Shown: positions 1 through 64,000 of the stretch, piece after piece | How positions within the stretch are numbered: the first letter of the stretch is position 1 | Layout of the letters: the number at the start of each line of letters is the position of its first letter | IMG/VR virus record: IMGVR_UViG_3300028735_000003 | Location: 289,766-353,765 of that record | Length of the DNA: 64,000 nt | Reading direction: 5' to 3' (one strand) | The notes under the pieces: model-generated | What the model was told of the DNA's origin: nothing | The model's input: the letters and a program-made list of their open reading frames with translations, nothing else | The model's database searches: none | Translations under genes and position numbers: made by a program

Positions 1-11
1 TTTAACTTTCT

Positions 12-1325
12 TTATTTATTGAAATATTTTTCAGTTTTAATAACGTTACTACCATTTAAAATATTTTTATCCTTTATTAAGGACTTAAGCGCCGCATTTA
101 TATCAGAAGCTATAGGAGACTTGCGATTGTGTGATAATGCTTCGAACATAGCTGAAATATAAAGCTCTTTCAAATATGCATAAGAAAAATTGTTTTGAAC
201 AGCATATCTTGCAAGATCTTTAGCCTTCGCCATATTGATCATATTACCAAACCATCTCTTAATATATATATAAGCCATTTCTTGAGTTGGTAAAGGAATT
301 TCGAATTTTCTATCAAATCTTGATGGTCTATCAGTAATATTCTTTTTTAATTTTGTAATATCATTGGCAGTAGCTATAACAAGCAAACCGTTTGTCGCAG
401 ATATACCATCCATTAGGTTTAAGAAAGATGATGTATCAATATTCTCTAAAAGAGAATCTAAATCCTCAAAATATAACAAAGATGGACTTTGTCTTTCGGC
501 GTAATCAAATGCATCACGAACCATACTGGTTGTTGCATCAGAAACGATAGTTACAGGTTTAAAATTATAAACAGATATAATTGTCTTAATTATAGAAGTC
601 TTGCCATTGCCTGGTTTACCATACAACAGAATTCCGCGCTTCCAAGGAATCTTGTTTTGTATATAAAATTCGCGTGATGACAAAAAACTTTCAACTAAGC
701 CCCTTAAACTATTCTTAATAGAATCAGGTAAGAACAGATCATCCCAAGTAGAACTTCTATCATAAGGTATATCATCATCGCCAATAACCCTAATATGTAG
801 ATTAGATCTATCTCTGTCTTGCACCCAACTATCAAACCTATTTCTCATAGAGACATAAGCTTCATAGTTAGATTCAGAAACCAATACAAAAAAACTTATT
901 TCATCTTCATTTTGATTTCCTTTATGGAAAAGAGCAGCATGAATAAACTCAAGACCTTTTCCTTTAATTAAGAATACCCCTTGAATAAAGAATTTTTCGA
1001 AATCGTGTTCTGTTTTCCATGAAATTATTGAATCCTTGTACACACACTCAACGGTCAAATTTTGCTCTTTACAAAACTGTAAAAATTGCCCATCAATAAT
1101 TATTCTATTTTGAACAAACTTATTTATATTATTACGATCACTTAGTAATGATAATGAACCTTCCAGTACCCAATTCATCAGATCTATAAAGTTAGCTGTT
1201 GGTCTGGGCGCCCTAGAAGAAAAACGTCCAGTAGATGATAAATCTGCAAGATATTTCTCAGTTAAGTGTTCCTGGCGTTCTAACTCTTCTGAAGATACAT
1301 AAACTAAATTATTATTATTTTTCAT
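12..1325 (-). CDS. AAA+ ATPase (single AAA module, BCS1/FtsH/CDC48-like) with unknown N-terminal domain
   Basis: Walker A GKPGNGKT, Walker B LLYFEDLD, second region of homology RPSRFDR. Confidence 0.85.
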   Translation of the reverse strand: MKNNNNLVYVSSEELERQEHLTEKYLADLSSTGRFSSRAPRPTANFIDLMNWVLEGSLSLLSDRNNINKFVQNRIIIDGQFLQFCKEQNLTVECVYKDSIISWKTEHDFEKFFIQGVFLIKGKGLEFIHAALFHKGNQNEDEISFFVLVSESNYEAYVSMRNRFDSWVQDRDRSNLHIRVIGDDDIPYDRSSTWDDLFLPDSIKNSLRGLVESFLSSREFYIQNKIPWKRGILLYGKPGNGKTSIIKTIISVYNFKPVTIVSDATTSMVRDAFDYAERQSPSLLYFEDLDSLLENIDTSSFLNLMDGISATNGLLVIATANDITKLKKNITDRPSRFDRKFEIPLPTQEMAYIYIKRWFGNMINMAKAKDLARYAVQNNFSYAYLKELYISAMFEALSHNRKSPIASDINAALKSLIKDKNILNGSNVIKTEKYFNK

Positions 1326-1332
1326 TTAACTC

Positions 1333-3141
1333 TTACTCAGACTTTGTTGTAACCTGTTCGTTTTGTGTTAATGATTTCGTATTATTACATTTTGGATATG
1401 CAGAACATGCTAGGAACTTACTTCCGTCTCTCTTTGCCGTTCTATTATACATTGGACTTCCACATTTGTCGCATAATACCCCACCATGTCTCAAATATGC
1501 TTTATCTAGCTCAGCTTTAAAAGCCGGGTAGAATTTTTTAAGCATATCTATATAGTCTACTTTTTTATGTTCTACATCATCCAATTGTTTTTCCATCTTA
1601 GCTGTATAATCATAATCCATAAAAGTAAAATATTCTTTTAAAATATCTGTAATCTTCTTTCCAAGATCAGTTGCATGAAATACGTTATTTTTATTTTCAA
1701 CATAATTTCTAGCAGTAATCTTACTTAACAATTCGGCATAAGTAGCTGGACGACCTATATTTTTTGAATCAAGCTCTTTGATAAGTTTATCTATAGAGTA
1801 TCTGGGGGGTGGCTGAGTTTGTTTCTTCTCCATCTTGACAGCTTTGGGTCCGGATAATTTAAGAATATCTCCTTTTTTCAAATTAGGTATATCTATTGAG
1901 CTGGTGTCGTTGACACCTAATATATCCAAGAATCCTTTAGACTTCAACGCTTTTCCTGACGCCTTAACTTCTGCTGACTTGTCACCTTTAACATGTGCAG
2001 TAACTTTTAACGTATTATATACGGCAGGAAGCATTTGGCTTGCTACAAAATATTTCCAAATTGTCTCATATACTAGTTTTTCATCTGGATCAATAATTGC
2101 CATATTATTGTGTGGAAGCAAAGTTATCTCTGTTGGCCTAATGCATTCGTGTGCATCTTGAGCGGCATCTTTGTTATTATACTTGTTAGGTGTTGCTGGT
2201 ATCTTATAACCTTCATTAGTTAACCAATCTCTTACATCAACAATCGCCTCCTCACCGACTCTAACAGAGTCAGTTCTAATGTAAGAACAATATCCACTTT
2301 CATATAATGACTGCGCAGCTTTCATAGTTCTATCTGCTGCAAATCCATGATTCTTAGACATGATACGTTGTAGGGTGGAAGTAACTAATGGTGCAACAGG
2401 ATATTTTAGCTCTTCATTGGCAATCACATTTGACACTATATATTCTGCATTTTTGTCACCCAACTTATCCTTCATGGCATTTGCCGATGCCAAATCTGTA
2501 AGCTTTCCAGAATATTTAGCGATAAAGCTATCGTTACCATTTGATAGATTTACTTGAATAGTCCAGAACTCTTCTGGAAGAAAAGCTTCAATTTCTCTTT
2601 CTCTATCAACAATCATTCTAGTTACAACAGATTGGACTCTGCCTGCTGATAACTTCGGACCAAAAAAGTTCATCAAAAATGGCGACGCCATAAATCCAAC
2701 TATACGATCTAAAATTCTTCTTGCTTCCTGAGCATGGAAAAGATCCATGTCAATATCTCTTGGGTTCTTTAAAGACTTCATTACTACAGATTTCTTAATC
2801 TCATTAAAAACTACACGTTTTATTGGTTTTCCAATATCTTCAAGCCTAGTTTTCAGATGCCAAGCTATTGCTTCTCCCTCTCTATCAGGGTCAGATGCAA
2901 TCAATATTTGATCACATTCTTTTGCAGCAGACATAAGATCATCTAATACCTTTACCTTATCATCACTTAATACATACCTTGGCTTAAAATTATTTTCAAT
3001 ATCAACTCCAATCCCTAATCTTCCACCCTTTGCTAACTCAGTAATATGACCAATACTAGCCATAACAACATAGTCTTTACCAAGAAAACCCTGTATAGTA
3101 TTAGCCTTATGCGGTGACTCAACAATTATTAATGTTTTCAT
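1333..3141 (-). CDS. topA: DNA topoisomerase IA
   Basis: TOPRIM IVESPHK and ASDPDREGEAI, SAGRVQS, catalytic-region SYIRTDS, AQDAHECIRPT, C-terminal C4 zinc ribbon. Confidence 0.97.
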   Translation of the reverse strand: MKTLIIVESPHKANTIQGFLGKDYVVMASIGHITELAKGGRLGIGVDIENNFKPRYVLSDDKVKVLDDLMSAAKECDQILIASDPDREGEAIAWHLKTRLEDIGKPIKRVVFNEIKKSVVMKSLKNPRDIDMDLFHAQEARRILDRIVGFMASPFLMNFFGPKLSAGRVQSVVTRMIVDREREIEAFLPEEFWTIQVNLSNGNDSFIAKYSGKLTDLASANAMKDKLGDKNAEYIVSNVIANEELKYPVAPLVTSTLQRIMSKNHGFAADRTMKAAQSLYESGYCSYIRTDSVRVGEEAIVDVRDWLTNEGYKIPATPNKYNNKDAAQDAHECIRPTEITLLPHNNMAIIDPDEKLVYETIWKYFVASQMLPAVYNTLKVTAHVKGDKSAEVKASGKALKSKGFLDILGVNDTSSIDIPNLKKGDILKLSGPKAVKMEKKQTQPPPRYSIDKLIKELDSKNIGRPATYAELLSKITARNYVENKNNVFHATDLGKKITDILKEYFTFMDYDYTAKMEKQLDDVEHKKVDYIDMLKKFYPAFKAELDKAYLRHGGVLCDKCGSPMYNRTAKRDGSKFLACSAYPKCNNTKSLTQNEQVTTKSE

Positions 3142-3232
3142 ACCAAATCCTTATTAGACAACTTATGTTCAGTCGCATACGCCCAATGTAAATATTCAAA
3201 AAAACTGCACAAGTTCTACAAAATATTTAATA

Positions 3233-3676
3233 TTAGAATAATTTATCAAATATTCTGTCGGATTTTCTGTTTACAATTTCTATAATATTCTGTATTGCTT
3301 TTTGTTTAAAACACCAATTTGTTCTTCCACAATCACATGTTAAATATTCATAATAATCATTTTTAATATCTAAACCGTGTTTATGATGAACGCTGGAATC
3401 ATATGACTTATATGATGGATCAAATGATAATAATGATATGTTCTTAAAATCTCTTGGTGACTCAATATAATAAAAGTCGCTACACATTCTATCAGTATTT
3501 CTTACCACCCACCTAAATGCACTTAAGAAGTGTACTATATCTTTTTGATGTACATTTAATCTGGTTTTAAAATAATAAGTTGGTGGAGATGAGCAATATT
3601 TGCATCTTGCACGAGCCAAAAAAGTTGATGATAACTTAATATGTATTCCATCTTTATATTCGTTTCTTTTTGACAT
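3233..3676 (-). CDS. hypothetical protein with CxxC/CxC motifs
   Basis: 147-aa ORF, start overlaps stop of upstream ORF; CKYC and CDC. Confidence 0.6.
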   Translation of the reverse strand: MSKRNEYKDGIHIKLSSTFLARARCKYCSSPPTYYFKTRLNVHQKDIVHFLSAFRWVVRNTDRMCSDFYYIESPRDFKNISLLSFDPSYKSYDSSVHHKHGLDIKNDYYEYLTCDCGRTNWCFKQKAIQNIIEIVNRKSDRIFDKLF

Positions 3677-5016
3677 TATTCGTATCTTTTGCCTAAAAGA
3701 TCAAGCGCACTATCTACAATCTTTTTCCTGATTCTGTTAATATATACCATGCCGCCCATTTGATAGTGTGGTGGTACACGAAGATGTGTTACTGTAACCT
3801 CTGTGCCAGGCAATATATCTTGCATTTTGATCTTAGAAAACCCATAGCTCTTTACATTGGCTAGCAGAGGTTCTTTCGTAGTTTTATCAATCACATTCAA
3901 AAGCTTTCCAATATAAAATGGCTGAGAATAGGAGGCTTTTCTTCCTCCAATATAAAATTCTTGCGTGTTGTTTTTTATATCAAGTTTATCATTTACTACA
4001 GCATCAAATACACTTATTCCGTCGAATATATGTAAATTAGGATCTAATAAAGAATCTACCCTATAGATCTTACCCCTTTTCTTAAAACAGAATGGGAATG
4101 AATCTTCCAACAACCTAATATACTCTTGAAAAATCTTGTTCTGAAAGCCACCAGTACGTCTTTTATGCAAAAGATACTCAACAATTTCTTCCGGATATAT
4201 CTCCAGCATGTTCTTAAAAGCCTGATAAACTAGTACTTTATGAATTAAAGTAAAATCCGTTCCATTATATGGAACATTATTGCTTTGATTGTCAATAATA
4301 TCTTTTAATAGTCTTACATTATTATCTAGTTCTTCATTACGCTTTAATTGTGTATGAGAATCTATACTTAATAAGCTATTATCTACTTTTATAACAAGAT
4401 CTGTGTCTCCGAAAAATCTTTCCGGATTTGTTTGTGAACTTGGATGGTTCATCTTTTTTAGATCTGTTATGTTACCAACAAAATAACAATCCAAGTACGG
4501 ACAAGAAATCGTATCAGAACCGCCATATATTGGCTTTGGAATAAATCTATTACAATTTGGGCATTTATAACCATTCTTGTTGTGATGCTTAAACGATTTA
4601 AAAAAGCTCTGTTTTTTATGGTCTGTTGTTGATAAGTATGCGCGTGAACACTCATCACATTTAAATATATTGCCTGTAGGTATAATAAGATTGGTCTTAC
4701 ACAAGAACAAACAACCGGGACATAGATATTCTATGGTTTTCTTATAAGATTGCGCCGCAAGTTGCTTTGCAAATGTATTAGATATATAGAATAAATATGA
4801 GTCTACGCCCTCAGTGGAATTATTATTATTGACAAATGTCACACAACCAGATCTTAATTTACCTATTAATTCTGATATAAAGGCATCAAAAGATAAATTA
4901 GTAGCGTATGGATTAGATACTCTATGCAGAGTAGATAACCCTCTATCATACCTTTCCAAAAAATCTTGAACTATAGCATCAATATCTGATAGATTTAACT
5001 GACTAGTTTCTTCCAT
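3676..5016 (-). CDS. hypothetical protein with four Cys pairs (probable zinc fingers)
   Basis: CPGC, CDEC, CPNC, CPYLDC in a 446-aa ORF overlapping ftsK. Confidence 0.7.
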   Translation of the reverse strand: MEETSQLNLSDIDAIVQDFLERYDRGLSTLHRVSNPYATNLSFDAFISELIGKLRSGCVTFVNNNNSTEGVDSYLFYISNTFAKQLAAQSYKKTIEYLCPGCLFLCKTNLIIPTGNIFKCDECSRAYLSTTDHKKQSFFKSFKHHNKNGYKCPNCNRFIPKPIYGGSDTISCPYLDCYFVGNITDLKKMNHPSSQTNPERFFGDTDLVIKVDNSLLSIDSHTQLKRNEELDNNVRLLKDIIDNQSNNVPYNGTDFTLIHKVLVYQAFKNMLEIYPEEIVEYLLHKRRTGGFQNKIFQEYIRLLEDSFPFCFKKRGKIYRVDSLLDPNLHIFDGISVFDAVVNDKLDIKNNTQEFYIGGRKASYSQPFYIGKLLNVIDKTTKEPLLANVKSYGFSKIKMQDILPGTEVTVTHLRVPPHYQMGGMVYINRIRKKIVDSALDLLGKRYE

Positions 5017-6016
5017 TTAACCTACCAAAAAAATTGCAAACTTCAGCAGCATCTGTATATGCAATCTGGAATCTTTCCAAAAATCTTAAATGATCTTTTA
5101 GTAAAGCATCACCCATTCCATACAAATGTTCTGCACCAATAGTGTCTAATATAATCTTAGAATCGACATGACTAGCTACTTGACATGCGATACGAACTGG
5201 AAAATTAGATTTTATTGTTCCATCAATAATATTAGCTGATGGACGCTGAGTAGATAAAACTATAGAAATCTTAGCCGCTCTACACTTTTGCGCTAAACGA
5301 CATAGTTTAGTGTAGAATTTATTATCGGCGTCTTGTAATATAATGTCAGCAAACTCATCAATCATCAATACGACATATGGAATATGTGAAGATGGTATTC
5401 CTTTTTTTAGTAGTTCGTATCTGAACTCCATCACCTTTAGCAATGTATCTAAAGTATTAATTGTATCTTTATATGTATAACCGACTTGTACATTCTTGAA
5501 ATTATACTTTTCATATTCATAAAATTCAATGCCCTTTGGATCTATCAAAAATGTAAAAACATTGTTATAGTTCATAATATTAGCGATTAGGTTATGCATC
5601 AGTGTACTCTTGCCTGAGCCAGTGGTTCCAGCAATAATCATATGAGGATTCTTAGCTAAATCCATCCAAACACGCTTTCCAAAAATATCTTGCCCCAATA
5701 GGCAAATCACATCACCATCTGGAACTTCATCGTCAACAGCAAAGTACTCAAATAGATTTAATGTCGAAGTTCTACGTGTAACAAATTCCAATCTCACAAT
5801 ACCTTCGTCATAAAGTACTTTTATTGTAGGTCTTCCTGGCGCCTTAAGTGACATGGAAATTTCATCACAATATTTATGGACGTCTTTAACTTTGGCGCCC
5901 CGTTCTAAAACCAAATCATAGAATGCATAGTTATCAGTGTTTTTGTAATTTATACAATTAGCCCTAATATGAAGAGATTTTAGAATCTCATTCATTCTAG
6001 CAACATTATCCATCAC
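5003..6016 (-). CDS. ftsK: FtsK/SpoIIIE-family DNA translocase motor domain (no membrane anchor)
   Basis: PHMIIAGTTGSGKS, LIDPK, Walker B LMIDEFAD, STQRPS, NFPVRIA, LYGMGDAL. Confidence 0.9.
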   Translation of the reverse strand: MMDNVARMNEILKSLHIRANCINYKNTDNYAFYDLVLERGAKVKDVHKYCDEISMSLKAPGRPTIKVLYDEGIVRLEFVTRRTSTLNLFEYFAVDDEVPDGDVICLLGQDIFGKRVWMDLAKNPHMIIAGTTGSGKSTLMHNLIANIMNYNNVFTFLIDPKGIEFYEYEKYNFKNVQVGYTYKDTINTLDTLLKVMEFRYELLKKGIPSSHIPYVVLMIDEFADIILQDADNKFYTKLCRLAQKCRAAKISIVLSTQRPSANIIDGTIKSNFPVRIACQVASHVDSKIILDTIGAEHLYGMGDALLKDHLRFLERFQIAYTDAAEVCNFFGRLNGRN

Positions 6017-6085
6017 TACACCTCTGAGATAGATACCCCTCTATTTCAGTAGAAATATAATCACGAATTTAGTACGTGCAAGGGC

Positions 6086-6493
6086 TCAGTATTTTACTAA
6101 ATTGTTATATTTTCTAGCAATAATTTTTTTTAATTCAGATTCAGTGGGGGTAATAAAGCCAACTTTATCGCCCACCTTTATATTAGCACTATCTATTGTA
6201 CCAAATGGAAATTCTACAACCAAATCACTAGGCTGATCTTCTCCGACAGTATGTGTAGTGAACGGTTCTCCAACACATATTTGCGTAATTTTTCCATTAC
6301 AGCAGAACACAATGTCTAATGGGCTTGGCGTATTTTTCATCCAAAATTTATTAATCCTAGGCGAAGAATATACAAAAGACATGATTGGCGGTGGAAATGG
6401 CTCAAACATCAATCCCATAGATTGTTCATCTTCGGATATTGCCAATAATGTAGGAAATACATTATCATTGATATATATGTAACCATGTTCCAT
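6086..6493 (-). CDS. DUF192 family protein
   Basis: GLMF and FWMKNTPSPLDIVF signature. Confidence 0.85.
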   Translation of the reverse strand: MEHGYIYINDNVFPTLLAISEDEQSMGLMFEPFPPPIMSFVYSSPRINKFWMKNTPSPLDIVFCCNGKITQICVGEPFTTHTVGEDQPSDLVVEFPFGTIDSANIKVGDKVGFITPTESELKKIIARKYNNLVKY

Positions 6494-6504
6494 TACTTAT
6501 TGCC

Positions 6505-7995
6505 TCATCTAGACGTATCCACTGGAAAAGTTATTCTTGGAACCAATCTTTCAGCCAATTGTCTATTCTTACGGCTCATGATCAATTTATCAAGTCTTGT
6601 CTTTTGATCTAAAGGTAGATTACTAGTATCTAGTTGCATTGTAGACAATATAGATTCCAAACTTTCTTTCATTACAAAATAAGGTTTTATGATGCGCTCA
6701 CTCAGTAACTCTGTAAGCTTATCTGGAATAAAATCTTTTTCAAGTTCATTCATAAACTCATCTAAACCTTTTCTCATATCTTCAGCATAATTATACGCCA
6801 ATAATCTGCTTGAATTCGTTTTTCTAGTAATAATAGATCTTAGCAATTTACCATGCATTTTGCTAAGCAAATAATCTGCTTGAACTTCTAAACCAGAACC
6901 AGAATAATCTTCGAATGCAATAGCAGATAGTTCAGCAATCTCAGATAATGATGTCGCATTTGTGTTTCGTACAGAATTTAAACCCATCAAAATCGCATTA
7001 TATGTGGAAACTATTTGCTCTGCTAGAATGGTTTTCATTTTAGCATTATCTGTATTAAGATATTTATCTAATAACGAAATAATTTCAACTCTCATGGATT
7101 GATCCATATCCAAGAATAAAGTGGAAGCCTTTTGCCAATCTGGTATAATCTTGGTATCCACTTCTTGAATGATTCTATTCGCTATAGATTCAGTAGATTT
7201 ACTAGGTGCTGCTAGCGGGATTTCTCTAGTACCAATTGGGGTTACTTCTGATGCACCTCCGGATGTTCTTTCTGGCGATTTTTCCACTACATTTGGTTTG
7301 GGTTCCATGTCTTCAAGTTTTTTTGCAGCTACTTGCAAAGATTGAAACATTTCATTCCATCTATTCTCAATTTCTATAAGAATAGAATTTGCTTCTTCAA
7401 GTCCCTCAAAATCATCACTAAAGGATTTAAACTTTACTATATTGGATTGAAATTTAGAACACAACTTATATATTTGATGTGCCGAAGTTAATAGACTAAT
7501 TCTTGCTCTACGTTTGATAGCAGCAGCACTATTACCAAATCTCGGTCCCCTTAGCGTTGATAAGAATCTAGTTAAAGGATTTGATCCTACTGAAATTAAT
7601 TCTGCCATTTCTACACTAGCTGACAATGGTAATGACAATTGTTTAGTTAAATCTGGTGACACTGGAGTTTCTGGCGAAGCAGCGGGTTGTTTAGGTCTCT
7701 TCTTCCTTCTAGTTTGAGAATATGCAATTTGTGCTGCAATTATATCATTTCCTTCGTTTACAATTTCTACAAAATCTTTACCTAACACACCAAGTATGGT
7801 TGCCGGATCTTTTGGAATAGGATCAGTTATCCTAGATCTTTCCATTAAAAACTTAGATGGCCAACCGTTCATCATCTTTTTCAGATGAATAAGATCATCA
7901 ATGAATTCTGACACTTTCTTGTTCCATCTGGCTTTGCGCTCTCTAAGAGATTGCTGAACAGGATCAGATGATTTTTTTTGTGCTGTAACAATCAT
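6505..7995 (-). CDS. hypothetical helical protein
   Basis: 496-aa ORF, no recognised family. Confidence 0.7.
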   Translation of the reverse strand: MIVTAQKKSSDPVQQSLRERKARWNKKVSEFIDDLIHLKKMMNGWPSKFLMERSRITDPIPKDPATILGVLGKDFVEIVNEGNDIIAAQIAYSQTRRKKRPKQPAASPETPVSPDLTKQLSLPLSASVEMAELISVGSNPLTRFLSTLRGPRFGNSAAAIKRRARISLLTSAHQIYKLCSKFQSNIVKFKSFSDDFEGLEEANSILIEIENRWNEMFQSLQVAAKKLEDMEPKPNVVEKSPERTSGGASEVTPIGTREIPLAAPSKSTESIANRIIQEVDTKIIPDWQKASTLFLDMDQSMRVEIISLLDKYLNTDNAKMKTILAEQIVSTYNAILMGLNSVRNTNATSLSEIAELSAIAFEDYSGSGLEVQADYLLSKMHGKLLRSIITRKTNSSRLLAYNYAEDMRKGLDEFMNELEKDFIPDKLTELLSERIIKPYFVMKESLESILSTMQLDTSNLPLDQKTRLDKLIMSRKNRQLAERLVPRITFPVDTSR

Positions 7996-8075
7996 ATATT
8001 AATGAACAAATATTACTATTTAATGGCTATACCCACACTATCTAAGTAGTACACCAGACAACACAAAATAACAAA

Positions 8076-8657
8076 TCATATTACATGATCAATTATGCCA
8101 TATTTCAAAGCTTCATTTGGTTCCAGAAATAAATCCCTTTTGCAATCTTCCTTTACTTTATTCAAATCATTTCCAGTACTATCTGCTAACATCTTCATAA
8201 GTTTATCATTATTCTTCTTAGCGAATTCAAAATAATTTTTCGAATTAACCTGGTCATCTCCAGGTATAGGAAATTCGAATTGAATACCATGGATCATGAT
8301 TTTAGAATTTTTGTAAGCATATCTTTTGCCCTTAGTACCGGATGCCAATAATATCGCTGCGGCAGAAAACGCTTTACCTAAACATATTGTTTTTACAGGG
8401 GCTCTGATCATATTAATAACGTCATAAATTTGCACTAACGCATCTCCATCTCCACCATTTGAATGTATATAAATACTAATATCATCGGTTGGGCTCATAT
8501 TATCATAATACAATAATAAAGCCGACAATTCTGATGCCACCTCTTTTGTAATACCTTCCTTAAGAAATATTATTCTGTCTTTTGACAAAAAAACATATGA
8601 TGTGTCATATTTTGTGTTCTTTAATAGTAAAAGATTCTCTGCTTCATATAATTTCAT
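8076..8657 (-). CDS. clpP: ATP-dependent Clp protease proteolytic subunit, intact Ser-His-Asp triad
   Basis: IHSNGG, GKAFSAA (Ser), IMIHG (His), RDLFL (Asp), YGIID. Confidence 0.93.
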   Translation of the reverse strand: MKLYEAENLLLLKNTKYDTSYVFLSKDRIIFLKEGITKEVASELSALLLYYDNMSPTDDISIYIHSNGGDGDALVQIYDVINMIRAPVKTICLGKAFSAAAILLASGTKGKRYAYKNSKIMIHGIQFEFPIPGDDQVNSKNYFEFAKKNNDKLMKMLADSTGNDLNKVKEDCKRDLFLEPNEALKYGIIDHVI

Positions 8658-8669
8658 AATACAAAAACC

Positions 8670-9254
8670 TTATTTCCTAAAAGGAACCACCTTATCTATA
8701 AACCCTCTTTTAAGTGCTTGACGACTATCCATAAAAACAAGTCTTTCATATTTAGACATTGCTTGTTTTAATGATATATTAGTTTTTCTTGCAATTATAT
8801 CCATCATCTTTTTATTATCGCTTAAAGAATGGTTTAGCATGGTTTGAGCATCAGTTATATCAGAATGATGTACCCAGCTATTAACTAACTGCCCTGCGCA
8901 AATAATAGAATTCTTAGTTGCCAACCTCATACCAGGTGTTCCAGCAACCAATAAAATGACTGCCTCTTTCATAGCTGAGCCGATACATACAGTCTCTATT
9001 GGAGAATCGATCATAGTAATCATATCATAAATTGCCAAAGCACTTCTTATGTCTCCTCCTCTAGAATTAATAAATATGGTTATTTTATTATCAGAATCTT
9101 CACTATCTAGTAATAATAATGTGGCTGATATATCTGCAGCCATGTCATCATCAATATCTCCAGATACGAATAATATTCGATCATTAGATAACTTCTGAAA
9201 CACATCAATAGATACTTCGCCTTCTTCAGTATTTTCAGTTACTATAGTATTCAA
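8670..9254 (-). CDS. ClpP-fold protein lacking the catalytic triad (ClpR-like)
   Basis: DRILF, INSRGG, GFIDKV retained; GSAMKEA (Ser>Lys), ICAGQ (His>Gly), ERLVF (Asp>Leu). Confidence 0.88.
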   Translation of the reverse strand: MNTIVTENTEEGEVSIDVFQKLSNDRILFVSGDIDDDMAADISATLLLLDSEDSDNKITIFINSRGGDIRSALAIYDMITMIDSPIETVCIGSAMKEAVILLVAGTPGMRLATKNSIICAGQLVNSWVHHSDITDAQTMLNHSLSDNKKMMDIIARKTNISLKQAMSKYERLVFMDSRQALKRGFIDKVVPFRK

Positions 9255-9616
9255 CTTTGTTCCCTATTCCTCTGTTTTTCCTCTATCTCTCGATCTTCTG
9301 CACAATCAACACATATTTCGACGTAAGGATTGAATAACAATCTTTTCTCTGGAATATCTTCACCACAATCATCACAAATTCCATATGTGCTGTTTTTCAG
9401 TTTAGCTAATGCGGTCTCAATCTGAACAAGCTTTTGAGCATTTCGTGTACTTAGTTGGTTTTGCATTTCAATTAATAAATTACCCTGGATTTCGTCATAT
9501 TCATCTCCGTCAGTGTCAATCTCTATATCCTGTTCCATATTAGCTGTAATTATAAGCTGACGTTTCTGCGCCAGCAATTCTTCTTCAATCTTCTTAAGAA
9601 AAGCTTTACTTAACAT
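9251..9616 (-). CDS. dksA: DksA/TraR C4 zinc-finger RNA polymerase regulator
   Basis: Coiled coil with acidic tip DEYD; YGICDDCGEDIPEKRL...CVDC. Confidence 0.9.
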   Translation of the reverse strand: MLSKAFLKKIEEELLAQKRQLIITANMEQDIEIDTDGDEYDEIQGNLLIEMQNQLSTRNAQKLVQIETALAKLKNSTYGICDDCGEDIPEKRLLFNPYVEICVDCAEDREIEEKQRNREQS

Positions 9617-9996
9617 TACATAAACCTCAAGTCAGAAATGGGTACTGTAATAGTACCAGTTGGTGCAGATGCTTTCTTACCATCTACTCGTTTAATAAAA
9701 ACGAGATATGCCTGATTTTCAGGCTCTTTTAACAAAAAGGCATTAACATACCAATCATTGAATATTGCTTTCTTGGTCTGATTAGAAAATTTTAACATTC
9801 TTGTAGTCTCCAGTACATGCGATTTTTTCTTATAAAAAGGACCAAGAATTTCTTTTGCTTTTAAAGATGTTTGCTCACTGAACAAATTTCCAGCTTCATC
9901 CTGAGATGAAGCGGCAATAATTCTATTAATTAGATCGCCATTTTCTCCAATAGAACTACATACATATACTACCTGTCTGGCACCCTTTCTACTCAT
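9616..9996 (-). CDS. hypothetical protein
   Basis: 126-aa ORF translationally coupled in operon. Confidence 0.6.
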   Translation of the reverse strand: MSRKGARQVVYVCSSIGENGDLINRIIAASSQDEAGNLFSEQTSLKAKEILGPFYKKKSHVLETTRMLKFSNQTKKAIFNDWYVNAFLLKEPENQAYLVFIKRVDGKKASAPTGTITVPISDLRFM

Positions 9997-10329
9997 TTAG
10001 CCATCCTTAAACGTCCTGTCAATATCTAAAAAATCACAGATTTTTTTTCTAATTTTTGTAACAAGTGAAAATCGCAATATTTTGTTACCATTAGATTGAA
10101 GAACCTTATTATACCTAACATCATGATATCGTCTTGGTTTCATCTGCTTTAATGAAATAGTTCCAAAATTAACTATCTTTATGTCTTTTCCATTATTCAA
10201 ATCCTTAATCAACTCGTCAAATAATATTGATATAACACTATAAACATGTGCGTGATGAATAGCCCTATTAATTCTTAGATTAACATATTGCCATAGTATT
10301 TTTCTACTTATGCTTGTTGGTATATTCAT
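9997..10329 (-). CDS. HU/IHF-like DNA-binding protein
   Basis: GKDIKIVNFGTI...PRRYHD...FSLVTKIRK matches the HU/IHF pattern. Confidence 0.8.
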   Translation of the reverse strand: MNIPTSISRKILWQYVNLRINRAIHHAHVYSVISILFDELIKDLNNGKDIKIVNFGTISLKQMKPRRYHDVRYNKVLQSNGNKILRFSLVTKIRKKICDFLDIDRTFKDG

Positions 10330-10332
10330 TAA

Positions 10333-10794
10333 TCAACTCTTCAACACAAATTTTACATATTCACCGAATAATTCTCCTCTTAACAAATAATTTCCGACTT
10401 TTGATACTACTTTGTGCTCCAACAATTGCTTCACACAAAATATAATGTCCTCAACAGAATATCCTTTGTTATAAAGAGAATCCATGCTTATTGCCGAATC
10501 TTTTATATTATCACATATCAATTTGCATATATGCTGATTTTGAATTTTAAAGAGAGATAATATTTTAGATTCGGCATTTTTTTTAGAATTATCTTGTTTT
10601 TCAAAAACAGAAACGACATCAATAAGATTACACCTAACTCTTTTGAGAGTTTCTGCTTCTCTAATTTTAGAATCAATCGTATCAATCTGAGATTTAGCAC
10701 ATCTAACAATATCTTCCGTTGAAGATATGTTTTTTGAAACACATTCACTTATAAATTGGCTCAAAAAGTCAGAATCGATCTTCCTTCCTCTCAT
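10333..10794 (-). CDS. hypothetical protein
   Basis: 153-aa ORF in operon. Confidence 0.6.
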   Translation of the reverse strand: MRGRKIDSDFLSQFISECVSKNISSTEDIVRCAKSQIDTIDSKIREAETLKRVRCNLIDVVSVFEKQDNSKKNAESKILSLFKIQNQHICKLICDNIKDSAISMDSLYNKGYSVEDIIFCVKQLLEHKVVSKVGNYLLRGELFGEYVKFVLKS

Positions 10795-10796
10795 AG

Positions 10797-11327
10797 TTAC
10801 TCTGCCTCATAATGTGCATCATGAAATTCTATAAATGATTTCATCATTTCATATTGAGATTTATAGTCCGTACACTTTTTCCATGTAAAACCAAGTTCTT
10901 TAAGATTTTCCATTGCAGCTAAAAATGTTGCCTGTAAATATGTATTGCACTCTAACCAATCCTTCTCATTCATTGTGCACGCAATCATTGGCTCTGCAGA
11001 AATTTCAGAATCATCAGTATCTATTAAATACAATCCATAAGCGGGAGATCCTTTCAGTTGAATTAACAAACAATACTCTTTAGTTAAAGTATCCTGAGAA
11101 CAATCTCCAAGTAATATTTTTACTTCATGATCTAATGCTGACAGTTGACACCCCCAAACTCTATTAAAAATCTTTCCATTATCTGTATCAAATGACAATT
11201 TCTCTTTTAACAAAAAATCAGTTGACATTAACGATTTAGATCTTTTTTCGTTAACAAATTCAGATGAAACTATCATAAAATTAGCAAATATGTGCCGCAC
11301 AATTTGTTCAAGTAACTTTAAATTCAT
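10797..11327 (-). CDS. hypothetical protein
   Basis: 176-aa ORF in operon. Confidence 0.6.
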   Translation of the reverse strand: MNLKLLEQIVRHIFANFMIVSSEFVNEKRSKSLMSTDFLLKEKLSFDTDNGKIFNRVWGCQLSALDHEVKILLGDCSQDTLTKEYCLLIQLKGSPAYGLYLIDTDDSEISAEPMIACTMNEKDWLECNTYLQATFLAAMENLKELGFTWKKCTDYKSQYEMMKSFIEFHDAHYEAE

Positions 11328-11638
11328 CGTTTAAATCCAGATATTATTTTAATTATAGAAGATTGTACATCAGCAATTGAAAAATCAAGTTTTGGCAATG
11401 CATTATATTCTCTCTCGATATATGCCTCGAAATCGAATGTGTCTCCATTTTCCCTCCTCATACCTAATTCCTCCATACATACTGTGGCTAGTTTATCACT
11501 AAATCCCAAATACCTATCACAAATAACAATATCACATAGTTGTATCATACTATAATTGTGCAGATTTTTTATAATCTCGTCTAAATTAAGTTCTTCAATT
11601 TGATAATCTTCAAGATTATTGTCGTCTTCGTCGATCAT
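11324..11638 (-). CDS. hypothetical protein
   Basis: 104-aa ORF overlapping both neighbours. Confidence 0.55.
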   Translation of the reverse strand: MIDEDDNNLEDYQIEELNLDEIIKNLHNYSMIQLCDIVICDRYLGFSDKLATVCMEELGMRRENGDTFDFEAYIEREYNALPKLDFSIADVQSSIIKIISGFKR

Positions 11639-11975
11639 TTTTCCTCATTTTTGGTGGAGTAGACATTTGTACTTTCAAAGAAGGTATTATATGCCCTCTT
11701 CGATGTTTATCAAAAAATAACAATTTCGTGTCAAAAAATAAATTATTGAAATTCAAAACTTTTCCTAACAGCAATAGCTCCCTAAAACTACTAAACACAG
11801 CAGTTACAATTAAACTGATTTCATATTTAGATATTAGAGGATATCTTGAATGAATTCGATTCACTAAATCTTCATTATATCTAATACCAACTGGATAATG
11901 CGTATTCAATAGATCTATTATCTCATTGGTATCTGTATTAAAGAAGAAAGGTTTAACTATTTTTTGTTTCTTCAT
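11616..11975 (-). CDS. divergent HU-like protein
   Basis: LVNRIHSRYPLISKYEISLIVTAVFSSFRELLLLGKVLNFNNLF follows the HU helix1-helix2-beta pattern. Confidence 0.5.
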   Translation of the reverse strand: MKKQKIVKPFFFNTDTNEIIDLLNTHYPVGIRYNEDLVNRIHSRYPLISKYEISLIVTAVFSSFRELLLLGKVLNFNNLFFDTKLLFFDKHRRGHIIPSLKVQMSTPPKMRKNDRRRRQ

Positions 11976-12119
11976 ATATCCACACTTACTTTGGTAGCCA
12001 CAAAATTTTCTCTATGATATGTATATACTAACTCCCCCTATTATATATCCCCATGCGTTTGTCGAGAGTCAGTTCAGGTAATTTCAAATAATAATAGCTA
12101 TTTTTTATAAAAATGCCAC

Positions 12120-12758
12120 TTGATATATAAAGTTGGCATGACAATGCGTATTATGTCAAATATTAATGAAGAAATCCTTGTTGTTGGATCCATATACGAC
12201 AATTTTGAGAAAATAGAATCAATAGAAAAGTTAATACACAAATATGCTGCCGTTATTTTCAATGGCAATTTATTGTATCCATTTGATAATATTTCGTCTG
12301 TTTATACTAGAATATCTATAATGAAAGCACTTCTTCAAACTGGTAAAGTGATATACAATTTAGGAGCATATGATTTGAAATTATCTAATATATTATACCA
12401 AAATAATGACCATATAGATATTCAGCAATGGATTATATCTAATCCAAATGTAATTAACATAGATTTTGCTAACTCCTCATCTGTACTAATCATTAGCGGT
12501 GGATTAACGCCAAACATAAATAACAAAAAATTGTTAACTGATAATATTGAAGTTAGTTTTGTATCCAAAATAAATGGTAAACCATGGCAAGTATATTACA
12601 ACGGTATGTTGGGATACGTTATATCTAATAATCCACTTGGAAATAAGCCTATGTTTTACTCTAATGCAGCGCAAATAGGAATACAATATAAACATAAGTG
12701 CGATGTCTATGCCCAAGAAATAAATAAGTTTGGTCTAAAAAACATAATTAAGCTGTGA
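12120..12758 (+). CDS. calcineurin-like metallophosphoesterase-fold protein with degenerate metal ligands
   Basis: VVGSIYD / IFNGNLLYP / LGAYD / ISGGLTP align to GDxHG / GDxxDRG / GNHE / HAG motifs. Confidence 0.65.
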   Translation: MIYKVGMTMRIMSNINEEILVVGSIYDNFEKIESIEKLIHKYAAVIFNGNLLYPFDNISSVYTRISIMKALLQTGKVIYNLGAYDLKLSNILYQNNDHIDIQQWIISNPNVINIDFANSSSVLIISGGLTPNINNKKLLTDNIEVSFVSKINGKPWQVYYNGMLGYVISNNPLGNKPMFYSNAAQIGIQYKHKCDVYAQEINKFGLKNIIKL

Positions 12759-12808
12759 TATACTAATAAACACATATCTTTTACAAAATACGATCATAAG
12801 CAGGAATC

Positions 12809-13075
12809 ATGGATAAATACCATAAAGTTACAGCACTATATTTAGCTGCTGAAAAATTAGTTGGTTATGATACTCCAGCCTATGATCTTCATACCGCATT
12901 ATTAAACAAAGTATTGCTTAAGTATAAAAATTTAGAGGAGTCTACAATCAAGATGTCCTTAGCCATCGAAAAAGATTTTCTTAAATTCTCTAAGATGGTA
13001 TACAATTGTTTTGAAGATGAAGGTAAGCTAACTTTAGGACTTGATGATATAATAATGTCAAGTGTGATGAAATAA
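12809..13075 (+). CDS. hypothetical protein
   Basis: 88-aa ORF with upstream AGGA. Confidence 0.55.
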   Translation: MDKYHKVTALYLAAEKLVGYDTPAYDLHTALLNKVLLKYKNLEESTIKMSLAIEKDFLKFSKMVYNCFEDEGKLTLGLDDIIMSSVMK

Positions 13076-13100
13076 CAGCAATTATATAAGAGGATATACA

Positions 13101-13442
13101 ATGAATACTGACAAAGAGGTTTTACAAAAACTATTTAAGATTGCCAAAAATCAACAGAAGATTATTAGAAAACTTGCTCAAACGTCTTCTCAAGTGCAAG
13201 ATATTAGAGCAGAAGTTAACAACCTTATCGTATCACTTGGTTCTAAAGTTCCAAGAGGAACTGTATGTTTAAAGGCTTATTTTTATCCGATTGAGAATAT
13301 AGTAGATTCAACAATTAAATTACAAAACGCCCAACCATTGGATGAGAATAATAAAAAAATAAGAGCTATATTAGCTTCAGCTATCGCTGATATGAAGAAA
13401 ATACCTGTGGGTAATGTCAAGATTATTTTAGCATTAGGTTAA
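13101..13442 (+). CDS. hypothetical protein
   Basis: 113-aa ORF with upstream AGAGGA. Confidence 0.6.
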   Translation: MNTDKEVLQKLFKIAKNQQKIIRKLAQTSSQVQDIRAEVNNLIVSLGSKVPRGTVCLKAYFYPIENIVDSTIKLQNAQPLDENNKKIRAILASAIADMKKIPVGNVKIILALG

Positions 13443-13741
13443 TCAGAATACTTGTTTGAAAATATAGCAATATTTCGTTGCATTAATGCCGTATGTAATG
13501 CATCAAATACGTTTATATTGTCTTTCAATGAAATTGATGTAATTGACAATAAAATCTCGCCCATAATGCGAGATTTTGCTATATTTTTGTCTTCCGAAGA
13601 AATATCCGATTTTTTATCTATCATAGAATAAAGATTTAACTTCATCGTTAACTCGTCTATGATGTCCAATATGCTTTCATCATAGGAATTATTGGAGTTA
13701 AATTCTTCGCACTTTTCCCATAATTCTTCGAAATGTATCAT
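13439..13741 (-). CDS. degenerate MazG-like all-alpha NTP pyrophosphatase-fold protein
   Basis: IMGEILLSITSISLKDNINVFDAL resembles the MazG motif EELGDLLF..V.LA...gid...AL. Confidence 0.5.
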   Translation of the reverse strand: MIHFEELWEKCEEFNSNNSYDESILDIIDELTMKLNLYSMIDKKSDISSEDKNIAKSRIMGEILLSITSISLKDNINVFDALHTALMQRNIAIFSNKYSD

Positions 13742-13743
13742 TT

Positions 13744-13935
13744 TTAGTCGTCATCCTTTTTATCCATCGTGGCAATCTGTAGTTGTTCATCTCCTTTATC
13801 AGATACAAATACTAAAAATACTGCACCCTCAGAACAATCAATCATTACTGGGCACTTAAGCTTTCCAACATAAAATGTTTGCCCATCCACATCTTTTCTA
13901 GCTTTTAAATCAATAGTTAGATTATTATTAGACAT
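13744..13935 (-). CDS. small hypothetical protein
   Basis: 63 aa, GGAGG Shine-Dalgarno upstream. Confidence 0.6.
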   Translation of the reverse strand: MSNNNLTIDLKARKDVDGQTFYVGKLKCPVMIDCSEGAVFLVFVSDKGDEQLQIATMDKKDDD

Positions 13936-14043
13936 ATAACCTCCAATATCAAGTATTTTTTATGTATTCTTTCTCTTTCATTTTTTGTTCTAATGCTTCA
14001 CTAGAATTTTTCATAATAAATCCGGCTTTGTTATTTTACGCAT

Positions 14044-14461
14044 TTAATATATAAATTGGACTTTTGATAACAGTGATTTTACAATATCAGTCGCAGATAA
14101 TGGTCCAGGATTTGTTGCGTGGAAAATACTAGGAACAAGCTCATGTACGTTTAGAATATAATTAATTTGTCGTGTGTTTAGTCCAACACGATCTGTGATT
14201 ATCTGATAATTCATATGGTTGCTAATAAAACCACTACCACCACGTGTGAAAATTCTCATTAATATTTAGCCTTTAACGAAAGTGCAATCCAAATCTTCTT
14301 TATTGGTATACATTATTTATAATATCAGTGGTCTCATACTCACCAGGCGCTAGGCTTCAGCGAGCTAAAGAACTTAAAAAATGCCCGCCAAATAAAGAAT
14401 TTAATGGAAGCAATCTACTGCCAGTCCCGCTTGTTAATATGATACCTGTACTTACTTGCAT
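14044..14461 (-). pseudogene. collapsed relic of sugar-nucleotide genes (RmlA-like transferase plus NAD-dependent epimerase/dehydratase)
   Basis: Fragments GIILTSGTGSRLLPL, KPSA/GEYETTDIINNVY and MRIFTRGGSGFISNH within about 420 bp, broken by stops and frameshifts. Confidence 0.65.
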
Positions 14462-14486
14462 GATATACAATATAACATGTCTTTTG

Positions 14487-14558
14487 CATCCCTAGCAGGA
14501 CTCGAACCTGCATATATCAGTTTAGGAAACTGACGCCTCTCCTTTAGGCTATAGGGAC
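14487..14558 (-). tRNA. tRNA-Arg(CCT)
   Basis: Acceptor GTCCCTA/TAGGGAT, anticodon arm TCAGT-TTCCTAA-ACTGA, T arm GCAGG-TTCGAGT-CCTGC; CCA not fully encoded. Confidence 0.92.
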
Positions 14559-14593
14559 ATTATAATTTATCTAATTAATTTACTAATGTCTAA

Positions 14594-14893
14594 TTATTTG
14601 AATTTTCTATACAAATGTTCATACTGTCTTGCTAATTTATATAGGTCAACACCAATATCATATTCTGAAGAATCTGGTCCATTTTCAATCATAGTCTTAG
14701 CTATATTAATTAAAGCCGTCATTGGAACATTAATTTGTATAAGATTATCTCTAATGTTGTTTATTAGATCATCATTAATTGGACTCTTATACACTTTTTC
14801 TTCAAAAGATTCCGCGAGCGACCACAAACGTTTTAGATTATACATGTCAATTACTCTGATCACAAAGTTGATTGCTTGTTTCTGACTTTCCAA
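14594..14893 (-). CDS. hypothetical protein
   Basis: 99-aa ORF with TTG start; start uncertain. Confidence 0.45.
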   Translation of the reverse strand: MESQKQAINFVIRVIDMYNLKRLWSLAESFEEKVYKSPINDDLINNIRDNLIQINVPMTALINIAKTMIENGPDSSEYDIGVDLYKLARQYEHLYRKFK

Positions 14894-15565
14894 GACATTC
14901 GGTTAATTGGCACACAACCTGCTGTACCTTTTTAGCAGTATGATTAAATATCGCTGCAAAGCGTTAAGATAGGTTAAAACTGTTGCGGTGCCTCAATTTT
15001 TAGTGATATGGCTCTTTAAATATTCGTATCTATTTTGTTAGATACAAGTATAGTAGTAGATTTTTCACCACCAAATAGACCATTAATAGACAATTGTGAA
15101 AACAATATAATGATAACCACACGATATACGAATTAGAACAAATCACATGATCGTATTAATAGAGATAGCCAAAACACCAAAAACAATTAGTTCAGTATAT
15201 CTTTTTACTATTTTTCTAAAACTAAAAGCTGAATAAGAAAAATATTAAATAGAATTTGTACACTTAGTTTTATGGACTACGACACAGCCACTATACCAAT
15301 TAAGCTTTCAAAGCTAAATATATAATTAGAGTGTTGCATCCAGTTATTAACTATTTCTTTATGTTCATTTGCAAATAAATTAAACGTAAATTAAACGCAT
15401 AGCTCTGTAAACTAAAAACATTGTGTTATTTAGAATGATCTCTATTATGAACTTATGAACACTTGATAGTCTTTCAATCTCCAACGACACTATATAGGCT
15501 TATTGTAAATAATTTTTAAAATCTTATATGAAAAGCAGCATCTATTCATCAACAAGGAAATCGTA

Positions 15566-15886
15566 TTATCCTACCCACCAGTGACTAATGTTTTGTAACT
15601 CCTTGGGAATATCGATTTTTGAGATCACTACACTTTCATCAACGAAATCAGCCTTATACCACCATTGTTTAGGTACTGGAGTATAAACACTAGCACGATC
15701 ATGAACTACAATTTCCTCTATCAATGCATAGTTGTAATAATGTTCGAAAAAATCGCCACAATTTGACATAATAGTAGCTTCAGCCGCCTCAAAATTATCA
15801 AACAATGACCATAATCTTGAACCTTTTGTAGTATATTGGGGCAGAACAATACATATAGCTCCCGCTGCATATAGCTCCCGCTGCAT
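15566..15886 (-). CDS. hypothetical phage protein; 5' end altered by a 16-bp duplication
   Basis: Upstream ATG at 15899 is out of frame by exactly the duplicated 16 bp. Confidence 0.6.
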   Translation of the reverse strand: MQRELYAAGAICIVLPQYTTKGSRLWSLFDNFEAAEATIMSNCGDFFEHYYNYALIEEIVVHDRASVYTPVPKQWWYKADFVDESVVISKIDIPKELQNISHWWVG

Positions 15887-15889
15887 ATA
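15852..15889. repeat. 16-bp tandem duplication (CATATAGCTCCCGCTG x2.4)
   Basis: Read directly from sequence. Confidence 0.95.
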
Positions 15890-15915
15890 TCTTGTTCATG
15901 TTAAACACCAATTAT

Positions 15916-16405
15916 GTGAACTACTTCTGGCTAAAGCCAGAAGCTTCCACAATCGTTGCCGACTGTGTACATCGTTTAGAAACGATGGCTTGTCCCAAGC
16001 AAAGAATATTTTTAGCAGCATTTTCATCTCGGTCATAACTATTTCCACATGTACAACTTATTGTTCTATCTGATAATTTCAGATTATGAATTGCGCTAAT
16101 TTGGCATTTCTTATTGCCTTATTCAATCTCGTATAATTTTCTTCTGACATATATTTTACTGACAAGTTTTCTGCAAAAATTGTATCATATTTACGAGATA
16201 GGTTTTTAGAAACCTTATGCTGAAAGTCATTGATTTTTCTAACTTTCGCATCATACAACCTTTGCTTCGCTCGTCTTAATCTACGGTACCTTCGTGATCC
16301 TTTCTTTTTATTATCTATGTTAGTTTTATCTGTTCTATACATTTCTTGCCTACTGTAATATATAACGAACTATTGATAAAGATTTTAAAATTTTTAGCAG
16401 CATTC
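15916..16405 (-). mobile_element. tnpB: IS200/IS605-family TnpB relic with intact right end
   Basis: RuvC-II-like TIFAENLSVK, frameshifted C-terminus CTCGNSYDRDENAAKNI, end hairpin GAAGCTTCTGGCTTTAGCCAGAAGTAGTTCAC; a second NAAKN remnant near 16390. Confidence 0.8.
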
Positions 16406-16414
16406 ATCCTCCAC

Positions 16415-16744
16415 CTAAAGGTATAGGATTTCTGCTGATTTTAGGTTAAAACACCTTTTATTGTTGGCTCGTTCCATTCCAAGAACAGTCATTTGATCAA
16501 TCATCAAATTAACCGTTTGCAAATTCTTTGCAGCTTGCAACGCAACATCTTTATCATCAGAATTCAAATAGAATAACATATCATGTCGATATTTGATTAA
16601 CGTATAATATTTGCCACGCTGGCAATAATTCAGTGGTTGAGCAATTTTTTGTTCTATTAATGTTGGCTCAGTATTTGGTGGGTGCTGCAATCTTGTATGA
16701 GAACAACCTAACAGTGATAATAAAATTATGAGGGCATATCTCAT
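16415..16744 (-). CDS. putative lipoprotein
   Basis: MRYALIILLSLLG-C: hydrophobic signal with lipobox-like cysteine. Confidence 0.55.
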   Translation of the reverse strand: MRYALIILLSLLGCSHTRLQHPPNTEPTLIEQKIAQPLNYCQRGKYYTLIKYRHDMLFYLNSDDKDVALQAAKNLQTVNLMIDQMTVLGMERANNKRCFNLKSAEILYL

Positions 16745-16771
16745 ATAATAATACCAAATTAGTAGTTGTTA

Positions 16772-17133
16772 TGGTGGAGGATCGGGGGATCGAACCCCGG
16801 TCTTGAATACTTCGCGATTAAACTCATTCACAAACTTAGTTGATGTTTATCTGTCATCAGCACCAGTGAAAGAATTCGCTCTAACTGGCTAGTTACTGTT
16901 CATTTCGAATGTTAAATCCGTAACCGACAAAACATTCTATCCTTAGTGTGTTGAGCATTCATCAGATACCAAGAATATCTCTCCTAGAACACTCCAATTA
17001 AGCAGCTTGTGCCATTGGAACAAATGCATTGTCGTTTGCATTTATACGTTGATTGCTTTTTAACGAGTCCCTGCAATCATCCCCGGTTTGCATTTAAATC
17101 GCTATTTACCCAATCGAAACCAAATTATCCCCC
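16772..17133 (-). ncRNA. ssrA: tmRNA, tag peptide (A)ANDNAFVPMAQAA*
   Basis: 5' GGGGGAT pairs with 3' ATCCTCC-A-CCA including G3:U70; T arm CGGGG-TTCGATC-CCCCG; resume context ATAAAT-GCA; tag ORF 16998-17039. Confidence 0.96.
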
Positions 17134-17244
17134 ATATCTATTATATCCAATATTTTACTATAATTTCTACGTATTTGTCCCTGTTATTTTTTTAAGCTTA
17201 ATACAATAAGTAATTTAACTCAACATCACAGCCACCACGTATAT

Positions 17245-17272
17245 AATATAACACAATATGCACCGCCGTCAA
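17245..17272 (-). promoter_or_regulatory. sigma70-like promoter upstream of tmRNA
   Basis: TTGACG-N16-TATATT with extended -10 TG. Confidence 0.6.
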
Positions 17273-17380
17273 GTGTCTCATTATTTTTTTGAAAAAAACT
17301 GATCTATGAAGACCATTTTTAGATATAATTATTTCACTAGTTTGCCAATTGGAAACAATCATCTAATGCAGAACATCGTT

Positions 17381-18190
17381 TTATATGCTGTCACTTCTAA
17401 AGATGTCTGCTCCATTTTTGAATATATTAGAAAGAAATGACTGATCTTTTGTAAATATTGGAAGTTCTGTGTTAATAGCCCATTTATTTTTGACTACACC
17501 GTTAACAATTTTAGGAATCTTGTAGCAAGCAGCGCCGCGCCTAAATGATGTATGATATTCATTGAAATCTATGTCGCACTCTTGTTTCAATAAATCAATC
17601 TTTTCATCTATACTCAAATCGCTCAACATCTCTTTTATTGTTGTTTTGTCATATTTCTTTAATAACTCATAGAAACATGCAAACTGAATAGATAAATAAA
17701 AATTACTTTGTTGTTTGTAAATAATTGTATTAATGGCTTCTGCTATTGTTGGCACAACAAACACTTGTGACGTAAATAGGGCATCACCCATTAAATTCAA
17801 CTTAGTATTTACAGCAAATAAATTGAAATGTTGTGTTGCTATTGATGAAGTTATAGAGCATATATTTTGTAACTTATTATCATACCATGGCAATGTTTCT
17901 TGTGTTTGGTCATTACGCACAACAATAGTTATTTCGTCATTATGTTGATAAGCGAACAAAGCGCCATCAATTTCCATACATAACTTTACTGTTGTTGATA
18001 ACATACCCTCAGCAAATTCAGTACAATAAGGTTTGTCAAGCAGCGATGTAATCTTATGAAACGAGCGCCCATTAATATTTATTATTAATGGCACTTTGTT
18101 CAATAAACGATAATTAGACATATCGATATAGGAATCGATCCTGTCTTTAAGCTTAATAGTATACATATAGAATAATATAACCAAGCACAC
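17381..18190 (-). CDS. tRNA(His) guanylyltransferase Thg1-like protein (probable start 18166)
   Basis: ININGRSFHK, YQHNDEIT, FRRG motifs; first catalytic Asp appears as Asn. Confidence 0.88.
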   Translation of the reverse strand: MCLVILFYMYTIKLKDRIDSYIDMSNYRLLNKVPLIININGRSFHKITSLLDKPYCTEFAEGMLSTTVKLCMEIDGALFAYQHNDEITIVVRNDQTQETLPWYDNKLQNICSITSSIATQHFNLFAVNTKLNLMGDALFTSQVFVVPTIAEAINTIIYKQQSNFYLSIQFACFYELLKKYDKTTIKEMLSDLSIDEKIDLLKQECDIDFNEYHTSFRRGAACYKIPKIVNGVVKNKWAINTELPIFTKDQSFLSNIFKNGADIFRSDSI

Positions 18191-18626
18191 AAGTTCTGCA
18201 ACACATTACGAAATTGATTTTTTTATGTATCGTAAATAGTTTAGTATGTTAGTTTTAAGTACGATCATATTCATTATGATCATTTCTATATATTGGGAAA
18301 ATAGATCGTCATTAACTTTAATAGTTAATTGACCTAATGTATCGGTATTTGACAGTGAATTTAATTCATGACTTACACTAAGAAAATCAATTCTACTAGA
18401 TATTTCTTTTGAAGTTAACTATTTTGTAAATGCAGTTTTGTTATTTAATAAATAGTGTGCTCATCTGATCAGCAATCGTTCGACCAAATCCAATATAAAT
18501 AGATGGAAATAAAGACTGAAGTTGAAAAGACGGAAGTGTTTCAGTAGCAGATGGTATTGAAATAAACTCAGTATTTTTAACTGCTTCCTGTGCTATTTTC
18601 TTAATTTTTAATACCCTTTTATAATA

Positions 18627-19163
18627 TTACCCGTTTACAACAATTAATATATCATCCCATCGATTGTTTATATGCCTGTTATCAACTACTATAGTTTTAT
18701 TTTGCAAAGAATGAGGTAAAACGTTAATAATGTTTTTTGTCCAATTTATAGATGGAATGTCTTCAATAATCATTACCCCATCTGGATTTAGTTTTTGAGA
18801 ATAATACCTAGCACAAAATATCATACTTTCATATGTATGAGGACCATCATCAATAATCATATCAAATTTTATATTTTTGAGTTTATCATCAATAAATGAT
18901 GCATCATATGCATTAGCTGTAAAATGTATCATTCTGTCTTTAAGAATAAAATCAGGAGGAAGAGGGTTGATATCTACGCTATAAATGTTTGAATTAGGTA
19001 AAAAATCGTGCCATAATAATATCGAGCCTCCAAGCCAAACACCAATCTCAAATAAATTTTTAATACTATCTTTTCTTGGAGATAGTATTTTATCATAAGT
19101 ATCAAGATAGGTATGAGACGTAAACTTATCTGTTTTATAATTGGTTGCTATTTCTCTAAACAT
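18627..19163 (-). CDS. class I SAM-dependent methyltransferase
   Basis: LFEIGV..GGS, YSVDI, FDMIIDDGPH, GVMIIED. Confidence 0.85.
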   Translation of the reverse strand: MFREIATNYKTDKFTSHTYLDTYDKILSPRKDSIKNLFEIGVWLGGSILLWHDFLPNSNIYSVDINPLPPDFILKDRMIHFTANAYDASFIDDKLKNIKFDMIIDDGPHTYESMIFCARYYSQKLNPDGVMIIEDIPSINWTKNIINVLPHSLQNKTIVVDNRHINNRWDDILIVVNG

Positions 19164-19862
19164 TTATTGCCTATAAGATGATTGGGCGCCATGTCCAATT
19201 GTTGCGCACGCTGAATTTAAAAGATATGCGGCTCTATACCCATATTTCATAGCATGCTCATTACAACGAAACTCATCTATCCATCTAGCCTCGTCAGGTC
19301 TCTGAAATTCTGAATATCCATTTGGAAACATTTTATTGTAGTCTTCAGTTCGTCTTAGACCAGCATTGAAACTAAATCCACACCAATAGCTACAATGAGG
19401 TGAAATTATTTTCTTATAATAAACATTTGTTGATGTTTTTAGAGTTTCAGACTCTAAATAATTATTTATATCACCATGACTAACACGATAATTGTCCGCA
19501 TGTCTAATCCATATTTGATGGACACTTTTATCTTCTTCTAAAATATCAATTGAATCTTGTATAAAATTAGCATTACCATAAAATAGATAATCATCCTCAC
19601 TATGGAAAATATAATCGCTTGTTACTGTTTTATACATTTTATCTATTGATCTAACTTGACCGATATTTATTTCGTTGAAAATAAACTCTACTTTATTAGA
19701 ATAATTAGTAGAAATCAAATTTTTTATCTCTGGATTTGTAGAATCATCAATAACAATAATTCTTTCTATAGGAAACTTATTAAGAGACAAAAAACTATCA
19801 ATTGTTTTCTTTAATAGACTAAATCTATTATAAGATGTTATGCACACAGTAACTGTTTTCAT
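19164..19862 (-). CDS. glycosyltransferase family 2 / GT-A fold
   Basis: VCITSYNR, IIVIDD, YIFHSEDD. Confidence 0.85.
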   Translation of the reverse strand: MKTVTVCITSYNRFSLLKKTIDSFLSLNKFPIERIIVIDDSTNPEIKNLISTNYSNKVEFIFNEINIGQVRSIDKMYKTVTSDYIFHSEDDYLFYGNANFIQDSIDILEEDKSVHQIWIRHADNYRVSHGDINNYLESETLKTSTNVYYKKIISPHCSYWCGFSFNAGLRRTEDYNKMFPNGYSEFQRPDEARWIDEFRCNEHAMKYGYRAAYLLNSACATIGHGAQSSYRQ

Positions 19863-19868
19863 TTTGAA

Positions 19869-20018
19869 TCACAACTGAATAAACCAAGATGTTTCTATTA
19901 TTTCAAATCTATATTCGACAACTTTATTTACTCCAAGCCAGACATTATAGCCATGTTCTGCAATAATTCCATTCAGTTTTCTACTATATGTAGAATTATC
20001 TTGCAATGAGTTAATAAC
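19869..20018 (-). pseudogene. C-terminal relic of a class I methyltransferase
   Basis: Start-less frame ...NGIIAEHGYNVWLGVNKVVEYRF...SWF resembles the GGiIagHDY..GV..AV.E C-terminus. Confidence 0.5.
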
Positions 20019-20020
20019 AT

Positions 20021-20584
20021 TTACTTTTCAAAAATCATAATAGTATTTTTAAACCACGGAGCAGAATTATCGATACAAGATCTTGCGCTTAAGCTGTCTT
20101 GTTCTAAATATTTAAAGCCTCTATCAGTCATCTTTTTTATAACTTCATGATTATCATAACAATTAACATGACCATATCCTGGTTGATTTCTTATTGCCCA
20201 TGACATTATTAATTTACCATTACAACACGATGATACATTATTTAATAATGTATCTTCAAATTGTGCTGGAACATGTTCAGCAACTTCCAGAAAAATACAA
20301 TTACCCTTATCAGTAACAGTAAAAGATTTCGTTAAATCTTGTTGTTTAATATTTTGAAATACTTTTTGTTTTGGAATATCACCCTCAAACCCAGTTAAAT
20401 TCTTAAAGCCAGCTTTTTGTAAAGCTAATAAATAATTACCAAGTCCGCAACCCAAATCATATAATGGCTTTTCTTTGTCATCTTTTAGATATTCTATAAT
20501 CCATTTTGCCAATACAGGGCAATGAACATGATGAATATGAGCAGAATCGCCAGACCAAAATCCAGTGTTTGATATTACTGACAT
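20021..20584 (-). CDS. class I SAM-dependent methyltransferase
   Basis: LYDLGCGLG, FLEVAEH, QPGYGHVN. Confidence 0.85.
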   Translation of the reverse strand: MSVISNTGFWSGDSAHIHHVHCPVLAKWIIEYLKDDKEKPLYDLGCGLGNYLLALQKAGFKNLTGFEGDIPKQKVFQNIKQQDLTKSFTVTDKGNCIFLEVAEHVPAQFEDTLLNNVSSCCNGKLIMSWAIRNQPGYGHVNCYDNHEVIKKMTDRGFKYLEQDSLSARSCIDNSAPWFKNTIMIFEK

Positions 20585-21291
20585 TATTTTTCCTTAATCT
20601 TAGTTACATAACTTCTAGCCTGTATAAATGATTGTCTTATACTTTCCTCAGATTGAAGATAATGATTACCCCAACCATGTTGTTTATTTTCTGGGCTCAA
20701 TCTAGAAGCAAATAATTTATATCTTTCAACCTTATAATCTGGATTTATACAATTATAGTGATATGTCTTGTAAACATTCGTATTGTACTTAACTGCTCCT
20801 ATAGGATTACAATTATGACACCCATGTGTATATCTAATATCTGTAATAAATTTTTTGTTAAATAGATAAGATTTATCATATGGTGTACATCTAGAACCAT
20901 AAACTATTTTTGGTAAATCAAAATTATCTTCCATATTTACCATATTATAACCTTCGCCTTTTATGATTGTTGTTCCAGATGATTCTTCCATAAGAAGTTG
21001 TTGCTGATTGATTTCTAACATCTCATCAACATCACAAACAAGTACCCAATCTGTTTTTGCGCCCTTCCAGCAATTATTCTTAATTTCGAGATATTTGTTA
21101 TCATTAATCATGTTATTTGTATTGTAATATATTATTTCGCAATTATTATCCTTAGCAATTTTTACAGTGTTATCGGTGCTAAAATTGTCATATATTACAA
21201 TATGACAATTTGGAAATCTTAATCTATAATGGTCAATCATAAATTGAATTAAAACTTCTTCATTAAAAGCAACTGTATATATAGTAATCAT
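20584..21291 (-). CDS. glycosyltransferase family 2-like
   Basis: TVAFNEE, YDNFSTD, WVLVCDVDE. Confidence 0.85.
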   Translation of the reverse strand: MITIYTVAFNEEVLIQFMIDHYRLRFPNCHIVIYDNFSTDNTVKIAKDNNCEIIYYNTNNMINDNKYLEIKNNCWKGAKTDWVLVCDVDEMLEINQQQLLMEESSGTTIIKGEGYNMVNMEDNFDLPKIVYGSRCTPYDKSYLFNKKFITDIRYTHGCHNCNPIGAVKYNTNVYKTYHYNCINPDYKVERYKLFASRLSPENKQHGWGNHYLQSEESIRQSFIQARSYVTKIKEK

Positions 21292-21995
21292 TATTCTCTA
21301 ACCCTTATAGATTCTCTTCTTAATAAATCAAATTTGTCTTTAAGTTCTTGTTCACTAATAGTATAATGAATACCCCAACCGTGTTTGATATTTTCTTTAC
21401 TAAGTCTAGTGATATTTCTTTTATATTTAGACATTACAAATTCAAAATTAATAAAATGATAGTGGTACAAATTATATGAACAACAACTATATTTAATAGT
21501 GCCTACTGGATTACAAATATGACATCCTGCCTCATAATTTATGCTATGTATAAATTCTTTATTGAACATAATATATTTGTCATATTGCGGCGCCCGTTTT
21601 CCATACTTAATTGATTTAATATCCAAATTATCATTAAAATTAACCATATTATATCCGCAAGATTTGATAATAGATACTCCGTTATTTGCCTCTTTTATAA
21701 GTTGTTCCTGATTTATGTCTAAAAGCTCATCAACATCACAAACTATAACCCAATTATTATCCGAATTTTTCCAACAATTATTCTTAATTTCCAAATATTT
21801 TAAATCATTTATTTGGTTATTTGTATCAAATTGTAAAACTTTGGCGCCATTTTTTATGGCGATTTCTGGTGTCTTATCAGTGCTCATGTTGTCGTAAACA
21901 ATGATATTACAATTTGGGAATCTTTTTTTATAATGATCTATCGTAAATGGAAGAATTATTTCTTCATTATACGCCACTATATATATAGTTATCAT
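21291..21995 (-). CDS. glycosyltransferase family 2-like, tandem paralogue of 20584-21291
   Basis: VAYNEE, YDNMSTD, WVIVCDVDE; shared KYLEIKNNCWK. Confidence 0.85.
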   Translation of the reverse strand: MITIYIVAYNEEIILPFTIDHYKKRFPNCNIIVYDNMSTDKTPEIAIKNGAKVLQFDTNNQINDLKYLEIKNNCWKNSDNNWVIVCDVDELLDINQEQLIKEANNGVSIIKSCGYNMVNFNDNLDIKSIKYGKRAPQYDKYIMFNKEFIHSINYEAGCHICNPVGTIKYSCCSYNLYHYHFINFEFVMSKYKRNITRLSKENIKHGWGIHYTISEQELKDKFDLLRRESIRVRE

Positions 21996-22001
21996 TATAC
22001 C

Positions 22002-22700
22002 TCAAACCAAACACCTATATATTTCTCTAGTTCCAGATTGTTTGGATGTACCCAACAACTCAACAGATGAGAAATTATTCTTAAGATACACAATAAAATT
22101 GTCTTTATTGAAATCTTGCACCGTTGCATCTTTATTGAAATCTAAATGATGAAGCATACATGATATACAATCATCAGAAGGGTCAATCCATTCAACATAT
22201 AAAACATACTCAGTTAAATTTCTTAAATGTAAAACTACATTTTCTAGACTGCCAAGAAACCCTGAGCACGAGTATATCCAATGTATAATAGCAAAAGCAA
22301 ATACTGTGTCCGCTGGGACATTATAATTGGCAGCGTTCATATCAATACACTCTATATCTCGTAAATGAAAATACTTGATAAGATTTTTATTTTGAACTAA
22401 ATAGTCTGTATCTAAATCTACACCAGTAACTTTTGTAGCTCCATGCAGTTTAGACCAAAATCCAAAAAACATATTAGAACAGCCAAGATCTAACACTGTT
22501 TTACCACTAACATCATTAAATAGGTGTTGTTTTACCAAATCAAATTTCAATATCGTATTATCAGACATTGGAACAATTTCATAATTTGAAATAACATAAG
22601 ATTCATACCCGCCAACGATAAAACCATTTTTATACGGCTTCATATGCGGTCTTACTTGTTTCCAATCTTTATTAAGATTCAGTAGTTTGATTTCGGTCAC
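22002..22700 (-). CDS. class I SAM-dependent methyltransferase
   Basis: GKTVLDLGCSNMFF, VTGVD. Confidence 0.8.
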   Translation of the reverse strand: MTEIKLLNLNKDWKQVRPHMKPYKNGFIVGGYESYVISNYEIVPMSDNTILKFDLVKQHLFNDVSGKTVLDLGCSNMFFGFWSKLHGATKVTGVDLDTDYLVQNKNLIKYFHLRDIECIDMNAANYNVPADTVFAFAIIHWIYSCSGFLGSLENVVLHLRNLTEYVLYVEWIDPSDDCISCMLHHLDFNKDATVQDFNKDNFIVYLKNNFSSVELLGTSKQSGTREIYRCLV

Positions 22701-22702
22701 GT

Positions 22703-23206
22703 CTATTCCTGGGAGAAAATTTTCTTTTCAAAAATGTCCTTGAAATAATTGACGGCGGGCTTTTCTGTTAACTTAGAATCAACTTCATTGTCACACCCAT
22801 AATCTTCCTTAATTTTTGGACACCAGCCAAAGTCTATTATTGTTATCTTTCCATCTTTGACAAGTAGGTTGCCACATTTCCAATCGTTGTAAAAACAACC
22901 ATGCTTTAATAGCATAATATGAATATCAAATAACTGTTCATAAGCGTCTGCAGGTTTGTTTTCCTCACAGAGGATATCACCACACCATTCCATTACAATT
23001 GTGTGCGTTATAATGTTATATCCTAGTAATTTAGGAACACGACCAGTACGAGCTAGTTTCGTTAACCAATAAACCTCTCTTTGAAAAAGCTCATTAGTAT
23101 ATTCACCATAATCTATTGTTTTTTCCACAATATTATCTTCTTTGTTGATCCTTATTGTTGATGTATAATTATTTTGTGTAGCTTTTTCAATTTCTATGAG
23201 GCTCAT
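22703..23206 (-). CDS. protein-kinase-like fold small kinase (RIO/Kdo/APH type)
   Basis: EVYWL, YNDWKCGNLL, IIDFG. Confidence 0.8.
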   Translation of the reverse strand: MSLIEIEKATQNNYTSTIRINKEDNIVEKTIDYGEYTNELFQREVYWLTKLARTGRVPKLLGYNIITHTIVMEWCGDILCEENKPADAYEQLFDIHIMLLKHGCFYNDWKCGNLLVKDGKITIIDFGWCPKIKEDYGCDNEVDSKLTEKPAVNYFKDIFEKKIFSQE

Positions 23207-23221
23207 GTTAAATATACTCGA

Positions 23222-23395
23222 TTATGCGATTGGTGTATGCTTTTTCTTTATAACCACAATTTCAGGATCTTTGATAGTTTTAATAGGGATATTCGTGAAT
23301 CCGCATTTTTTACATTTTATTTTGTTATTCGAGGAACTATCACTATTCACTATATCTACTTCGCCTTTGCACATAATACATTTTAATATTTTCAT
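23222..23395 (-). CDS. small zinc-ribbon protein (57 aa, absent from ORF track)
   Basis: Manual translation MKILKCIMCKGEVD...KIKCKKCGFTN..., two CxxC. Confidence 0.65.
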   Translation of the reverse strand: MKILKCIMCKGEVDIVNSDSSSNNKIKCKKCGFTNIPIKTIKDPEIVVIKKKHTPIA

Positions 23396-23489
23396 TCATT
23401 ACCTACCGATATATTTATAAAATATCCATACCTACTTTTACATATATTTTAATACTAATTTTACCTGATTCTTTGTAGCAATTACTCAG

Positions 23490-23735
23490 TTACCACAATG
23501 TATAGAAAGAAGCCGCACAAGTCACTGCGCTTTCTCTAATCAATACATGTACATGTTTTAATGATTTGCGTATTAATGGAAGAACCAATGATTCATCCTT
23601 AACTTCCTCGCCAATGATATCCATAGCTATTGCTATAGTCTTTACGTCAGTTTTGTAACTGTTATTGATTAACTTGATCAGTTCTTGCGGGTTATTTTGT
23701 GCTAGATCTTTTAATTGTTTGCTAGAATAGCTCAT
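23490..23735 (-). CDS. small HEAT-like helical protein, possibly truncated
   Basis: LKHVHVLIRESAV resembles a HEAT repeat. Confidence 0.45.
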   Translation of the reverse strand: MSYSSKQLKDLAQNNPQELIKLINNSYKTDVKTIAIAMDIIGEEVKDESLVLPLIRKSLKHVHVLIRESAVTCAASFYTLW

Positions 23736-24327
23736 AGTTTGTATTTCTATTTATAGTGCGTATTTTTAGCGCGTATATGATAAACTTTCTGCAATTCGAT
23801 AACTAATGTAGTAAGATTACAGATAGAATAATTATACCCAAAATCTATCCTAAGCTTTTTAGGATAATTTATTAATATTACTAGAAGCTAACATTTTATC
23901 TTCTTTATTTATATATCTAATATATAATAGATCGTATGAGCACTGCAAAAATAACAAAATTACTACCATTTAGCTCTACATATAACACCCAAGAAATATG
24001 AAACCCTATCAACTAAATTACCTAATAAAACTATTTGACAATTTCTTATATTATAATCGGTAATCTTCAATAGCTCTGAGCGTGATTTGAATATCACTAT
24101 TTTAGGACGAAATCATAGTCAATTGTAACCAGCACAACGCTAGCGGCTTGTCCATAGCTATCCGAGACATTTGTACGATTAACACATAACCTGCTATAAC
24201 TTCTGCTTTTATAGAAATAAGATGCTTTTATAGAAATAAGATGAAGTTATTGCTGATACTCTTGACAGCATTCACATCTATCTGGCTATATTATCAGTAC
24301 AATGGTATATTTTTCATATAATGAATG

Positions 24328-24546
24328 TTAATTATCGTCAAATACTATCCTAGTAGCCCCTTCGTGTCCATGAATAAACAGAACATCTTCAATTGATTTG
24401 TAGATATTAATACTGGAATGTTCTCCACGCCAATGAAGAACTGCCTCGCCTGTATCAACAAAATATACACCTTCGCAAACAATACCAGTACCACTTACTC
24501 CAGAAACATCATTATCTCTTTGAAGATGGAACCTGCGCATAGACAT
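24328..24546 (-). CDS. conserved phage hypothetical protein
   Basis: RRFHLQRDNDVSGVSGTGIVCEGV pattern typical of small phage proteins. Confidence 0.7.
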   Translation of the reverse strand: MSMRRFHLQRDNDVSGVSGTGIVCEGVYFVDTGEAVLHWRGEHSSINIYKSIEDVLFIHGHEGATRIVFDDN

Positions 24547-25071
24547 TTTTTTATTCCTTATTTACTCCCATTATATCTTACTCATGTTATCACTAATTAT
24601 ATATTACTATAATATGCTCATATTTGGCAACAATATATTTGGCGATTTATATATCGTGCCAATGATTTCCATGATTTAATACATTATTAGTGAAAGAATC
24701 TCTAACAAATAAATGCCTTCATCCATGTCAGACATACCCATCCGCATCTCTACCAAATTCATGTCTTGCAATGTGTTTTTGGCTTGTTTCTTAATGTTTT
24801 CTATACAATTACTTGTTTTGTACATGGACGGTCCGATGAATGATTTTAAATTGTCAATGGTTGTAGCCTCGCCAGAATATGCGATATATACGGTCTCATA
24901 GCTTAACCATCCAAATAATTTCTGTCTAACCTTAGTGGATAAGAAGGTCTTTCTTTCATTATCATATACATCAACTCTAATGTATAATATTGATCGGTTA
25001 ACTCAAAGTCATCACAAGATTTACATGAACCTGCAATATTTGACATTGCAATACCTAAATCTAATATTCCA

Positions 25072-25791
25072 CTATATAACCAATAAGAATCGTTTCATCT
25101 TTGACCTCTTAACGCTTTTTGCAAACTTTTTAATCTCTTCTATATTATTCGTGGTCAATAACGCCTGTTCTATCTTATCTATATTTGATCTTTTAATCTT
25201 ATCTGCCAAAAGTCTCATATAAGTAAATGAGCCTGATGCTATAATCAGGTCCTCAATCTGTTCTAAATCTTTATAGCTTCTTATATGTTTGGCTAATTCA
25301 AACAAATATCTAGGTTTGCCAGATGATAATATGATATCTTTGAACTTCTTTATATTTGCAGTAGGAATATGCTTGATATACATATGAGCATATTTAGCAT
25401 TTTTTGATTTGATTATTAATTCCTCTAATGGTTTTAATTCGGCACCTCGAACAAAACAAGCAAAATTACAAATATATTTTATATTATTAGAATCTACTAC
25501 AATCTTTTGCAGCGCTTTAATGTCAGCATTTTTTATGTTTTGAGCAAAGAGATAAGAATATTTTGGATCTTTATTCCTGATAATTATTTGCTGCATACGA
25601 TAAAGTTTATAAGAATATTCGCATGCAAAAAAGTAAGCCATTGCAGAATCATTTGTTGATATGATTTCTTCTTGTAACTTTTCTAACCATTCGTAATTAT
25701 TATGATTAGCAATAAGATTACTTTCCTTAACTTTCTTTATCCATCTTAATGAATCTACGTTATAATCATTTTCAAACAGATATTTATTCAT
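25072..25791 (-). CDS. hypothetical helical-repeat protein
   Basis: About 24-aa periodic pattern (II.s.n.kY.y.FA..ik.adi..l). Confidence 0.65.
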   Translation of the reverse strand: MNKYLFENDYNVDSLRWIKKVKESNLIANHNNYEWLEKLQEEIISTNDSAMAYFFACEYSYKLYRMQQIIIRNKDPKYSYLFAQNIKNADIKALQKIVVDSNNIKYICNFACFVRGAELKPLEELIIKSKNAKYAHMYIKHIPTANIKKFKDIILSSGKPRYLFELAKHIRSYKDLEQIEDLIIASGSFTYMRLLADKIKRSNIDKIEQALLTTNNIEEIKKFAKSVKRSKMKRFLLVI

Positions 25792-26059
25792 AATAATTTA
25801 TGATCTTATGCCGAGAAAACCACCAGACTAGTGATGATGGATAAATTGACTATAGTTAAAAAATCTACTACCATACTGGTATATAACCAAACAGATATGA
25901 TCGCTACCAATAACATACGCAATAACTTCATCTCTACTGCTGCTAAAAGTCAGAGGGTAGAGCAGGCTGTATGTCAATCAGTCAAATATCTCGTAGATCC
26001 ATAGACGATATACCAGCCTTGTGTTGGTAGTAATTTATATATCAGAAAGTACAATAATA

Positions 26060-26097
26060 TAAATAGAAAAACCCGGACCTACATTAGATCCGGGTTT
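26060..26097 (-). terminator. intrinsic terminator after hsp20
   Basis: AAACCCGGA/TCCGGGTTT stem followed by a T-rich tract on the minus strand. Confidence 0.75.
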
Positions 26098-26113
26098 ACT
26101 ATTTACTCATACA

Positions 26114-26503
26114 TTATTTGGCGGATATTGGAATTTTCTTTGGCTCTTTTACTTTTGGTAACTGTTTTGGTGCCAAAGAAATTGATAATACTCCATTCTT
26201 TAACTCTGCTTTTAGAGTGTCAGGATCGCAACCATCTGGCAATGTAAAACTCTTATTCACAGAATAAGATGACGTTTTTGTTTTTCTATCGCCCTTGATT
26301 GTTAGTATATTATCTTCTGACAAATGAACGTTAATATCCGACTCTTGCATACCAGGTAAGTCAACATCTATATAAAATGATCCGTCATCACTCTTAGTTT
26401 GATTTATTCCCATTGGTTGGAATATATCATCAAATAACAAATCAAACATACTTCTGTACTCTGACTTTTTAACCGGCATAAATGGATTCCAAAGTGTTAG
26501 CAT
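26114..26503 (-). CDS. Hsp20/alpha-crystallin small heat-shock protein
   Basis: VDLPG, LTIKGDR, FTLPD, AELKNGVLSI. Confidence 0.93.
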   Translation of the reverse strand: MLTLWNPFMPVKKSEYRSMFDLLFDDIFQPMGINQTKSDDGSFYIDVDLPGMQESDINVHLSEDNILTIKGDRKTKTSSYSVNKSFTLPDGCDPDTLKAELKNGVLSISLAPKQLPKVKEPKKIPISAK

Positions 26504-26552
26504 TGTTTTTCCTTTCTGTGTAGGTTAAAGCAGTTAATATGCTAACTGCGCA

Positions 26553-27824
26553 CTAATATATATCAACCATTTTAGAGATTGATAATATTTTATCTAAAAA
26601 AGAATCTCCCCAAGTTCCGCCCTTCTTATTTTTTAAGATAAAGTCTTTCATGTCAGACGACTTTTGATCGAACATAGAGAACATAGGGGCTGGCCATATA
26701 TCCTTATGATCTTTAACTAATAGAGCAAATGTCTTCTTGTCTCCAGGATTTATTTGATCTGCTGTAGACTTTAAGATTTTGTATGCGTGATCATAATTTT
26801 TAATTAAAAATTGAACGTTTCTCTTAATATTTACAATTCTATCGATAATTTCTGGAGGTAATGCCGTAATCACATCATCTTCCTTTTCTGCCAATATTAA
26901 TTCTAAACAACTTCTTTCAGAGGTTCCAAGGATATTTCTTACCTTATTAAATGCCACATATGAGGCGTTTTTTACTTTAACCCTATTGAATTTAGAGTCA
27001 CGAACCACAATACCTTCATGTTCCAAAGGATTCTGTCTTGAAACCCAATCCAATAGATTATTCAAACACGCAAACTTATATGCGTGTACGTGTGGAATTC
27101 CATACGTATTGATTTTATCAATATCAAGTTCATATAAAGAAGCACATTGTTTTCCGTCAACAACCGTTTCCATTCCATTTCCAACAAAACGAGCGGCTAT
27201 CAAAGTTATCCTTGTTTCTTTATAATCAAGAACTATTCTATTATATGGAGATGTTAGTTCAAAACAGTAGGTAATTTCCTTATCTAGATTAGATGTAAAA
27301 TCATCAAAAGACATCCCGATTGTATCTTTTATCGCTTTTTCGAATAAAGATCTGAATGTATAGAATCCACTGTCCAAAACAATATCTGCTTCTGGAACAG
27401 ATCTCGTTGCCACACACCATTTTTTCGTAAAGCAATCAAAATACAATATAGTTAGCGTTCCATCTAATTTTTCCAAAAATGCTAGATTTGAATCAGACCA
27501 ATTGATTTTTGCCGCAGCGTCTTGCCCGTGATTAAAGAATCTCATCATCGGGAATGCTAGAATTCTCGTTTCACCAGGAACGATTGCATCATAAATTCTA
27601 CGGTTATCAACCTCAACAGATTGAGACAAGAAAGATCTTCCATCAACCGCTGCCAGGATAAGTCCACGACATTCTTGTGCTAAAGGGTTTGATTCTCTAG
27701 CCTCAAGTTGATCATAGTTCAGAGAAAACTTGTGCCCAGATTTTGAAAATGACGTATATACTCCATGTTCTCTTGCCAGATCTAAAAATGAATGCGTCCT
27801 AAGATATTCTTGTACTAATAACAT
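26553..27824 (-). CDS. T4 Rnl1-like RNA ligase
   Basis: Motif I EKLDGT, FELTSPYNRIV, motif IV EGIVVRD, motif V KVKN. Confidence 0.88.
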   Translation of the reverse strand: MLLVQEYLRTHSFLDLAREHGVYTSFSKSGHKFSLNYDQLEARESNPLAQECRGLILAAVDGRSFLSQSVEVDNRRIYDAIVPGETRILAFPMMRFFNHGQDAAAKINWSDSNLAFLEKLDGTLTILYFDCFTKKWCVATRSVPEADIVLDSGFYTFRSLFEKAIKDTIGMSFDDFTSNLDKEITYCFELTSPYNRIVLDYKETRITLIAARFVGNGMETVVDGKQCASLYELDIDKINTYGIPHVHAYKFACLNNLLDWVSRQNPLEHEGIVVRDSKFNRVKVKNASYVAFNKVRNILGTSERSCLELILAEKEDDVITALPPEIIDRIVNIKRNVQFLIKNYDHAYKILKSTADQINPGDKKTFALLVKDHKDIWPAPMFSMFDQKSSDMKDFILKNKKGGTWGDSFLDKILSISKMVDIY

Positions 27825-27830
27825 TGTATG

Positions 27831-28037
27831 TTATACCTCTCTATTCAAGAGGGTTTTTATCTGTTCAATATAAGATGATAAGTTGTCTATTCCATATATG
27901 TCTTTAGCTATCTTGTCAAATGTATATATATCTGACTCGCGATAAATCACATCCATATCACCTTGTAAGATGTGGGCATCTGCATTGCCGTGTGTCTTCG
28001 TTTTGCTTACAATATATTGTGATTCGTCACGTTTCAT
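27831..28037 (-). CDS. hypothetical protein
   Basis: 68-aa ORF downstream of predicted promoter. Confidence 0.5.
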   Translation of the reverse strand: MKRDESQYIVSKTKTHGNADAHILQGDMDVIYRESDIYTFDKIAKDIYGIDNLSSYIEQIKTLLNREV

Positions 28038-28048
28038 TTTACACCATT

Positions 28049-28076
28049 AATGTAATTATATAAAAATAGGCGTCAA
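28049..28076 (-). promoter_or_regulatory. sigma70-like promoter upstream of RNA ligase unit
   Basis: TTGACG-N16-TACATT. Confidence 0.5.
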
Positions 28077-28245
28077 ATTAATAAATGACGGTCGAAATTA
28101 TTTTTTATTCTCAAATTTATTGGGTTGTTCTCTGAATTTTTTGACTTCTTATTCCTTGAGCCCAAAATCATAGTAAGCTTTTTATATTGTTCATATGATT
28201 CCATTGTTATCTTCTTTTACTCATAATTCGTAATTCGTTATCCAA

Positions 28246-29247
28246 TCAAAAATTACCAGGAGCAACTTGCCAACATTTCAACCCTTTGGACCTCCAAAAA
28301 TCAACAACTTGCTTTCTATCATCTAATACCATGAGAACGTTATATTTTCCAGCAATATATTCGTTATACAGTTCTTCCTTGATGATAGAATCCTTACGAT
28401 TGTCACCAGTTTTCCGCATGATCAGGTCATACTTGAACGTTACGTTCTTATTTAAGAACGTTTCTGTCTGTGGTCTATACTTATCCTCACGACCAGAACA
28501 AAAGATCACATGATATCCAGCTCTTGCCAAAGCTTCAAGTGTAATTACAACGGCTTCATTTGGAGTATCATTATCAGCACTAGATGCATCGTAAGGATTC
28601 CTGATATGAGCACCAGGATAACGATTATCAAAAGAGCCGTTTTTTAACATTGGATTGAACAACGATATTGTTCCATCCAAATCACACACAACAGCCCAAT
28701 TCAGTTCTGGATTGTTATTTGTAACATTTGAATCGTTCATAGTTTGATTATAGTCCCCAAAAACTTCGACTCTGCCGTTATAAAACTTATGTTTTTCTCC
28801 GCCAGTTTGTTCCCACATTTTATGAATTACTTCTTCAGGGATTAATGCATAACCTTCTCGCTTCGCGTTCCTAGCGATTGCTTCATCTAGATCTACATAG
28901 AATGGTTTTTCCATTACCATACAGGATATTCCTAAATTTTTTACTAATTTACAGACATCATCGAAGTTTCTACGATTAAGATTAGTATCATCTATAATAA
29001 CATTTTTCCCACTTTTTAAAGCAGAAGTAATAATATGATTCCTAGTAGAAACAACTAGCCTCTCATTTTGTTGTGAGTAAACATAGTTTGACATCATAAT
29101 ACGAAGATCGTCCCTATTAACCCTTACAGTTCCAGTAGGATCCTTCTTTACTTCTTCTTTTGCCCAAGTAGATTTGCCAGAGGCGACGATACCTACAGTT
29201 AAGATAACCTTTAACATAACTTGGTCAGCTTTCGGTATAAAATTCAT
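28246..29247 (-). CDS. pseT: polynucleotide 5'-kinase / 3'-phosphatase (T4 PseT-like)
   Basis: P-loop GIVASGKST, RDDLR, HAD motif DLDGT, DDRKQVV. Confidence 0.92.
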   Translation of the reverse strand: MNFIPKADQVMLKVILTVGIVASGKSTWAKEEVKKDPTGTVRVNRDDLRIMMSNYVYSQQNERLVVSTRNHIITSALKSGKNVIIDDTNLNRRNFDDVCKLVKNLGISCMVMEKPFYVDLDEAIARNAKREGYALIPEEVIHKMWEQTGGEKHKFYNGRVEVFGDYNQTMNDSNVTNNNPELNWAVVCDLDGTISLFNPMLKNGSFDNRYPGAHIRNPYDASSADNDTPNEAVVITLEALARAGYHVIFCSGREDKYRPQTETFLNKNVTFKYDLIMRKTGDNRKDSIIKEELYNEYIAGKYNVLMVLDDRKQVVDFWRSKGLKCWQVAPGNF

Positions 29248-29366
29248 TTTTTAGAAAATTTCTTTGCTTCTACAGATTATGAATAGATAATAACTGATAA
29301 CACTAAATCATACAATGTTTGGTGTATATCATAAGACTATCTAAGAAAACTTAGGATCATACGACT

Positions 29367-29702
29367 TTAGTCGTTGGAGTATATCAGTGACTGCAATAAT
29401 GTTTCAAGCATTTCAATTGAATGCAAACCAACTTTAGTTTGCACAGCTTGCCCGTTATTAAATAAAATAATGGTTGGCACACCCCGAATATTATATTTGT
29501 AAGCAAGATCTGGAGAATCGTCGATATCTACCTTGACTACGTTAACTCGTCCAACATTATTTGCAAGAAACTTTTCTAATATTAAAGTTTGTCGCCTGCA
29601 TGGTCCACACCACACTGCGCTGAAATCCACCAATACTGGCAACTCAGAATCTAACACATTTACATCAAAGTTTTCGCTGTTAACTTGTAAAATTTGGCTC
29701 AT
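29367..29702 (-). CDS. trxA: thioredoxin
   Basis: WCGPC, GVPT. Confidence 0.93.
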   Translation of the reverse strand: MSQILQVNSENFDVNVLDSELPVLVDFSAVWCGPCRRQTLILEKFLANNVGRVNVVKVDIDDSPDLAYKYNIRGVPTIILFNNGQAVQTKVGLHSIEMLETLLQSLIYSND

Positions 29703-29718
29703 AATTTACCTACTCCAC

Positions 29719-29746
29719 AGTATGTATTTTATAAAATTATAGTCAA
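29719..29746 (-). promoter_or_regulatory. sigma70-like promoter upstream of thioredoxin
   Basis: TTGACT-N16-CATACT. Confidence 0.45.
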
Positions 29747-29753
29747 GCGGTGC

Positions 29754-31895
29754 CTATTTTTTAATAATAATGTTCTCGTTTAATTTGGAAAACAAATCGA
29801 AAAATGGTTTGCATTCATACAATTTATGCTTAGCTATCATATCAAAATCAAAAGAATTATATAATCCCATGACTTGGACTTCATGTTCGACATTGTTTTG
29901 TATTAGGAAATCACATAAATTATCCAATGCATAGAATCTTTTCTTTGATTTTGTATCTGATAAAGTCTTTTGTTTTGCAAAGTAACAAGCCGTTACTACA
30001 AAGACGACTTTCTCTGTTGGAAGAAGGTCAGCATATTTAAGATTCATTTGTCCGGATTCAATCAGAGAATAAACAAATGGTTCAAATTTTCTGTAATGCT
30101 CATACCAAATCTTAAATCTTATTCCAGCTTCGCTTCCAACAAATCCGGAAATAATTTGCGTTACAGAATCAATATCTACAATTTTCAATTTTTTGGCTTG
30201 TAATAAAGCATCTGATGCCAACGTCCAACCACGTGGAGACGGATTGGCATATGTAGTATCATTTGTTTTACCACAGGCAAACTCAGGATTACTTCTAAGA
30301 AAACCTAGTATTAAATCGTGAACGTCGTGAGCTTTTGCCCAATCTATCCACTTATCAAAATTAAATGATAATATATATTTGGCTCCTCTATCTAGCAATG
30401 CTGAGCTAATCATATTTGAATTAGCTCCTTCATCAATTAGATTCCCAGTTAGTATAGATGATACTACATTAATTCTTTTCCCATTTATCTTCTTGAATTG
30501 TAAGATTTCAAGTAACGGCGCAATAACTTCAGGTGGTGCTTTATCAACCTCATCAAACAATATAATTGAATCTGGCTTTTCATTATCTGATAAAGTCGGC
30601 AAAAAGTATGGAGATTTAAATGTAACAATATCTCCCTGTGCGTTCATATCTGGATATCCAGCTAAATCAGGTCTTTCAATAACAGATAAATTTATGTAGT
30701 TAATTTTTAGATTGCAATCTTTAGCAGATTGAATAACAATTTCAGTATTATGAGTAGGTATGAATGATCGTGTTATTAAATATAAATGTGATAAACTATC
30801 TACAGTAATACATCTCATAGGAATCGGAATGATTCTTTCTATATTTGTAATGTATCTATGAGTATTTTTTATATGTTGTCTGGAAGATTTGTTAATATTT
30901 TGTAATTTTCTTTTAAGACGGAAAATTGGTAACTTAGTAACAAAATATATTCCATGTCTATCTTGACATCTTTTACCATACGAACGGCTTTTATTTTTAT
31001 AAAAATGCGCCTTAATTCCAAGACTATTAACTAATAACAAAATTTGATTAGCCAATATCTCAATATTAGAGTAATATTCTATTTTGCCATTTTTTAGACA
31101 ATAGCCGTCAGTATCTAATAATCCTTGCAATAAGGATAATCTTTGTTCATACGAAGAATTAAGATAATCCTCTGGAATATGTTTATTATTAATAAGACCT
31201 AATTGCTTTAATTGTTTTTCTAGTAAATCAATTTTTATATAATTAAATTCTTCACCACCAATTAAATTTTCTGTTTTATAATTATAAGATTTAGATAAAT
31301 ATCCTATATTTGGTGTTTTATTAACAGAATAACCAGAAAGATTAATTTCATTTAAGATTTCATTATCAGTACATTCGATATATCCTGAATCAGATCTTCC
31401 TTTGCCTAACCAGCACCCCAAAACATACGGATCTATAAGTAGATCTTTAGTAGGATAATTTACTGGTAAAGTTGTTGGAATAGAATGACTTTCTTTTAAC
31501 GATAAGAAAATTTCCTTTGTTGATCTCACTTTTGGTTTAATATTTTTGTTTTTTCTGGCTTTTTTATTCCAAGTTAACCATAAATGATCTGCACAAGCAT
31601 TAACTACACTACCATCATCAAATGTAATTTTATATGACTCTGGATAATTATTTATTGGATGAAGTTGAATTACATTACAAATATTACCACACTCATCAAA
31701 AAGCTGATCTCCAAGTTTAAGATCTTTTAATTTAATAAATCCTTTTGGGGTAGGTAATTCTGTTTCAAGGTCAAGCATTTTACCTACTCCACGTCGTCCA
31801 AATAGAAACAGATTCTTCTGAGCTTTAATAAAGAATTTGCTTATATTTAAAGCTTGCTCCTGATCAATTTCTGGCAAATTAAGTGCATTATTCAT
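29754..31895 (-). CDS. MoxR-type AAA+ ATPase with intein in Walker A
   Basis: GRRGVGK|intein|TEI, FDEVDKA, SPRGW; paralogue of 43224-44387. Confidence 0.9.
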   Translation of the reverse strand: MNNALNLPEIDQEQALNISKFFIKAQKNLFLFGRRGVGKMLDLETELPTPKGFIKLKDLKLGDQLFDECGNICNVIQLHPINNYPESYKITFDDGSVVNACADHLWLTWNKKARKNKNIKPKVRSTKEIFLSLKESHSIPTTLPVNYPTKDLLIDPYVLGCWLGKGRSDSGYIECTDNEILNEINLSGYSVNKTPNIGYLSKSYNYKTENLIGGEEFNYIKIDLLEKQLKQLGLINNKHIPEDYLNSSYEQRLSLLQGLLDTDGYCLKNGKIEYYSNIEILANQILLLVNSLGIKAHFYKNKSRSYGKRCQDRHGIYFVTKLPIFRLKRKLQNINKSSRQHIKNTHRYITNIERIIPIPMRCITVDSLSHLYLITRSFIPTHNTEIVIQSAKDCNLKINYINLSVIERPDLAGYPDMNAQGDIVTFKSPYFLPTLSDNEKPDSIILFDEVDKAPPEVIAPLLEILQFKKINGKRINVVSSILTGNLIDEGANSNMISSALLDRGAKYILSFNFDKWIDWAKAHDVHDLILGFLRSNPEFACGKTNDTTYANPSPRGWTLASDALLQAKKLKIVDIDSVTQIISGFVGSEAGIRFKIWYEHYRKFEPFVYSLIESGQMNLKYADLLPTEKVVFVVTACYFAKQKTLSDTKSKKRFYALDNLCDFLIQNNVEHEVQVMGLYNSFDFDMIAKHKLYECKPFFDLFSKLNENIIIKK
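30747..31778 (-). mobile_element. class 3 intein (344 aa) with LAGLIDADG domain
   Basis: Starts MLDLETELPTP, block B ADHLW, block F MRCITV, block G PTHN|T; LAGLIDADG-like LGCWLGKG and LQGLLDTDG. Confidence 0.88.
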
Positions 31896-31925
31896 GTTTC
31901 CCTTTAAATATCACATATCTATATA

Positions 31926-32867
31926 TCAGATAAAGGGAATTAAATTCTTAATTTCTTCACTATGTCTATACTTTATGATAAATGAGTCTAGATGATCTCG
32001 CTTACCAGTTTGCTCATATATTGAGCTTAATGCTCTCAGTATTTTCTTTTTACTATATACATCACCCATCTGTGATAGTAATAACGATTCAGATTGTTCA
32101 AAAGCTCTTTTAAAGATATGTTCTATTGTATTAGGAATTAGTTCGTATTTAGAAAACAAACATGATTGAAAAGGCAAATCGGTCATAAAAGAGATACATA
32201 ACGGACTATTTCTAATAGCAAATGATAAATAGGAATTGTCGTCAACCCTATCATTTATATATTTGAAAAAATATTTATTACTTATTTGTTGCTTAAATCT
32301 TGAAAAAAGAAAATGACCTGATTCTATTGTTTTACATAACAAATTGTACTTAATTTCTGGGACTATACTATCTATTATCATATATTCCCGAACACCAAAC
32401 TTATTTTTATCTATTTCAGATTCAATTGTATACAAATATAATGTACAAGCATCTACACCAGAATAATATGATATATCTGCAATTTTAAGATTTATTTCTT
32501 CAATTGTTAACTCTGAAAGATAATTGCCAACGCATTTTATTAATGGAGTTTTAACTCTTGGGTCCTTGCCTAAAAGATAAAACAAATGATTATCATTAAT
32601 ATGACGATCATAACACCAGATTATAACCTCATTCAGTTGACGATCTAATGTAAGAAGTCCGCCAACGTTGTGACTATGTGTCATAATATTTAATAATGCT
32701 TCTGAATATATGCCACTTCTTATTCTACTAACTAGGTATGACGATATGGTATTTTCATCATAATTTGTAAGATGAGATGAGAATATTGCATCATTAAGCT
32801 GATCCATTGCATCCTGCGTCAACGCCGGTTTTTCCATAATTTTCAGAAAATCAAGCGCAAGTGCCAT
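31926..32867 (-). CDS. hypothetical protein
   Basis: 313-aa ORF. Confidence 0.7.
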   Translation of the reverse strand: MALALDFLKIMEKPALTQDAMDQLNDAIFSSHLTNYDENTISSYLVSRIRSGIYSEALLNIMTHSHNVGGLLTLDRQLNEVIIWCYDRHINDNHLFYLLGKDPRVKTPLIKCVGNYLSELTIEEINLKIADISYYSGVDACTLYLYTIESEIDKNKFGVREYMIIDSIVPEIKYNLLCKTIESGHFLFSRFKQQISNKYFFKYINDRVDDNSYLSFAIRNSPLCISFMTDLPFQSCLFSKYELIPNTIEHIFKRAFEQSESLLLSQMGDVYSKKKILRALSSIYEQTGKRDHLDSFIIKYRHSEEIKNLIPFI

Positions 32868-33074
32868 TAAGATTTAATCCTTGCTCTTTCTTTACTACAT
32901 TCAAAAGAGTTAAAGATCTTAATCATAAGATTAGTAAACAAATAGTTGATTTTTTCAAATCAGAATATCTGCAGCATTAAGTTATAAAACCACAACATGT
33001 ATTCACAATATCTGCGGAACATATTACGATCATAATATATACAGCTTACTATATTTTTCTGTATAGAAATGCGG

Positions 33075-35045
33075 CTATAATTTATCAATCACTTTCTTCA
33101 GATATTTATTAACATTATACCACGAGTATTTAGATAATGATTTTTCAACTAAATCAATACATAAGTTATCTAACATTTGTTTATTTGGTTGTTTTGGAAG
33201 AACCGTAGATGTGGCATACAATTTATTGAGTGCTATGTCCTCTGACTCTGCAAACTCAATCAATTGTTCATAGGTCCAGGCTCCTTTTCGAATTGCCAGC
33301 AATTCTTCTTTATCCGGTCTCTTTACAATAACCTTGCCAGTAGTAAGGATCTCACGACACATACGAATTAATCTAACTAAATGATAGGCGTGTTTTGTGT
33401 TTCCCTGTATTGATACTCTGCCATTCCTTCTTGTGATAAGAATTTCATTAGGAACCGAAAAACAAACTATCTTTCTACCACGTACATTTTCTATTTTAAT
33501 ATGACTAGATGTAGAATTAAAGTTCGTAACAGAAACCGTTTTTTTATTACCAATATAAACATGATATATTGGAGAATTATCTCGATTTTTATATGGACCA
33601 CAAACTTCTGAAACAATGCCATTTGATATACACATAGCTTGTATTTGTCCTGCTAATTGTTTAGATGCAGTATAATACACAACGCTTTCTTTTTTGTATA
33701 TTCCATCTCCAAATAACAATGCATCTAATAAAATTAGAGCTTGTCTTTGTGATAAATTTATCCACCAATGTGGCAAATGTTTGTGTAAAGAACCATCCTT
33801 TGAAATATACGCGCCTAATAATTTTAAATAATTATCTGTAATATCGAAATCATTTGATTTTGGGCTTGCCGTTACTCTAACATAAAACCAACTATCGCGG
33901 TTATTTATTAAAGATTCAGCAGGCTTAATTTCCCAATTTGAATTATTTTCTTCATATTCGGCAGAAAAATTATTACTTTTCTGTATATCTATTTTAGATA
34001 TCCACATTCTGTGATTAGGAGTGACCGCGCATTCTGTGTTCTCAGATCTTAAAAATACAATTGGTCCTGAATATTCTTTACAGACTCTTTCATATGGAAA
34101 TTGATATTCGATTTCACCAGATTTTTGATTTAAAGTGGCTAATAACTCACAATCATTTATTTCACTATACAATTTCCAACCATTACTAGTCAAAAACTCT
34201 GTATCATCTAAATAACAATCATATCCGAATTTTTCTTCTAAAGAAGCGCGAGCTGGATTTCTGTTTTTCTTCCAATTTTGATATTGATCCCATTCTCTTT
34301 TCTTAGAAAGATATTCTCGCTCTTTTTGCATAACTTGAATAAAGTTATCATTTAGACCAACCTTGCGAGCAGCCGCCTCCCAATGTTGATCTGCGGTAAT
34401 CTTTAACTCAGCAAGCATGCTAATCATGGTAGATTGAATAGCAATCTTAGTCGACTCTTCAAGATCTTCAAGGAAGGAAAATTGGAACCTATCTAATTCC
34501 TTTTGAACCTCAGCAGCAACCGCCATTAGTTGATCTTGTGGTATCATAGTTTGTTCGGGCAAGCCAAACTCAGCCCTTGTCGGAGGAGACTTAGGCGGAG
34601 TCATAATCCACTTCTTATGTGTCTTAATTCTTTTTAATTGAGAAATAGAATATCCCATGAATGTGTGCTTAATTTTTTTTGATAAAAAATCATTCTTATG
34701 CTCTAAGATGATTTCACCAATCGGATCTACGATACAATGATCAGATGCATCTGTATGAAGCACTTCAATAATATTAGGATTACAATCTGACGCCAATGTA
34801 AAAAATTTGCGAATATCATAGATAACAGCATCAGGCCCATGAAGTTCTGCTTGTTCAAACTTATTAATAGCACCAAAAAAATATTTTTTTGGAGGAATAG
34901 CAATTCCTTTAAAGTCTTCATCGCTCTCAGGCGTGTTAGTTCCATAAGCATGAGAACCGTGTCTTACTAAGAGAACGGTTCTTCCGTCAATCCATCCTAA
35001 GTGTGGAGAATTCTTTAATATCGTTTCTATTACAGTGTGTTTCAT
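33075..35045 (-). CDS. DNA polymerase beta-superfamily nucleotidyltransferase (RlaP/PF10127-like) with intein
   Basis: HGSHAYGTNTPESDEDFKG, NPNIIEVL, GYD|intein|TKHAYHLVRL. Confidence 0.85.
   Translation of the reverse strand: MKHTVIETILKNSPHLGWIDGRTVLLVRHGSHAYGTNTPESDEDFKGIAIPPKKYFFGAINKFEQAELHGPDAVIYDIRKFFTLASDCNPNIIEVLHTDASDHCIVDPIGEIILEHKNDFLSKKIKHTFMGYSISQLKRIKTHKKWIMTPPKSPPTRAEFGLPEQTMIPQDQLMAVAAEVQKELDRFQFSFLEDLEESTKIAIQSTMISMLAELKITADQHWEAAARKVGLNDNFIQVMQKEREYLSKKREWDQYQNWKKNRNPARASLEEKFGYDCYLDDTEFLTSNGWKLYSEINDCELLATLNQKSGEIEYQFPYERVCKEYSGPIVFLRSENTECAVTPNHRMWISKIDIQKSNNFSAEYEENNSNWEIKPAESLINNRDSWFYVRVTASPKSNDFDITDNYLKLLGAYISKDGSLHKHLPHWWINLSQRQALILLDALLFGDGIYKKESVVYYTASKQLAGQIQAMCISNGIVSEVCGPYKNRDNSPIYHVYIGNKKTVSVTNFNSTSSHIKIENVRGRKIVCFSVPNEILITRRNGRVSIQGNTKHAYHLVRLIRMCREILTTGKVIVKRPDKEELLAIRKGAWTYEQLIEFAESEDIALNKLYATSTVLPKQPNKQMLDNLCIDLVEKSLSKYSWYNVNKYLKKVIDKL
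33399..34217 (-). mobile_element. class 1 intein (273 aa) with eroded LAGLIDADG domain
   Basis: Starts CYLDDTEFLT, block B VTPNHRM, block F IVCFSV, ends IQGN|T. Confidence 0.85.
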
Positions 35046-35201
35046 TCTAAATTAGAATCCTGAAGTTCAACACCAAACTCGTAAATATCCTATACCGTTT
35101 CAGAAATAGTATAGATAAACATATCTAAAAGTGTAACAAGAATAAACAGTATAATTCATATAGGATAAGTTAATATAGCAATTATTCGTTACTATATAAC
35201 T

Positions 35202-35402
35202 TTAATCTTCATAACAATCTTGCGCCTGAACGATATCTGGATTATCTATAACTGGACATGGAAAGTTGCTCCACATCCTTAGTTCTAAGAAGGCAGCCAT
35301 TAGAGCTTTTCGCTTCTTTTTATTAGGCTCTTCATCAATCAAATTTAGAATTGTAGTTAGTACATGACTCTGTAACTCAAATTCCAATTCGCTCCACAAC
35401 AT
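35202..35402 (-). CDS. hypothetical protein
   Basis: 66-aa ORF in operon. Confidence 0.5.
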   Translation of the reverse strand: MLWSELEFELQSHVLTTILNLIDEEPNKKKRKALMAAFLELRMWSNFPCPVIDNPDIVQAQDCYED

Positions 35403-35411
35403 TAAAAATCC

Positions 35412-36455
35412 TTAAATAAATGCAGCTAATTTTTTCAAATTTGGAAATGAAGCAACCATATACTTAATGTCCGACATTTTATTATTAGCTGACAGATATG
35501 CTAATAATTTCTTTGAGGATATTTCCGGAAATGTATGCAATAATCTGACTAAACGATCCGCATTTGCTCGTTTGTGACCAGTTTTTCTTGCATACAATTT
35601 GTCTGCATAAATAACAGATATATCATCAGCAATTGTAGGATCCAACGAAATTAGGTTGCGAATATTTCTTAGATGATATTCTTCTAATATAGAATAATCA
35701 CAATTAGCTATAAAGTCTAATAGTTTTGCCCTATGATCTAAAGTATATTCTTTCTTAAGTGCATCTAAGATAGTTTTGTCATTGATTATTGAAAAGAACG
35801 CTAATATATTTTTAGTTGTGCGAGCTCTGTCTGTTATTATTTCACTTGCTAGTTTTATTATCGGAGTTTTATCTAAGTTAACTTTTTGTTTCTCTAAAGC
35901 CTGCAATATCTCAAAGTTTCTTGCAGAATGCAAGATATTGTGGGAAATTGTTTCGGTGTATTCATCTAAGCTCCTAAAAACAACCGGAATAAATGATCTA
36001 ACAATATTTATCAATTTATCTGCACATACATGAGATGGAAGTTCTGTTAAGTAGTTCTTAACTGAAAGTAAACTTTCTTTGCGATCATACTTAACATTGC
36101 AATAACAAATGAATTGTATGTATGCTAAATCATATTTTTTATTCAGTTCATGTTTTGTTCTTACAAGAGAGAACATTCTCCGTTCTAAATACCGTTCTAT
36201 GTATCTTGATATTGATTTATTATTAATAGCAAACAAAAATGATAATCTACTAGTCCAGAATAACTCATTATCTTCCCAAAAGATGTCACATGCTTTTCTA
36301 AATCGATCTTGAAGATATGCTGAATGAGCTTCATAATTGGCATTCAATAGATCCGAAAACTCATACAAATCCAGATCCATTCTGTCAGAAAACATTAGTA
36401 TATCAACTAAGTGTCTGAATTTAGGGTGTATTTTGTCTAACTGAATGGATGCCAT
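35412..36455 (-). CDS. hypothetical protein
   Basis: 347-aa ORF. Confidence 0.7.
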   Translation of the reverse strand: MASIQLDKIHPKFRHLVDILMFSDRMDLDLYEFSDLLNANYEAHSAYLQDRFRKACDIFWEDNELFWTSRLSFLFAINNKSISRYIERYLERRMFSLVRTKHELNKKYDLAYIQFICYCNVKYDRKESLLSVKNYLTELPSHVCADKLINIVRSFIPVVFRSLDEYTETISHNILHSARNFEILQALEKQKVNLDKTPIIKLASEIITDRARTTKNILAFFSIINDKTILDALKKEYTLDHRAKLLDFIANCDYSILEEYHLRNIRNLISLDPTIADDISVIYADKLYARKTGHKRANADRLVRLLHTFPEISSKKLLAYLSANNKMSDIKYMVASFPNLKKLAAFI

Positions 36456-36472
36456 AATAATATGTCAGTATA

Positions 36473-37624
36473 TCACCACTCCAAAATATCCGAGTCATCA
36501 ATACCAGTAGAGATATATTTAACAGCACACCCTGAAAAATTGCTAATATAGTCAATAAATGGGGCTACTTCATCTTTATTTTTAGAATTTTTCCAACCTG
36601 GAAGACTAATTAACTGCACATTTGTGCCAAAAAAGTCGGATGGACATACCGGGATTTTATCATATGCTGCGCATATTTTTACTCTTTCCATGCCATCTAA
36701 TATGTCCAGCTTAGTAATTATTAAATTTTGAATGCCGCCTTTCTCACAAGCATATTTAGTGGCAGGTAAATCAAACCAACCAATTCTTCTTGGTCTACCT
36801 GTTGTCGCGCCATATTCATTACCAGCTTTTCTTAAAAACTCAGCCTCTTCACCGTGAATTTCGGTAGGAAATGGACCTTCTCCAACTTTGGTCAAATAAG
36901 CTTTGGCGACACCATAAACATTATCTAGTCTTATAAAATTAAATCCGCTAGTATATATGCCAGCAATCGTCGCATCACTGCAACTTACATAAGGATAAGT
37001 GCCGTGATTAATATCAATCATAACACCCTGAGACCCCTCAAATAATAAATCAGTTTTCATAAATTCGCGTTTCAATTCAAGAATATGTTTGAATTGAACA
37101 CCAGCCTCTTGTAGAGAGGAAGTTATTTCGCTGTTTGCTTTCAGCAAGTCCTTAATTCTTGTGCCTTTACGAGCGATTTTGCTCTTATAGGCAGGACCAA
37201 TGCCTTTATTAGTAGAACCGATGTATCCATTTGTCGCCGCATCTTCTTTTTTATGTTCTGGAAGAACAACGAATGCATCTGGGTCAACATAGATTCTTTT
37301 GGCAATATCTCCGAACTTATATTGACATGTAGACGCACTATCCTCTTCAACTTTCATGATTTCTGTATAAAGTTGATCCAAATCAATAACCATGCCTTGA
37401 GCGAGAAAGCATTTAGTATCTGGTAGTCTCCAGTCGAAAGATGGCAGAAGATTATGCACATACTTTAACTTTTGTCCATTGGAGAATGAACGGTAAATAG
37501 TGTGACCTGCGTTGGCTCCACCATTAAATCTAATTACCCATTCAAAATGTTTTGAAAAATAATGAGTAATACGCCCCTTGCCCTCATCTCCCCATGAGCT
37601 TCCGATAATTGCTATATTTGCCAT
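36473..37624 (-). CDS. purA: adenylosuccinate synthetase
   Basis: WGDEGKG, GGANAGHT, EGSQG, GATTGRPRRIGW, TKLD. Confidence 0.96.
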   Translation of the reverse strand: MANIAIIGSSWGDEGKGRITHYFSKHFEWVIRFNGGANAGHTIYRSFSNGQKLKYVHNLLPSFDWRLPDTKCFLAQGMVIDLDQLYTEIMKVEEDSASTCQYKFGDIAKRIYVDPDAFVVLPEHKKEDAATNGYIGSTNKGIGPAYKSKIARKGTRIKDLLKANSEITSSLQEAGVQFKHILELKREFMKTDLLFEGSQGVMIDINHGTYPYVSCSDATIAGIYTSGFNFIRLDNVYGVAKAYLTKVGEGPFPTEIHGEEAEFLRKAGNEYGATTGRPRRIGWFDLPATKYACEKGGIQNLIITKLDILDGMERVKICAAYDKIPVCPSDFFGTNVQLISLPGWKNSKNKDEVAPFIDYISNFSGCAVKYISTGIDDSDILEW

Positions 37625-37673
37625 TTCTTGCTAACTTTCTACTAAAGTCAATATATTTATTGCGTAGAGGATT

Positions 37674-37705
37674 AAAGAAAAGTCCTCGTCTATTATAGAC
37701 GAGGA
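37674..37705 (-). terminator. intrinsic terminator downstream of the rIIA-rIIB unit
   Basis: 10-bp stem TCCTCGTCTA/TAGACGAGGA then TTTTCTTT on the minus strand. Confidence 0.65.
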
Positions 37706-38018
37706 GTCTATGCCGTAAATTATATGTCAGTATAACTAAAAATATGAACAGGCATTGGTATAAACATACCCAAAATAGTCGTGTTCTTTATAAAAAGAAT
37801 TTACGCTGTACATTTTGTCATGTATAAATCATAAATAGAGTATTCATAATTTGAAATTGTACTCAAAATGAAATTGCGTTGAGATATAATTGTGCTACAT
37901 GGTTGCGGTTTTAGATAATAACTTCAATAACCTTAGAACCTACAATACTTTATATTGTGAAATAGTAAAAGATACAACTTACATATATCAGTGGATCGAA
38001 TAACGAATATTATTCCAA

Positions 38019-38969
38019 TTAGTCTTCACAATGATATTCGTCGTCATATTCTTCCAGATCATCATCGTAATCATCGCTACACCCACATTCTTCACAGAAC
38101 TTATCCTTACAACAGCATTCCAGACACGAACAGCCACATGAATCACATTCATCATAATGATATTCTTCTTTGTCTTCACATGACTTATTCAATAAGCTAC
38201 TAACACAAGACCTTGTATTTGTAATACGAAGCGCAGTAACTTTTGAGTTCTCTTGATCAACAACCCCTAAAACCACATACTTACAAACACGCATCTTTGC
38301 GTGATTGTAATCAATAGGAACAGCCACTACATCAGCAGGATTCACTTCAACTTCCAACATCTTAGAATCAATCCCAGACCAATAGAAGTTACTAGCGTAA
38401 TCCCAATTAGCAACGTGCAAACCATGGCTGCATGTTTGTGTGGGATCTTCGTTGACCTGATTACGAGGCATCTCTACTGTATTACCAACAGAATTGTCTA
38501 TAGTACCAGTATAGATATCCAAAAAGTCTGGACGTACCTTCTTATAGGCAATAAAGCATCCATTTTCTGTAATTGGATGGTCATTCTTCTCCAAGAATGA
38601 GAACAATTCATTAACTGCACGGAACGATGGGTTCTTTTGCAGATTTTCTGCAAACTTGACCAATGGTTCATATGGCAATCCTTCATTGGAAAACTTAATG
38701 ATTTTATCACCAAGATGCTTAGTAGCCAATACTCCATTTACAAAAATCTGCCCATCTTTGACAACAAAGTTGCCATTACCAAAATCCTCTACTCTCTTTG
38801 CAGTAGATACAAGCAAAGGAATGGCGTCCAAGTCCTTTACCTTTAGAGCATCGATTAACTTATTTGCTAGCGCATCTGTTCTTGAAACGATATGTGTCTG
38901 ACCATCGTAATTCACTGTGATATTTTGATCTGTAATCAACCAATTAACTTTTTTCATTATTTTCTCCAA
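38019..38969 (-). CDS. rIIB: rIIB-like protein with Cys-rich acidic C-terminal tail
   Basis: NPSFRAVNELFSFL, GCFIAYKKV, CSHGLHV, VEVNPADVV. Confidence 0.88.
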   Translation of the reverse strand: MEKIMKKVNWLITDQNITVNYDGQTHIVSRTDALANKLIDALKVKDLDAIPLLVSTAKRVEDFGNGNFVVKDGQIFVNGVLATKHLGDKIIKFSNEGLPYEPLVKFAENLQKNPSFRAVNELFSFLEKNDHPITENGCFIAYKKVRPDFLDIYTGTIDNSVGNTVEMPRNQVNEDPTQTCSHGLHVANWDYASNFYWSGIDSKMLEVEVNPADVVAVPIDYNHAKMRVCKYVVLGVVDQENSKVTALRITNTRSCVSSLLNKSCEDKEEYHYDECDSCGCSCLECCCKDKFCEECGCSDDYDDDLEEYDDEYHCED

Positions 38970-41069
38970 TTATTTTGTATCCATACAGTTAACATAATCT
39001 GCTATGTAATCAATTGCCTCTATGTACCTATACATGCTTAGATATCTAAGCAATGGATATTTATTATTATATTTTTCATTTATATCCTCTATGTCATATT
39101 CTGGGTGATCTTTCAAAAATAAATCCAGATCTGAATCATAAATAACACCATTCATAGCTTCATAAATCTCTATTAGTTCTGTTATCCCATAGTAGTCCTC
39201 ACACAATTTTCTTATTTTATCATGTAGATTTAGTCTCTTCATAAATATACTATCGGTCTTTTTTACAAGAAGAGAAAAGTCATCAATATGCCCAAGCATC
39301 TTATCATCAATATCATATAAATGCTTTTTTGCTAATTTGATCTCAACAAAATTAATTGTTGAATTTGCCAAAACATAATCTTTAATAAAGTCATCAAAAT
39401 GAATGAAATCAGAAAAATCTGATTCTACTCTCTCTTTGGGCGTTTCAGAATCAATTCCGTAAAATGAGAACTTTGGAAAACTCTTAATGATAGTCTGAAA
39501 TGCGGTTTGACTAAGTGTTTTCCCAGTTTTGAGCGTAGCAAATCTGTTTCCAGTATAATTATCTTTATTTAATTTACATAAGACTTTTTCATTAGTATCA
39601 TCATCAATAGATGAATAGCTTACATGTTTGAACGTTGTAGTATTAACATCCAGCTTGAATACAAGTAGTCTTGATGTTGCCGGAACATATGCTCTAGCAG
39701 AAGATTTCGTAATTTCGGATAGTCTATGCGGCTTCATTGAAGCAAGATTAAATTTTTCATTCAAAATATCTTCAGTAACTTTGTCATTTGGACAAATCAC
39801 ATGAATACTTTTTAGGTCATGGTTAACATCAAAAGCCCTCTTAATATGATGTACTGTTGGCTGTTTTAATGTAAGATCATTTATAAACAGCATAGAATTT
39901 TCATCAAAATGCAATGAATGACTGCGTTGGCGACTAATCTTATTTGGATCTGTTACATATCTCCTTGAATATTTGCCTTTTGTAAAGATAAATACATCAC
40001 AATTCAGTTGTACCGCTGCAGAATCATACAATGGCAATCCGTGCCAATATAGCTTACCAAGAAACTGAATGCTGCCGAAAGCATTAGATAGTTCCTTCCT
40101 GAAATATACATTAGCTTCCCAGAAATTAGAAAAAGTTTCGATCTTGGCTGTAATTAGATCTTTTATTTCAATTTCCATGTCTTCAAGTCGATTACAGATT
40201 TTCTCTTGCGTCATCTTATCAAGATATACCTGCTCACGATTTGCAGATAAGCTTAACTCTCCAACTCCGAAATACAAATAGATGTTCCCTCGCGAATAAT
40301 CAATCATCTTACTATTAAGATATGTCCGTAATACGGACAAGTCAACTGGGTATTCTATTCCGTCAATAATTAACTTTAATTCACGGTTCCAAGAATTTGG
40401 ATACATGGCAACAGCCCACCCATTGCCCTCAATCAACTTTTTTAGTTCGATATAATCGATATTACCGCCTTTAATAATTGGCTTAACATCCCAATGCCTT
40501 GTTGCGACCTCTGTAAATTCTGCAAAGTGTCTGAAGTCAGGCATCTTAACCGGAATAATAATCTCAGTTCCATTTGATTCAGATGTCGGTGTAGATGAAA
40601 GCAAAATTAACTTACCGACCTTGGTTTCGTCAATGAAACAGGCATAATTATATTGTATACCATCGAAATTTGTAATGATTGTGAATGTATCAGAATATGA
40701 AAATGGGGTCTTTGCTCCAAGCCCGAATCCACCAGTCTGAATGTTGTCATCACGTTTTGTACTAGCAGTATACTTAATAAAAATGTTAGACATTCTGTCA
40801 GGGCTGATTCCGGGACCGAAATCTTTGATCTTATAAAAAGGTTCAAGAGTGTTCGGTAAATGAATTTCAATAGGACGTTCCGGAGTTCCAACTTCTCTAT
40901 GAGCATCTCTTGCATTGCAAGAGATTTCTCTACAAATAGCAAGAATAGGGTTTGAATACATCTTGTTACGCAAGATTTCAAAAATCATACCCTGGTCTTG
41001 AATCGAAAAAAATTGTTCTTCTAATTCTCCAGAAGTCTCAATTGCCGGTCTTTCATCATTTAATCGCAT
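38970..41069 (-). CDS. rIIA: rIIA-like protein (GHKL ATPase domain)
   Basis: REISCNARDAH, DFGPGIS, GGFGLGAKTPF; adjacent to rIIB. Confidence 0.88.
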   Translation of the reverse strand: MRLNDERPAIETSGELEEQFFSIQDQGMIFEILRNKMYSNPILAICREISCNARDAHREVGTPERPIEIHLPNTLEPFYKIKDFGPGISPDRMSNIFIKYTASTKRDDNIQTGGFGLGAKTPFSYSDTFTIITNFDGIQYNYACFIDETKVGKLILLSSTPTSESNGTEIIIPVKMPDFRHFAEFTEVATRHWDVKPIIKGGNIDYIELKKLIEGNGWAVAMYPNSWNRELKLIIDGIEYPVDLSVLRTYLNSKMIDYSRGNIYLYFGVGELSLSANREQVYLDKMTQEKICNRLEDMEIEIKDLITAKIETFSNFWEANVYFRKELSNAFGSIQFLGKLYWHGLPLYDSAAVQLNCDVFIFTKGKYSRRYVTDPNKISRQRSHSLHFDENSMLFINDLTLKQPTVHHIKRAFDVNHDLKSIHVICPNDKVTEDILNEKFNLASMKPHRLSEITKSSARAYVPATSRLLVFKLDVNTTTFKHVSYSSIDDDTNEKVLCKLNKDNYTGNRFATLKTGKTLSQTAFQTIIKSFPKFSFYGIDSETPKERVESDFSDFIHFDDFIKDYVLANSTINFVEIKLAKKHLYDIDDKMLGHIDDFSLLVKKTDSIFMKRLNLHDKIRKLCEDYYGITELIEIYEAMNGVIYDSDLDLFLKDHPEYDIEDINEKYNNKYPLLRYLSMYRYIEAIDYIADYVNCMDTK

Positions 41070-41576
41070 GTCTATCTCCTAGACTGTGACTGTTAAGTTT
41101 TTTAATTCGAGCGGGTCTCCCTCCGCCTTTCATAGACAATTTGCATTAAAAAAAATTAGAGTCAAGTCCTCCCTATTTTTTTAGAATTGAATGCGCTTAA
41201 TTTAGCGCCATCCACGCCAACGGAACTAAGAAAATTATATAAATGACTTGATCTACAGCAATGGCAAAAATAAGAAATATAAACGCATTAATCCAGATAG
41301 AATCAAATTAGTAGCACCAAAACAAAAAAATGCCACTGGCAGACGATAGCGTTTCAATACTCATTTTGATTCCTTAATTGAGTGGCTCATTTTAATCGCT
41401 ACCTTCATCTTCAATATCAGCAGTACTCTCTGCATCTAGATAAGTTGCTTTGTACACTTCCGAGAAGAAAACTTTGCTCAGCAACTGTAATACTCAGCAT
41501 GTTCATAATCATTCCCAACCCCGCCCCAATTACATTTATGTCGCTTTAAATAGTCAGTGCTCATATTAGCTTATTA

Positions 41577-43187
41577 TTAGCTTCTTAAGTCAAACGCCCT
41601 ACCAAATGGAGGATTAAATGTGCTTCCACTCGTAATTAGCCAGATAACATCTTTACCCGGATTTTTCATTTCTGCGAAATCAGAGTCAAGTAAGAATCCA
41701 TCTGTAATTACAACTAGAAAATCACAATAACCCAAATTATCTTCATAATCATTAAAAAAGTCAGCGAATTTAGTGCCGCCTCGCCCATAGACTTTTACCT
41801 TAAGTATCTCTTCCGGATTGAACTTCTTGATCTTAACAGCTTTATTCCAATAAATTTGAGCATCAGCCGGAACGATAGTTCCTTCTGCCCTTTCATCTAA
41901 AGCACAAAGCTGCGACAATCCGAACGCCATATCATCTTTGCTCATAGATCCACTAGTGTCTAATAGACATCCAAAACTGGCGCAATAATTCTTCCTCTTA
42001 GGAACCAACAACCCAGCAAACATTGGACGTGTTCTGAATCTGGTCCAATCATTTTTTCCATTACCAGCCCTAGCTTTTAGCAACCGAGCTCTTATAATAT
42101 CTTGCCAAGTAACCTTTGGAGCTGTTAGCTTTCCGAGCTCTCCTTCAAGAGCACCAGGGACATGACCAGCCATCTTTTTAGCTGCTTCCATAGCATCTGA
42201 AATTCTCTTGGCTAGCTTCTCTTCAGATTCTTCTGTATCCATATGATCATCTAATGTATCTCCAAATCCGAAAATATCGAATCCGTCGCCACATTCTGGA
42301 CACTGTCCTTCTGGATATTTGCCAGAACAACCAGGATAAGGCGCGCCATCATCACCAGTACCTGAACATTGATCTCCAGATTTATCTTCTTTTTCACAAT
42401 CAGAAGAATTGCCGTATCCTTTGCCATTTTGCGGTTGTGGCTTCTTATATATTCCAACTCTACCGCACTTAGGACATTTTGGAAGTAAACTATAAAAAAG
42501 ATCATAAATTTTTTCCGGACTCCTCATATCTTCGTCAATATCTGGATCTGCATAATAAAACTTAACTGCTTTCTCTCTACGTTCTAGTTCTTTTTGTTCT
42601 TGAGGAGTCAGTTCTCTATCCTCATTTGCTTTTGGAAGACTAATATGAAGATCATTATCAAACTCAGGATGTAAATCTTCAAATCCTTTTGGAGGATGAA
42701 ATGGATCTTTAAGGAGCTCTACGTAAGCCTTCAGTGGCATATACCTTCCGACTTCTTTAGTAAAAAAATCATGCGGATTTTGTTTTCTAGACTTTAAATC
42801 ATCCATACACGTACCATTAACAATGTAGTCAACGGCAATGTTCCATAGTTTTGGAATACGAGAGCCTCTGCGTTGAGGATGCATATAGATTGCGTGCCAT
42901 GCTTCATGGCTACATATAATGCGTAAACCCTTTCTACTTGTTTTAAGTACAAACTTTGGATTCCAGTAGTACCTCTTACCATCAGTGGCGGCAGTTGGAA
43001 TATTTAAAGTACATATATGATCAATAGGATACATAAGACTGAATATTAAAGGATCTCCACCTAAACAAGTTCCCACATATTCATTATTATATCTTGTGCC
43101 CAGTTCCAAAAATACCTGAGATAATCTATCTTCAGCTTTTGCAACTAATTTATCATCAACCTTACCGATAATTCTAGAAAACTTCAT
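41577..43187 (-). CDS. DUF2201-type metallopeptidase plus VWA-like domain protein
   Basis: TAATDG, HEAWH (HExxH), NIAVDYIVN, MIDAS DTSGS, GRGGT, VITDG. Confidence 0.88.
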   Translation of the reverse strand: MKFSRIIGKVDDKLVAKAEDRLSQVFLELGTRYNNEYVGTCLGGDPLIFSLMYPIDHICTLNIPTAATDGKRYYWNPKFVLKTSRKGLRIICSHEAWHAIYMHPQRRGSRIPKLWNIAVDYIVNGTCMDDLKSRKQNPHDFFTKEVGRYMPLKAYVELLKDPFHPPKGFEDLHPEFDNDLHISLPKANEDRELTPQEQKELERREKAVKFYYADPDIDEDMRSPEKIYDLFYSLLPKCPKCGRVGIYKKPQPQNGKGYGNSSDCEKEDKSGDQCSGTGDDGAPYPGCSGKYPEGQCPECGDGFDIFGFGDTLDDHMDTEESEEKLAKRISDAMEAAKKMAGHVPGALEGELGKLTAPKVTWQDIIRARLLKARAGNGKNDWTRFRTRPMFAGLLVPKRKNYCASFGCLLDTSGSMSKDDMAFGLSQLCALDERAEGTIVPADAQIYWNKAVKIKKFNPEEILKVKVYGRGGTKFADFFNDYEDNLGYCDFLVVITDGFLLDSDFAEMKNPGKDVIWLITSGSTFNPPFGRAFDLRS

Positions 43188-43223
43188 GTAATCTCCAATT
43201 TATTATATATCTTCAGGTTGTTA

Positions 43224-44387
43224 TCAATCGTCAACTTTTCTATTAATCTTATTTAAAACCTCTTCCCAGTCCGGGTGTTCATCAAGATTAAACTTCACCA
43301 ATCTGTCAATCTGAATCTGGCTCCTTACAGAGACTAGAACGTTTTCGTATGTTACCTTTTGTAGGAATTTTCCAACGTAATTTACCGATGGTGGCATCTC
43401 ATTTTCATTCGAATTGTCTAATTGGGTTGCTAATCTTGCGCAGGTAATCATGCATGCAACAAGCTTCTTTGTTGGTTCCAATTTGGCATACCTTTGTGAT
43501 ACATCTTTGCCATTGAAAATATCTTCAATCATTGGGAGTAGTTGCTGATAATGTTCGTAATAATTTGAGTATTTAATACCAGCATCTTTGCCAACACAAC
43601 CAGATACTTTGTTATTCAAAAGTGTTGTGCTCCAACCATGTGCCTCTCCTTTATATAAAAGCTCAGACGCACGAGCCCAGCCTCTAGGAGAAGGGTCCGC
43701 ATAACGATCATCTGGGTCAACATTACCAAATAAATCTTTAGGATGATCAGTAATATACGAGGTAATAGATGGATGAATATGCCCAATCTTACCAGCCCAT
43801 TCTAACCAAGAAGAAGCATCGGCTTCAACCAAATACTTCTCAGCCCTATCTAATAGAGGTAAACTTGGTCTGGCTCCTCCCTCCGATATAAGGTTGCCAG
43901 TCATGATAATAGCTCTTAGATTAGGAAGAGACTTACCATTTATTGATCTAAATTGAGTGAACTCTAATAGTGGCGCCCACAGACTTGTATCAGCCTTATC
44001 AACTTCGTCAAGTAAAGCTACTACTCCTTCATTACCATCTATCATCTTCTGATAGAAAGCAGGAAGCAAAAACTCTACGAACCTACGTTTGGCAGAGGCG
44101 CCCATAATATCAGGATATCCACCCATATCTACACGCTCCAAAACAGAGAGATTTAGGTATACTTCCTGTAGCCCAGCCTTCTTAATTTGATATTTGGCAA
44201 TTTCAGTTTTGCCAGTGCCTCTTCTACCAAAAACTGCAATATTGCTACCTACTTGAATTGCAGCAGCAATATGTTCAGACAGTTCTTTTGTGCTGAGTTT
44301 CTGAAGGTTGAAGTCAGATGTTGCCATTTGTTGTTGAGTTTGAGCCATTATCTTCTCCGTATAAATCTTTCTAATAAAGAAAATCAC
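43224..44387 (-). CDS. MoxR-type AAA+ ATPase (probable start 44348)
   Basis: GRRGTGKT, LDEVDKA, SPRGW; directly upstream of VWA partner. Confidence 0.9.
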   Translation of the reverse strand: MIFFIRKIYTEKIMAQTQQQMATSDFNLQKLSTKELSEHIAAAIQVGSNIAVFGRRGTGKTEIAKYQIKKAGLQEVYLNLSVLERVDMGGYPDIMGASAKRRFVEFLLPAFYQKMIDGNEGVVALLDEVDKADTSLWAPLLEFTQFRSINGKSLPNLRAIIMTGNLISEGGARPSLPLLDRAEKYLVEADASSWLEWAGKIGHIHPSITSYITDHPKDLFGNVDPDDRYADPSPRGWARASELLYKGEAHGWSTTLLNNKVSGCVGKDAGIKYSNYYEHYQQLLPMIEDIFNGKDVSQRYAKLEPTKKLVACMITCARLATQLDNSNENEMPPSVNYVGKFLQKVTYENVLVSVRSQIQIDRLVKFNLDEHPDWEEVLNKINRKVDD

Positions 44388-44461
44388 TGCAAATTACAGT
44401 ACCAACGCCAAATAAAAACAAAATTAATTTATATATTCGTCTAGTCTAAAATCTAATTCAT

Positions 44462-45037
44462 GAAAACCTCGCAAGGAGACCCACGGCTTTAGCCGTGGGA
44501 GGAATTGCGGATTATAAAAGTTAATCCGCTTATTATTTTTATTTTCTACTGCTAATGATATATCTGTAATGCGAAGAATTTATAGTTTTTATTTATCCGC
44601 TCCTGATGGGTTTTTAGACTTCCTAAAAACCTGCGCAGATATCTATTCGCATCATGTCGAGTGGGCTTTCGAAAATAAATCGACCAATAAAGTTAAAGCT
44701 CATCAAGATTTATATCAGAAATTACGATCTCTTTATCCTGATATTCCTGCTAGAGCATTAGGAAAACAAGTAGTTAAAGTTGATGCAAGATATACTTCTC
44801 AAAAATGTTCTAATTGTAGAATTATTGAAAAGTCTAATATAAATAAGTCGAGATATATTTGTAGCAAATGTAGTTACATAGAACATGCAGATATTAATGC
44901 TGCTAAAAATATTAAGACAAATTATTTTATCTCGTTAGCTGAAAAGAATAACGAGCAGGCTGTTGTCAATCAGCCAAACGCAGCCAAAACTGATGTTTTG
45001 AGCAGCAAGCCCACGACTTTAGTCGTGGGTTATTGAC
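44462..45037 (+). mobile_element. non-autonomous IS200/IS605 element, copy 1
   Basis: Follows TTCAT; left hairpin CCCACGGCTTTAGCCGTGGG, right hairpin CCCACGACTTTAGTCGTGGG, ends TTGAC; near-identical to 50544-50987. Confidence 0.9.
44569..45036 (+). pseudogene. tnpB: internally deleted TnpB (155 aa, in frame)
   Basis: N-terminal segment joined to VDARYTSQKCSNC...CSKC...HADINAAKNI; RuvC I and II absent. Confidence 0.85.
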
Positions 45038-45314
45038 TATTTCGATAACCATCTAAGAATTGCTGATGAATTTCCCAAGCATCTTTGCCAAAAGACAGCT
45101 TTCCGGCACTATATTGAATACGAACAATAAGTGATTCGGGGCAAGATAACTTCTCTAATTCTTCACAAAGCCATAATCCAGCTAAACAAACCTCTCTAAC
45201 AATTGGGGATTTCGCCCATTCTGCCGGCATATTGGTGTCATTATCAATTACGTTTGACCAACGACTTATGTCGTCGTCACTAATAAATTTTGGTCTTGCC
45301 ATATTAACCCTCAT
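45030..45314 (-). CDS. hypothetical protein; 3' end replaced by the IS end
   Basis: Stop codon lies inside the IS right end. Confidence 0.6.
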   Translation of the reverse strand: MRVNMARPKFISDDDISRWSNVIDNDTNMPAEWAKSPIVREVCLAGLWLCEELEKLSCPESLIVRIQYSAGKLSFGKDAWEIHQQFLDGYRNSQ

Positions 45315-45447
45315 AATATATAATTCAAATAATAAAAATACCTAACATAATAACTTTTCTCAAACTAAATTTGAGACCAAGGCTCGGGCTCGAACATGAA
45401 TGAAAAGCTTCGTAGACTCTTACGCAGATCCACTGCAAAAGTAAAGC

Positions 45448-45524
45448 TGGCATCCCCAGAAGGATTCGAACCCTCAACCTAGCGGGTAGAAGCCGCTTGC
45501 TCTATCCAATTGAGCTATAGGGAC
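45448..45524 (-). tRNA. tRNA-Arg(TCT)
   Basis: GTCCCTA acceptor, D arm GCTC/GAGC, anticodon arm AGCGG-CTTCTAC-CCGCT, TTCGAAT loop, encoded CCA. Confidence 0.95.
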
Positions 45525-45528
45525 ATAT

Positions 45529-45560
45529 ATATTTATGTCATAAATATATGACATAAATAT
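45529..45560. repeat. perfect 14-bp inverted repeat with 4-nt spacer
   Basis: ATATTTATGTCATA-AATA-TATGACATAAATAT. Confidence 0.9.
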
Positions 45561-45980
45561 CAGAATATTACATTTTTATTTAATTGAATACGAAAATCAC
45601 ATATGTTGTAGGTTACGGCTCTATTAAGAATAGAAATAAGTTATCTTAAGCTAATGTTTCTGATATTTGATTGCCGTCTGATATTAGTAATCAAATTATT
45701 GGTAAGTATAGTAAAAAATAAGAAATGTAAATGAATTAACACAAACAAAATTAATAAAACCAACAATGCTTTATCTTGTGGAGTAATCAAATCACTTAAG
45801 CTTATAATCTATATTAAGTTGTCAACAGCATGAATATGAACCGAACCAATACAGAATAAATACTAATGATTTTTGATAATATCACGCCTTCCGGTTCAAC
45901 CATACCCAGTATTAGTATATCTTAATATTTTACTAATAGTAAGAGAAGAGTGCGAACTTTATCTTCTCGCCTATAACTAT

Positions 45981-46008
45981 AATATAAATCGTGATTTTTG
46001 CTTGTCAA
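45981..46008 (-). promoter_or_regulatory. sigma70-like promoter facing tRNA-Arg(TCT)
   Basis: TTGACA-N16-TATATT; same TATATTATA context as the tmRNA promoter. Confidence 0.55.
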
Positions 46009-46095
46009 CACCCATCTATTTTATTTATTTGGTTTTTTAATACACTTTCAACTAATAATTAGATTATTTCATTTTTAATATCAAGCGAACTTGGT

Positions 46096-47031
46096 TTGCG
46101 TCGAAAAAGTTGTCATAATGTATTTTTATCTAAAGTGAACCTGGGTAATATTCAATATTCTGATATTAATATGTACAACATAATACAACATAACGAGTTT
46201 AAAATGACCTATAATACCATAATGGATTTAGCAGATATATTTATTATTAAACTAGCTAATTTTAATAATGAAACTAATCCTGGTGGCAAACCTTTTACTA
46301 AAGTTACGGAGCAGCCAAAACACGACGAAATAGTAGAATTATCTCCAGAATTAGAAGAAATAGCCCGAAGGTTTCGTGAACGGCGAAATCCAATAAATTA
46401 TAATCCAGCAATGACCGGGGCTGGTCCACAAATAACTACACAAGAATCAGAAATAACAAAACCTGATGCGCAACAGACTACACAAGAATCAGAAATAACA
46501 AAACCTGATGCGCAACAGACTACACAAGAATCAGAAATAACAAAACCCGATGCGCAACAGACTACACAAGAATCAGAACAAGAATCAGAATTAGCTTTTA
46601 AAGTTGATCGGTATGCGTCCAGTATTGAACGCCTACTAGAATCTGATTATGCAATACTAAAAACAGTAAATTTTTTAAGAAAAAAACCAAAAGAGCTAAT
46701 GTTTATGCGATATATAGATATGAAATTTCATGAATTAAGAATGAAATATGCACATATAGCCCCATACACTTTTTATGGTAAACTAATGCAATTATTAGAA
46801 GAAGCTCCTCCACAAAACTTAGCTCTTTTTAATCCTATAAAAAATATAATGTGCTCTACAAACAGAGAAAATATCGAAAGGATTTATTATGGATCTTATG
46901 CAGATCTACTCGAATACTACCGCGAAATTGGAGTTAGTACTGACCCCAGGCGAGTACTGCATGGAGCAATGATTACTGGACTACCAAAGATATTAAATTT
47001 CGAAATTTGGTTCGAAGAAGCTAGCCGTTAA
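46096..47031 (+). CDS. hypothetical protein with 14-aa tandem repeats (probable start 46171 or 46204)
   Basis: TTQESEITKPDAQQ x3. Confidence 0.7.
   Translation: MRRKSCHNVFLSKVNLGNIQYSDINMYNIIQHNEFKMTYNTIMDLADIFIIKLANFNNETNPGGKPFTKVTEQPKHDEIVELSPELEEIARRFRERRNPINYNPAMTGAGPQITTQESEITKPDAQQTTQESEITKPDAQQTTQESEITKPDAQQTTQESEQESELAFKVDRYASSIERLLESDYAILKTVNFLRKKPKELMFMRYIDMKFHELRMKYAHIAPYTFYGKLMQLLEEAPPQNLALFNPIKNIMCSTNRENIERIYYGSYADLLEYYREIGVSTDPRRVLHGAMITGLPKILNFEIWFEEASR
46435..46578 (+). repeat. 42-bp coding tandem repeat x3.4
   Basis: ACTACACAAGAATCAGAAATAACAAAACCTGATGCGCAACAG. Confidence 0.95.
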
Positions 47032-47134
47032 TATATGTTTTAATTCGCACATAAATAAAGACCACACAATTAATTGATTTCTGTATCAATAATTAGGTCA
47101 TCAACTACATCATGATTATTAAAATCTGTAAATA

Positions 47135-47869
47135 TCACATAGATAATACAAATATTTCTTGAGATGTATTATTATTCTCTGCAACAGATCGTCTAATATA
47201 TTCGTTGTTGTCTTTAGCTAATAAAGCCAATGTTTCCGTTGATGTATTATTGTTCTCTGCGACAATTTGTCTAATATATTCACTTTTATCTTTAGCTTTA
47301 GCTAATAAAGCTAATATTTCTATAGGTGTATTCTTGTTTTCTGCAATACTTTTCCTAACAGACGACTACTTATCTTTAGCCAATAAAGCTAATGTTTCTG
47401 GAGATGTATTATTGTTTGCTGCAACATTTTGTCTAACAACTACATCATCATCTTTAGCTAATAAAGCCAACGTTACTGGAGATGTATTATTGTTTGCCGC
47501 GACATTTTGTCTAACACGTGCATCATTATCTTTAGCTAATAAAGCTAATGTAGCTGGAGACGTATTGTTATTTTCTGCAACGTAATACTTCGAATCAAGA
47601 TTCCAATAGTCCGATAGAGGATGATACAGAAGCGCTTTAGCAGTAGAGCCATCAGCAAGATTAACAGTTATAGTAGAACGACTATAACCAGCAGGTTCAA
47701 TTGTATTTCCCCATGCATTTCTGACAATGTTGCGAATCTCACGATGTCTTGCAAACGGCATTGTTTCTTTTACCTTATTGCTAACGTCCAGCGCGGTAAA
47801 CGCAAAATTATTGCGAATAAAATCACTAATAACAGTATCAACCATACTAATCAAATTAGAATCATTCAT
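47135..47869 (-). pseudogene. chimeric ORF: orphan N-terminus fused to about 5.5 LRV repeats, internal TAG at 47366
   Basis: Junction ...LDSKY|YVAENNNTS; frame continues 77 codons after the TAG to TGA at 47135. Confidence 0.8.
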
Positions 47870-47879
47870 TTTTAGTTCC

Positions 47880-48377
47880 TTACTGCAAAAAACCTTCTAA
47901 ATCTATTAACTTAAATTTACCATCACAATCTAACATTACATTTCGTGAATGCAGATCATGATATTTAAATTTTAACTTCTTAATCCAGTACAAAAAATCT
48001 CGTATGTTTTGTGAACAAAAACTCGGTATATTTTTTCTAGAATTATAGAATTCCGATAATATACTTTCAATCCACTGTTCTTCTGTATTTCTTGGTATTG
48101 GATTAAGCTTCTCCATAATATGGAAATAATACGGAGATTCCCCTTTAATATTTATTGACCCGAAATCGTATATTTTTACTACTGCTGGAGAATCAACTTC
48201 TTGCAAATATGATAATAATCTTTGGAATTTATTACCAAGATTCTTGTCATACTCATCTTGAGTAACTTTTATTATTCGGGCTGGTTTACCAGCCAGATTC
48301 CACATCCATCCGCTGCGGCATTTAATAGATTTACTCAATTCGAATCTTTTCTGTAACTCCGATTTCAACGCCCTCAT
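47880..48377 (-). CDS. protein-kinase-like fold small kinase
   Basis: IMEKL, YHDLHSRNVM, LIDLE. Confidence 0.8.
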   Translation of the reverse strand: MRALKSELQKRFELSKSIKCRSGWMWNLAGKPARIIKVTQDEYDKNLGNKFQRLLSYLQEVDSPAVVKIYDFGSINIKGESPYYFHIMEKLNPIPRNTEEQWIESILSEFYNSRKNIPSFCSQNIRDFLYWIKKLKFKYHDLHSRNVMLDCDGKFKLIDLEGFLQ

Positions 48378-48568
48378 ACTACCAATGTATACTTACAAAA
48401 CACTAGCGCAAGGGCTCGTTAATTTAAAAAACAGATGGTTTATTTATTAATTTTTTAGTAGTGAAATATGTCCATAATGTACATACAAATGTATTTTGTT
48501 TCATGATATTGTGCCAAGAAAACTACCAGCATTATGCTGGCGGTAATTGACAGAACTTGATAATCATA

Positions 48569-48862
48569 TTATGATTTTTTTCTTGATTGTCTCAAGACTT
48601 CAATTGGATTTGGTTCTTCAACCTTTAGTTGCTCCAAGAAACTGTCAGATAGTCCAGCAATTGCCCTCTCAATATCGGAAGAAACGCACTTGCATACAAC
48701 TAACTTGCCATTCTTGAATCCATCACCATTTCCATACCTTACGACAGAACTATATATACTTCCATCTTTCAATGTAGAAATCAATACACCTGGACAAGTT
48801 GCGTCTTTACTATATGCATACGAAACAGCTCTGCTTAGATTTTTTAGTAATTCATTTAACAT
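48569..48862 (-). CDS. hypothetical protein
   Basis: 97 aa, AAGGAG Shine-Dalgarno upstream. Confidence 0.65.
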   Translation of the reverse strand: MLNELLKNLSRAVSYAYSKDATCPGVLISTLKDGSIYSSVVRYGNGDGFKNGKLVVCKCVSSDIERAIAGLSDSFLEQLKVEEPNPIEVLRQSRKKS

Positions 48863-48986
48863 TATTCTTCTCCTTTAACATTGCAACACAACATTATATC
48901 AATAATTTAAATAAGATAAAATAATTATATAATGTAAGCTAAGACAAAATATTCACATTAATAATAAAAATAACCTAAAAACATAT

Positions 48987-49484
48987 TTAAGGTTTATAAT
49001 CATAAAGAGTTGTTCTGGCTCCCTGTGTATCATAAATATATTTGGAGAAATTAATTATTGTGCCCATATAATAATCCCAATTTCCTCCAACAGCGCCACA
49101 ACCAATGCCTACAGGCATAGCTACACTTTCTAAATCTGGGATACGTGCAACAGCAATTAAAGCTTTATGAAAATACTTTTGTCGTGCTTTTTCTCCATCT
49201 AATTGAGACGTAGGATACTTTGGTATGCCTGGATAATATTGCCCAAATATTGCAATAATATATCTTTGATCTTTTCCATTACCTCTAACAATTATAGTTC
49301 CAGGAACATCTGGCTTTGTTCTAGTACTATATATATCCGCGTAAGGGTAACGTTCGAAAATTGCCTTTGCCAAACCAGCCGATTTTTTTGTAACACAATT
49401 GGTCTGATGTATAATATATTTTTCAGAACTAATAAGTAAATCACCTTTAACAATATTTAACATTAACTTCCGCCCATTTATCAT
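48987..49484 (-). CDS. macrodomain protein (ADP-ribose binding/hydrolase)
   Basis: KGDLL, IIHQTNC, GLAKAI, IGCGAVGG. Confidence 0.88.
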   Translation of the reverse strand: MINGRKLMLNIVKGDLLISSEKYIIHQTNCVTKKSAGLAKAIFERYPYADIYSTRTKPDVPGTIIVRGNGKDQRYIIAIFGQYYPGIPKYPTSQLDGEKARQKYFHKALIAVARIPDLESVAMPVGIGCGAVGGNWDYYMGTIINFSKYIYDTQGARTTLYDYKP

Positions 49485-49657
49485 ATTTTCTTTTCAAGAA
49501 ATAAAACAAAGTAAGTTATCAATCTAAAACAAGATATATAGTTCAATTAAATCACTGATTTTTTTACACATATATGTTTTCTCACAACAAATGGCTTAGT
49601 TTCGCCAAAGAGATCATATTATTTTCTTTCCTATAAAATAGGCTTGGGGTCACTATT

Positions 49658-50146
49658 TTAAGCATATTTCCACCAATATGGAATTGTTCTATTAGTCCAC
49701 TTAGCCAAAGATTGTTTGGCGCCGATATAATATCTTCGATATGCATCCACGGCATTTTCTGCCTTGTACTCATTAGGCATACACTGAACGAAATCTGTCA
49801 AATCACCATCAGGTAAATTAAAGTCTCTTTTTGAAAAGAGCTCAAGGTATTCTTGGCATTTATGTATCTTTCCATATCTATAAGTATATTCCTTGCACAA
49901 TGACAAACCAAGATTATTTAACCAAATAAAATTAGATTTTGTTTTAGATGCCCAAATACTTGCCGGATGATTGTTGTGAGTAATTTTATATATTGGAATA
50001 ACATTATTATGTCTATACACTGCGTTGTTCAGCAACTGCGTCGTTTCCAAAATCATTTTTACTACATGACGATCTACATGATACATAGCACATTGTTCAG
50101 GGTCTAAATCTAGCACAAATATATTCATATTTATTAAAACTCCCAC
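49658..50146 (-). CDS. pyrimidine-dimer DNA glycosylase/DenV-like protein (probable start 50128)
   Basis: MNIFVLD, HVVKMILE..QLL, HNNHP..W, EYTYRYGKIH. Confidence 0.85.
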   Translation of the reverse strand: MGVLINMNIFVLDLDPEQCAMYHVDRHVVKMILETTQLLNNAVYRHNNVIPIYKITHNNHPASIWASKTKSNFIWLNNLGLSLCKEYTYRYGKIHKCQEYLELFSKRDFNLPDGDLTDFVQCMPNEYKAENAVDAYRRYYIGAKQSLAKWTNRTIPYWWKYA

Positions 50147-50270
50147 TATTAAACGTGATGATTAAAACAATAAAATTAGATAAAACTTTCCAATAGCTTA
50201 CAGATTATCAATAGCGTATATAAATTTATATTATGGACTATAAAAACATGATAGCACATCTAGCGCCAAC

Positions 50271-50543
50271 TTACTTAACTTGAGTCTCGAATTCAATGAT
50301 GTATCGCAAACAGTGTTGTTGACCAGCTCCAGAAGGCGTATAAGTAATGATCTCATCATTGAGAACACTAGACTTACCACCAACAGCGAATACACTATGA
50401 TATGGATAAATCGAATTCTTAGAATAAAAGTAGGAGCCATTTGCATACTTATAATTACCGAAAGCCACATCCGCCAAAAACAAATATGCAGTCTTGTTGC
50501 TACCTTGTGCCCAATAAGACCCCCTTACGTCACAATAATTCAT
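50271..50543 (-). pseudogene. C-terminal half of a PARP-like ADP-ribosyltransferase, cut by IS copy 2
   Basis: NYC...YLFLADVAFG...SVFA..GKSSVLNDEIITY...Q..LRYIIEF; ATGAA start coincides with the IS TTCAT site. Confidence 0.8.
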
Positions 50544-50987
50544 GAAAACCTCGCAAGGAGACCCACGGCTTTAGCCGTGGGAGGAATTGCGGATTATAAA
50601 AGCTAATCAGCTTATTATTTTTATTTGATTTTCTACTGCTAATGATATACATATCTGTGATGCGAAGAACTTATAATTTTTATTTATCCGCTCCTGATGG
50701 GTTTTTAGACTTCCTAAAAACCTGCGCAGATATTTATTCGCATCATGTCGAGTGGGCTTTCGAAAATAAATCGACCAATAAAGTTAATAGAAATAAGTCG
50801 AGATATATTTGTAACAAATGTGGTTACATAGGACATGCAGATATTAATGCTGCTAAAAATATTAAGATAAATTACTTTCTCTCGTTAGCTGAAAAGAATA
50901 ACGAGCAGGCTGTTGTCAATCAGCCAAACGCAGCCAAAACTAATGTTTTGAGCAGCAAGCCCACGACTTTAGTCGTGGGTTATTGAC
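50544..50987 (+). mobile_element. tnpB: non-autonomous IS200/IS605 element, copy 2 (114-aa in-frame mini-TnpB at 50642-50986)
   Basis: Same TTCAT flank, end hairpins and TTGAC end as copy 1, with a larger internal deletion. Confidence 0.9.
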
Positions 50988-51157
50988 TTACACACAGTTT
51001 TATTGGTTTTGCAGAATTAAGTAATATATAAAAAGCAGAATACAGAGAAAACTGTGTGTCAATCAGCACACTGTCTATGAAATCAAAAGTCAAACCACCA
51101 GACTTATGCTGGTTGTAATTTACAAGCTAATTAATTTACATCTATTATAAGGTGGAT

Positions 51158-51331
51158 ATGAAAAACATTGTAAAATTACTGAAAGATAACAACGGATCTA
51201 ACCTAGTAGAATATATAATTTTAGTTGGAGTAATTGCTCTTATAGATATTGCTGGTTTCAAGATCTTTGGTGAAAAAGTTAATAGTAAAATTCAAGAGCA
51301 ATCTAATAAAGTTGAACAGATTGGAAATTAA
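51158..51331 (+). CDS. flp: Flp/type IVb prepilin (57 aa, absent from ORF track)
   Basis: MKNIVKLLKDNNG|SNLVEYIILVGVIALIDIAGFKIFGEKV...: Gly at cleavage site, Glu+5, Tyr+6, hydrophobic helix; AAGGTGG upstream. Confidence 0.88.
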   Translation: MKNIVKLLKDNNGSNLVEYIILVGVIALIDIAGFKIFGEKVNSKIQEQSNKVEQIGN

Positions 51332-51486
51332 CAAACTTTAGTCATCGTGCCGATAATACAATCGTGTCAGCGCTGCGTACAATATAAGCATGAAAACTCT
51401 TCAGGCAAGCCGCCACAAAATTAAAAAATCCATTGCAACTTTCCCACCCGTAGCAGATACACAATATACCCGCAATAGAATCTAGC

Positions 51487-51558
<72 letters not shown>

Positions 51559-51796
51559 TATAGATTTTTCTATCAATTATATTACATAATTATCAATTTT
51601 CTGAATCGTATTAATCATTCCCACTACCCTATATGTCATTTTGTAGTTCAACAGATTTGTTTTGAAATTTTTATCAGCAAATAAAATAATATATGCCATC
51701 AACATTATAATCAAATAAAATTACAATGCAAGAACACTGGTATTTAAAAGATACGATGTGATTATCTATAATATTACATACAATTAATCATACGAA

Positions 51797-54121
51797 TTAT
51801 GTATTATCATCTCTTCCACTTAAAATTATCTTTTTAATTTCTGGATCTACAGAATAATTATTCAATAAAATTTTATCAATTTCATCATTATTTAGGTCAA
51901 GTAATCTAAGTTGAACTTTATAAGAAATATTAAAGTGTTTAGCTAATAATTTAAGATCATCAATCGGTGGATTACTATCAATAAACTCTAATCGTTGTTC
52001 TTCTGTGCCAAAATCGACCACGTAATATTTGTCATATTCTATTTCCTTTTTAGGAAATTCTCTAGGCGGTAATATTGGCTTACGTCTATCCGCCTCATAT
52101 TCATCAATCAAAGCTAATATTTCTGGAGTAACATTATTGTTTTTTTTGACATTTTGCCTAACATCTTTATCACTATCTTTAGCTAATAAAGCTAATATTT
52201 CAGTAGATGTATTATTGTTTGCCGCAACATTTTGTCTAACATATACATTATTATCTTTAGCCAATAAGGCTAATGTTCCTGAATATGTATTATTATTTGC
52301 TGCAACATTTTGTCTAACACCATGATAATTATCTTTAGCTAAGAAAGCTAATATTTCTGTAGGTGTATTATTGTTCTCTGCAACATTTTGTCTAACAAAT
52401 ACATCATTATCTTTAGCTAAGAACGCTAATATTTCTGTAGGTGTATTATTGTTTACTGCAACAGCCTGTCTAACATATTCATTGTTGTCTTTAGCTAATA
52501 AAGCTAATATTTCTGGTGATGTATGCTTGTTTGATGCAACATATTGTCTAAGATATTTATCATTATCTTTAGTAGCCAATAAAGCTAGTATTTCTTGAGG
52601 TGTATTATTGTTTTTTGCAACGCTTCTTCTAACATCGAAATCATCATCTTTAGCTAATAAAGATAATGTTTCTGGAGACGTATTATTATTTCTTGCAACA
52701 TTTATCCTAACAAATTTATAATAATCTTTAGCTAATAAAGCTAATATTTCTGTTGATGTATGCTTGTTTGATGCAACAAATTCTCTAACATTTGTGTTAT
52801 TATCTTTAGATAATAAAGTCAAAGTTTCTGGAGATGTATTATTGTTTTCTGCAACATTTCTCCTAACATATTCATCATTATCTTTAGCTAAGAAAGCCAA
52901 TGTTTCTGTAGGTGTATTCTTGTTGTCTGCGACACTCATTCTAACAAATGCATGGTAATCTTTAGCTAATAAAACTAGTGTTTCTGGGAGTGTATTGCTG
53001 TTTTTTGCAACTAGTTGTCTAACATCTCCGTCATTATCTTTAGCTAATAAAGCTAATGCTTCTGGAGGTGTATTATTATTTGCTGCAACATATTGTCTAA
53101 TATATACATCATTATCTTTAGATAATCTAGCTAATATCCTAGGATCAGTTTCTTCTTCTATTAATACACGCCTAAATTCATCATTCAAATATTTATAAGC
53201 TTGAATCTTTTGGTTATACTGTATATCATGTTCCATCATATATGAAACAATATCAACCTGGTTTTTAATCTTTTGATATTTTTCAGGAAAATGATATATA
53301 TTAAAATTAGGATTAACAGAAATAGCAACAGCCATAAAATGATTAAATTCTTCTAAAGATAATAATCCTTCCATGGCGTAAACAATAGCACCGGCAGGAA
53401 AAGCTTCAGCATCTTTAATAATTATCTCCTTTACTAAATTATAACCAGGGATATTTTCTGGGTCATAAATTTTATCAATAGCATCAAACGCTTCTATTTT
53501 TAATACATTATTGTCTACATCTCTTTGAGCTGCAAAAGCCACTTTATACAACGTATTGTGTGAAGGTAATGTCTTATCTATAAAATAATATATTACAACA
53601 TTATGATTTATATAGTTTTCATAATGAGGAACTTCTTGAGATGTTACACACCATCTTGTACCAGATCCGAAAGAACATGCTGCTAAATGAGTGTCAGGTC
53701 TAATTAACACATATCTTTCATTCTCAAATAATTTTTTGGCTGATTCATCCTTTACTTCAACAGTTCTTCTAACTTTATTCTCTAGGTCTTTAAGAACTTT
53801 ATTTAACTCTTCTAACGAGTTAAACTTTGAAATATCTCTATATTCTTCAGCAAGAGCTGGTAATTTTCTATCAAATAAATTAATAGAGTTTACTAATTCT
53901 TCTTGTGATTCTCCTTTGACTAGTTGACTAACTATCCAATCAAGATATTTCTGTTTAACTTTTTTGTTATTGGTTAAATCATCTATCTGAGAAGACAAAT
54001 GAGGATATCTATTTTTTAGATCCTTTACTGCTGCGGTCAGTATTATACTGTATAATCCCATCCTTGAGATCTTATAAAAATTATCGATTGATGATATTAA
54101 TTGACTATACTTGTACATCAC
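51797..54121 (-). CDS. LRV/HEAT-like repeat protein paralogue 1 (13 repeats)
   Basis: Conserved N-terminal domain (FGSGTRWCVTS), 26-aa repeats, conserved C-terminal cap. Confidence 0.93.
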   Translation of the reverse strand: MMYKYSQLISSIDNFYKISRMGLYSIILTAAVKDLKNRYPHLSSQIDDLTNNKKVKQKYLDWIVSQLVKGESQEELVNSINLFDRKLPALAEEYRDISKFNSLEELNKVLKDLENKVRRTVEVKDESAKKLFENERYVLIRPDTHLAACSFGSGTRWCVTSQEVPHYENYINHNVVIYYFIDKTLPSHNTLYKVAFAAQRDVDNNVLKIEAFDAIDKIYDPENIPGYNLVKEIIIKDAEAFPAGAIVYAMEGLLSLEEFNHFMAVAISVNPNFNIYHFPEKYQKIKNQVDIVSYMMEHDIQYNQKIQAYKYLNDEFRRVLIEEETDPRILARLSKDNDVYIRQYVAANNNTPPEALALLAKDNDGDVRQLVAKNSNTLPETLVLLAKDYHAFVRMSVADNKNTPTETLAFLAKDNDEYVRRNVAENNNTSPETLTLLSKDNNTNVREFVASNKHTSTEILALLAKDYYKFVRINVARNNNTSPETLSLLAKDDDFDVRRSVAKNNNTPQEILALLATKDNDKYLRQYVASNKHTSPEILALLAKDNNEYVRQAVAVNNNTPTEILAFLAKDNDVFVRQNVAENNNTPTEILAFLAKDNYHGVRQNVAANNNTYSGTLALLAKDNNVYVRQNVAANNNTSTEILALLAKDSDKDVRQNVKKNNNVTPEILALIDEYEADRRKPILPPREFPKKEIEYDKYYVVDFGTEEQRLEFIDSNPPIDDLKLLAKHFNISYKVQLRLLDLNNDEIDKILLNNYSVDPEIKKIILSGRDDNT

Positions 54122-54129
54122 AAATATAC

Positions 54130-54147
54130 TTACATATTAATATGTAA
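54130..54147. promoter_or_regulatory. 18-bp palindrome upstream of paralogue 1
   Basis: TTACATATTAATATGTAA. Confidence 0.7.
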
Positions 54148-54190
54148 AAATTAAAAAAAATTTTTATAAATATGTTATCACAAACTATAC

Positions 54191-56731
54191 CTAATAGTCT
54201 TTTCCACCCAGAATTATCTTTTTAATTTCCGGATCTACCGTATAGTTATTCAACAATATCTCATCAATTTCATCATTATTTAAATAAAGCAATCTGAGTT
54301 GAACTTTATAAGAGATATTAAAGTGTTTAGCCAATAATTTAAGATCATTAATTGGAGGATTACTATCAATAAATTTTAATCGTTGTTCTTCTGTACCAAA
54401 ATTGATTATATAGTTGTTGTCATATTCTATTTCTTTTTTAGGAAACTCTCTAGGATGTAATATTCGCTTGGGTTTAGCGGATTCATATTCATCTATTAAA
54501 GCTAATATTTCTGGAGTAACATTATTGTTTTTTGCAACGAGTTGTCTAACATCTTTATCACTATCTTTAGCTAATAAAGCTAACGTTGCTGTAGATGTAT
54601 TATTATTTGCTGCGACTAGTCTTCTGACTGACACCTCATTATCTTTGGCTAATAAATCCAATGTTTCTGGAGATGTATTATTATTTCTTGCAACATTTTG
54701 TCTAACATGTACATCATTATCTTTAGCTAATAAAGCTAATGTGGCTGGAGATGTATTATTATGTTCTGCAACATGTTGTCTAATAGATGTATATTTATCT
54801 TTAGCTAATAAAGCTAATATTTCTGGAGACATATTACTGTTTAATGCAAGATGTGTTTTAACATATATACTGTTACTTTTAGCCAATAAAAATAATATTT
54901 TTGTAGGTGTATTATTATTTGCTGCAACATATATTCTAACATCCTCATCATAATCTTTATATAATAAAGATAATGTTTCTTTAGATGTATTATTATTTTT
55001 TGCAACATGTTGCCTAACAGACACATCTCTATCTTTAGCTAGCAAAGCTAATGTTTCTGGAGATGTATTATTATTTCCTGCAACATTTGTCCTAACAATC
55101 GCATCATTATCTTTGGCTAATAAAACTAACGTTTCTTGAGATGTATTATTATTTTTTGCAACATTTCTCTTAACAAAGACACCATTGTTTTTAGCTAATA
55201 AATCCAATGTTTCTTTGGATGTATTATTGTTTGCTGCAACAGATTGTCTAACATATGTATTATTATCTTTAGCTAATAGATCTAATATTTCTGGAGATGT
55301 ATTATTATGTTCTGCAACAGATTGCCTAATAATCTCATAATTATCTTTAGCTAATAAAGCAAATATCTCTGAATGAGTGTTATGGTTTTTTGCAACATAT
55401 TCTCTAACAGATACATCATTATCTCTAGCTAACAAAGCTAATGTTTCTGCAGAAGTATTATTATTTGCCGCAACATTTTGTCTAACATTTAAATCATTAT
55501 CTTTAGCTAATAAAGCTAATGTAGCTGGAGACGTATTGTTATTTTCTGCAACGTATTCTCTAACAGATACATCATTATCTCTAGCTAACAAAGCTAATGT
55601 TTCTGCAGAAGTATTATTATTTGCCGCAACAGATTGTCTAATATATTTACCATTATCTCTAGCTAACAAAGCTAATGTTTCTGCAGATGTATTCTTGTTT
55701 TCTGCAACAGCTTGTCTAACATATTTATCATTGTCTTTAGCTAATTTAGCTAATACCCTTGGATCAGTTTCCTTTTCTGTTAGTACTAGTTTAAATTCAT
55801 CATTTAAATATTTATAAACTTGAAGTTTTTGATTATATTGTATGTTATGTTTCATAACATATGAAAAAATATCCGTCTGTTTTTTAATCTGTTGATATTT
55901 TTCAGGGAAAGAAGACAAATCAAAATAAGCGCCAACATCAATAGCAACAGACATAAAATGATTAAATTCTTCTAAAGATAATAATCCTTCCATGGCGTAA
56001 ACAATAGCACCAGCGGGAAAAGCTTCAGCATCTTTAATAATTATCTGCTTTACCAAATTATAACCAGCAATATCTTCTGGTTCATAAATTTTATCAGTCG
56101 CATCAAATGCTTCTATTTTTAATACGTTATTGTCTAGATCTCTTTGAACAGCAAAAGCTACTTTATACAATATATTTTGTGAAGGCAAGGTCTTATCTAT
56201 AAGATAATATATTACAACATTATGATTTATATAGTTTTCATAGTGAGGAACTTCTTGAGATGTTACACACCATTTTGTACCAGATCCAAAAGAACATGCT
56301 GCTAACTTAGTATCTGGTCTAATTAACACATATCTTCCATTTTCAAATAATTTCTTGGCTGATTCATCTTTTACTTCAACAGTTCTTCTAACCTTATTTT
56401 CTAGGTCATTAAGAACTTTCTTTAAATCTGCTAACGAATTAACCCTTGAAATATCTCTATTTTCTACAGAAAGAGCTGGTAATTTTCTATCAAACAACTC
56501 AATATAACGTAATAATTCTTCTTGAGATTCTCCTTTGTCTAATTGATAAACTATCCAATCAAGATATTTCGATTTAACTTTACCATTTAAATAATCTATT
56601 TTAGAAGACAGATGAGGATATCTATCTTTTAAATGCTTTACTGATGCGGTCAGTATTATACTGTATAACCCCATCCTTGAGATCTTATAAAAATTATCAA
56701 TTGATGATATTAGTTGACTATACTTGTACAT
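54191..56731 (-). CDS. LRV/HEAT-like repeat protein paralogue 2 (16 repeats)
   Basis: Same architecture as paralogue 1. Confidence 0.93.
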   Translation of the reverse strand: MYKYSQLISSIDNFYKISRMGLYSIILTASVKHLKDRYPHLSSKIDYLNGKVKSKYLDWIVYQLDKGESQEELLRYIELFDRKLPALSVENRDISRVNSLADLKKVLNDLENKVRRTVEVKDESAKKLFENGRYVLIRPDTKLAACSFGSGTKWCVTSQEVPHYENYINHNVVIYYLIDKTLPSQNILYKVAFAVQRDLDNNVLKIEAFDATDKIYEPEDIAGYNLVKQIIIKDAEAFPAGAIVYAMEGLLSLEEFNHFMSVAIDVGAYFDLSSFPEKYQQIKKQTDIFSYVMKHNIQYNQKLQVYKYLNDEFKLVLTEKETDPRVLAKLAKDNDKYVRQAVAENKNTSAETLALLARDNGKYIRQSVAANNNTSAETLALLARDNDVSVREYVAENNNTSPATLALLAKDNDLNVRQNVAANNNTSAETLALLARDNDVSVREYVAKNHNTHSEIFALLAKDNYEIIRQSVAEHNNTSPEILDLLAKDNNTYVRQSVAANNNTSKETLDLLAKNNGVFVKRNVAKNNNTSQETLVLLAKDNDAIVRTNVAGNNNTSPETLALLAKDRDVSVRQHVAKNNNTSKETLSLLYKDYDEDVRIYVAANNNTPTKILFLLAKSNSIYVKTHLALNSNMSPEILALLAKDKYTSIRQHVAEHNNTSPATLALLAKDNDVHVRQNVARNNNTSPETLDLLAKDNEVSVRRLVAANNNTSTATLALLAKDSDKDVRQLVAKNNNVTPEILALIDEYESAKPKRILHPREFPKKEIEYDNNYIINFGTEEQRLKFIDSNPPINDLKLLAKHFNISYKVQLRLLYLNNDEIDEILLNNYTVDPEIKKIILGGKDY

Positions 56732-56742
56732 TACAAATATAT

Positions 56743-56760
56743 TTACATATTAATACACAA
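56743..56760. promoter_or_regulatory. degenerate 18-bp palindrome upstream of paralogue 2
   Basis: TTACATATTAATACACAA. Confidence 0.6.
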
Positions 56761-56792
56761 AAATAAAAAAATTATAGGTATGTTATTACGGA

Positions 56793-59186
56793 TTAGGTCT
56801 TGTAATCTCTTCCACTTAAAATTATTTTTTTAATTTCCGGATCTACCGTATAGTTATTCAACAATATCTCATTAATTTCATCATTATTTAAATCAAGCAA
56901 TCTGAGTTGAACCTTATAAGAGATATTAAAGTGTTTAGCTAATAATTTAAGATCATTAATCGGTGGATTACTATCAATAAATTTCAGTCGTTGTTCTTCT
57001 GTACCGACGTTGATTATATAGTTGTTGTCAAATTCTATTTCTTTTTTAGGAAACTCTCTAGTAGGTAATATTCTCTTACGTCTATCTGCTTCATATTCAT
57101 CTATTAAAGATAATATTTCTGGAGTAACGTTTTTGTTTTTTGTAACAGCTTGTCTAACGCCTTTATCGCTATCTTTAGCTAATAAAGCTAATGTTTCTTG
57201 TGGTGTATTATTGTTTTTTGCAACATTTTTTCTAACATATTTATCACTATCTTTAGCTAATAAAGCTAATATTTCTGTAGATGTATTATTATTCGATGCA
57301 ACATTTTCTCTAACAAACACATCATTATCTTTATACAATAAAGATAATGTTTCTGGAGATGTATTATTATTTTTTGCAACTAGTCTTCTAACAACTACGT
57401 CACTACCTTTAGTTAATAAAGACAATGTTTCTGGATGTGTATTATTGTTTTTTGCAACATTTTGTCTAACAACTTTATCATCGTCTTTAGCTAATAAAAA
57501 CAATGTTTCTGCTGAAGTATTATTGTTTTTTGCAACATGTTGTCTAACACCGTCATCATAATCTTTAGCTAATAAAGCTAATGTTTCTGGAGATGTATTA
57601 TTGTTTGATGCAACATTTTCTCTAACAAGAACATCATTATCTATAGCCAATAAAGCTAATATTTTCTGAGATGTATTATTATTTTCTGCAACACCTTGCC
57701 TAATATATCTACTATTATCTTTAGCTAATAACCCTAATATTTCTTGAGGTGTATTATTATTTAGTGCAACATGTTCTCTAACATATTCATTATCTTTAAC
57801 TAATAAATATAATATTTCTTTAGGTGTATTATTATTTCCTGCAACACGTTGTCTAACACGTTCATTGTGATCTTTGCTCAATAAAGCAAATATTTCTTTA
57901 GGTGTATTATTGTTTTTTGCAACATTTTCCCTAACAGTTATATCATTATCTTTAGCTAATAAAGCTAATACTTCTGGAGGTGTATTATTGTTTTTTGCAA
58001 CATTTTCCCTAACAGTTATATCATTATCTTTAGCTAATAAAGCTAATACTTCTGGAGGTGTATTATTATTTCCTGCAACATTCTCTCTTACAAGTGCATA
58101 ATTATCTTTAGCTAATAAAGCTAATACTTCTGGAGGTGTATTATTATTTCCTGCAACATATTGTTTAATATATGCATCATTAGCCAATATACTCAATATC
58201 CTTGGATTAGTTTCTTCTTTTACTAATGCGCGCATAAATTCATAATCTAAATATTTATAAGCCTGAAGTTTTTGATTATATTGTATATCATGTTCCATGA
58301 TATAAGAAACAATATCAACCTGTTTTTTAACCTGTTGATATTTTTCTGGGAACTCATCCAAATTAAAAGGATGGCCAACAGAAATAGCAACAGACATAAA
58401 ATGATTAAATTCTTCTATAGACAATAATCCCTCTTTTGCGTATACAACGGCACCAGTAGGAAAAGCTTCAGCATCTTTGATAATTATTTCTTTTACTAAA
58501 TTATAACCAGGCATATCTTCTGGTTTATAAATTTTATCAGCCGCGTCAAACGCCTCTATTTTTAATACCTTATTATCTAGATCTCTTTTAGCCGCAAAAG
58601 CCACTTTATACAATATATTTTGTGAAGGTAAGGTCTTATCTATAAGATAATAAATTACAGTGTTGTGATTTATATAGTTTTCATAATGAGGAACTTCTTG
58701 AGAAGTTATGCACCATCTTGTACCAGATCCAAAAGAACATGCTGCCAAATGAGTATCTGGTCTAATTAATACATATCTTTCATTTTCAAATAATTTCTTG
58801 GCTGATTCATCTTTTACTTCAACAGTTCTTCTAACTTTATTCTCTAGGTCTTTAAGAACTTTATTTAACTCTTCTAATGACTTAAACTTCGAAATATCCC
58901 TATATTCTGCAGCAAGAGCTTGTGATTTTCTATCAAATAAATTAATAGAGTTTACTAATTCTTCTTGTGATTCTCCTTTGAGAAGTTGACTAACTATCCA
59001 ATCAAGATATTTCGGTTTAACTCCTTTGTTGATTAAATAATCTATCTGAGAAGATAGCTCAGGATATTTTTCTTTTAGAGCCTTTACTGATACGGTTGAT
59101 GCGGTCAGTATTATACTGTATAATCTCATACTTGAGATTTTATAAAAATTATCAATTGATGATATTAATTGACTATACTTGTACAT
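56793..59186 (-). CDS. LRV/HEAT-like repeat protein paralogue 3 (14 repeats)
   Basis: Same architecture; includes a near-exact 78-bp tandem duplication starting at 57901. Confidence 0.93.
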   Translation of the reverse strand: MYKYSQLISSIDNFYKISSMRLYSIILTASTVSVKALKEKYPELSSQIDYLINKGVKPKYLDWIVSQLLKGESQEELVNSINLFDRKSQALAAEYRDISKFKSLEELNKVLKDLENKVRRTVEVKDESAKKLFENERYVLIRPDTHLAACSFGSGTRWCITSQEVPHYENYINHNTVIYYLIDKTLPSQNILYKVAFAAKRDLDNKVLKIEAFDAADKIYKPEDMPGYNLVKEIIIKDAEAFPTGAVVYAKEGLLSIEEFNHFMSVAISVGHPFNLDEFPEKYQQVKKQVDIVSYIMEHDIQYNQKLQAYKYLDYEFMRALVKEETNPRILSILANDAYIKQYVAGNNNTPPEVLALLAKDNYALVRENVAGNNNTPPEVLALLAKDNDITVRENVAKNNNTPPEVLALLAKDNDITVRENVAKNNNTPKEIFALLSKDHNERVRQRVAGNNNTPKEILYLLVKDNEYVREHVALNNNTPQEILGLLAKDNSRYIRQGVAENNNTSQKILALLAIDNDVLVRENVASNNNTSPETLALLAKDYDDGVRQHVAKNNNTSAETLFLLAKDDDKVVRQNVAKNNNTHPETLSLLTKGSDVVVRRLVAKNNNTSPETLSLLYKDNDVFVRENVASNNNTSTEILALLAKDSDKYVRKNVAKNNNTPQETLALLAKDSDKGVRQAVTKNKNVTPEILSLIDEYEADRRKRILPTREFPKKEIEFDNNYIINVGTEEQRLKFIDSNPPINDLKLLAKHFNISYKVQLRLLDLNNDEINEILLNNYTVDPEIKKIILSGRDYKT

Positions 59187-59197
59187 TACAAATATAC

Positions 59198-59215
59198 TTA
59201 CATATTAATATGTAA
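59198..59215. promoter_or_regulatory. 18-bp palindrome upstream of paralogue 3
   Basis: TTACATATTAATATGTAA. Confidence 0.7.
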
Positions 59216-59249
59216 AAATTAAAAAATTTTATAAATATGTTATCACAAA

Positions 59250-61913
59250 CTATACCTCATAGTCTTTTCCACCCATAATTATCTTTTTAATTTCTGGATC
59301 TACAGAATAATTATTCAACAATATCTTATCAATTTCATCATTATTTAAATCAAGCAATCTGAGTTGAACTTTATAAGAAATATTGAAGTGTTTAGCTAAT
59401 GATTTAAGATCATTAATCGGTGGATTACTATCAATAAATTTTAAGCGTTGTTCTTCTGTACCGACATTGATTATATAGTTGTTGTCAAATTCTTTTTTAG
59501 GAAACTCTCTAGTAGGTAATATCCGCTTAGGTTTAGCTTCTTCATATTTATCTTCATCTTCATATTCATCTTTAATAGACACATCATTATCTCTATCTAA
59601 TAAATCTAATATTTCTGGTGGTGTATTTTTGTTATCTTTAACAATTTTTCTAACAATAGCATCATTGTCTTTAGCTAATAAAGCTAATGTCTCTGGAAAT
59701 GTATTATTATTTGCTGCAACATATCGTCTAACATATACATCATTATCTTTAGCTAATAAAGCTAGTGCTTCTGGAGGTGTATTGTTGTTTTTTGCAATAT
59801 TCTGCCTAACAACTTCATAATTATCTTTAGATAATAAAGCTAATATTTCTGGTGATGTATTCTTGTGTGATGCAACGCTTGCTCTAATATAGACATCATT
59901 GTCTTTAGCTAATAAAGCTAGTATTTCTGAAGATGTATTTTTGTTTGATGCAACATTATGTCTAACATAATAATCCTTATCTTTAGACAATAAAGCTAGT
60001 GCTTCTGGAGGTGTATTGTTGTTTTTTGAAACATTTTTCCTAACATAATAATCATTATCTCTAGCTAACAAAGCTAATATTTCTTGCGGTGTATTATTGT
60101 TTTCTGCAACAGTTTGTCTAATATAGGCACTATCACCTTTAGCTAATCTAGCCAATATTTCTGGAGGTGCCTTATTATTTTTTGCAACACTTTGTATGAC
60201 ACCTCCATAACTATCTTTAGCCAATAAAGCTAATATTTCGGGAGATGTATTATTATTTTCTGCAACATATTGTCTAACAAACATGCTATTATCTTTAGCT
60301 AATAAAGCCAATGTCTCTGTGGATGTATTATTGTTTGATGCAACACGTTGTCTAACAACAACATCATTATCTTTAGCTAATGAAGCTAATATTTCTGGCG
60401 GTGTATTTTTGTTTTCTACAACATTTAGTCTGATATCCCTATCATAATCTTTAGATAATAAAACTAATATTTCTGAAGGTGTTCTAACGTTTATTGCAAC
60501 AGCCATTCTAATATTGTAATTATCATCTTTAGATAATAATGCTAATGTCTCCTGAGACGTATTATTATTTTTTGCAACACATTCTCTAACATATACACTA
60601 TTATCTTTAGCTAATAAAGCTAATGTTGCTGGAGATGTATTCTTGTGTAATGCAACAAGTTGTCTAACATGTTCATCATCGTCTTTAGCTAGTAAACCCA
60701 ATGTTTCTGGAGATGTGTTCTTGTTTGATGCAACATGTTCTCTAACAGATACATCATTATCTTTGCCCAATAAATCTAATATTTCTGGTGGTGTATTGTT
60801 GTTTCCCGCAACATGTTTTCTTACATACACGTTATTATCTTTAGCTAATAAAACTAATGCTTCTGGAGGTGTATTATTATTATCTGCAACAGCTTGTCTA
60901 ATATATTCATTATCACCTTTAGCTAATTTAGCTAATATCCTTGGATCAGTTTCCTTTTCTGTTAGTACTAGCTTAAATTCATCATTTAAATATTTATAAG
61001 CCTGAATTTTTTGATTATACTGTATATCATGTTCCATTATATAAGAAACAATATCAACCTGTTTTTTAATATTGTGATATTTTTTAGGAAAATAAGACAA
61101 GTCAAAATGAGGGTTAACAGAAATAGCAACAGCCATAAAATGATTAAATTCTTCTGGAGACAATAATCCCTCCATTGCGTAAACAACAGCTCCTGCAGGA
61201 AAAGCTTCAGCGTCTTTAATAATTATTTCTTTTACTAAATTATAACCAGATATATCTTCTGGCTTATAAATTTTGTCAGTAGCATCAAACGCCTGTATTT
61301 TTAATACTTTATTGTCTAAATCTCTTTGAACTGCAAAAGCCACTTTATACAAGGTGTTGTGTGAAGGTAAAGTCTTATCTATAAGATAATAAATTACAGT
61401 GTTGTGATTTATATAGTTTTCATAATAAGGAACATCTTGAGATGTTACACACCATTTTGTGCCAGATCCAAAAGAACATGCCGCTAAATGAGTATCTGGT
61501 CTAATTAATACATATCTTTCATTCTCAAATAATTTTTTAGCTGATTCATCTTTTACTTCAACAGTTCTTCTAACCTTATTCTCTAGGTCTTTAAGAACTT
61601 TATTTAACTCTTCTAACGAGTTAAACTTCGAAATATCTCTATGTTCTTCAGCAAGAGCTGGTAATTTTCTATCAAACAACTCAATAGAACGTAATAATTC
61701 CTCTTGTGATTCTCCTTTGTCTAATTGATAAACTATCCAATCAAGATATTTCGATTTAACTTTATTTTTTAATTCATCTATTTTAGAAGACAAACGAGGA
61801 TATCTGATTTTTAGATCCTTTACTGACGCGGTCAGTATTATGCTGTATAACCCCATCCTCGAGATCTTATAAAAATTATCAATTGATGATATTAATTGAC
61901 TATACTTGTACAT
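59250..61913 (-). CDS. LRV/HEAT-like repeat protein paralogue 4 (17 repeats plus a partial one)
   Basis: Same architecture. Confidence 0.93.
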   Translation of the reverse strand: MYKYSQLISSIDNFYKISRMGLYSIILTASVKDLKIRYPRLSSKIDELKNKVKSKYLDWIVYQLDKGESQEELLRSIELFDRKLPALAEEHRDISKFNSLEELNKVLKDLENKVRRTVEVKDESAKKLFENERYVLIRPDTHLAACSFGSGTKWCVTSQDVPYYENYINHNTVIYYLIDKTLPSHNTLYKVAFAVQRDLDNKVLKIQAFDATDKIYKPEDISGYNLVKEIIIKDAEAFPAGAVVYAMEGLLSPEEFNHFMAVAISVNPHFDLSYFPKKYHNIKKQVDIVSYIMEHDIQYNQKIQAYKYLNDEFKLVLTEKETDPRILAKLAKGDNEYIRQAVADNNNTPPEALVLLAKDNNVYVRKHVAGNNNTPPEILDLLGKDNDVSVREHVASNKNTSPETLGLLAKDDDEHVRQLVALHKNTSPATLALLAKDNSVYVRECVAKNNNTSQETLALLSKDDNYNIRMAVAINVRTPSEILVLLSKDYDRDIRLNVVENKNTPPEILASLAKDNDVVVRQRVASNNNTSTETLALLAKDNSMFVRQYVAENNNTSPEILALLAKDSYGGVIQSVAKNNKAPPEILARLAKGDSAYIRQTVAENNNTPQEILALLARDNDYYVRKNVSKNNNTPPEALALLSKDKDYYVRHNVASNKNTSSEILALLAKDNDVYIRASVASHKNTSPEILALLSKDNYEVVRQNIAKNNNTPPEALALLAKDNDVYVRRYVAANNNTFPETLALLAKDNDAIVRKIVKDNKNTPPEILDLLDRDNDVSIKDEYEDEDKYEEAKPKRILPTREFPKKEFDNNYIINVGTEEQRLKFIDSNPPINDLKSLAKHFNISYKVQLRLLDLNNDEIDKILLNNYSVDPEIKKIIMGGKDYEV

Positions 61914-61924
61914 TACAATTATAC

Positions 61925-61942
61925 TTACATATTAATATGTAA
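61925..61942. promoter_or_regulatory. 18-bp palindrome upstream of paralogue 4
   Basis: TTACATATTAATATGTAA. Confidence 0.7.
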
Positions 61943-61976
61943 AAATTAAAAAAATTTATAAGTATATCATTACGAA

Positions 61977-64000
61977 TTATATCTCACCATCTCTTCCGCC
62001 TAAAATTATCTTTTTAATTTCTGGATCTACTGCATAATTTTCCAACAATATTTCATTAATTTCATCATTATTTAAATCAAGCAATCTGAGTTGAACTTTA
62101 TAGGAGATATTAAAGTGTTTAGCTAATAATTTAAGATCATTGATCGGCGGATTACTATCAATAAACTTTAGTCGTTCTTCTTCTGTACCAAAATTTATTA
62201 TATATTTGTTTTTATTTTCTATTTCTTTTTTAGGAAATTCTCTAGGAGGTAATATTCGCTTAGGTTTAGCTACTTCATATTCATCTATTAAAGCTAGTAT
62301 TTCTGGAGTAACATTTTTGTTTTTGGCAACGAATTGTCTAACATCTTTATCACTATCTTTAGCCAATAAAGCTAATGTTTCTTGTGATGTATTATTGTTT
62401 TTTGCAACATTTTTTCTAACATCTTTATCACTATCTTTAGCTAATAAAACTAATGTTTCTGTAGATGTATTATTATTCGATGCAACATTTTCTCTAACAC
62501 CCAAATCATTATCTTTAGATAATAAAGCTAATATTTGATGAGTTGTCTTATTATTTAATGCAACATTTCGTCTAACAATTACATAATTATCTTTAGCTAA
62601 TAAAGACAATGTTTCTTGTGGTGTATTATTGTTTTTAGCAACATTTTCTCTGACATATTCACTACTATCATTAGATAATAAAACCAATATTTCTTCAGAT
62701 GTATTATTGTTTCTAGCAACAAATTGCCTAACATTATCATAATCGTCTTTAGCTAATAAAGATAATGTTTGTGTAGATATATTCTTGTTTAATGCAACTA
62801 ATTGTCTAACATATGAATCACGATCTTTAGCTAATAAAGCTAACGTTACTGGAGATGTATTATTGTTTAGTGCAACATGTTGTCTAACATATGAATCACT
62901 ATCTTTATCTAATAAAGCTAACGTTACTGAAGATGTATTATTGTTTCCTGCAACATTTTGTCTAACATATACATTATTATCTTTAGCTAATAAAGCTAAT
63001 GTTTCTGAAGATGTATTATTGTTTCCTGCAATAGTTTTTCTAATATGTAAATCATTATCTTTAGCTAATAAAGCTAATATTTCTTGAGATGTATTATTGT
63101 TTCCTGCAATAGCTCGTCTAATATATAAATCATTATCTTTAGCTAATAAAGCTAATATTTCTTGAGGTGTATTATTGTTTCCTGCAATAGCTCGTCTAAT
63201 ATAGTTATCATTATCTTTAGCTAATAAAGCTAATATTTCTTGAGGTGTATTATTGTTTCCTGCAATAGCTCGTCTAATATAGTTATCATTATCTTTAGCT
63301 AATATATCCAATATCCTAGGATCAGTTTCTTTTTCTATTAATGCGCGCCTAAATTCATTATTTAAATATTTATAAGCTTGAAGTTTTTGATCATATTGTA
63401 TATTATGCTTCATAATATATGAAACAATGCTAGCATGTCTTTTAATATAATGATATTTTTCAGGAAAACGATATATATTAAAATTAGGATCAATAGAAAT
63501 AGCAACAGCCATAAAATGATTAAATTCTTCTGTAGACAATAATCCTTCCATGGCGTAAACAATAGCACCTGCAGGAAAAGCTTCGGCATCCTTAATAATT
63601 ATTTCTTTCACTAAATTATAACCAGGTATATCCTCTGGTTTATAAATTTTATCAGTCGCATCAAACGCCTCTATTTCTAATACCTTATTGTCTAGATCTC
63701 TTTGAGCCGCAAAAGCCACTTTATATAATATATTGTGTGAAGGTAAAGTCTTATCTATAAAATAATAGATTACAACATTGTGATTTATATAGTTTTCATA
63801 GTGAGGAAATTCTTGAGATGTTATACACCATCTTGTACCAGATCCAAAAGAACATGCCGCTAAATGAGTATCTGGTCTAATTAATACATATCTTTCATTC
63901 TCAAATAATTTTTTAGCTGATTCATCTTTTACTTCAACAGTTCTTCTAACCTTATTCTCTAGGTCTTTAAGAACTTTATTTAACTCTTCTAACGAGTTAA
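61977..64000 (-). CDS. LRV/HEAT-like repeat protein paralogue 5 (13 repeats), 5' end beyond the window
   Basis: Frame stays open upstream of the called GTG at 63719 and matches the N-terminal domain of the paralogues up to the window edge. Confidence 0.9.
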   Translation of the reverse strand, partial: NSLEELNKVLKDLENKVRRTVEVKDESAKKLFENERYVLIRPDTHLAACSFGSGTRWCITSQEFPHYENYINHNVVIYYFIDKTLPSHNILYKVAFAAQRDLDNKVLEIEAFDATDKIYKPEDIPGYNLVKEIIIKDAEAFPAGAIVYAMEGLLSTEEFNHFMAVAISIDPNFNIYRFPEKYHYIKRHASIVSYIMKHNIQYDQKLQAYKYLNNEFRRALIEKETDPRILDILAKDNDNYIRRAIAGNNNTPQEILALLAKDNDNYIRRAIAGNNNTPQEILALLAKDNDLYIRRAIAGNNNTSQEILALLAKDNDLHIRKTIAGNNNTSSETLALLAKDNNVYVRQNVAGNNNTSSVTLALLDKDSDSYVRQHVALNNNTSPVTLALLAKDRDSYVRQLVALNKNISTQTLSLLAKDDYDNVRQFVARNNNTSEEILVLLSNDSSEYVRENVAKNNNTPQETLSLLAKDNYVIVRRNVALNNKTTHQILALLSKDNDLGVRENVASNNNTSTETLVLLAKDSDKDVRKNVAKNNNTSQETLALLAKDSDKDVRQFVAKNKNVTPEILALIDEYEVAKPKRILPPREFPKKEIENKNKYIINFGTEEERLKFIDSNPPINDLKLLAKHFNISYKVQLRLLDLNNDEINEILLENYAVDPEIKKIILGGRDGEI

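What the first reader, a model, noticed from the sequence alone, without database searches (positions are those of the whole stretch)
12120..12758. Metallophosphoesterase fold with every metal ligand replaced
Seen: spacing and hydrophobic pattern follow the calcineurin-like motifs, but DxH>SIY, GDxxD>GNLLY, GNH>GAY and H>S, in an uninterrupted 212-aa ORF transcribed against the local gene direction. Established: these residues are required for catalysis. Inference: a pseudo-enzyme retained for binding, for example a sponge for nucleotide immune signals or phosphoproteins.
Basis: partly seen in the sequence, partly recalled or inferred. Interest (0 to 1): 0.6.

Follow-up and report, generated by a model that had tools for sequence, protein, structure and literature searches.

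The report
Dead phosphatase kept by huge phages
This gene of an uncultured 350-kb phage encodes a protein with the lambda-phosphatase/ApaH fold that has lost all its catalytic residues yet is strongly conserved, so it is a real pseudo-enzyme of unknown, probably non-phosphate-binding, role.

Summary
The ORF at 12120-12758 (+) is real; its likely start is ATG 12138. Its model (pLDDT 94) has the metallophosphoesterase fold: Z 20.2 to an ApaH-like phosphatase, 18.3 to the PnkP phosphatase domain, 16.9 to lambda phosphatase.

This is not one decayed copy. About 130 cluster representatives form one clade of dead or partly dead forms, with half-decayed ones at its base. dN/dS within it is 0.04-0.05. 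The gene keeps one position in huge-phage contigs of 45-470 kb. Intact orthologues sit in that position but in the opposite orientation.

The "sponge for phosphorylated ligands" idea is weakened. The basic residues conserved in the active clade are also gone, the former ligand positions vary, and a roughly 24-residue segment is deleted.

Phages with the dead or partial form mostly carry a T4-type kinase-phosphatase (8 of 11 records). Phages with the intact form do not (0 of 10). This suggests functional displacement, but it rests on a single evolutionary contrast.

The present role is unknown. My best guess is a non-catalytic scaffold.

The parts
12138..12758 (+). Coding sequence of the dead metallophosphoesterase-fold protein.
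12186..12200 (+). Remnant of motif I: GSIYD in place of GDxHE. The ligands Asp and His are replaced by Ser16 and Tyr18.
   Evidence: codons read
12261..12281 (+). Remnant of motif II: NGNLLYP in place of xGDxYDK. The bridging Asp is replaced by Asn42, the second Asp by Tyr45 and the Lys by Pro46.
12363..12374 (+). Remnant of motif III: GAYD in place of GNHE. The ligand Asn is replaced by Ala75 and the general-acid His by Tyr76.
12495..12503 (+). Remnant of motif IV: SGG in place of H[AG]G. The ligand His is replaced by Ser118.
12585..12632 (+). Clade signature W-Q/H..Y.G..GY, shared with the active relatives, followed by the motif V remnant SNN in place of SGH (His replaced by Asn163). Arg155 of the active clade is Met here.
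12016..12075 (.). Conserved non-coding element in the divergent intergenic region. It is a C-run/TATA/C-run box followed by the invariant TGTCGAGA...AGTTC. It occurs once in the window and is present upstream of the gene in the related loci.
12809..13075 (+). Second gene of the + cassette: an 88-aa remnant of a Dps-family mini-ferritin. An in-frame 42-residue deletion removes the His/Asp/Glu motif, and the C-terminus is truncated. Most relatives have a 146-149 aa version.
13101..13442 (+). Third gene of the + cassette (113 aa, unknown). Only its N-terminal helix is conserved among relatives.
11616..11975 (-). First gene of the divergently transcribed block: four small genes, an HU-like gene, one further unknown gene, DksA-type zinc finger, two ClpP genes and onward.
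28246..29247 (-). T4-type polynucleotide kinase-phosphatase (P-loop kinase plus HAD phosphatase). It is the candidate replacement for the lost activity.
26553..27824 (-). T4 Rnl1-type RNA ligase. Its homologue lies 1.5-2.1 kb downstream of the intact phosphoesterase in two complete relatives.

Best explanation
The gene encodes a catalytically dead descendant of a stand-alone phage phosphoesterase of the lambda-phosphatase (NinI) / ApaH / PnkP-phosphatase branch of the metallophosphoesterase superfamily.

Shown: the fold is kept. All six metal ligands, the general-acid His and the conserved basic residues of the active clade are gone. The loss happened stepwise at one fixed genome position in a lineage of huge phages, with motif I lost first. 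It is seen together with an inversion of the gene, which placed it in a small operon ahead of a Dps-like gene. The dead form has since been kept under strong purifying selection.

Inferred: the ancestral activity was probably RNA-end healing or an ApaH-like nucleotide hydrolysis. It became dispensable when this lineage acquired a T4-type kinase-phosphatase. The protein survives in a non-catalytic, metal-independent role that does not use the old phosphate site. Most likely it is a rigid protein-binding scaffold or adaptor, as VPS29 is in retromer. The partner is unknown.
For: Fold.

Homology and residue pairing with intact relatives.

Active relatives match PHROG 246 (NinI-like Ser/Thr phosphatase) and, weakly, the ApaH, PrpE and Pnkp models.

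Clade structure: in the tree of 159 representatives, 131 dead or partial rows form one clade (SH-aLRT 96), with partial forms such as PYDNHHH and PYDD.HH at its base; the 21 rows with all 7 sites intact lie outside it (7-site counts over 167 aligned representatives).

Purifying selection: dN/dS is 0.049 and 0.040 in two independent close pairs. Divergence is comparable to neighbouring conserved genes.

Positional orthology and inversion.

Loss of basic residues, variable former ligand positions and the 24-residue deletion.

No intact paralogue of this clade occurs in the own genome.

T4-type HAD kinase-phosphatase: found in 0 of 10 records with an intact form, three of them at least 96% complete. 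Found in 8 of 11 records with a dead or partial form, including this window.

In two complete relatives the intact enzyme lies 1.5-2.1 kb upstream of an Rnl1-type RNA ligase on the same strand.

Precedent for a dead fold of this kind acting as a scaffold: VPS29 (PMC3101248).
Against: No partner was found. The one complex prediction tried, with the Dps-like neighbour, gave no answer.

No expression data could be obtained.

The kinase-phosphatase correlation follows one clade boundary, so it is a single evolutionary contrast. One 97%-complete phage with a dead form lacks that gene.

The ancestral substrate is not established. ApaH-like, protein phosphatase and RNA-healing roles all fit the weak family matches.

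I had no model coordinates, so I could not map conservation onto the surface. Conserved Asn, Asp and Tyr near the old site (N40, N72, D77, N162, Y18) could form a new site.

dS in the close pairs is high (1.4-1.7), so the ratios are approximate.
Confidence: 0.55

Rival explanations
1. Ligand sponge or substrate trap. The dead fold still binds a phosphorylated small molecule (cyclic oligonucleotide, Ap4A, ADP-ribose derivative) or a phosphoprotein, and sequesters it.
For: Pseudo-enzymes often keep substrate binding. The active relatives are nearest to ApaH-type Ap4A hydrolases. The loops of all five motifs still hold invariant residues: G15, N40, G41, N72, D77, G119, G120, S161, N162. The clade-specific W..Y.G..GY loop is kept in both active and dead forms.
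Against: Binding of phosphate in this fold depends on the two metals and on Arg/Lys. All of these are lost, and no basic residue is conserved in the dead clade, while several acidic ones are (D77, E136, E192). The former ligand positions vary, so there is no fixed pocket chemistry. A roughly 24-residue segment next to the site is deleted. Many of the invariant residues are Gly, which fits loop geometry as well as ligand contact.
Confidence: 0.1
2. It works with a specific neighbour or pathway: as a partner or regulator of the Dps-like mini-ferritin encoded just downstream, or as a non-catalytic subunit of the phage RNA-repair set (kinase-phosphatase, RNA ligase, RlaP, Thg1-like).
For: The phosphoesterase and Dps-like genes are adjacent in active lineages (head to head) and in dead lineages (tandem, 20-60 nt apart). 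The Dps-like proteins of the two lineages share 37% identity. One database protein fuses a Dps-like N-terminus to a C-terminal phosphoesterase half. RNA-repair genes lie in the same window. The intact form sits close to the RNA ligase in relatives.
Against: The window's own Dps-like gene is a remnant, and its closest relatives lack it. The dead phosphoesterase in those relatives still shows dN/dS 0.05. The complex prediction gave no answer. Nothing tested here bears on binding to the repair enzymes.
Confidence: 0.2
3. It is still an enzyme with new chemistry, using the conserved Asn, Asp, Glu and Tyr residues, or a single weakly bound metal, for a reaction other than binuclear phosphoester hydrolysis.
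For: Strong purifying selection. New invariant polar residues arose at the old site: N40, N72, N162 and Y18. Basal members keep only the second metal site (PYDNHHH), which shows the fold can persist with a half site.
Against: Position 16 is Pro in about half of the clade and position 42 is Gly in about a third. Positions 75, 76 and 118 are variable, which is not what a catalytic centre looks like. I know of no precedent for such an activity in this fold; this statement rests on my own knowledge.
Confidence: 0.1
4. It is a decaying gene (pseudogene in progress) or a chance ORF.
For: It evolves somewhat faster than the neighbouring enzymes: 61% and 43% identity to two relatives, against 57-77% for the two ClpP genes and the FtsK-like gene. 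The substitutions D>N, H>Y and H>N follow the A+T bias of a 30% G+C genome.
Against: The frame is intact in all 149 representatives found. dN/dS is 0.04-0.05. There are 24 invariant columns among 27 sequences at about 40-65% identity. The model is very confident. Position and orientation are fixed in phages from 45 to 470 kb.
Confidence: 0.02

Closest known systems
Bacteriophage lambda Ser/Thr phosphatase (NinI, PHROG 246) and bacterial PrpA/PrpB
   Same: Same fold and size class (Z 16.9 to 1g5b). The intact relatives of this family match the NinI-like PHROG at E 1.4e-13. Both are stand-alone phage proteins of about 200-250 residues.
   Different: All six metal ligands, the general-acid His and the phosphate-binding basic residues are replaced. 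The protein itself matches no PHROG or Pfam model. It is about 40 residues shorter than its intact relatives.
ApaH and ApaH-like phosphatases (2qjc, 9ojd, 2dfj)
   Same: Best structural match (Z 20.2, 188 residues, rmsd 2.8). It is also the best sequence match of the intact relatives.
   Different: There is no metal site. The matches of the intact relatives to the ApaH models lie far below the curated cut-offs, so even the ancestors are not ApaH orthologues.
[quoted passage not shown]
   Same: Second-best structural match (Z 18.3). The Atlas structural neighbours include kinase-phosphoesterase-RNA-ligase fusions. Intact relatives lie next to an RNA ligase. This domain heals RNA 3' ends (PMC2190708).
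   Different: It is stand-alone, not fused to a kinase or ligase. It is dead. In this phage the healing function is presumably carried by a T4-type HAD kinase-phosphatase.
VPS29 of retromer, and the B subunits of eukaryotic DNA polymerases (dead phosphoesterase folds used as scaffolds)
   Same: A metallophosphoesterase fold kept without catalysis and used, in those cases, for protein binding (VPS29: PMC3101248; polymerase subunits: Aravind and Koonin 1998, as cited in PMC4104785).
   Different: They are not related within the superfamily beyond the fold. They are eukaryotic and have known partners. VPS29 still binds metals weakly. Here no partner is known, and the decay can be followed step by step among living relatives.

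Membership tests
Metallophosphoesterase (calcineurin-like) superfamily, Pfam PF00149 | Two-layer beta-sandwich phosphoesterase fold | tested here: met
   pLDDT 94 model. Z 20.2, 18.3 and 16.9 to 2qjc, 4j6o and 1g5b over 185-192 residues.
Metallophosphoesterase (calcineurin-like) superfamily, Pfam PF00149 | Demonstrable homology to accepted members | tested here: met
   hhalign probability 99.6%, E 1.3e-24, against 21 relatives; eight of those, plus one 3-of-7 relative, pass the PF00149 cut-off among the ten proteins scanned.
Metallophosphoesterase (calcineurin-like) superfamily, Pfam PF00149 | Five-motif signature DxH / GDxxD / GNH / H / GH that binds two metals | tested here: not met
   0 of 7 canonical residues: S, Y, N, A, Y, S, N.
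Metallophosphoesterase (calcineurin-like) superfamily, Pfam PF00149 | Match to the family model above the gathering score | tested here: not met
   No Pfam match even at E<=10.
Metallophosphoesterase (calcineurin-like) superfamily, Pfam PF00149 | Metal-dependent phosphoester hydrolysis | not testable with these tools
   Needs purified protein.
Lambda-phosphatase / NinI-like phage phosphatases (PHROG 246) | Match to the family profile | tested here: not met
   The protein matches no relevant PHROG. Its intact relative P0142 does, at E 1.4e-13.
Lambda-phosphatase / NinI-like phage phosphatases (PHROG 246) | Descent from such an enzyme (orthology by position) | tested here: met
   It occupies the same slot, between the Dps-like gene and the HU/DksA/ClpP block, as the intact forms.
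Dead phosphoesterase-fold scaffolds (VPS29 type) | Catalytic residues lost while the fold is kept under purifying selection | tested here: met
Dead phosphoesterase-fold scaffolds (VPS29 type) | A defined protein partner | tested here: inconclusive
   One pair tried (with the Dps-like neighbour): the verdict was 'no answer'.
Anti-defence nucleotide sponges (Tad1, Tad2, Acb2 type) | Conserved ligand pocket able to hold phosphates | tested here: not met
   There is no conserved Lys or Arg. The former ligand positions vary. Acidic residues are conserved.
Anti-defence nucleotide sponges (Tad1, Tad2, Acb2 type) | Fold or sequence relation to a known sponge family | tested here: not met
   The listed top structural matches are all phosphoesterases.
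Anti-defence nucleotide sponges (Tad1, Tad2, Acb2 type) | Measured binding of a signalling nucleotide | not testable with these tools
   Needs binding assays.

The most novel reading that the evidence does not exclude
The dead phosphoesterase has a new specific function in infection. It might be a non-catalytic subunit that recognises damaged RNA ends or a host factor and recruits the phage repair or Clp machinery. It might instead be a decoy that binds and blocks a host protein that normally engages ApaH/PrpA-type phosphatases. If so, this would be the first phage pseudo-phosphatase with a defined role, with living intermediates that show how it arose.
Probability: 0.12. Interest if true: 0.75.

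Novelty: new member of a known kind. Interest (0 to 1): 0.45.

Why it matters
Pseudo-enzymes are well documented in eukaryotes, but I know of few described in phages (own knowledge; the one paper search made found none). In this family every stage survives in present-day relatives at one genome position: intact, half-dead (one metal site) and fully dead. Such a series is useful for asking how an enzyme fold is repurposed. It also gives a testable case of non-orthologous displacement: an end-healing phosphoesterase replaced by a T4-type kinase-phosphatase in huge phages that carry their own RNA-repair and translation-rescue genes. In practice, the family (about 150 clusters, all unnamed) could now be annotated as an inactive lambda-phosphatase/ApaH-like protein.

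Tried and rejected
- Single-sequence searches (Pfam, PHROGs, PDB, NCBIfam) found nothing for the protein. A profile of the family against PDB sequences gave only chance-level matches.
- BLAST against isolated phage genomes, by DNA and by protein, found nothing.
- I considered a different register for motif III, with Y71-N72-L73 standing for G-N-H, because N72 is invariant and the model's helix starts at residue 75. MAFFT and hhalign both pair GAYD-LK with GNHE-LK, so I rejected it.
- I considered a purple-acid-phosphatase-like reading of GNLLY as GDxxY with a Tyr ligand. I rejected it because position 42 is Asn, Gly or Ser and position 45 is not invariant.
- Complex prediction of the dead protein with its Dps-like neighbour (the pair from locus L007) scored 0.00. 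The verdict was 'no answer', which is evidence neither for nor against binding.
I did not try another route, and read laying was not used.
- The conserved intergenic element was tested against Rfam with no match. It occurs once in the window. I read its reverse complement as a sigma-70-like promoter for the leftward operon. That is an interpretation only; no covariation test was run.
- A second intact paralogue in the genome that could explain the loss: none of this clade was found. The only other phosphoesterase match, outside the window, lies in a 409-aa frame and was not characterised.
- No alternative genetic code was needed or used.

Full report
SETTING

The window is bases 289766-353765 of a 353,765-bp IMG/VR virus record with about 30% G+C and a CheckV completeness of 79%.

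It has the gene content of an uncultured huge phage:
- a long minus-strand block with an AAA ATPase, topoisomerase IA, an FtsK/HerA-type ATPase, DUF192, two ClpP paralogues, a DksA-type zinc finger and an HU-like protein;
- a tmRNA and two tRNA-Arg genes;
- a Thg1-like gene;
- a T4 Rnl1-type RNA ligase, a T4-type polynucleotide kinase-phosphatase and an RlaP nucleotidyltransferase.

Table 11 was used throughout. Nothing suggested another genetic code.

THE OBSERVATION

The frame from TTG 12120 to the stop at 12758 is open for 212 codons. Homologues start MTLRTLSN, which lines up with the window's MTMRIMSN. The likely start is therefore ATG 12138 (206 aa). The database gene call uses ATG 12144 (204 aa, P0002, the numbering used below).

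Alone, the protein matches nothing in Pfam, PHROGs, NCBIfam or PDB sequences. It also matches nothing in isolated phage genomes.

A word-based search found 50 unnamed metagenomic homologues of about 200 residues at 37-65% identity. With an alignment of 27 of them, AlphaFold2 gave a model with pLDDT 94 and pTM 0.91.

Fold searches:
- Foldseek found 169 PDB matches at E<=1e-3; the listed top ones are all metallophosphoesterases.
- VIA-align gave Z 20.2 to the ApaH-like phosphatase 2qjc (188 residues, rmsd 2.8), 18.3 to the phosphatase domain of C. thermocellum PnkP, 16.9 to lambda phosphatase and 16.5 to E. coli ApaH.
- The ESM Atlas and BFVD agree. The only named family member in BFVD is an uncharacterised protein of an uncultured Caudovirales phage.

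RESIDUE ASSIGNMENT

The exhaustive profile search found 149 cluster representatives. The tail of that list is longer (214-258 aa). Eight fully intact members and one member with three of the seven residues pass the Pfam Metallophos cut-off among the ten proteins scanned, and the intact members carry GDxHE, GDxYDKG, GNHE, H[AG]G and SGH.

Profile-profile comparison of the dead family with 21 such intact relatives gives probability 99.6% and E 1.3e-24 over 204 columns. It pairs:
- S16 and Y18 with the Asp and His of motif I;
- N42 and Y45 with the two Asp of motif II;
- A75 and Y76 with the Asn and His of GNH;
- S118 with the motif IV His;
- N163 with the motif V His.

I had considered a different register for motif III, and the alignments do not support it.

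A FAMILY-WIDE STATE, NOT ONE BROKEN COPY

Of 167 near-full-length representatives, 21 keep all seven residues, 124 keep none or one, and 22 are intermediate.

In a maximum-likelihood tree, 131 dead or partial rows form one clade (SH-aLRT 96). The partial forms lie at its base. One form has lost only motif I (state PYDNHHH). Several have also lost the GNH pair (PYDD.HH). The intact forms lie outside the clade.

Two independent close pairs inside the dead clade give dN/dS of 0.049 and 0.040. dS is 1.4-1.7, so these ratios are approximate. Between the window and two relatives the protein is 61% and 43% identical, within the range of its conserved neighbours.

It is not met.

GENOMIC ANATOMY

In the 15 huge-phage loci fetched with the dead-family profile (contigs of 21-452 kb), and in the metagenome contigs examined, the gene sits on the opposite strand to a fixed block: DUF192, an unknown gene, ClpP, ClpP, DksA-like, an unknown gene, HU-like and four small genes. 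In most of these contigs it is followed, on its own strand, by a 146-149 aa gene and a gene of about 115 aa. After that the minus strand resumes.

The 146-149 aa neighbour belongs to the Dps family of mini-ferritins. Its profile matches Dps entries in PDB down to E 2.8e-9. Its model (pLDDT 95.6) matches Dps structures at TM about 0.8.

Phages with an intact phosphoesterase (13 fully intact loci plus one variant, contigs of 70-459 kb) have the same gene order. There the enzyme points the other way, co-directional with the HU/DksA/ClpP block and head to head with the Dps-like gene.

The dead lineage therefore carries a single-gene inversion that placed the gene in tandem ahead of the Dps-like gene. 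The half-dead forms already have the inverted arrangement.

In this window the Dps-like gene is only a remnant of 88 aa. An in-frame deletion of 42 residues removes the His/Asp/Glu motif, and the C-terminus is cut. The closest relatives lack the gene altogether. One of the low dN/dS values comes from exactly those relatives. The dead protein therefore does not depend on the Dps-like partner.

WHAT THE SEQUENCE SAYS ABOUT MECHANISM

The active clade conserves Lys or Arg at ten positions: 46, 59, 73, 79, 82, 83, 113, 141, 155 and 170. These include the motif II Lys and Arg155, which by position correspond to the phosphate-binding arginines of this enzyme class (that correspondence rests on my knowledge of the PPP and lambda-phosphatase literature). 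In the dead clade these positions are basic in only 3-41% of sequences. No basic residue is conserved anywhere in it.

The former ligand positions are themselves variable:
- position 16 is Pro or Ser;
- position 42 is Asn, Gly or Ser;
- position 75 is Asn, Asp, Arg, Ser or Lys;
- position 118 is Ser, Asn, Asp, Gly or Cys.

A segment of about 24 residues between motif IV and the W..Y.G..GY loop is deleted. The median is 11 residues against 35 in the active clade.

Three kinds of residue remain conserved:
- glycines of the motif loops (G15, G41, G119, G120);
- new asparagines (N40, N72, N162), Y71 and D77;
- a loop shared with the active clade (W148, H/Q149, Y152, G154, G157, Y158).

Without coordinates I cannot say which of these are exposed.

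The pattern fits a protein that has given up its anionic substrate and keeps a stable fold for some other use. It fits poorly with a sponge for nucleotides or phosphoproteins at the old site.

WHY CATALYSIS COULD BE LOST

This part is inference.

The intact relatives are nearest to NinI-like phosphatases (PHROG 246, E 1.4e-13). They match the ApaH, PrpE and bacterial Pnkp models weakly. The phosphoesterase domain of CthPnkp heals RNA ends, and both it and lambda phosphatase have 2',3'-cyclic phosphodiesterase activity (abstract of PMC2190708).

In two 100%-complete phages the intact gene lies 1.5-2.1 kb upstream of an Rnl1-type RNA ligase on the same strand.

A T4-type kinase-phosphatase with a HAD phosphatase domain was found in:
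- 0 of 10 records with an intact enzyme, three of them at least 96% complete;
- 8 of 11 records with a dead or partial form, including this window (28246-29247) and the two records with the PYDNHHH form.

This suggests that a T4-type enzyme took over end healing and freed the phosphoesterase. The split follows one clade boundary, so it counts as a single evolutionary event. One nearly complete phage with a dead form lacks the T4-type gene.

WHAT IT DOES NOW

This is not known.

I commit to a non-catalytic, metal-independent scaffold or adaptor role, by analogy with VPS29 (PMC3101248). My confidence in the whole statement is about 0.55. It is far higher (about 0.9) for "dead but selected phosphoesterase fold", and lower for the scaffold part.

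Specific partner hypotheses remain open: the Dps-like protein, or the RNA-repair enzymes. The one complex prediction allowed gave no answer. Expression could not be checked.

THE INTERGENIC REGION

Between the divergent starts (11976-12137) lies a roughly 60-nt element. It is more conserved than the flanking proteins. It consists of a C-run/TATA/C-run box followed, after 6-8 nt, by the invariant TGTCGAGA...AGTTC. It occurs once in the window, and in 18 of the 19 related loci tested upstream of the gene (the 8-mer was not found in L025). It is duplicated in locus L029.

Read on the minus strand it resembles a sigma-70 promoter: TCGACA, a 14-17 nt spacer, TATAAT or TATAGG, and a G-rich discriminator. 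That promoter would serve the leftward operon.

A G[AT]TATAT box lies 8-16 nt before the start codon of the dead gene. It may be its own -10 element, which would give a nearly leaderless transcript.

Both readings are interpretations. Rfam finds nothing in this region.

VERDICT

The pseudo-enzyme reading is supported. The proposed sponge function is unlikely but not excluded.

The family is new and unnamed. Its kind, a dead metallophosphoesterase fold kept for a non-catalytic role, is known.

Noticed in passing
window 12809-13075 (+): The gene just downstream is an 88-aa remnant of a Dps-family mini-ferritin. Relatives have a 146-149 aa version with a His-x11-His...Asp-x3-Glu pattern. That pattern has the spacing of the Dps ferroxidase site as I remember it. 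Here an in-frame 42-residue deletion removes it, and the C-terminus is truncated.
   Followed up: yes
window 12016-12075, and about 12121-12129: A roughly 60-nt non-coding element with the invariant TGTCGAGA...AGTTC is conserved across phages whose proteins are only 35-65% identical. It occurs once in the window. It may be a promoter for the leftward HU/DksA/ClpP operon. A G[AT]TATAT box sits just before the start codon of the dead gene.
   Followed up: partly
window 17381-18190, 26553-27824, 28246-29247, 33075-35045 (all -): An RNA-repair set: a Thg1-like tRNA 5'-end repair enzyme, a T4 Rnl1-type RNA ligase, a T4-type kinase-phosphatase (HAD), and an RlaP nucleotidyltransferase that also carries a LAGLIDADG domain.
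   Followed up: partly
window 16772-17132 (-), 14486-14558 (-), 45448-45524 (-): A phage-encoded tmRNA (Rfam 117 bits; tag peptide ANDNAFVPMAQAA) and two tRNA-Arg genes (anticodons CCT and TCT).
   Followed up: no
window 12-10329 (-): A block of genes typical of cellular chromosomes: AAA ATPase, topoisomerase IA, FtsK/HerA-type ATPase, DUF192, two ClpP paralogues, a DksA-type zinc finger and an HU-like protein. The block from DUF192 through the HU-like gene keeps its order in all related huge-phage contigs examined.
   Followed up: partly
window 29754-31895 (-): A 713-aa protein with a LAGLIDADG domain (residues 250-305) ahead of a short AAA_2 (Clp/Cdc48-type) match. This may be an intein or a homing-endonuclease insertion.
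   Followed up: no
window 44454-45038 and 50536-50988: Direct repeats of about 0.5 kb at 96-98% identity, about 6 kb apart, each covering a short ORF. This may be a recent segmental duplication or the ends of a mobile segment.
   Followed up: no
window 46406-46573 and 47143-47615: In-frame tandem repeats with periods of 42 nt and 78 nt inside two + strand ORFs (46096-47031 and 47205-47585).
   Followed up: no
window 51797-63998 (-): Five tandem paralogues of 580-887 aa, 62-73% identical to one another. The one that was scanned is made of leucine-rich-repeat-variant and HEAT repeats.
   Followed up: partly
window 18627-23206 (-), 36473-37624 (-): A cluster of three family-2 glycosyltransferases and three methyltransferases, followed by a 167-aa RIO/ABC1-like mini-kinase. 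An adenylosuccinate synthetase lies further on.
   Followed up: no
protein P0173; loci L029, L007, L012: P0173 joins a Dps-like N-terminus to the C-terminal half of an intact phosphoesterase. L029 carries two copies of the conserved intergenic element, 400 nt apart. Related phages carry an IS200/IS605 TnpA-TnpB pair (L007) and a PARP-like gene with WGR, PARP regulatory and PARP catalytic domains (L012) a few kb from the locus.
   Followed up: no
own genome outside the window, G000:C1:282246-282899 (-): This is the only other metallophosphoesterase match in the record. It lies in a 409-aa frame and passes the Pfam cut-off. I did not characterise it further.
   Followed up: no

What the first reader, a model, noticed from the sequence alone, without database searches (positions are those of the whole stretch)
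30747..31778. Class 3 intein beginning with Met, inserted in the Walker A of a MoxR ATPase
Seen: the intein-free paralogue reads GRRGTGK-TEI, fixing the junction at GK|M...HN|T. Residue 1 is Met (not a nucleophile) and the Trp(B)-Cys(F)-Thr(G) triplet is present. The first LAGLIDADG motif has Lys at the acidic position (WLGKG). Established: class 3 inteins use the block F Cys in place of residue 1, and unspliced P-loops are inactive. Inference: ATPase activity is gated by splicing, possibly redox-sensitive (thioredoxin is the next gene), and homing is probably impaired.
Basis: partly seen in the sequence, partly recalled or inferred. Interest (0 to 1): 0.6.

Follow-up and report, generated by a model that had tools for sequence, protein, structure and literature searches.

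The report
Class 3 intein in phage ATPase
A self-splicing protein insert (a class 3 intein with a damaged homing nuclease) sits exactly in the ATP-binding loop of a chaperone-like ATPase of an uncultured jumbo phage; it is real and well formed, but it is an ordinary member of a large, already described kind of phage intein.

Summary
The 713-aa ORF 29754..31895(-) is an AAA+ ATPase interrupted by a 344-aa intein (30747..31778). Intein-free orthologues (up to 85% identical) read FGRRGVGK|TEI, and an empty DNA allele reads GGTAAA|ACTGAG, so the junction GK|M...HN|T is exact. The intein aligns collinearly with solved class 3 inteins (MchDnaB1, Msm DnaBi1) and has His65, Trp67, Cys323, Thr342-His343-Asn344 and Thr+1.

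Met1 is not special. Among the 120 nearest relatives, residue 1 is Gln (72) or Met (43). All sit after GK/GR and before Thr/Ser in ATPases and terminases, the classic site for class 3 inteins.

Lys126 replaces the first LAGLIDADG catalytic Asp, uniquely among the 120. The nuclease domain also carries 2-3 times more lineage-specific changes than in its closest relatives, while the splicing domain does not. The nuclease is probably crippled.

The thioredoxin argument fails: thioredoxin follows intein-free orthologues too. "MoxR" is only partly supported: AAA_5 passes Pfam's cut-off in the orthologues, and the paralogue has the metallopeptidase-vWA partner.

Verdict: a new member of a known kind, of low to moderate interest. 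One open lead is an invariant Cys at block B position 7.

The parts
29754..31895 (-). Interrupted gene: AAA+ ATPase precursor of 713 aa (phrog_1297 'ATPase'; MoxR-like copy B)
31779..31895 (-). N-extein, residues 1-39, ending in Walker A ...FGRRGVGK
30747..31778 (-). Intein, 344 aa (Met1...Asn344): HINT splicing domain split by a LAGLIDADG nuclease domain
31572..31613 (-). Block B, GSVVNACADHLWLT: Cys62 (position 7), His65 (position 10), Trp67 (position 12, first residue of the WCT triplet)
31398..31430 (-). First LAGLIDADG motif, PYVLGCWLGKG. Lys126 (AAA, 31401..31403) stands where 114 of 120 relatives have Asp
31104..31139 (-). Second LAGLIDADG motif, LSLLQGLLDTDG, with Asp224 intact
30771..30821 (-). 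Block F, PMRCITVDSLSHLYLIT. Cys323 (30810..30812) is the block F position 4 nucleophile of class 3 inteins
30744..30767 (-). Block G, SFIPTHN|T: Thr342, His343, Asn344 and Thr+1 (first C-extein residue, Walker A Thr)
29754..30746 (-). C-extein, 330 aa plus stop: the rest of the AAA+ ATPase, under purifying selection (dN/dS about 0.05 against the intein-free orthologue)
43224..44387 (-). Intein-free paralogue A (387 aa; 33% identical). The empty site is K60|T61 at 44205..44210. In other phages this copy carries the same intein
41577..43187 (-). Metallopeptidase-vWA-like partner (DUF2201_N + DUF2201) of paralogue A
   Evidence: PMC7824862
29367..29702 (-). Thioredoxin gene downstream. This is a conserved neighbour of copy B whether or not the intein is present

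Best explanation
This is a full-length class 3 intein, made of a HINT splicing domain and a LAGLIDADG homing-endonuclease domain. [quoted passage not shown]

The precursor cannot form a P-loop. After translation, block F Cys323 is expected to attack the Lys39-Met1 peptide bond, helped by His65 and Trp67. The N-extein should then pass to Thr+1, Asn344 should cyclise, and the ATPase should be restored with the sequence GRRGVGKTEI. These chemical steps are inferred from the family; they are not shown here.

Met1 is a non-catalytic residue that is common in this clade. The element belongs to a very large clade of phage inteins that hop between G(K/R)|(T/S) sites of ATPases and terminases. It is scattered among orthologues as a mobile element would be.

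In this particular copy the nuclease has lost the first catalytic Asp (Lys126) and is drifting. The copy is therefore probably past its mobile phase: it still splices but no longer homes efficiently. Splicing is most likely constitutive. Nothing in the locus indicates a dedicated regulatory link.
For: Junction.

Class 3 homology and collinear blocks with MchDnaB1 and Msm DnaBi1: (E 3e-13 and 2e-11; positions 2-69 and blocks F/G aligned).

Invariance of H65, W67, C323, T342, H343 and N344, with +1 Thr or Ser, in the 120 relatives.

Fold: AlphaFold2 pLDDT 91.5. Foldseek matches PI-SceI with TM 0.73-0.77 and class 3 mini-inteins with TM(target) 0.82-0.86.

Host gene is functional: C-extein dN/dS about 0.05 against the intein-free orthologue. 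All 120 listed intein-free relatives are 69-85% identical.

Mobility signature: intein presence needs 7-12 gains or losses on the C-extein tree, with intein-bearing/intein-free sister pairs. The same intein sits in paralogue A in L005, and in DnaC-like, GpA-terminase and other proteins, always after GK/GR.

Nuclease decay: D126K is unique among the 120. The relative-rate test gives 21-26 against 6-14 unique changes in the nuclease domain (p<0.05 in 7 of 8 comparisons), with parity in the splicing domain.

Literature: the class 3 definition and the P-loop preference (PMC2807308); the 'classic' Lys|Thr insertion (PMC5050341); the equivalent Asp123/Asp219 mutated to kill the nuclease in a class 3 intein (PMC3196547).
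Against: No biochemical evidence exists for splicing, or for the block F branched intermediate, in this protein.

The nuclease domain is otherwise well conserved: only one deviation at columns conserved in at least 90% of sequences. A nickase or a residual activity is therefore not excluded.

The relative-rate test assumes that the chosen outgroups are true outgroups in the intein tree.

The Lys126 codon was not covered by the independent hot-spring contig, so it rests on one assembly. However, Asp (GAY) to AAA needs two base changes, so a sequencing error is unlikely.

Conditional splicing (redox or metal) is known for a related P-loop class 3 intein and cannot be ruled out.
Confidence: 0.8

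Rival explanations
1. Redox-gated switch. Splicing, and hence ATPase activity, is held off under oxidising conditions by a disulfide involving the block F Cys, and it is released by the phage thioredoxin encoded next door.
For: There is a precedent: Msm DnaBi1, a class 3 intein in a P-loop, is reversibly trapped by a Cys48-Cys118 disulfide, and by zinc bound to Cys118 (PMC6195587; PMC7360933). This clade has an invariant Cys62 at block B position 7 and a near-invariant Cys34. [quoted passage not shown]
Against: Thioredoxin is the immediate downstream neighbour of intein-free orthologues too (L006/L007; L005). The linkage is therefore to the ATPase or to synteny, not to the intein. The Msm partner Cys48 is Ser48 here. 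+1 is Thr, so no Cys1/Cys+1 trap is possible. No coordinates were available to measure the Cys62-Cys323 distance.
Confidence: 0.12
2. Still-mobile element. The Lys126 nuclease keeps enough activity (for example as a nickase using the intact second active site) to drive homing into empty alleles.
For: The nuclease fold is intact and confident. Only one conserved column deviates. The second motif Asp224 is intact. Intein presence is patchy among very close orthologues. Nicking LAGLIDADG variants are known to stimulate gene conversion (own knowledge, not checked here).
Against: In the related class 3 Arth_1007 intein, the two equivalent Asp were mutated together to block endonuclease activity (PMC3196547). 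Lys is found in 1 of 120 relatives. The nuclease domain of this copy shows excess lineage-specific change. Against the hot-spring allele it shows 5 nonsynonymous to 2 synonymous differences (small numbers). Paralogue A in the same genome shares the central 13 nt of the site and is still empty.
Confidence: 0.2
3. Dead insert. The intein no longer splices, copy B is a pseudogene in all but reading frame, and paralogue A supplies the function.
For: A paralogue exists in the same genome. Non-splicing class 3 relics are known, such as Arth_1007 (PMC3196547).
Against: Every residue that defines or assists class 3 splicing is present and matches the invariant columns. The frame is open over 713 codons. 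The C-extein has dN/dS about 0.05. The paralogues are only 33% identical and have different conserved neighbours, so they are unlikely to be redundant. A 98.9% identical allele persists in a second habitat.
Confidence: 0.04

Closest known systems
Mycobacteriophage Bethlehem DnaB intein (MP-Be DnaB), the prototype class 3 intein (Tori et al. 2010, PMC2807308)
   Same: A phage-borne, full-length intein of 341 aa (344 aa here) with a LAGLIDADG nuclease. It has no nucleophile at position 1, the numbering is almost identical (His65, Trp67, Cys320 against Cys323, Thr-His-Asn end), and +1 is Thr.
   Different: It starts with Pro1 (Met1 here) and has Ser62 at block B position 7 (Cys62 here). Its host protein is a DnaB helicase. 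Its nuclease was toxic in E. coli, that is apparently active, whereas the first catalytic Asp is Lys here.
Mycobacterium smegmatis DnaBi1 and M. chimaera DnaB1 class 3 mini-inteins (PDB 6BS8, 6OWN, 6RIX, 6RIY)
   Same: These are the best solved-structure matches by sequence (E 2e-11 and 3e-13). They are inserted in a P-loop after GK, they have the same WCT triplet, and they are collinear over residues 2-69 and blocks F/G.
   Different: They are mini-inteins without a nuclease, they are bacterial, and they have Ala1 and Asp62 (DxxH). The Msm redox partner Cys48 is Ser here.
Mycobacteriophage TerL1-a 'classic P-loop' inteins and other class 3 phage inteins (Kelley et al. 2016, PMC5050341)
   Same: [quoted passage not shown] They are class 3 inteins that move between unrelated ATPase exteins in phages.
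   Different: Their hosts are terminases of actinophages. Here the host is a MoxR-like AAA+ ATPase of a jumbo phage from microbial-mat and hot-spring metagenomes.
PI-SceI (VMA1 intein) and related bifunctional inteins
   Same: The overall two-domain architecture is the same: the predicted model matches PI-SceI with TM 0.73-0.77.
   Different: PI-SceI is class 1 (Cys1, Cys+1), has both catalytic Asp and an extra DNA-recognition region, and shares only 13% identity.
Jumbo-phage MoxR AAA+ ATPase / metallopeptidase-vWA pair (Iyer et al. 2021, PMC7824862)
   Same: Paralogue A (43224..44387) followed by the DUF2201_N + DUF2201 protein (41577..43187) fits the described pair.
   Different: The intein-bearing copy B is only 33% identical to A, and it is followed by thioredoxin rather than by a vWA protein. 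MoxR-specific Pfam models are not reached.

Membership tests
Class 3 intein | No Cys/Ser/Thr nucleophile at intein position 1 | tested here: met
   The junction is fixed by intein-free orthologues and by an empty DNA allele. Residue 1 is Met.
Class 3 intein | Trp at block B position 12, two residues after the block B His | tested here: met
   His65 and Trp67 align to His65 and Trp67 of 6BS8/6RIX. Both are invariant in 120 relatives.
Class 3 intein | Cys at block F position 4 | tested here: met
   Cys323 in PMRCITVD aligns to the catalytic Cys in VPVRCVEVD of 6RIX/6BS8. It is invariant.
Class 3 intein | Thr at block G position 5, C-terminal His-Asn, and Ser/Thr at +1 | tested here: met
   The sequence is T342-H343-N344|T. 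Among relatives, +1 is Thr in 112 and Ser in 8.
Class 3 intein | Splicing requires the block F Cys and passes through a block F branched thioester | not testable with these tools
   This needs a Cys323Ala reporter and detection of the intermediate.
Active LAGLIDADG homing endonuclease (double-motif) | Acidic metal-binding residue at the end of each of the two LAGLIDADG helices | tested here: not met
   Motif 1 has Lys126 (Asp in 114 of 120 relatives). Motif 2 has Asp224 intact.
Active LAGLIDADG homing endonuclease (double-motif) | Two-fold pseudo-symmetric alpha-beta-beta-alpha-beta-beta-alpha fold | tested here: met
   Pfam LAGLIDADG_3 E 6e-8. The model has pLDDT 91.5 and matches PI-SceI, PI-PfuI and I-DmoI.
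MoxR AAA+ ATPase | Match to MoxR-type AAA+ models (Pfam AAA_3 / bpMoxR; AAA_5 for the wider group) | tested here: inconclusive
   In the intein-free orthologues, AAA_5 reaches 25.7-30.2 bits (cut-off 22) and AAA 23-28.6 bits (cut-off 21.2). AAA_3 and bpMoxR reach only E 0.02-0.07, below cut-off. NCBIfam gives no specific family.
MoxR AAA+ ATPase | Adjacent vWA-domain partner | tested here: not met
   Copy B is flanked by an unknown 313-aa protein and by thioredoxin. The DUF2201 vWA-like partner follows paralogue A only; the same holds in L005.
Redox-trapped class 3 intein (Msm DnaBi1 type) | Cys48 partner for the block F Cys | tested here: not met
   Position 48 is Ser here (Ser 105, Ala 14 among relatives). 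Other cysteines (Cys34, Cys62) exist, but their geometry could not be measured.

The most novel reading that the evidence does not exclude
[quoted passage not shown] The experimentally studied class 3 inteins have Ser or Asp at that position. Position 7 and the block F Cys both face the N-terminal scissile bond. The pair could therefore act as a built-in thiol switch (disulfide or metal) or as a thiol relay in the first acyl transfer. That would make splicing of many phage ATPases and terminases conditional on the redox or metal state of the infected cell.
Probability: 0.12. Interest if true: 0.5.

Novelty: new member of a known kind. Interest (0 to 1): 0.25.

Why it matters
The finding adds a MoxR-like chaperone ATPase of jumbo phages to the list of P-loop proteins colonised by class 3 inteins. 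I found no paper that pairs inteins with MoxR ATPases, although the P-loop preference itself has been known since 2010.

It is a tidy natural example of the homing cycle. The same intein family occupies the same Walker A site in either of two paralogues in different phages. It is patchily present among near-identical orthologues. In this copy it keeps a perfect splicing apparatus while the nuclease has lost a catalytic Asp.

Practically, annotation pipelines should call the host gene as one ATPase plus an intein. The clade (thousands of metagenomic members, with Met1 or Gln1, a THN end and Thr+1) is also a source of class 3 inteins for protein engineering. None of this changes current understanding of inteins.

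Tried and rejected
1. Met1 as a distinguishing feature: rejected. Met1 occurs in 43 and Gln1 in 72 of the 120 relatives, and Ala, Arg or Gly in cultured phages.

2. Thioredoxin adjacency as evidence for redox control: rejected, because the same adjacency occurs next to intein-free orthologues.

3. General decay of the nuclease domain: not seen at highly conserved columns (1 deviation, the clade median). Only the finer relative-rate test shows an excess.

4. Nucleotide similarity to known phages: megablast of 17 kb found nothing. The host ATPase is at most 29% identical to anything in the phage collection.

5. Looking for an intein-less joint in public runs: none was seen, but coverage was thin and consisted of contigs only, so this says nothing. 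The Lys126 codon was not covered.

6. Measuring Cys62-Cys323 distances: not possible, because model coordinates are not exposed.

7. The supplementary table of class 3 N-terminal residues (Tori 2010) and the Tori & Perler 2011 paper are not held. I therefore cannot say whether Met1 was already listed in InBase.

8. A first tree script joined N- and C-exteins inside the script and did not finish. It was dropped and replaced by a tree of C-exteins only. The joined (spliced) product was never sent to any search or fold. The exteins were searched separately by reference.

9. The large HMMER representative search was not used.

Full report
**What is there**

The window is the last 64 kb of a 353,765-bp IMG/VR virus record. 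It is a T4-like jumbo phage with about 31% G+C. It carries rIIA, RNA ligase, polynucleotide kinase-phosphatase, thioredoxin and RlaP genes. It has no nucleotide-level relative among 50,697 phage records.

ORF 29754..31895 on the minus strand encodes 713 aa. Its N-terminal 39 residues end in FGRRGVGK. Residues 384-713 are an AAA+ ATPase body: phrog_1297 'ATPase' at E 1e-36, with a weak Pfam AAA_2 match. Residues 40-383 carry a LAGLIDADG_3 domain.

**The junction**

Three independent comparisons give the same boundaries.
- The paralogue at 43224..44387 reads GRRGTGK-TEI. BLASTP aligns the two flanks of the interrupted protein to contiguous residues 44-60 and 61-385 of that paralogue.
- A word search with the C-extein alone found 514 intein-free relatives. 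The best are 369 aa long and 85% identical, and they read FGRRGVGKTEII.
- At the DNA level, the empty allele in contig L006 reads GGTAAA|ACTGAG. The window has GGTAAA, then 1032 nt, then ACTGAA.

The intein is therefore exactly 30747..31778, Met1 to Asn344, with Thr+1. There is no sliding ambiguity.

**Class**

A sequence search of the PDB returns the class 3 mini-inteins MchDnaB1 (6RIX/6RIY, E 3e-13) and Msm DnaBi1 (6BS8, E 2e-11) as best hits. They are collinear over residues 2-69 and over blocks F and G.

This places His65 at block B position 10, Trp67 at position 12, Cys323 at block F position 4 and Thr342 at block G position 5. That is the Trp-Cys-Thr signature that defines class 3 together with a non-nucleophilic residue 1 and Ser/Thr at +1 (Tori et al. 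2010, PMC2807308). All of these residues are invariant in the 120 nearest relatives.

An AlphaFold2 model built on 57 sequences is confident (pLDDT 91.5). It matches bifunctional inteins (PI-SceI, TM 0.73-0.77) and class 3 mini-inteins (target TM 0.82-0.86).

Every testable membership criterion is met. The obligate block F thioester can only be shown at the bench.

**How unusual it is**

It is not very unusual.
- The word search restricted to the intein found 3204 proteins at E<1e-5.
- In the best 120, residue 1 is Gln (72), Met (43), or rarely Arg, Lys, Ala or Leu.
- Every copy sits after GK or GR and before Thr or Ser. The hosts are the same ATPase, its paralogue, DnaC-like loaders, GpA-type and Terminase_6-type terminases, and others.
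- Cultured-phage relatives at about 33% identity lie in the terminases of Synechococcus phage B23, coliphage kvi and Rhodobacter phage RcKickapoo, and in a mycobacteriophage Cas4-family exonuclease. They start with Ala, Ala, Arg and Gly.

The literature already states that most class 3 inteins lie in ATPase P-loops (PMC2807308). It calls the Lys|Thr position the 'classic' P-loop insertion (PMC5050341). A 2020 survey counted 1701 class 3 inteins in the NCBI non-redundant protein database (nr), 82.5% of them with LAGLIDADG motifs (PMC7891396).

The same genome holds two more class 3 inteins. One, with Met1, is in a GpA-type terminase that also carries a class 1 intein. The other, with Ala1, is in the Walker A of a helicase.

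**The host protein**

Intein-free orthologues pass Pfam's cut-offs for AAA_5 and AAA. They reach only E 0.02-0.07 for the MoxR-specific models AAA_3 and bpMoxR. NCBIfam gives nothing specific.

Paralogue A is followed by a DUF2201_N/DUF2201 protein, that is a metallopeptidase plus a vWA-like domain. This is the MoxR-vWA chaperone pair that Iyer et al. described for group 2.2 jumbo phages (PMC7824862). Copy B, which carries the intein, is 33% identical to A. It has other conserved neighbours: a protein of about 310 aa upstream and thioredoxin downstream.

'MoxR-like' is a fair description, but membership is not proven.

**Mobility and state of the nuclease**

On a tree of C-exteins (138 rows), intein presence needs at least 7 changes on well-supported branches and 12 by parsimony. 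There are sister pairs of intein-bearing and intein-free alleles, P0003/P0124 and P0004/P0140. In contig L005 the intein sits in paralogue A while copy B is empty. This is the pattern of a homing element.

In the window's copy, the first LAGLIDADG acidic residue is Lys126 (AAA). Relatives have Asp in 114 cases, Asn in 3 and Gly in 2, and none of the other 119 sequences has Lys. The equivalent pair Asp123/Asp219 was mutated to Ala to kill the nuclease in a related class 3 intein (PMC3196547).

At strongly conserved columns, this Lys is the only deviation in the nuclease domain. A Tajima relative-rate test, however, shows 21-26 lineage-specific changes in the nuclease domain of this copy against 6-14 in its closest relatives. 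That difference has p<0.05 in 7 of 8 outgroup choices. The splicing domain is balanced.

A 98.9% identical allele from a hot-springs metagenome differs by 5 nonsynonymous and 2 synonymous changes in the covered nuclease part. In the C-extein it differs by 3 nonsynonymous and 5 synonymous changes. The numbers are small and only suggestive.

The C-extein itself is under strong purifying selection (dN/dS about 0.05 against L006). The gene is therefore in use, and the intein must splice.

**Redox idea**

The thioredoxin gene directly follows the intein-free orthologue in L006, L007 and L005. Its position therefore carries no information about the intein.

The known redox trap of Msm DnaBi1 uses Cys48 (PMC6195587), and that position is Ser here. 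What remains is an observation worth a bench test. Block B position 7 is an invariant Cys (Cys62) in this clade, and Cys34 is nearly invariant. The studied class 3 inteins have Ser or Asp at position 7.

- The exteins were searched separately and by reference. The joined, spliced product was not sent to any search or fold.
- One script joined the exteins internally for a tree. It did not finish and was replaced by a C-extein-only tree.
- The large representative search was not used.

**Verdict**

This is a new member of a well-known kind, with a probably disabled homing nuclease. Interest is low to moderate.

Noticed in passing
window 33075..35045 (-); intein 33399..34217: The RlaP-family nucleotidyltransferase two genes upstream carries a separate class 1 intein of 273 aa (Cys1 ... 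Gly-Asn|Thr) with a LAGLIDADG_3 domain. The intein-free orthologue in L006 reads FGYD|TKHAYH. In L005 RlaP is also interrupted (731 aa).
   Followed up: partly
L002 (G000:C1:247335-251390) and L003 (G000:C1:147497-151540), outside the window: The same phage has a GpA-type terminase with two inteins. One is class 3 with Met1, inserted GR|M...THN|T just before the Walker B FFDE; the other is class 1, DE|C...HN|C. A helicase also has a class 3 Ala1 intein in its Walker A (GSGK|A...THN|T). That makes at least five inteins in one genome.
   Followed up: partly
window 31593..31595 (Cys62) and 31677..31679 (Cys34): Block B position 7 is Cys in all 120 nearest relatives and in the two other class 3 copies of this genome. 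Cys34 is present in 118 of 120. Characterised class 3 inteins have Ser or Asp at position 7. The possible thiol pair with Cys323 is untested.
   Followed up: partly
window 31779..31795 (-): The Walker A codons GGA GTA GGT AAA place a GGAG eight bases upstream of the intein's ATG (Met1). The empty allele in L006 has GGTGTTGG instead. An internal start giving intein plus C-extein is conceivable, but it was not tested.
   Followed up: no
window 36473..37624 (-): A short (383-aa) adenylosuccinate-synthetase homologue (Pfam E 9e-103) has as its best PHROG the family named '2-aminooxy adenylosuccinate synthetase' (phrog_1211), that is PurZ-like. If it is PurZ, the phage might make 2-aminoadenine DNA. 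No DatZ or MazZ search was done.
   Followed up: no
window 41577..44387 (-): Paralogue A of the ATPase, with a DUF2201_N metallopeptidase + DUF2201 vWA-like protein downstream, matches the jumbo-phage MoxR-vWA pair of Iyer et al. 2021. The central 13 nt of its Walker A site are identical to the occupied site of copy B, yet it is empty.
   Followed up: partly
window 30747..31778: The intein is more A+T-rich than its host gene: G+C 0.27 against 0.32, and third-position G+C 0.14 against 0.23.
   Followed up: partly
window 29500..31348: Public runs that hold this stretch are a microbial-mat metagenome (the likely source), a hot-springs metagenome (98.9% identical contig across the C-terminal splice junction) and, in short pieces, a rhizosphere metagenome.
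   Followed up: partly
window 51797..63998 (-): Five consecutive large ORFs (774, 846, 797, 887 and at least 580 aa) are mostly without PHROG matches among the four scanned. Only the 887-aa ORF hits a family of unknown function.
   Followed up: no

What the first reader, a model, noticed from the sequence alone, without database searches (positions are those of the whole stretch)
48987..50543. PARP-like writer, UV glycosylase and macrodomain eraser in one run, with the writer decapitated by an IS
Seen: order on the minus strand is PARP C-half (catalytic NDE retained), DenV-like, macrodomain. The IS sits exactly at the PARP MNY codons, and the sequence beyond the IS has an in-frame stop and no PARP N-half, so the 5' part was deleted or rearranged. 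Established: PARP-family enzymes add ADP-ribose, macrodomains remove or bind it, and hosts use ADP-ribosylation (DarTG type) against phages. Inference: a phage ADP-ribosylation cycle tied to DNA repair or counter-defence; the remaining 90-aa piece has its own ATG.
Basis: partly seen in the sequence, partly recalled or inferred. Interest (0 to 1): 0.6.

Follow-up and report, generated by a model that had tools for sequence, protein, structure and literature searches.

The report
Broken phage PARP beside intact partners
A giant phage carries the last 90 codons of a PARP-type ADP-ribosyl transferase, the rest removed by a small mobile element, next to intact UV-repair-like and macrodomain genes; relatives keep the whole cassette, so this copy is a recent natural knock-out of the "writer".

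Summary
On the minus strand lie a 90-codon PARP C-terminal relic (50271-50543), a T4-endonuclease-V-like gene (49658-50128) and a macrodomain gene (48987-49463).

The relic abuts a 444-bp internally deleted TnpB (IS200/IS605-type) element (50544-50987). A 96%-identical relative (L080) shows the unbroken site. In the window, 1,276 bp are replaced by the element: 58 bp upstream plus PARP codons 1-406, covering WGR, the regulatory domain, and the His and Tyr of the H-Y-E triad. Both junctions sit at the element's TTCAT target motif, so the deletion looks element-mediated. The ATG of the relic is the native Met407. No N-half exists elsewhere in the 353-kb record.

About 30 related phages have full-length PARP followed by this macrodomain. 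NADAR follows in 25. The slot between PARP and macro holds the endoV-like gene in 10-11 and the unrelated UV endonuclease UvdE in 2. PARP is independently broken in L080 (frameshift) and L117 (truncation).

In this genome the writer is a dead, very recent pseudogene, and an active ADP-ribosylation cycle is not supported. The cassette's link to UV-lesion incision is contextually supported but untested. Phage PARPs, macrodomains and NADARs are already known.

The parts
48987..49484 (-). Macrodomain gene. It is intact. The likely start is the ATG at 49463, giving 158 aa.
   Evidence: Pfam Macro E 2e-3, below cut-off; phrog_335 E 1.5e-12. AlphaFold model pLDDT 92. Foldseek: VEEV nsP3 macro E 7e-9, TARG1, and T. 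aquaticus DarG macro at TM 0.73. hhalign to T4 Tk.4: 94% probability. All residues invariant across 30 homologues are present.
49658..50128 (-). T4-endonuclease-V-like (Pyr_excise family) gene. It is intact, 156 aa from the invariant MNIF start. The longer GTG ORF runs to 50146.
   Evidence: Pfam PF03013 23.8 bits against cut-off 23; phrog_624 E 5e-53. Model pLDDT 97. VIA-align ranks T4 endoV 1enj first, Z 8.7 with 118 residues aligned; the next hit is 5.5. 2,326 homologues, most carrying PF03013. Invariant residues are present.
50271..50543 (-). PARP C-terminal relic: 90 codons, equal to residues 407-496 of the intact orthologue. It keeps the NYC tyrosine and the catalytic Glu (NDE). It lacks the His and Tyr of H-Y-E and all N-terminal domains.
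   Evidence: DNA is identical to L080 apart from one base.
50539..50543 (+). TTCAT, the target-adjacent motif of the element. Its reverse complement supplies the native ATG of Met407.
   Evidence: All ten left-end flanks in the genome read WTCAT. The empty site in L080 reads ...TTCAT followed by native sequence.
50544..50987 (+). 444-bp non-autonomous derivative of an IS200/IS605-type TnpB element. It has subterminal hairpins at 50562-50581 and 50960-50979. A 114-aa TnpB C-terminal remnant ORF lies at 50642-50986.
   Evidence: Pfam Cas12f1-like_TNB 31.4 bits against 26.3; phrog_506 transposase. The genome holds 10 left and 10 right ends; the longest copies are 1,254-1,263 bp. Contig depth over the element is 12-19 times that of the flanks.
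50988..51151 (.). Retained intergenic DNA that lay upstream of the PARP gene. It is homologous to L080 up to position 874, which is 58 bp before the PARP start.
   Evidence: blastn 95% identity, L080 360-874 = window 51497-50988. The deleted segment is L080 875-2150.
51152..51331 (+). Small conserved hydrophobic ORF (59 aa, weak Flp/Fap-like hit). It is the ancestral upstream neighbour of PARP and marks the preserved synteny.
   Evidence: Pfam E 2e-3. Conserved in L004, L005 and L080.
48569..48862 (-). Conserved 97-aa ORF downstream of the macrodomain gene, of unknown family. In L004 it is followed by NADAR, which is absent here.
   Evidence: 76% identical to L004 5956-6249. NADAR at L004 6252-6683 scores 128 bits. 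No NADAR in this record.

Best explanation
The locus is the decayed copy of a cassette conserved in a lineage of environmental jumbo phages. The cassette order is: a PARP1/2-like ADP-ribosyl transferase (WGR, helical regulatory domain, catalytic domain with H-Y-E); then a variable slot that often holds a UV-lesion incision enzyme (T4-endoV-like, or UvdE); then a macrodomain; then usually a NADAR.

In this phage a 444-bp TnpB-derived IS200/IS605-type element replaces 1,276 bp. The lost DNA comprises 58 bp upstream of PARP and its first 406 codons. What remains is a 90-codon relic starting at the native Met407.

Both junctions lie directly 3' of the element's TTCAT target motif. The deletion was therefore most likely made by the element itself. 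One route is two insertions followed by recombination between the copies. The other is an intramolecular transposition event.

The relic cannot bind NAD+ or act as a transferase, so the writer is dead. NADAR is also missing. The endoV-like and macrodomain genes are intact and presumably work without the phage's own PARP, in lesion incision and in removal of ADP-ribose made by other enzymes respectively.

Shown: the anatomy, the homologies, the empty site, the conserved linkage, and the recurrent PARP lesions.
Inferred: the route of the deletion, and every biochemical activity.
For: Identity of the relic and domain content of the intact orthologues.

Empty site and exact limits: L080 875-2150 is replaced by window 50544-50987, and ATGAA (reverse complement TTCAT) begins both L080 875 and L080 2151. 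The ten left-end flanks read WTCAT.

Synteny is kept on both sides.

No N-half, NADAR or UvdE in the record.

The same junction occurs in L079, L081 and run X1. The unbroken allele occurs in L080 and run X2.

Recombination between copies of this element does occur. The element in L079 is a hybrid: it carries window-type SNPs in its first ~315 bp and SNPs of the copy at genome 6954 in its last ~90 bp.

Cassette conservation within the PARP clade of 33 loci:
- macro downstream in 30,
- NADAR in 25,
- endoV-like in 10-11,
- UvdE in 2.

Independent PARP lesions: a T5-to-T4 frameshift in L080, also seen in an X2 contig, and a truncation in L117.

The macro and endoV folds are confirmed.
Against: The record is estimated 79% complete, so an intact PARP in the missing part cannot be strictly excluded.

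The element is repeated ten times, and no single contig of run X1 spans it.

The L080 frameshift could be a shared sequencing error if L080 and X2 come from the same sample.

Window and L080 differ by too few substitutions to show selection on the surviving genes.

No activity of any of these proteins has been measured.

The catalytic residues of the endoV-like family could not be mapped onto T4 endoV: hhalign was not significant and there was no PDB sequence hit.

The only Y1 transposase found in the genome belongs to an element with unrelated ends.
Confidence: 0.85

Rival explanations
1. The cassette is a counter-defence or host-takeover module rather than a repair module. In this reading PARP modifies host proteins, while macro and NADAR strip ADP-ribose put on phage DNA or proteins by host transferases (DarT-type) or degrade ADP-ribose-derived signals. 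That would explain why the erasers survive without the phage writer.
For: The erasers are kept while PARP is lost in three independent cases: the window, L080 and L117. The macro fold is close to DarG and TARG1. Published surveys propose such roles for phage Macro and NADAR (PMC9503650, PMC11125620). A phage DarG-like antitoxin has been reported (PMC13309987, abstract listed).
Against: The WGR plus regulatory-domain architecture is that of DNA-break-activated PARPs. Two unrelated UV-lesion endonucleases alternate in the slot next to PARP. The PARP losses in the window and L080 are too recent to say the erasers are under selection.
Confidence: 0.35
2. The 1,276-bp deletion arose first, by slippage between the two 5-bp ATGAA repeats. 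The element then inserted at the single remaining TTCAT, so the element did not cause the loss.
For: The deleted segment is bounded by a 5-bp direct repeat.
Against: This requires the element to land by chance exactly on the deletion joint, out of a very large number of TTCAT sites in a 353-kb AT-rich genome. It also requires the repeat to be, by chance, the element's own target motif. Recombination between copies of this element is directly seen in L079.
Confidence: 0.08
3. The 90-codon ORF is a functional new small protein. It would be translated from the native ATG using the GAGG that the element's left end places five bases upstream.
For: The frame is open for 90 codons. GAGG lies at 50552-50549, followed by a 5-nt spacer and the ATG. 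Gene callers annotate the ORF in two assemblies.
Against: Its DNA is identical to the L080 orthologous segment, so the open frame says nothing about constraint. It lacks half of the NAD+ pocket. Its protein cluster has one member. A hairpin followed by a T-run lies just upstream on the same strand. No RNA run holds the region. Only 2 of 10 element copies face a long outward ORF.
Confidence: 0.04
4. The truncation is an assembly artefact caused by the tenfold repeated element.
For: Short-read contigs break inside the element. One assembly (L079) joins the left junction to a different right flank.
Against: Three assemblies share the left junction. In run X1 both junction contigs have matching depth, 69 and 61. 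The right flank is the ancestral upstream neighbour of PARP. No PARP N-half is found in the whole record. The alternative allele appears cleanly in another run.
Confidence: 0.03

Closest known systems
Eukaryotic and bacterial DNA-dependent PARPs of the PARP1/2/3 type (WGR - helical regulatory domain - ART with H-Y-E)
   Same: The intact orthologues (for example L004 3022-4512) match PARP2 and PARP1 chains at E 6e-29. They carry Pfam WGR, PARP_reg and PARP. The His, Tyr and Glu are invariant in nine phage sequences.
   Different: The window's copy keeps only residues 407-496. The phage proteins are about 500 aa, with no zinc fingers or BRCT. No activity has been tested.
PARP homologues already reported in phages: Xanthomonas phage XacN1 BBA65562.1 (PMC7824862); Aeromonas phage Aeh1 and Cellulophaga phage phi4:1 (PMC4245714); Klebsiella phage 05F01
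   Same: Same domain architecture. The relic aligns to their C-termini at 35-42% identity.
   Different: Those loci show no macro, endoV-like or NADAR gene beside PARP. The clade studied here has the conserved PARP-macro-NADAR order.
T4 endonuclease V (DenV), pyrimidine-dimer DNA glycosylase/AP lyase
   Same: Pfam family PF03013 at the cut-off. Best structural match, Z 8.7 over 118 residues. The family is abundant in cyanophages.
   Different: No significant sequence or profile alignment to T4 DenV. The equivalents of the N-terminal amine and Glu23 could not be assigned. The family has its own invariant set: MNIF start, His21, Lys24, Glu28, Gln31.
Macrodomain hydrolases TARG1, DarG, alphavirus nsP3 and T4 Tk.4
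   Same: Macro fold at probability 1.0. TM 0.73 and rmsd 2.9 to the T. aquaticus DarG macro bound to ADP-ribose. Profile match to T4 Tk.4.
   Different: Below the Pfam Macro cut-off. The catalytic Lys of TARG1/DarG is not among the family's invariant residues. There is no DarT partner.
IS200/IS605-family TnpB elements (ISDra2, IS608 type) and their miniature derivatives
   Same: A TnpB C-terminal domain, subterminal hairpins, insertion 3' of a 5-nt motif without target duplication, and many internally deleted copies.
   Different: No TnpA lies within the family. The only Y1 transposase in the genome sits in an element with unrelated ends. The two longest copies have TnpB split over two frames. 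Host of the element: a jumbo phage.

Membership tests
PARP / ARTD catalytic domain (PF00644) | Significant match to the family profile | tested here: inconclusive
   The 90-aa relic gives no Pfam hit at E <= 1, and the genome search finds nothing. It is, however, 67-83% identical to the C-termini of proteins that score 65-92 bits on PF00644.
PARP / ARTD catalytic domain (PF00644) | H-Y-E triad and a complete NAD+ fold | tested here: not met
   The relic starts after the His (GWHGTR) and Tyr (GIYW). It retains only the Glu of NDE. The triad is met in the orthologues.
DNA-dependent PARP (PARP1/2/3 type) | WGR and helical regulatory domains N-terminal to the catalytic domain | tested here: not met
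   Absent from the window and from the whole record. Present in L004, L080 and others.
Macro domain | Macro fold | tested here: met
   Foldseek probability 1.0 with 240 matches at E <= 1e-3. The Pfam score, 18.3, is under the cut-off of 22.
Macro domain | ADP-ribose binding or hydrolysis | not testable with these tools
   Only conservation of family-invariant residues is shown.
T4 endonuclease V / Pyr_excise (PF03013) | Profile match and fold | tested here: met
   23.8 bits against 23.0, and 24.3 bits. Top structural match, Z 8.7.
T4 endonuclease V / Pyr_excise (PF03013) | N-terminal amine nucleophile and catalytic Glu23 | tested here: inconclusive
   The N-terminus MNIF and Glu28 are invariant in 40 sequences. 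No reliable residue alignment to T4 DenV was obtained.
IS200/IS605 TnpB element | TnpB remnant, terminal hairpins, insertion 3' of a fixed short motif without duplication | tested here: met
   The empty site is seen in L080.
DarTG-type toxin-antitoxin | A DarT transferase fused or adjacent to the macrodomain antitoxin | tested here: not met
   No DarT match in the record. The writer in relatives is a WGR-PARP, often separated from macro by other genes.

The most novel reading that the evidence does not exclude
A lineage of jumbo phages from mats and hot springs carries a virus-encoded analogue of eukaryotic single-strand-break signalling. In this reading a UV-lesion incision enzyme (endoV-like, or UvdE in its place) makes a nick. 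A WGR-PARP senses the nick and writes ADP-ribose. Macro and NADAR erase it. The writer is a conditionally costly gene that is repeatedly lost: through a TnpB-element deletion here, a frameshift in L080 and a truncation in L117. The incision enzyme and the erasers persist.
Probability: 0.3. Interest if true: 0.7.

Novelty: new member of a known kind. Interest (0 to 1): 0.48.

Why it matters
The locus offers a naturally occurring allelic pair at about 96% DNA identity. One allele (L080 / X2 type) has the unbroken site. The other (the window) has the writer's 5' part cleanly removed. More distant relatives have a fully intact cassette. That makes an untested question approachable with natural variants: what a phage PARP does, and whether its macro and NADAR partners depend on it.

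Two unrelated UV-damage endonucleases alternate at the same position next to PARP. This is contextual evidence, not seen in the papers I read, that phage PARPs are tied to lesion incision.

The two TTCAT-bounded junctions and the hybrid element in L079 are clear footprints of a TnpB-family element reshaping a phage genome.

For this genome, the practical message is that the 90-aa ORF should be annotated as a PARP pseudogene fragment, not as an enzyme.

Tried and rejected
1. Pfam, PHROGs and a PDB sequence search on the 90-aa piece gave nothing. Homology came only from tblastn and from relatives.

2. The genome search with PF00644, PF01661 and PF08719 on the record found nothing. Its first look also misses the macro gene that hmmscan detects. 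I therefore repeated the absence tests with tblastn and clade HMMs on all six frames.

3. I first took the relic's ATG to be supplied by the element, because all ten copies start CATG (note 1). The empty site in L080 shows ATG is the native Met407 and that CAT belongs to the target motif. The earlier idea is withdrawn.

4. The idea that the element regularly provides a ribosome-binding site to genes at its left end failed. Only 2 of 10 copies face a long outward ORF.

5. Mapping the T4 DenV catalytic residues by profile methods failed. Foldseek alone barely sees the fold, E 5.4.

6. dN/dS between the window and L080 is uninformative, with 0-7 changes per gene.

7. Rfam found nothing credible in or beside the element. 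The HEARO hit is 24.7 bits against 83 and on the wrong strand. The promoter scan was at chance level.

8. An RNA-repair role for the macro gene via KptA is not supported. No KptA was found, and the RNA ligase and RlaP genes lie 15-23 kb away.

9. The radical-SAM genes found in the slot in some relatives are B12-methyltransferase-like or RlmN/Cfr-like, not photoproduct lyases.

10. No complex prediction and no big representative search were run, because no claim here rests on them.
Full report
WHAT THE WINDOW IS
The window is the last 64 kb of a 353,765-bp IMG/VR virus record, classed as linear and estimated 79% complete. G+C is about 31%. Other genes in the window fit a jumbo phage: a topoisomerase, a T4-type RNA ligase, RlaP, adenylosuccinate synthetase, and intein-bearing genes. 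Public runs that hold the region come from a microbial-mat metagenome and a hot-spring metagenome.

CHECK OF THE OBSERVATION
Three ORFs lie head to tail on the minus strand.

The 90-codon ORF (50271-50543) has no Pfam, PHROG or PDB sequence match on its own. By tblastn it aligns to the last ~86 residues of proteins annotated as PARP in Klebsiella phage 05F01, Xanthomonas phage XacN1 and two huge uncultured phages. The two annotated ones, 05F01 and XacN1, carry WGR, PARP_reg and PARP domains.

The middle ORF passes the Pfam Pyr_excise cut-off narrowly, at 23.8 against 23 bits. It belongs to a large family of 2,326 proteins, mostly carrying PF03013. A confident model (pLDDT 97) has T4 endonuclease V as its best structural match, Z 8.7 over 118 residues. 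The next hit scores 5.5.

The third ORF scores below the Pfam Macro cut-off. It folds (pLDDT 92) into a macrodomain closest to alphavirus nsP3, TARG1 and DarG macrodomains. It is a profile-level relative of T4 Tk.4.

Upstream of the 90-codon ORF the frame closes at once. The neighbouring 114-aa ORF is the C-terminal end of a TnpB.

THE INTACT CASSETTE IN RELATIVES
I searched viral contigs with the endoV-like protein and found 75 loci. The six closest carry a full-length PARP of 495-500 aa directly upstream and the same macrodomain downstream.

The PARP of L004 has WGR, PARP_reg and PARP domains. It matches PARP2 and PARP1 chains at E 6e-29. The His of GWHGTR, the Tyr of GIYW and the Glu of NDE are invariant in nine phage sequences. 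The window's relic begins exactly at the NYC that follows the triad Tyr. It keeps the Glu but lacks the His, the Tyr and everything N-terminal.

A second search with a PARP alignment gave 77 loci. The results within the clade whose PARP is at least 51% identical to L004 (33 loci) are:
- The same macrodomain subfamily lies downstream on the same strand in 30 loci. Two of the three exceptions end at the contig edge.
- A NADAR gene follows macro in 25 loci.
- The endoV-like gene sits between PARP and macro in 10-11 loci.
- In two further loci (L086, L111) the same slot holds a UvdE/UvsE UV-damage endonuclease: PF03851 at E 2e-49, and TIGR00629 at 127 bits against a cut-off of 124.

On a PARP tree, the presence of the endoV-like gene needs at least six changes. 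More distant phage PARPs (25-40% identity) show no such neighbours.

The constant core is therefore PARP-macro-NADAR. The lesion-incision gene is a frequent, exchangeable occupant of the slot between PARP and macro.

WHAT HAPPENED IN THE WINDOW
Exact-protein look-ups recovered three very close contigs.

L080 (JGI, 6.8 kb, 96% DNA identity) has the unbroken site. Alignment shows that L080 360-874 equals window 51497-50988, and L080 2151 onward equals window 50543 downward. L080 875-2150 (1,276 bp) is replaced in the window by 50544-50987 (444 bp). The lost DNA is 58 bp of upstream sequence plus PARP codons 1-406.

In L080 the codon at the junction is ATG (…KSMNYC…). The relic's start codon is therefore the native Met407, not part of the element. 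I had first assumed the opposite, because all ten copies of the element begin CATG after variable flanks. The empty site shows that CAT belongs to the target. The ten flanks read WTCAT, so the target-adjacent motif is TTCAT or ATCAT.

The other junction also sits at this motif. L080 875-879 is ATGAA, the reverse complement of TTCAT, as is L080 2151-2155. By my estimate from base composition, a random breakpoint would coincide with this 5-mer about twice in a thousand. The deletion is thus bounded by two legitimate insertion sites of the element.

The simplest routes are two:
- two insertions, followed by homologous recombination between the direct copies;
- an intramolecular transposition from one end to the second motif.

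A rival is slippage between the two 5-bp repeats followed by insertion exactly on the joint. It needs an unlikely coincidence.

THE ELEMENT
The element is an internally deleted derivative of a TnpB-only IS200/IS605-type element, made of roughly 250 bp of left end and 200 bp of right end. The record holds ten left ends and ten right ends. The longest copies are 1,254-1,263 bp, and their TnpB is split over two frames at the same place. Contig depth over the element in run X1 is 12-19 times that of the flanks.

The genome encodes one Y1 transposase, at 62,924-63,289. It lies in an element whose ends are unrelated. The enzyme that moves this family is not identified.

Recombination between copies is directly visible. 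L079 (ENA, 23 kb) joins the PARP-relic side of the element to the right flank of the copy at genome 6,954. Its element is a hybrid, with window-type SNPs in the first ~315 bp and SNPs of the other copy in the last ~90 bp. The identical stretch between these SNPs is under 100 bp, while the contig name suggests a k of 141. The hybrid is therefore probably a real molecule.

IS THE TRUNCATION REAL?
- The left junction is present in the IMG/VR record, in L079, and in L081, which is a 3,011-bp contig 100% identical to window 47555-50565.
- In run X1, contigs cover both junctions at matching depth, 69 and 61.
- In run X2, a 5-kb contig carries 1,276 letters in place of the element, which is the L080-type allele.
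- Both sides of the element are syntenic with L004 and L080. The 5' part was deleted in place, not moved.
- tblastn with three full PARPs, and a clade HMM on all six-frame ORFs of the record, find only the relic.

OTHER LESIONS
L080's own PARP has a one-base deletion in a T5 run after codon 428 (window position 50476). It shifts the frame before the catalytic Glu. The X2 contig shows the same deletion.

L117 keeps only about 160 N-terminal residues of PARP, yet retains macro and NADAR.

The window and L080 lack NADAR, which is present in L004 and 24 others.

The relic's DNA is otherwise identical to L080. The neighbouring genes differ by 0-7 substitutions. The lesions are therefore very recent, and selection on the survivors cannot be measured.

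HOW IT MOST LIKELY WORKS
Shown: the writer in this genome is a fragment without the NAD+-binding His and Tyr and without its DNA-sensing domains. The endoV-like and macro genes retain every residue that is invariant in their families.

Inferred for intact relatives, from established knowledge of PARP1/2/3. WGR binds DNA breaks and relieves auto-inhibition by the helical domain. T4 endoV and UvdE both nick DNA at UV lesions. The proposed chain is lesion incision, then nick sensing by the WGR-PARP, then ADP-ribosylation, then removal by macro and NADAR. The exchange of two unrelated UV endonucleases in the same slot is the main contextual support.

An alternative of similar weight is that the module serves host takeover or counter-defence, with the erasers acting on host-made ADP-ribose. 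That would explain their persistence without the writer. No DarT or KptA is found in the record, so a toxin-antitoxin reading or an RNA-repair reading is not supported.

The relic could in principle be translated, since the element places GAGG five bases before the ATG. Nothing indicates that it is.

COMPARISON WITH WHAT IS KNOWN
PARP homologues in phages are on record: Aeh1 and phi4:1 (PMC4245714), XacN1 (PMC7824862), and gut jumbo phages (PMC11662467). Phage Macro and NADAR domains have been surveyed (PMC9503650), and phage NADAR activity has been tested on ADP-ribosyl-guanine (PMC11125620). In the passages of these papers that I searched for PARP, macro and NADAR I found no description of this PARP-(endoV-like/UvdE)-macro-NADAR order, nor of its recurrent loss of the writer. 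I have not made an exhaustive search.

I file the finding as a new member of known kinds: a pseudogenised phage PARP beside known eraser families, disrupted by a known type of element.

VERDICT
The functional inference holds for relatives as a hypothesis, but not for this genome, where the cycle lacks its writer. Interest is moderate. It rests on the conserved cassette, on the alternation of UV endonucleases next to PARP, on the natural knock-out series, and on the clean footprints of the TnpB-family element.

Noticed in passing
window 51797-63998 (minus strand) and genome 420-980: An array of at least five consecutive large genes (774, 846, 797, 887 and more than 580 aa) built almost wholly of ~26-aa leucine-rich-repeat-variant (LRV) units. 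Smaller LRV genes lie at 47366-47869. Both ends of the record lie in such repeats, so the assembly probably broke there.
   Followed up: partly
L079 (ENA contig k141_91645) against genome 6951-12530 and window 44897-50988: A near-identical phage contig joins the PARP-relic side of the element to the right flank of the element copy at genome 6954, through a hybrid element. If the genome is circularly permuted, this variant lacks at least 20 kb, including the LRV gene array.
   Followed up: partly
L080 2151-2462; window position 50476; run X2 contig: The closest relative with the unbroken site has a one-base deletion in a T5 run. It frameshifts its PARP before the catalytic Glu. This is a second, independent lesion of the same gene.
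   Followed up: partly
L117 5893-9821: A relative with PARP cut after about residue 160, followed by unrelated ORFs and then intact macro and NADAR. This is a third independent PARP loss.
   Followed up: partly
L086 7732-8643 and L111 8526-9437: A UvdE/UvsE UV-damage endonuclease occupies the slot between PARP and macro that holds the endoV-like gene in other relatives.
   Followed up: yes
window 44459-45035; genome 150620-151873 and 284749-285994: A second, 577-bp copy of the same element lies in the window. The two longest copies in the genome have TnpB split into two frames at the same point (…KQKKARN / RNKETEK…). This is either a shared lesion or a programmed frameshift.
   Followed up: partly
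genome 284749 (left end of an element copy): The TTCAT motif at this copy is the start codon (on the other strand) of an apparently full-length 103-aa ORF. The element's end places GAGG five bases upstream of it, as at the PARP relic.
   Followed up: partly
genome 62867-64436: A different IS200/IS605-type element with a Y1 transposase (147 aa, PF01797 at E 1e-39), followed by a TnpB-sized region split into two ORFs (159 and 234 aa). Its ends are unrelated to the 444-bp family.
   Followed up: partly
window 51486-51556: A perfect run of about 24 ATA/AAT trinucleotide units in the intergenic region upstream of the former PARP operon. Public contigs break there.
   Followed up: no
window 51046-51123, 25959-26037, 48520-48552; genome 4688-4765, 19589-19667: A ~78-bp intergenic motif repeated at 70-82% identity in several intergenic regions. 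One copy lies in the retained DNA upstream of the lost PARP start. It may be a regulatory element.
   Followed up: no
window 29754-31895 and 33075-35045: LAGLIDADG domains lie inside an AAA-type ATPase gene and inside an RlaP (RNA-repair nucleotidyltransferase) gene, which suggests inteins. A T4-type RNA ligase 1 gene lies at 26553-27824.
   Followed up: no
L093 7443-8702, L105, L106, L113; L099 8482-9417: Radical-SAM genes recur in the PARP-macro slot of some relatives. One type is B12-binding and methyltransferase-like; the other is RlmN/Cfr-like.
   Followed up: partly

What the first reader, a model, noticed from the sequence alone, without database searches (positions are those of the whole stretch)
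51797..64000. Tandem array of at least five paralogues carrying about 73 surface-variable 26-aa repeats: a candidate natural binder library
Seen: every gene has the same short leader, the same ~330-aa domain (AACSFGSGT[KR]WC[VI]TS), then 13, 16, 14, 17 and 13 copies of a 78-bp unit, then the same C-terminal cap. The unit framework (xExLxLLAKD-xxxx-VR-xx-VA-x-NxNT[SP]) is fixed. The four residues after KD, the two after VR and the one before N differ in nearly every copy (charged, aromatic or small). Established: this is the LRV/HEAT-like alpha-solenoid class, and such solenoids bind partners through variable residues on one helix face. Inference: the phage keeps a recombining repertoire of modular binders attached to a common domain, for example to neutralise diverse host defence proteins or to adapt to hosts. 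The W-C motif of the N-terminal domain recalls PcfJ-like domains of large phages, but that link is unverified.
Basis: partly seen in the sequence, partly recalled or inferred. Interest (0 to 1): 0.85.

Follow-up and report, generated by a model that had tools for sequence, protein, structure and literature searches.

The report
Tandem LRV-repeat protein family, huge phage
A 354-kb hot-spring phage carries at least eight head-to-tail copies of one gene: an uncharacterised phage domain fused to a helical-repeat rod whose exposed positions differ in almost every repeat, so it looks like a family of binding proteins, but no target or function has been shown.

Summary
Five minus-strand paralogues (51797-64000) share a leader, a ~320-aa N-terminal domain with the motif AACSFGSGT[KR]WC[VI]TS, and 13, 16, 14, 17 and 13 units of 26 aa (73 in all). 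They also share a C-terminal cap. The units match Pfam LRV (E 1e-53 to 1e-77), fold as a confident alpha-solenoid, and resemble 1LRV, PP2A-A HEAT repeats and alphaRep binders.

The array is larger than reported. The window ends at the contig end. The contig start holds a frameshifted sixth copy, and a 4.6-kb contig from the same metagenome holds two more.

Variability is highest at unit positions 14, 15, 18, 19 and 22, one face of the second helix. That is the same spacing as the randomised positions of alphaRep libraries. Pooled dN/dS there is about 1.7-2.6, against about 0.2 for the framework, N-domain and cap.

The N-domain belongs to a large unnamed phage family (2,661 clusters). Its members are fused to LRV, HEAT and WG repeats, and viral structural matches named ankyrin or LRR proteins exist. 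One member, PA5oct gp205, is a virion protein. The PcfJ link is weak.

"Binder family" is plausible. "Recombining repertoire" and "anti-defence" are not shown. I rate it a new member of a known kind, of moderate interest.

The parts
51797..54118 (-). g1, paralogue of 773 aa (ATG at 54118; an in-frame GTG lies at 54121): N-domain, 13 LRV units (52130-53146), linker, C-cap
   Evidence: AF2 full-length model pLDDT 89
54191..56731 (-). g2, paralogue of 846 aa with 16 LRV units (54518-55765). It contains two perfect 78-bp direct repeats spaced 156 bp apart. A variant lacking 55476-55631 exists in an ENA assembly.
56793..59186 (-). g3, paralogue of 797 aa with 14 LRV units (57126-58208); units 3 and 4 are identical in nucleotide sequence
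59250..61913 (-). g4, paralogue of 887 aa with 17 LRV units (59622-60947) plus a truncated 18th and an acidic stretch before the cap
61977..64000 (-). g5, paralogue cut at its N-terminus by the contig end; 13 LRV units (62310-63323)
54122..54190 (-). Conserved 61-69-bp intergenic spacer. Equivalent spacers lie at 56732-56792, 59187-59249 and 61914-61976. Each holds the palindrome ACATATTAATATGT and a TATAAT/TATATT-like hexamer just upstream of the ATG. The stretch from -36 to +84 is 93-95% identical among copies.
47135..47869 (-). Small related gene: an unrelated 95-aa N-terminus followed by five of the same 26-aa units. An in-frame TAG (47366-47368) falls in the variable 12-15 segment of the third unit. 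The gene is either a pseudogene or a 167-aa product.

Best explanation
This is a lineage-specific tandem expansion, with at least seven intact copies and one decaying copy, of a three-part phage protein.

1. A conserved N-terminal domain of about 260-320 aa. It has a helical N-terminal part and a five-stranded alpha/beta core, with an invariant Trp-Cys, a Lys and a Phe. It belongs to a large, unnamed family that is mostly from phages and is perhaps distantly PcfJ-like.
2. An LRV/HEAT-like alpha-solenoid of 12-17 units of 26 residues.
3. A conserved small helical C-terminal domain on a flexible linker.

Shown here:
- the architecture and the copy number;
- purifying selection on the N-domain, the cap and the repeat framework;
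- variability and an excess of non-synonymous change concentrated at positions 14, 15, 18, 19 and 22 of helix B.

Inferred:
- the solenoid is a protein-binding surface;
- each paralogue presents a different surface;
- the family therefore brings one common module (N-domain and/or cap, activity unknown) to different protein partners.

The arrays grow by ordinary unequal recombination or slippage between units, followed by point substitution at exposed positions. They do not use a dedicated diversification machine. Whether the partners are host proteins (takeover or counter-defence) or phage/virion components is open. One distant homologue is a virion protein.
For: - Architecture and copy number.
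- LRV identity: Pfam 176-250 bits. AF2 pLDDT is 96-98 over the repeats. Foldseek finds 1lrv (TMt 0.66, 26% identity), PP2A PR65 (E 8e-10) and alphaRep binders 6fsq/6bzx.
- Variable columns: entropy is 2.9-3.4 bits at columns 14, 15, 19 and 22. These columns lie in helix B (positions 14-22) with i, i+1, i+4, i+5, i+8 spacing. The conserved V16, R17, V20 and A21 lie between them.
- The same spacing around 'VR' is used for the randomised, concave-face, target-contacting positions of alphaRep libraries, which were derived from natural HEAT-like repeats (PMC3754942).
- Selection, pairwise: variable columns 2.6-3.0 against framework about 0.2. Tree-based count: pooled variable columns 1.74 (p = 3e-4), with columns 15, 6 and 22 individually above 1. 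Columns 5, 8, 11, 17 and 23 are strongly constrained.
- N-domain dN/dS is about 0.23 and cap about 0.15, at pS of about 0.30-0.36.
- Column 15 is aromatic in 37/73 units and the repeat domain is near neutral, which fits a protein interface.
- The family holds 2,661 clusters at 50% identity. Members carry LRV, HEAT or WG repeats, and viral structural matches named ankyrin-repeat or leucine-rich-repeat proteins also appear. There are two tandem copies in L012 and a two-N-domain fusion in L010.
- Growth by duplication: identical adjacent units in g3, 94-96% identical units in g5, and 78-bp perfect repeats in g2.
- Ordinary substitution spectrum.
Against: - No partner, activity or expression data exist.
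- The variable columns were chosen after seeing their entropy. The genome is 28-30% G+C, so synonymous sites are compositionally constrained. dN/dS above 1 may therefore overstate positive selection, and only three columns are individually significant.
- I had no model coordinates. 'One face' rests on secondary structure and periodicity, and concave versus convex is by analogy only.
- High variability at these same positions is a generic property of HEAT-like repeats, so it does not by itself prove a diversified repertoire.
- Interior units are no more alike within a gene than between genes (0.751 against 0.751) and show no collinearity. That is compatible with old, saturated divergence rather than active shuffling.
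Confidence: 0.55

Rival explanations
1. Passive expansion. The genes encode a structural, scaffold or spacer protein, for example a virion-internal or decoration protein. Its length is set by the repeat number. The variable columns are simply solvent-exposed positions under relaxed constraint, and the paralogues are largely redundant.
For: The distant homologue PA5oct gp205 was found in virions by ESI-MS/MS. Most variable columns have dN/dS not significantly different from 1. The same columns are variable in HEAT-like repeats generally. One copy is decaying and a related small gene carries an in-frame stop, which suggests weak selection on individual copies.
Against: Seven long ORFs (770-890 aa) remain intact at pS of about 0.3, with dN/dS of about 0.2 in the N-domain and cap. 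The pooled variable columns exceed neutrality. There is an aromatic bias at column 15. The array does not sit in a recognisable virion module: its neighbours are a Dam methylase, an NAD ligase, a DenV-like glycosylase and rIIA/B.
Confidence: 0.25
2. An actively diversified repertoire. A dedicated mechanism (DGR-like mutagenic retrohoming, or programmed cassette recombination as in VLR or antigenic-variation systems) rewrites the variable codons or reshuffles units between the paralogues within populations.
For: A two-unit length variant of g2, otherwise 100% identical over 5.4 kb, exists in a second assembly. PcfJ-like domains occur upstream of DGR variable regions in some CPR bacteria (PMC5758913). 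The in-frame TAG of the small gene falls in the variable 12-15 segment of a unit.
Against: Differences between close units show no adenine bias: 104/154 involve an A, against about 0.70 expected from composition. Transitions are 59%. No reverse transcriptase was seen among the ORFs scanned, though the scan was not exhaustive. The first and last units are positionally conserved but interior units show no shared blocks between genes. The length variant is explained by ordinary recombination between 78-bp perfect repeats, or by an assembler difference on what may be the same reads.
Confidence: 0.07
3. A nucleic-acid reader or DNA mimic. The solenoid would recognise DNA or RNA one unit per base (as PUF, PPR and TALE proteins do), or mimic DNA to block restriction enzymes.
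For: The units are modular, each with a few specificity-like positions. HEAT-like repeats can bind DNA (AlkD-type; from general knowledge, not tested here).
Against: The net charge of the repeat domain is only -14 to +1, so it is neither basic nor strongly acidic. Five to seven positions vary per unit rather than a 2-3-residue code. The top structural matches are protein-binding HEAT scaffolds.
Confidence: 0.05

Closest known systems
LRV protein of Azotobacter vinelandii (PDB 1LRV; Pfam PF01816 LRV / PF25591 LRV_2)
   Same: The repeat family is the same: Pfam scores are far above threshold. The fold match is TMt 0.66 with 26% identity over 231 columns. Both have short two-helix units that build a solenoid.
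   Different: The unit here is 26 residues with a conserved N-x-N-T loop. There are 12-17 units instead of 8. No Fe-S domain is present. The solenoid is fused to a phage-specific N-domain and a C-cap, and there are eight tandem paralogues. The function of 1LRV is itself unknown (general knowledge).
alphaRep artificial binders, built from natural thermostable HEAT-like repeats
   Same: Both are helical-hairpin solenoids. The hypervariable positions have identical spacing around the conserved 'VR': alphaRep 18, 19, 22, 23, 26 against 14, 15, 18, 19, 22 here. alphaRep structures are among the fold matches (6fsq, 6bzx).
   Different: alphaRep is a designed 31-residue unit whose binding has been demonstrated. 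Here binding is only inferred, and the diversity is natural and spread over paralogues within one genome.
Multigene families of repeat proteins in large viruses (poxvirus ankyrin/PRANC host-range genes; ankyrin, LRR and FNIP expansions in giant viruses)
   Same: Both are tandem paralogue expansions of a variable repeat module joined to a constant domain. Viral structural matches to the N-domain include a Marseillevirus 'ankyrin repeat protein' and phage 'leucine-rich repeat' proteins.
   Different: The repeat class, constant domain and host domain differ. The analogy rests on general knowledge and no functional link was tested.
Pseudomonas jumbo phage PA5oct gp205 (EST35_0205, QCG76086.1)
   Same: It is a homologue of the N-domain: 91 bits against the family profile and Foldseek E 5e-8. 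It is encoded by a jumbo phage.
   Different: It shares only about 27% identity over about 150 aa. It is 482 aa, single copy, and not known to carry LRV units. It is annotated as virion-associated by ESI-MS/MS, which is unknown for the proteins here.
PcfJ of Enterococcus plasmid pCF10 (Pfam PF14284)
   Same: The motifs align in register: G-x-G-T-K-W-C-I-T with E-G-x-x-L-x-H-C-V-G, each followed by a hydrophobic strand. Eight of 88 family members give weak Pfam PcfJ hits. Phage proteins named 'PcfJ like' are weak fold matches.
   Different: The window proteins give no Pfam hit even at E<=10. hhalign probability is at most 1%. His-Cys is replaced by Trp-Cys. The function of PcfJ is unknown.

Membership tests
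Pfam LRV (PF01816) / LRV_2 (PF25591) | Sequence score above the curated gathering threshold | tested here: met
   176-250 bits against a cut-off of 21.6; LRV_2 71-80 bits against 27
Pfam LRV (PF01816) / LRV_2 (PF25591) | Short (about 24-26 aa) two-helix units stacked into a solenoid like 1LRV | tested here: met
   AF2 pLDDT 96-98. Each unit is a 7-residue helix, a 5-residue loop, a 9-residue helix and a 4-residue loop. Foldseek 1lrv TMt 0.66.
HEAT-like repeats of the alphaRep/PBS-HEAT type | Hypervariable positions i, i+1, i+4, i+5, i+8 flanking a conserved V-R on the second helix | tested here: met
   Entropy maxima at columns 14, 15, 18, 19 and 22 around V16-R17. The alphaRep positions are 18, 19, 22, 23 and 26 (PMC3754942).
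HEAT-like repeats of the alphaRep/PBS-HEAT type | Variable positions form the concave, ligand-contacting surface | not testable with these tools
Only DSSP and periodicity were used.
PcfJ-like (Pfam PF14284) | Sequence score above the gathering threshold (25 bits) | tested here: not met
   No hit for the window N-domain at E<=10. Eight of 88 relatives hit weakly, best E 1.5e-4.
PcfJ-like (Pfam PF14284) | Significant profile-profile or fold similarity to bona fide PcfJ | tested here: inconclusive
   hhalign gives E 0.047 (probability 1%) and E 0.41 (probability 0.14%), but with the motifs in register. Foldseek to BFVD proteins named 'PcfJ like' gives E 1.5e-3 to 0.4. An ESM Atlas cluster has 33% PcfJ members, at rank 67.
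Unnamed phage N-domain family (includes PA5oct gp205) | Significant sequence similarity and the conserved F...Y-G-x-G-T-x-W-C-I...K...D core | tested here: met
   2,661 clusters at E<=1e-3 and 621 at E<=1e-10. Invariant F80, W154, C155 and K190. gp205 scores 91 bits.
Diversity-generating retroelement target | Adenine-specific differences between repeat copies (TR/VR) | tested here: not met
   104/154 differences involve A, against about 0.70 expected from base composition; transitions 59%
Diversity-generating retroelement target | A nearby reverse transcriptase and template repeat | not tested
   None was seen among about 40 ORFs scanned. The window and the rest of the 354-kb genome were not scanned exhaustively.

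The most novel reading that the evidence does not exclude
The array is a natural counterpart of a designed repeat-protein library. Eight or more paralogous alpha-solenoids would have helix-B faces under diversifying selection, and each would recognise a different host protein, for example a defence or surface component. Each would deliver the same uncharacterised Trp-Cys domain (or the C-terminal cap) to its target. That would make it a host-range or counter-defence multigene family in a bacteriophage, analogous to the poxvirus ankyrin/PRANC families. It would also give a first functional handle on a phage domain family of more than 2,600 clusters.
Probability: 0.25. Interest if true: 0.75.

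Novelty: new member of a known kind. Interest (0 to 1): 0.5.

Why it matters
If the paralogues bind different partners, this would be a clear case of a phage keeping a multigene family of modular binders. It would also give an entry point to the function of a very large unnamed phage domain family that is repeatedly fused to different repeat scaffolds. In addition, the units are a natural 26-residue solenoid from a hot-spring phage, with a defined framework and defined variable positions, which could interest protein engineers. As it stands, it is a well-documented but functionally uncharacterised expansion of a known repeat class.

Tried and rejected
- Near-identical phage genomes in INPHARED: none, only a tRNA hit.
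- Close relatives in IMG/VR and JGI metagenomes: only the same contig and one sister contig, so there is no orthologous array to compare.
- Second word-index search with g4: no new variants. Cluster look-up: singletons.
- N-domain against PDB by sequence profile: only coiled-coil noise. By fold: best E 0.6.
- N-domain against Pfam: nothing at E<=10. PHROGs: a weak hit to phrog_17056, of unknown function.
- PcfJ link by hhalign against pCF10 PcfJ and against a 7-sequence PcfJ alignment: not significant. The PcfJ homologues retrieved were too similar to one another to make a deep profile.
- C-terminal cap: Pfam gives only PB1 at E 0.014. ESM Atlas scores were below 0.8.
- Sigma-70 promoter scan: uninformative in this AT-rich repeat DNA.
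- DGR-type adenine mutagenesis: rejected.
- Nucleic-acid binding or DNA mimicry: disfavoured by charge.
- Literature: no paper combining 'leucine rich repeat variant' with phage. The jumbo-phage comparative survey does not mention this family.
- Antisense ORFs inside the arrays (for example 54414-54953, plus strand) were treated as artefacts of the repeat.


Full report
**1. Observation**

The region 51797-64000 holds five consecutive minus-strand ORFs of 773/774, 846, 797, 887 and more than 673 codons.

- Their translations share the leader MYKYSQLISSIDNFYKIS and a ~320-aa N-terminal region with AACSFGSGT[KR]WC[VI]TS.
- Each has a long run of 26-aa units and a common C-terminal ~100 aa.
- Tandem Repeats Finder reports 78-bp arrays (also read as 156- and 234-bp periods) with scores of about 1000-1250 in every gene.
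- An HMM built from 12 units recovers 13, 16, 14, 17 (plus a truncated 18th) and 13 units, 73 in all.
- Pfam LRV (PF01816) scores 176-250 bits against a threshold of 21.6, and LRV_2 also passes.

**2. The array is larger than the window**

The window is the last 64 kb of a 353,765-bp contig, JGI 3300028735 Ga0272446_1000003, also IMG/VR UViG_3300028735_000003. g5 is cut by the contig end.

- The other end of the same contig (L006) carries a sixth copy. Its N-domain has at least three frameshifts and a premature stop, and it has only seven units, so it is a pseudogene. It is followed by the conserved spacer and the first 18 codons of yet another copy, which run off the contig.
- A 4,584-bp contig of the same metagenome (L008) carries two further paralogues. 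One starts at exactly the residue where g5 starts (NSLEEL...). The other has 793 aa, 12 units and a K/H/D/E-rich insert. L008 ends with the same 18-codon leader.
- The assembler evidently broke at two segments that are nearly identical in all copies. The stretch from -36 to +84 and the core at +324 to +480 are 91-97% identical.
- The simplest reading is a circular or circularly permuted map with at least eight copies, seven intact and one decaying, and about 105 units.
- About 4 kb downstream, a small gene (47135-47869) joins an unrelated 95-aa N-terminus to five of the same units. It has an in-frame TAG in the variable 12-15 segment of the third unit.

**3. Context**

- The window encodes rIIA (phrog_612, E 1e-94), T4-type RNA ligase and polynucleotide kinase, a Thg1-like enzyme, topoisomerase I and an FtsK-like ATPase. 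It also encodes a ClpP-like protease, a PurZ/adenylosuccinate-synthetase-like protein and two intein-containing genes.
- It carries a tmRNA and two tRNA-Arg genes.
- Just upstream of the array lie a Dam methylase and an NAD-dependent ligase. Just downstream lie a TnpB fragment, a DenV-like glycosylase and a weak macro domain.
- This is a huge phage.
- The metagenome is from hot spring LCB-006 (PMC9246946).
- No close relative exists in INPHARED, IMG/VR or the JGI metagenomes.

**4. The repeat domain**

AlphaFold2 on full-length g1, with a 61-sequence alignment, gives mean pLDDT 89, and 96-98 across the repeats.

Each unit has this layout:

| Unit positions | Element |
|---|---|
| 2-8 | helix A |
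| 9-13 (A-K-D-N-D) | loop |
| 14-22 | helix B |
| 23-26 (N-N-N-T) | loop |

- Foldseek finds PP2A PR65 HEAT scaffolds (E about 1e-9), alphaRep artificial binders (6fsq, 6bzx), 1LRV (TMt 0.66, 26% identity) and importins.
- After the last unit come a long capping helix, a disordered linker of about 25 residues (pLDDT below 50), and a confident five-helix C-terminal domain.

**5. Where the variation lies**

Column entropy peaks as follows:

| Column | Entropy (bits) |
|---|---|
| 14 | 3.4 |
| 15 | 3.0 |
| 19 | 2.9 |
| 22 | 2.9 |
| 18 | 2.3 |
| 2 | 2.3 |

- Columns 12, 13, 1 and 6 are intermediate.
- L5, L8, K10, D11, R17, V20, A21, N23 and N25 are nearly fixed.
- Columns 14, 15, 18, 19 and 22 are i, i+1, i+4, i+5, i+8 on helix B, with V16, R17, V20 and A21 between them. 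That pattern is one exposed helical face. This is an inference, because I had no coordinates.
- The same spacing around the conserved 'VR' defines the randomised positions (18, 19, 22, 23, 26) of alphaRep libraries. Those positions were taken from natural HEAT-like repeat variability. They line the concave face and make the contacts in the solved complexes (PMC3754942).
- The pattern is therefore the generic one for this repeat class. That supports a binding surface, and it also shows the pattern is not peculiar to this phage.

**6. Selection**

| Measure | Result |
|---|---|
| Pairwise Nei-Gojobori, six most variable columns | dN/dS 2.6-3.0 in every identity bin |
| Pairwise Nei-Gojobori, framework columns | dN/dS about 0.2 |
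| Parsimony count on a unit tree, pooled variable columns | 1.74 (p = 3e-4) |
| Parsimony count, column 15 | 4.8 (p = 0.007) |
| Parsimony count, column 6 | 3.4 (p = 0.008) |
| Parsimony count, column 22 | 2.2 (p = 0.03) |
| Columns 5, 8, 11, 17, 23 | strongly constrained |
| N-domain between paralogues | about 0.23, at pS about 0.30-0.36 |
| C-terminal cap between paralogues | about 0.15, at pS about 0.30-0.36 |

Three caveats apply:

- the columns were chosen post hoc;
- the AT-rich genome limits synonymous change;
- gene conversion may be acting.

The variable positions are clearly not under purifying selection, and positive selection is suggested but not proven.

Column 15 is aromatic in 37/73 units. 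The repeat domain is near neutral, with net charge -14 to +1. This fits a protein interface better than nucleic-acid binding or DNA mimicry.

**7. How the arrays change**

- Only the first and the last two units are positionally conserved between paralogues.
- Interior units show no collinearity. They are as similar between genes as within genes, 0.751 in both cases.
- Recent events are visible. Two adjacent units in g3 are identical, three units in g5 are 94-96% identical, and g2 holds two perfect 78-bp repeats 156 bp apart.
- An ENA assembly contig (L001, 5,435 bp) is 100% identical to the window, except that exactly this 156-bp two-unit segment (55476-55631) is missing.
- This could be a real recombination variant in the population. 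It could also be an assembler difference, possibly on the same reads. I cannot tell which.
- Differences between close units show no adenine bias and an ordinary transition-rich spectrum, so a DGR-type mechanism is unlikely.

**8. The N-terminal domain**

- It has no Pfam hit at E<=10 and only a weak hit to a PHROG of unknown function.
- A full HMMER scan of 1.84 billion representatives finds 2,661 clusters at E<=1e-3 and 621 at E<=1e-10. These cover residues of about 25-260, in proteins of 220-2,300 aa, some with two to five copies of the domain.
- Some members carry LRV, HEAT or WG repeats.
- Invariant residues are F80, W154, C155 and K190.
- The AF2 model (pLDDT 86) has a helical N-terminal part and a five-stranded alpha/beta core.
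- It has no PDB fold match, best E 0.6, and no PDB sequence match.
- It matches 23 viral models at E<=1e-3. These include a PA5oct 'structural protein', a Marseillevirus 'ankyrin repeat protein', phage 'leucine-rich repeat' proteins, and several paralogues from single phages.
- PA5oct gp205 scores 91 bits against the family profile and is annotated as detected in virions by ESI-MS/MS (PMC7318152).
- Two tandem paralogues occur in a 172-kb contig (L012), and a fusion with two N-domains plus LRV arrays occurs in an 86-kb contig (L010).

**9. The PcfJ link**

- Eight of 88 family members give sub-threshold Pfam PcfJ hits, best E 1.5e-4.
- An ESM Atlas cluster with 33% PcfJ members appears at rank 67.
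- BFVD proteins named 'PcfJ like' match at E 1.5e-3 to 0.4.
- hhalign against pCF10 PcfJ puts G-T-K-W-C-I-T over L-x-H-C-V-G in register, but with probability of at most 1%.
- A distant relationship is plausible but not established, and the window proteins are not members of PF14284.
- PcfJ-like domains have been noted upstream of DGR variable regions in CPR bacteria (PMC5758913). That is a precedent for joining this kind of domain to a variable binding module.

**10. Verdict**

The best-supported reading is a lineage-specific expansion of a modular phage protein. It has a constant N-domain and cap, with an LRV solenoid whose exposed helix-B face differs between units and paralogues. The arrays grow by ordinary duplication or unequal recombination, followed by substitution.

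That it is a 'binder family' is a reasonable inference from the repeat class. 'Recombining repertoire' and 'neutralising host defence' are not shown.

The repeat class, its variability pattern and repeat-protein multigene families in large viruses are all known. What is new is this particular combination, and the size of the unnamed N-domain family. I score interest 0.5.

Noticed in passing
window 64000 (= contig end); L006:10001-11953; L008:1-4584: Both ends of the 353,765-bp contig lie inside the paralogue array. A separate 4.6-kb contig starts and ends at exactly the same residues (NSLEEL... and ...FYKIS). The assembly therefore broke on near-identical segments, and the genome map is probably circular or permuted.
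   Followed up: partly
L006:10001-11836: The sixth paralogue has at least three frameshifts and an early stop in its N-domain, and only seven units. It is a decaying copy at the upstream edge of the array.
   Followed up: yes
window 47135-47869 (-): A small gene with an unrelated 95-aa N-terminus carries five of the same 26-aa units. An in-frame TAG at 47366-47368 falls in the variable 12-15 segment of the third unit. This is evidence that the repeat module has moved to another gene.
   Followed up: partly
window 54122-54190, 56732-56792, 59187-59249, 61914-61976: Every intergenic spacer holds the perfect 14-bp palindrome ACATATTAATATGT, followed by a TATAAT/TATATT-like hexamer about 5 bp before the ATG. 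No obvious Shine-Dalgarno sequence is present. It may be a shared operator or promoter.
   Followed up: no
window 16772-17132 (-): A phage-encoded tmRNA (Rfam RF00023, 117 bits; tag peptide ANDNAFVPMAQAA by ARAGORN), plus tRNA-Arg(CCU) at 14486-14558 and tRNA-Arg(UCU) at 45448-45524.
   Followed up: partly
window 36476-37624 (-): An adenylosuccinate-synthetase/PurZ-like gene (phrog_1211, E 1e-78). It raises the possibility of 2-aminoadenine (Z) DNA in this phage.
   Followed up: no
window 29757-31895 (-) and 33078-35045 (-): LAGLIDADG intein-like insertions in an AAA/terminase-like ATPase and in an RlaP-type nucleotidyltransferase.
   Followed up: no
window 50642-50986 (+): A 114-aa ORF with only the C-terminal TNB domain of TnpB/Cas12f (Pfam E 2e-7). 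It is a transposon remnant next to the array.
   Followed up: no
window 51487-51557: A perfect (AAT)x23.7 microsatellite about 240 bp downstream of g1.
   Followed up: no
L008:4048-4167: Paralogue g8 has a low-complexity insert rich in K/H/D/E/Y (an 18-bp period) between the solenoid and the C-cap. g4 has a shorter acidic stretch at the same place, so linker length varies.
   Followed up: no
window 54414-54953 (+), 57022-57561 (+) and similar: Long antisense ORFs inside the arrays (LANKANVSGDVLLF... repeats) are by-products of the repeat on the opposite strand, not genes.
   Followed up: partly
L012:7659-12304: Two tandem paralogues (771 and 767 aa) of the same N-domain family, with C-terminal regions that have no Pfam hit, in a 172-kb contig (GCA_049318585.1). 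Tandem duplication of this family is therefore not unique to this phage.
   Followed up: partly
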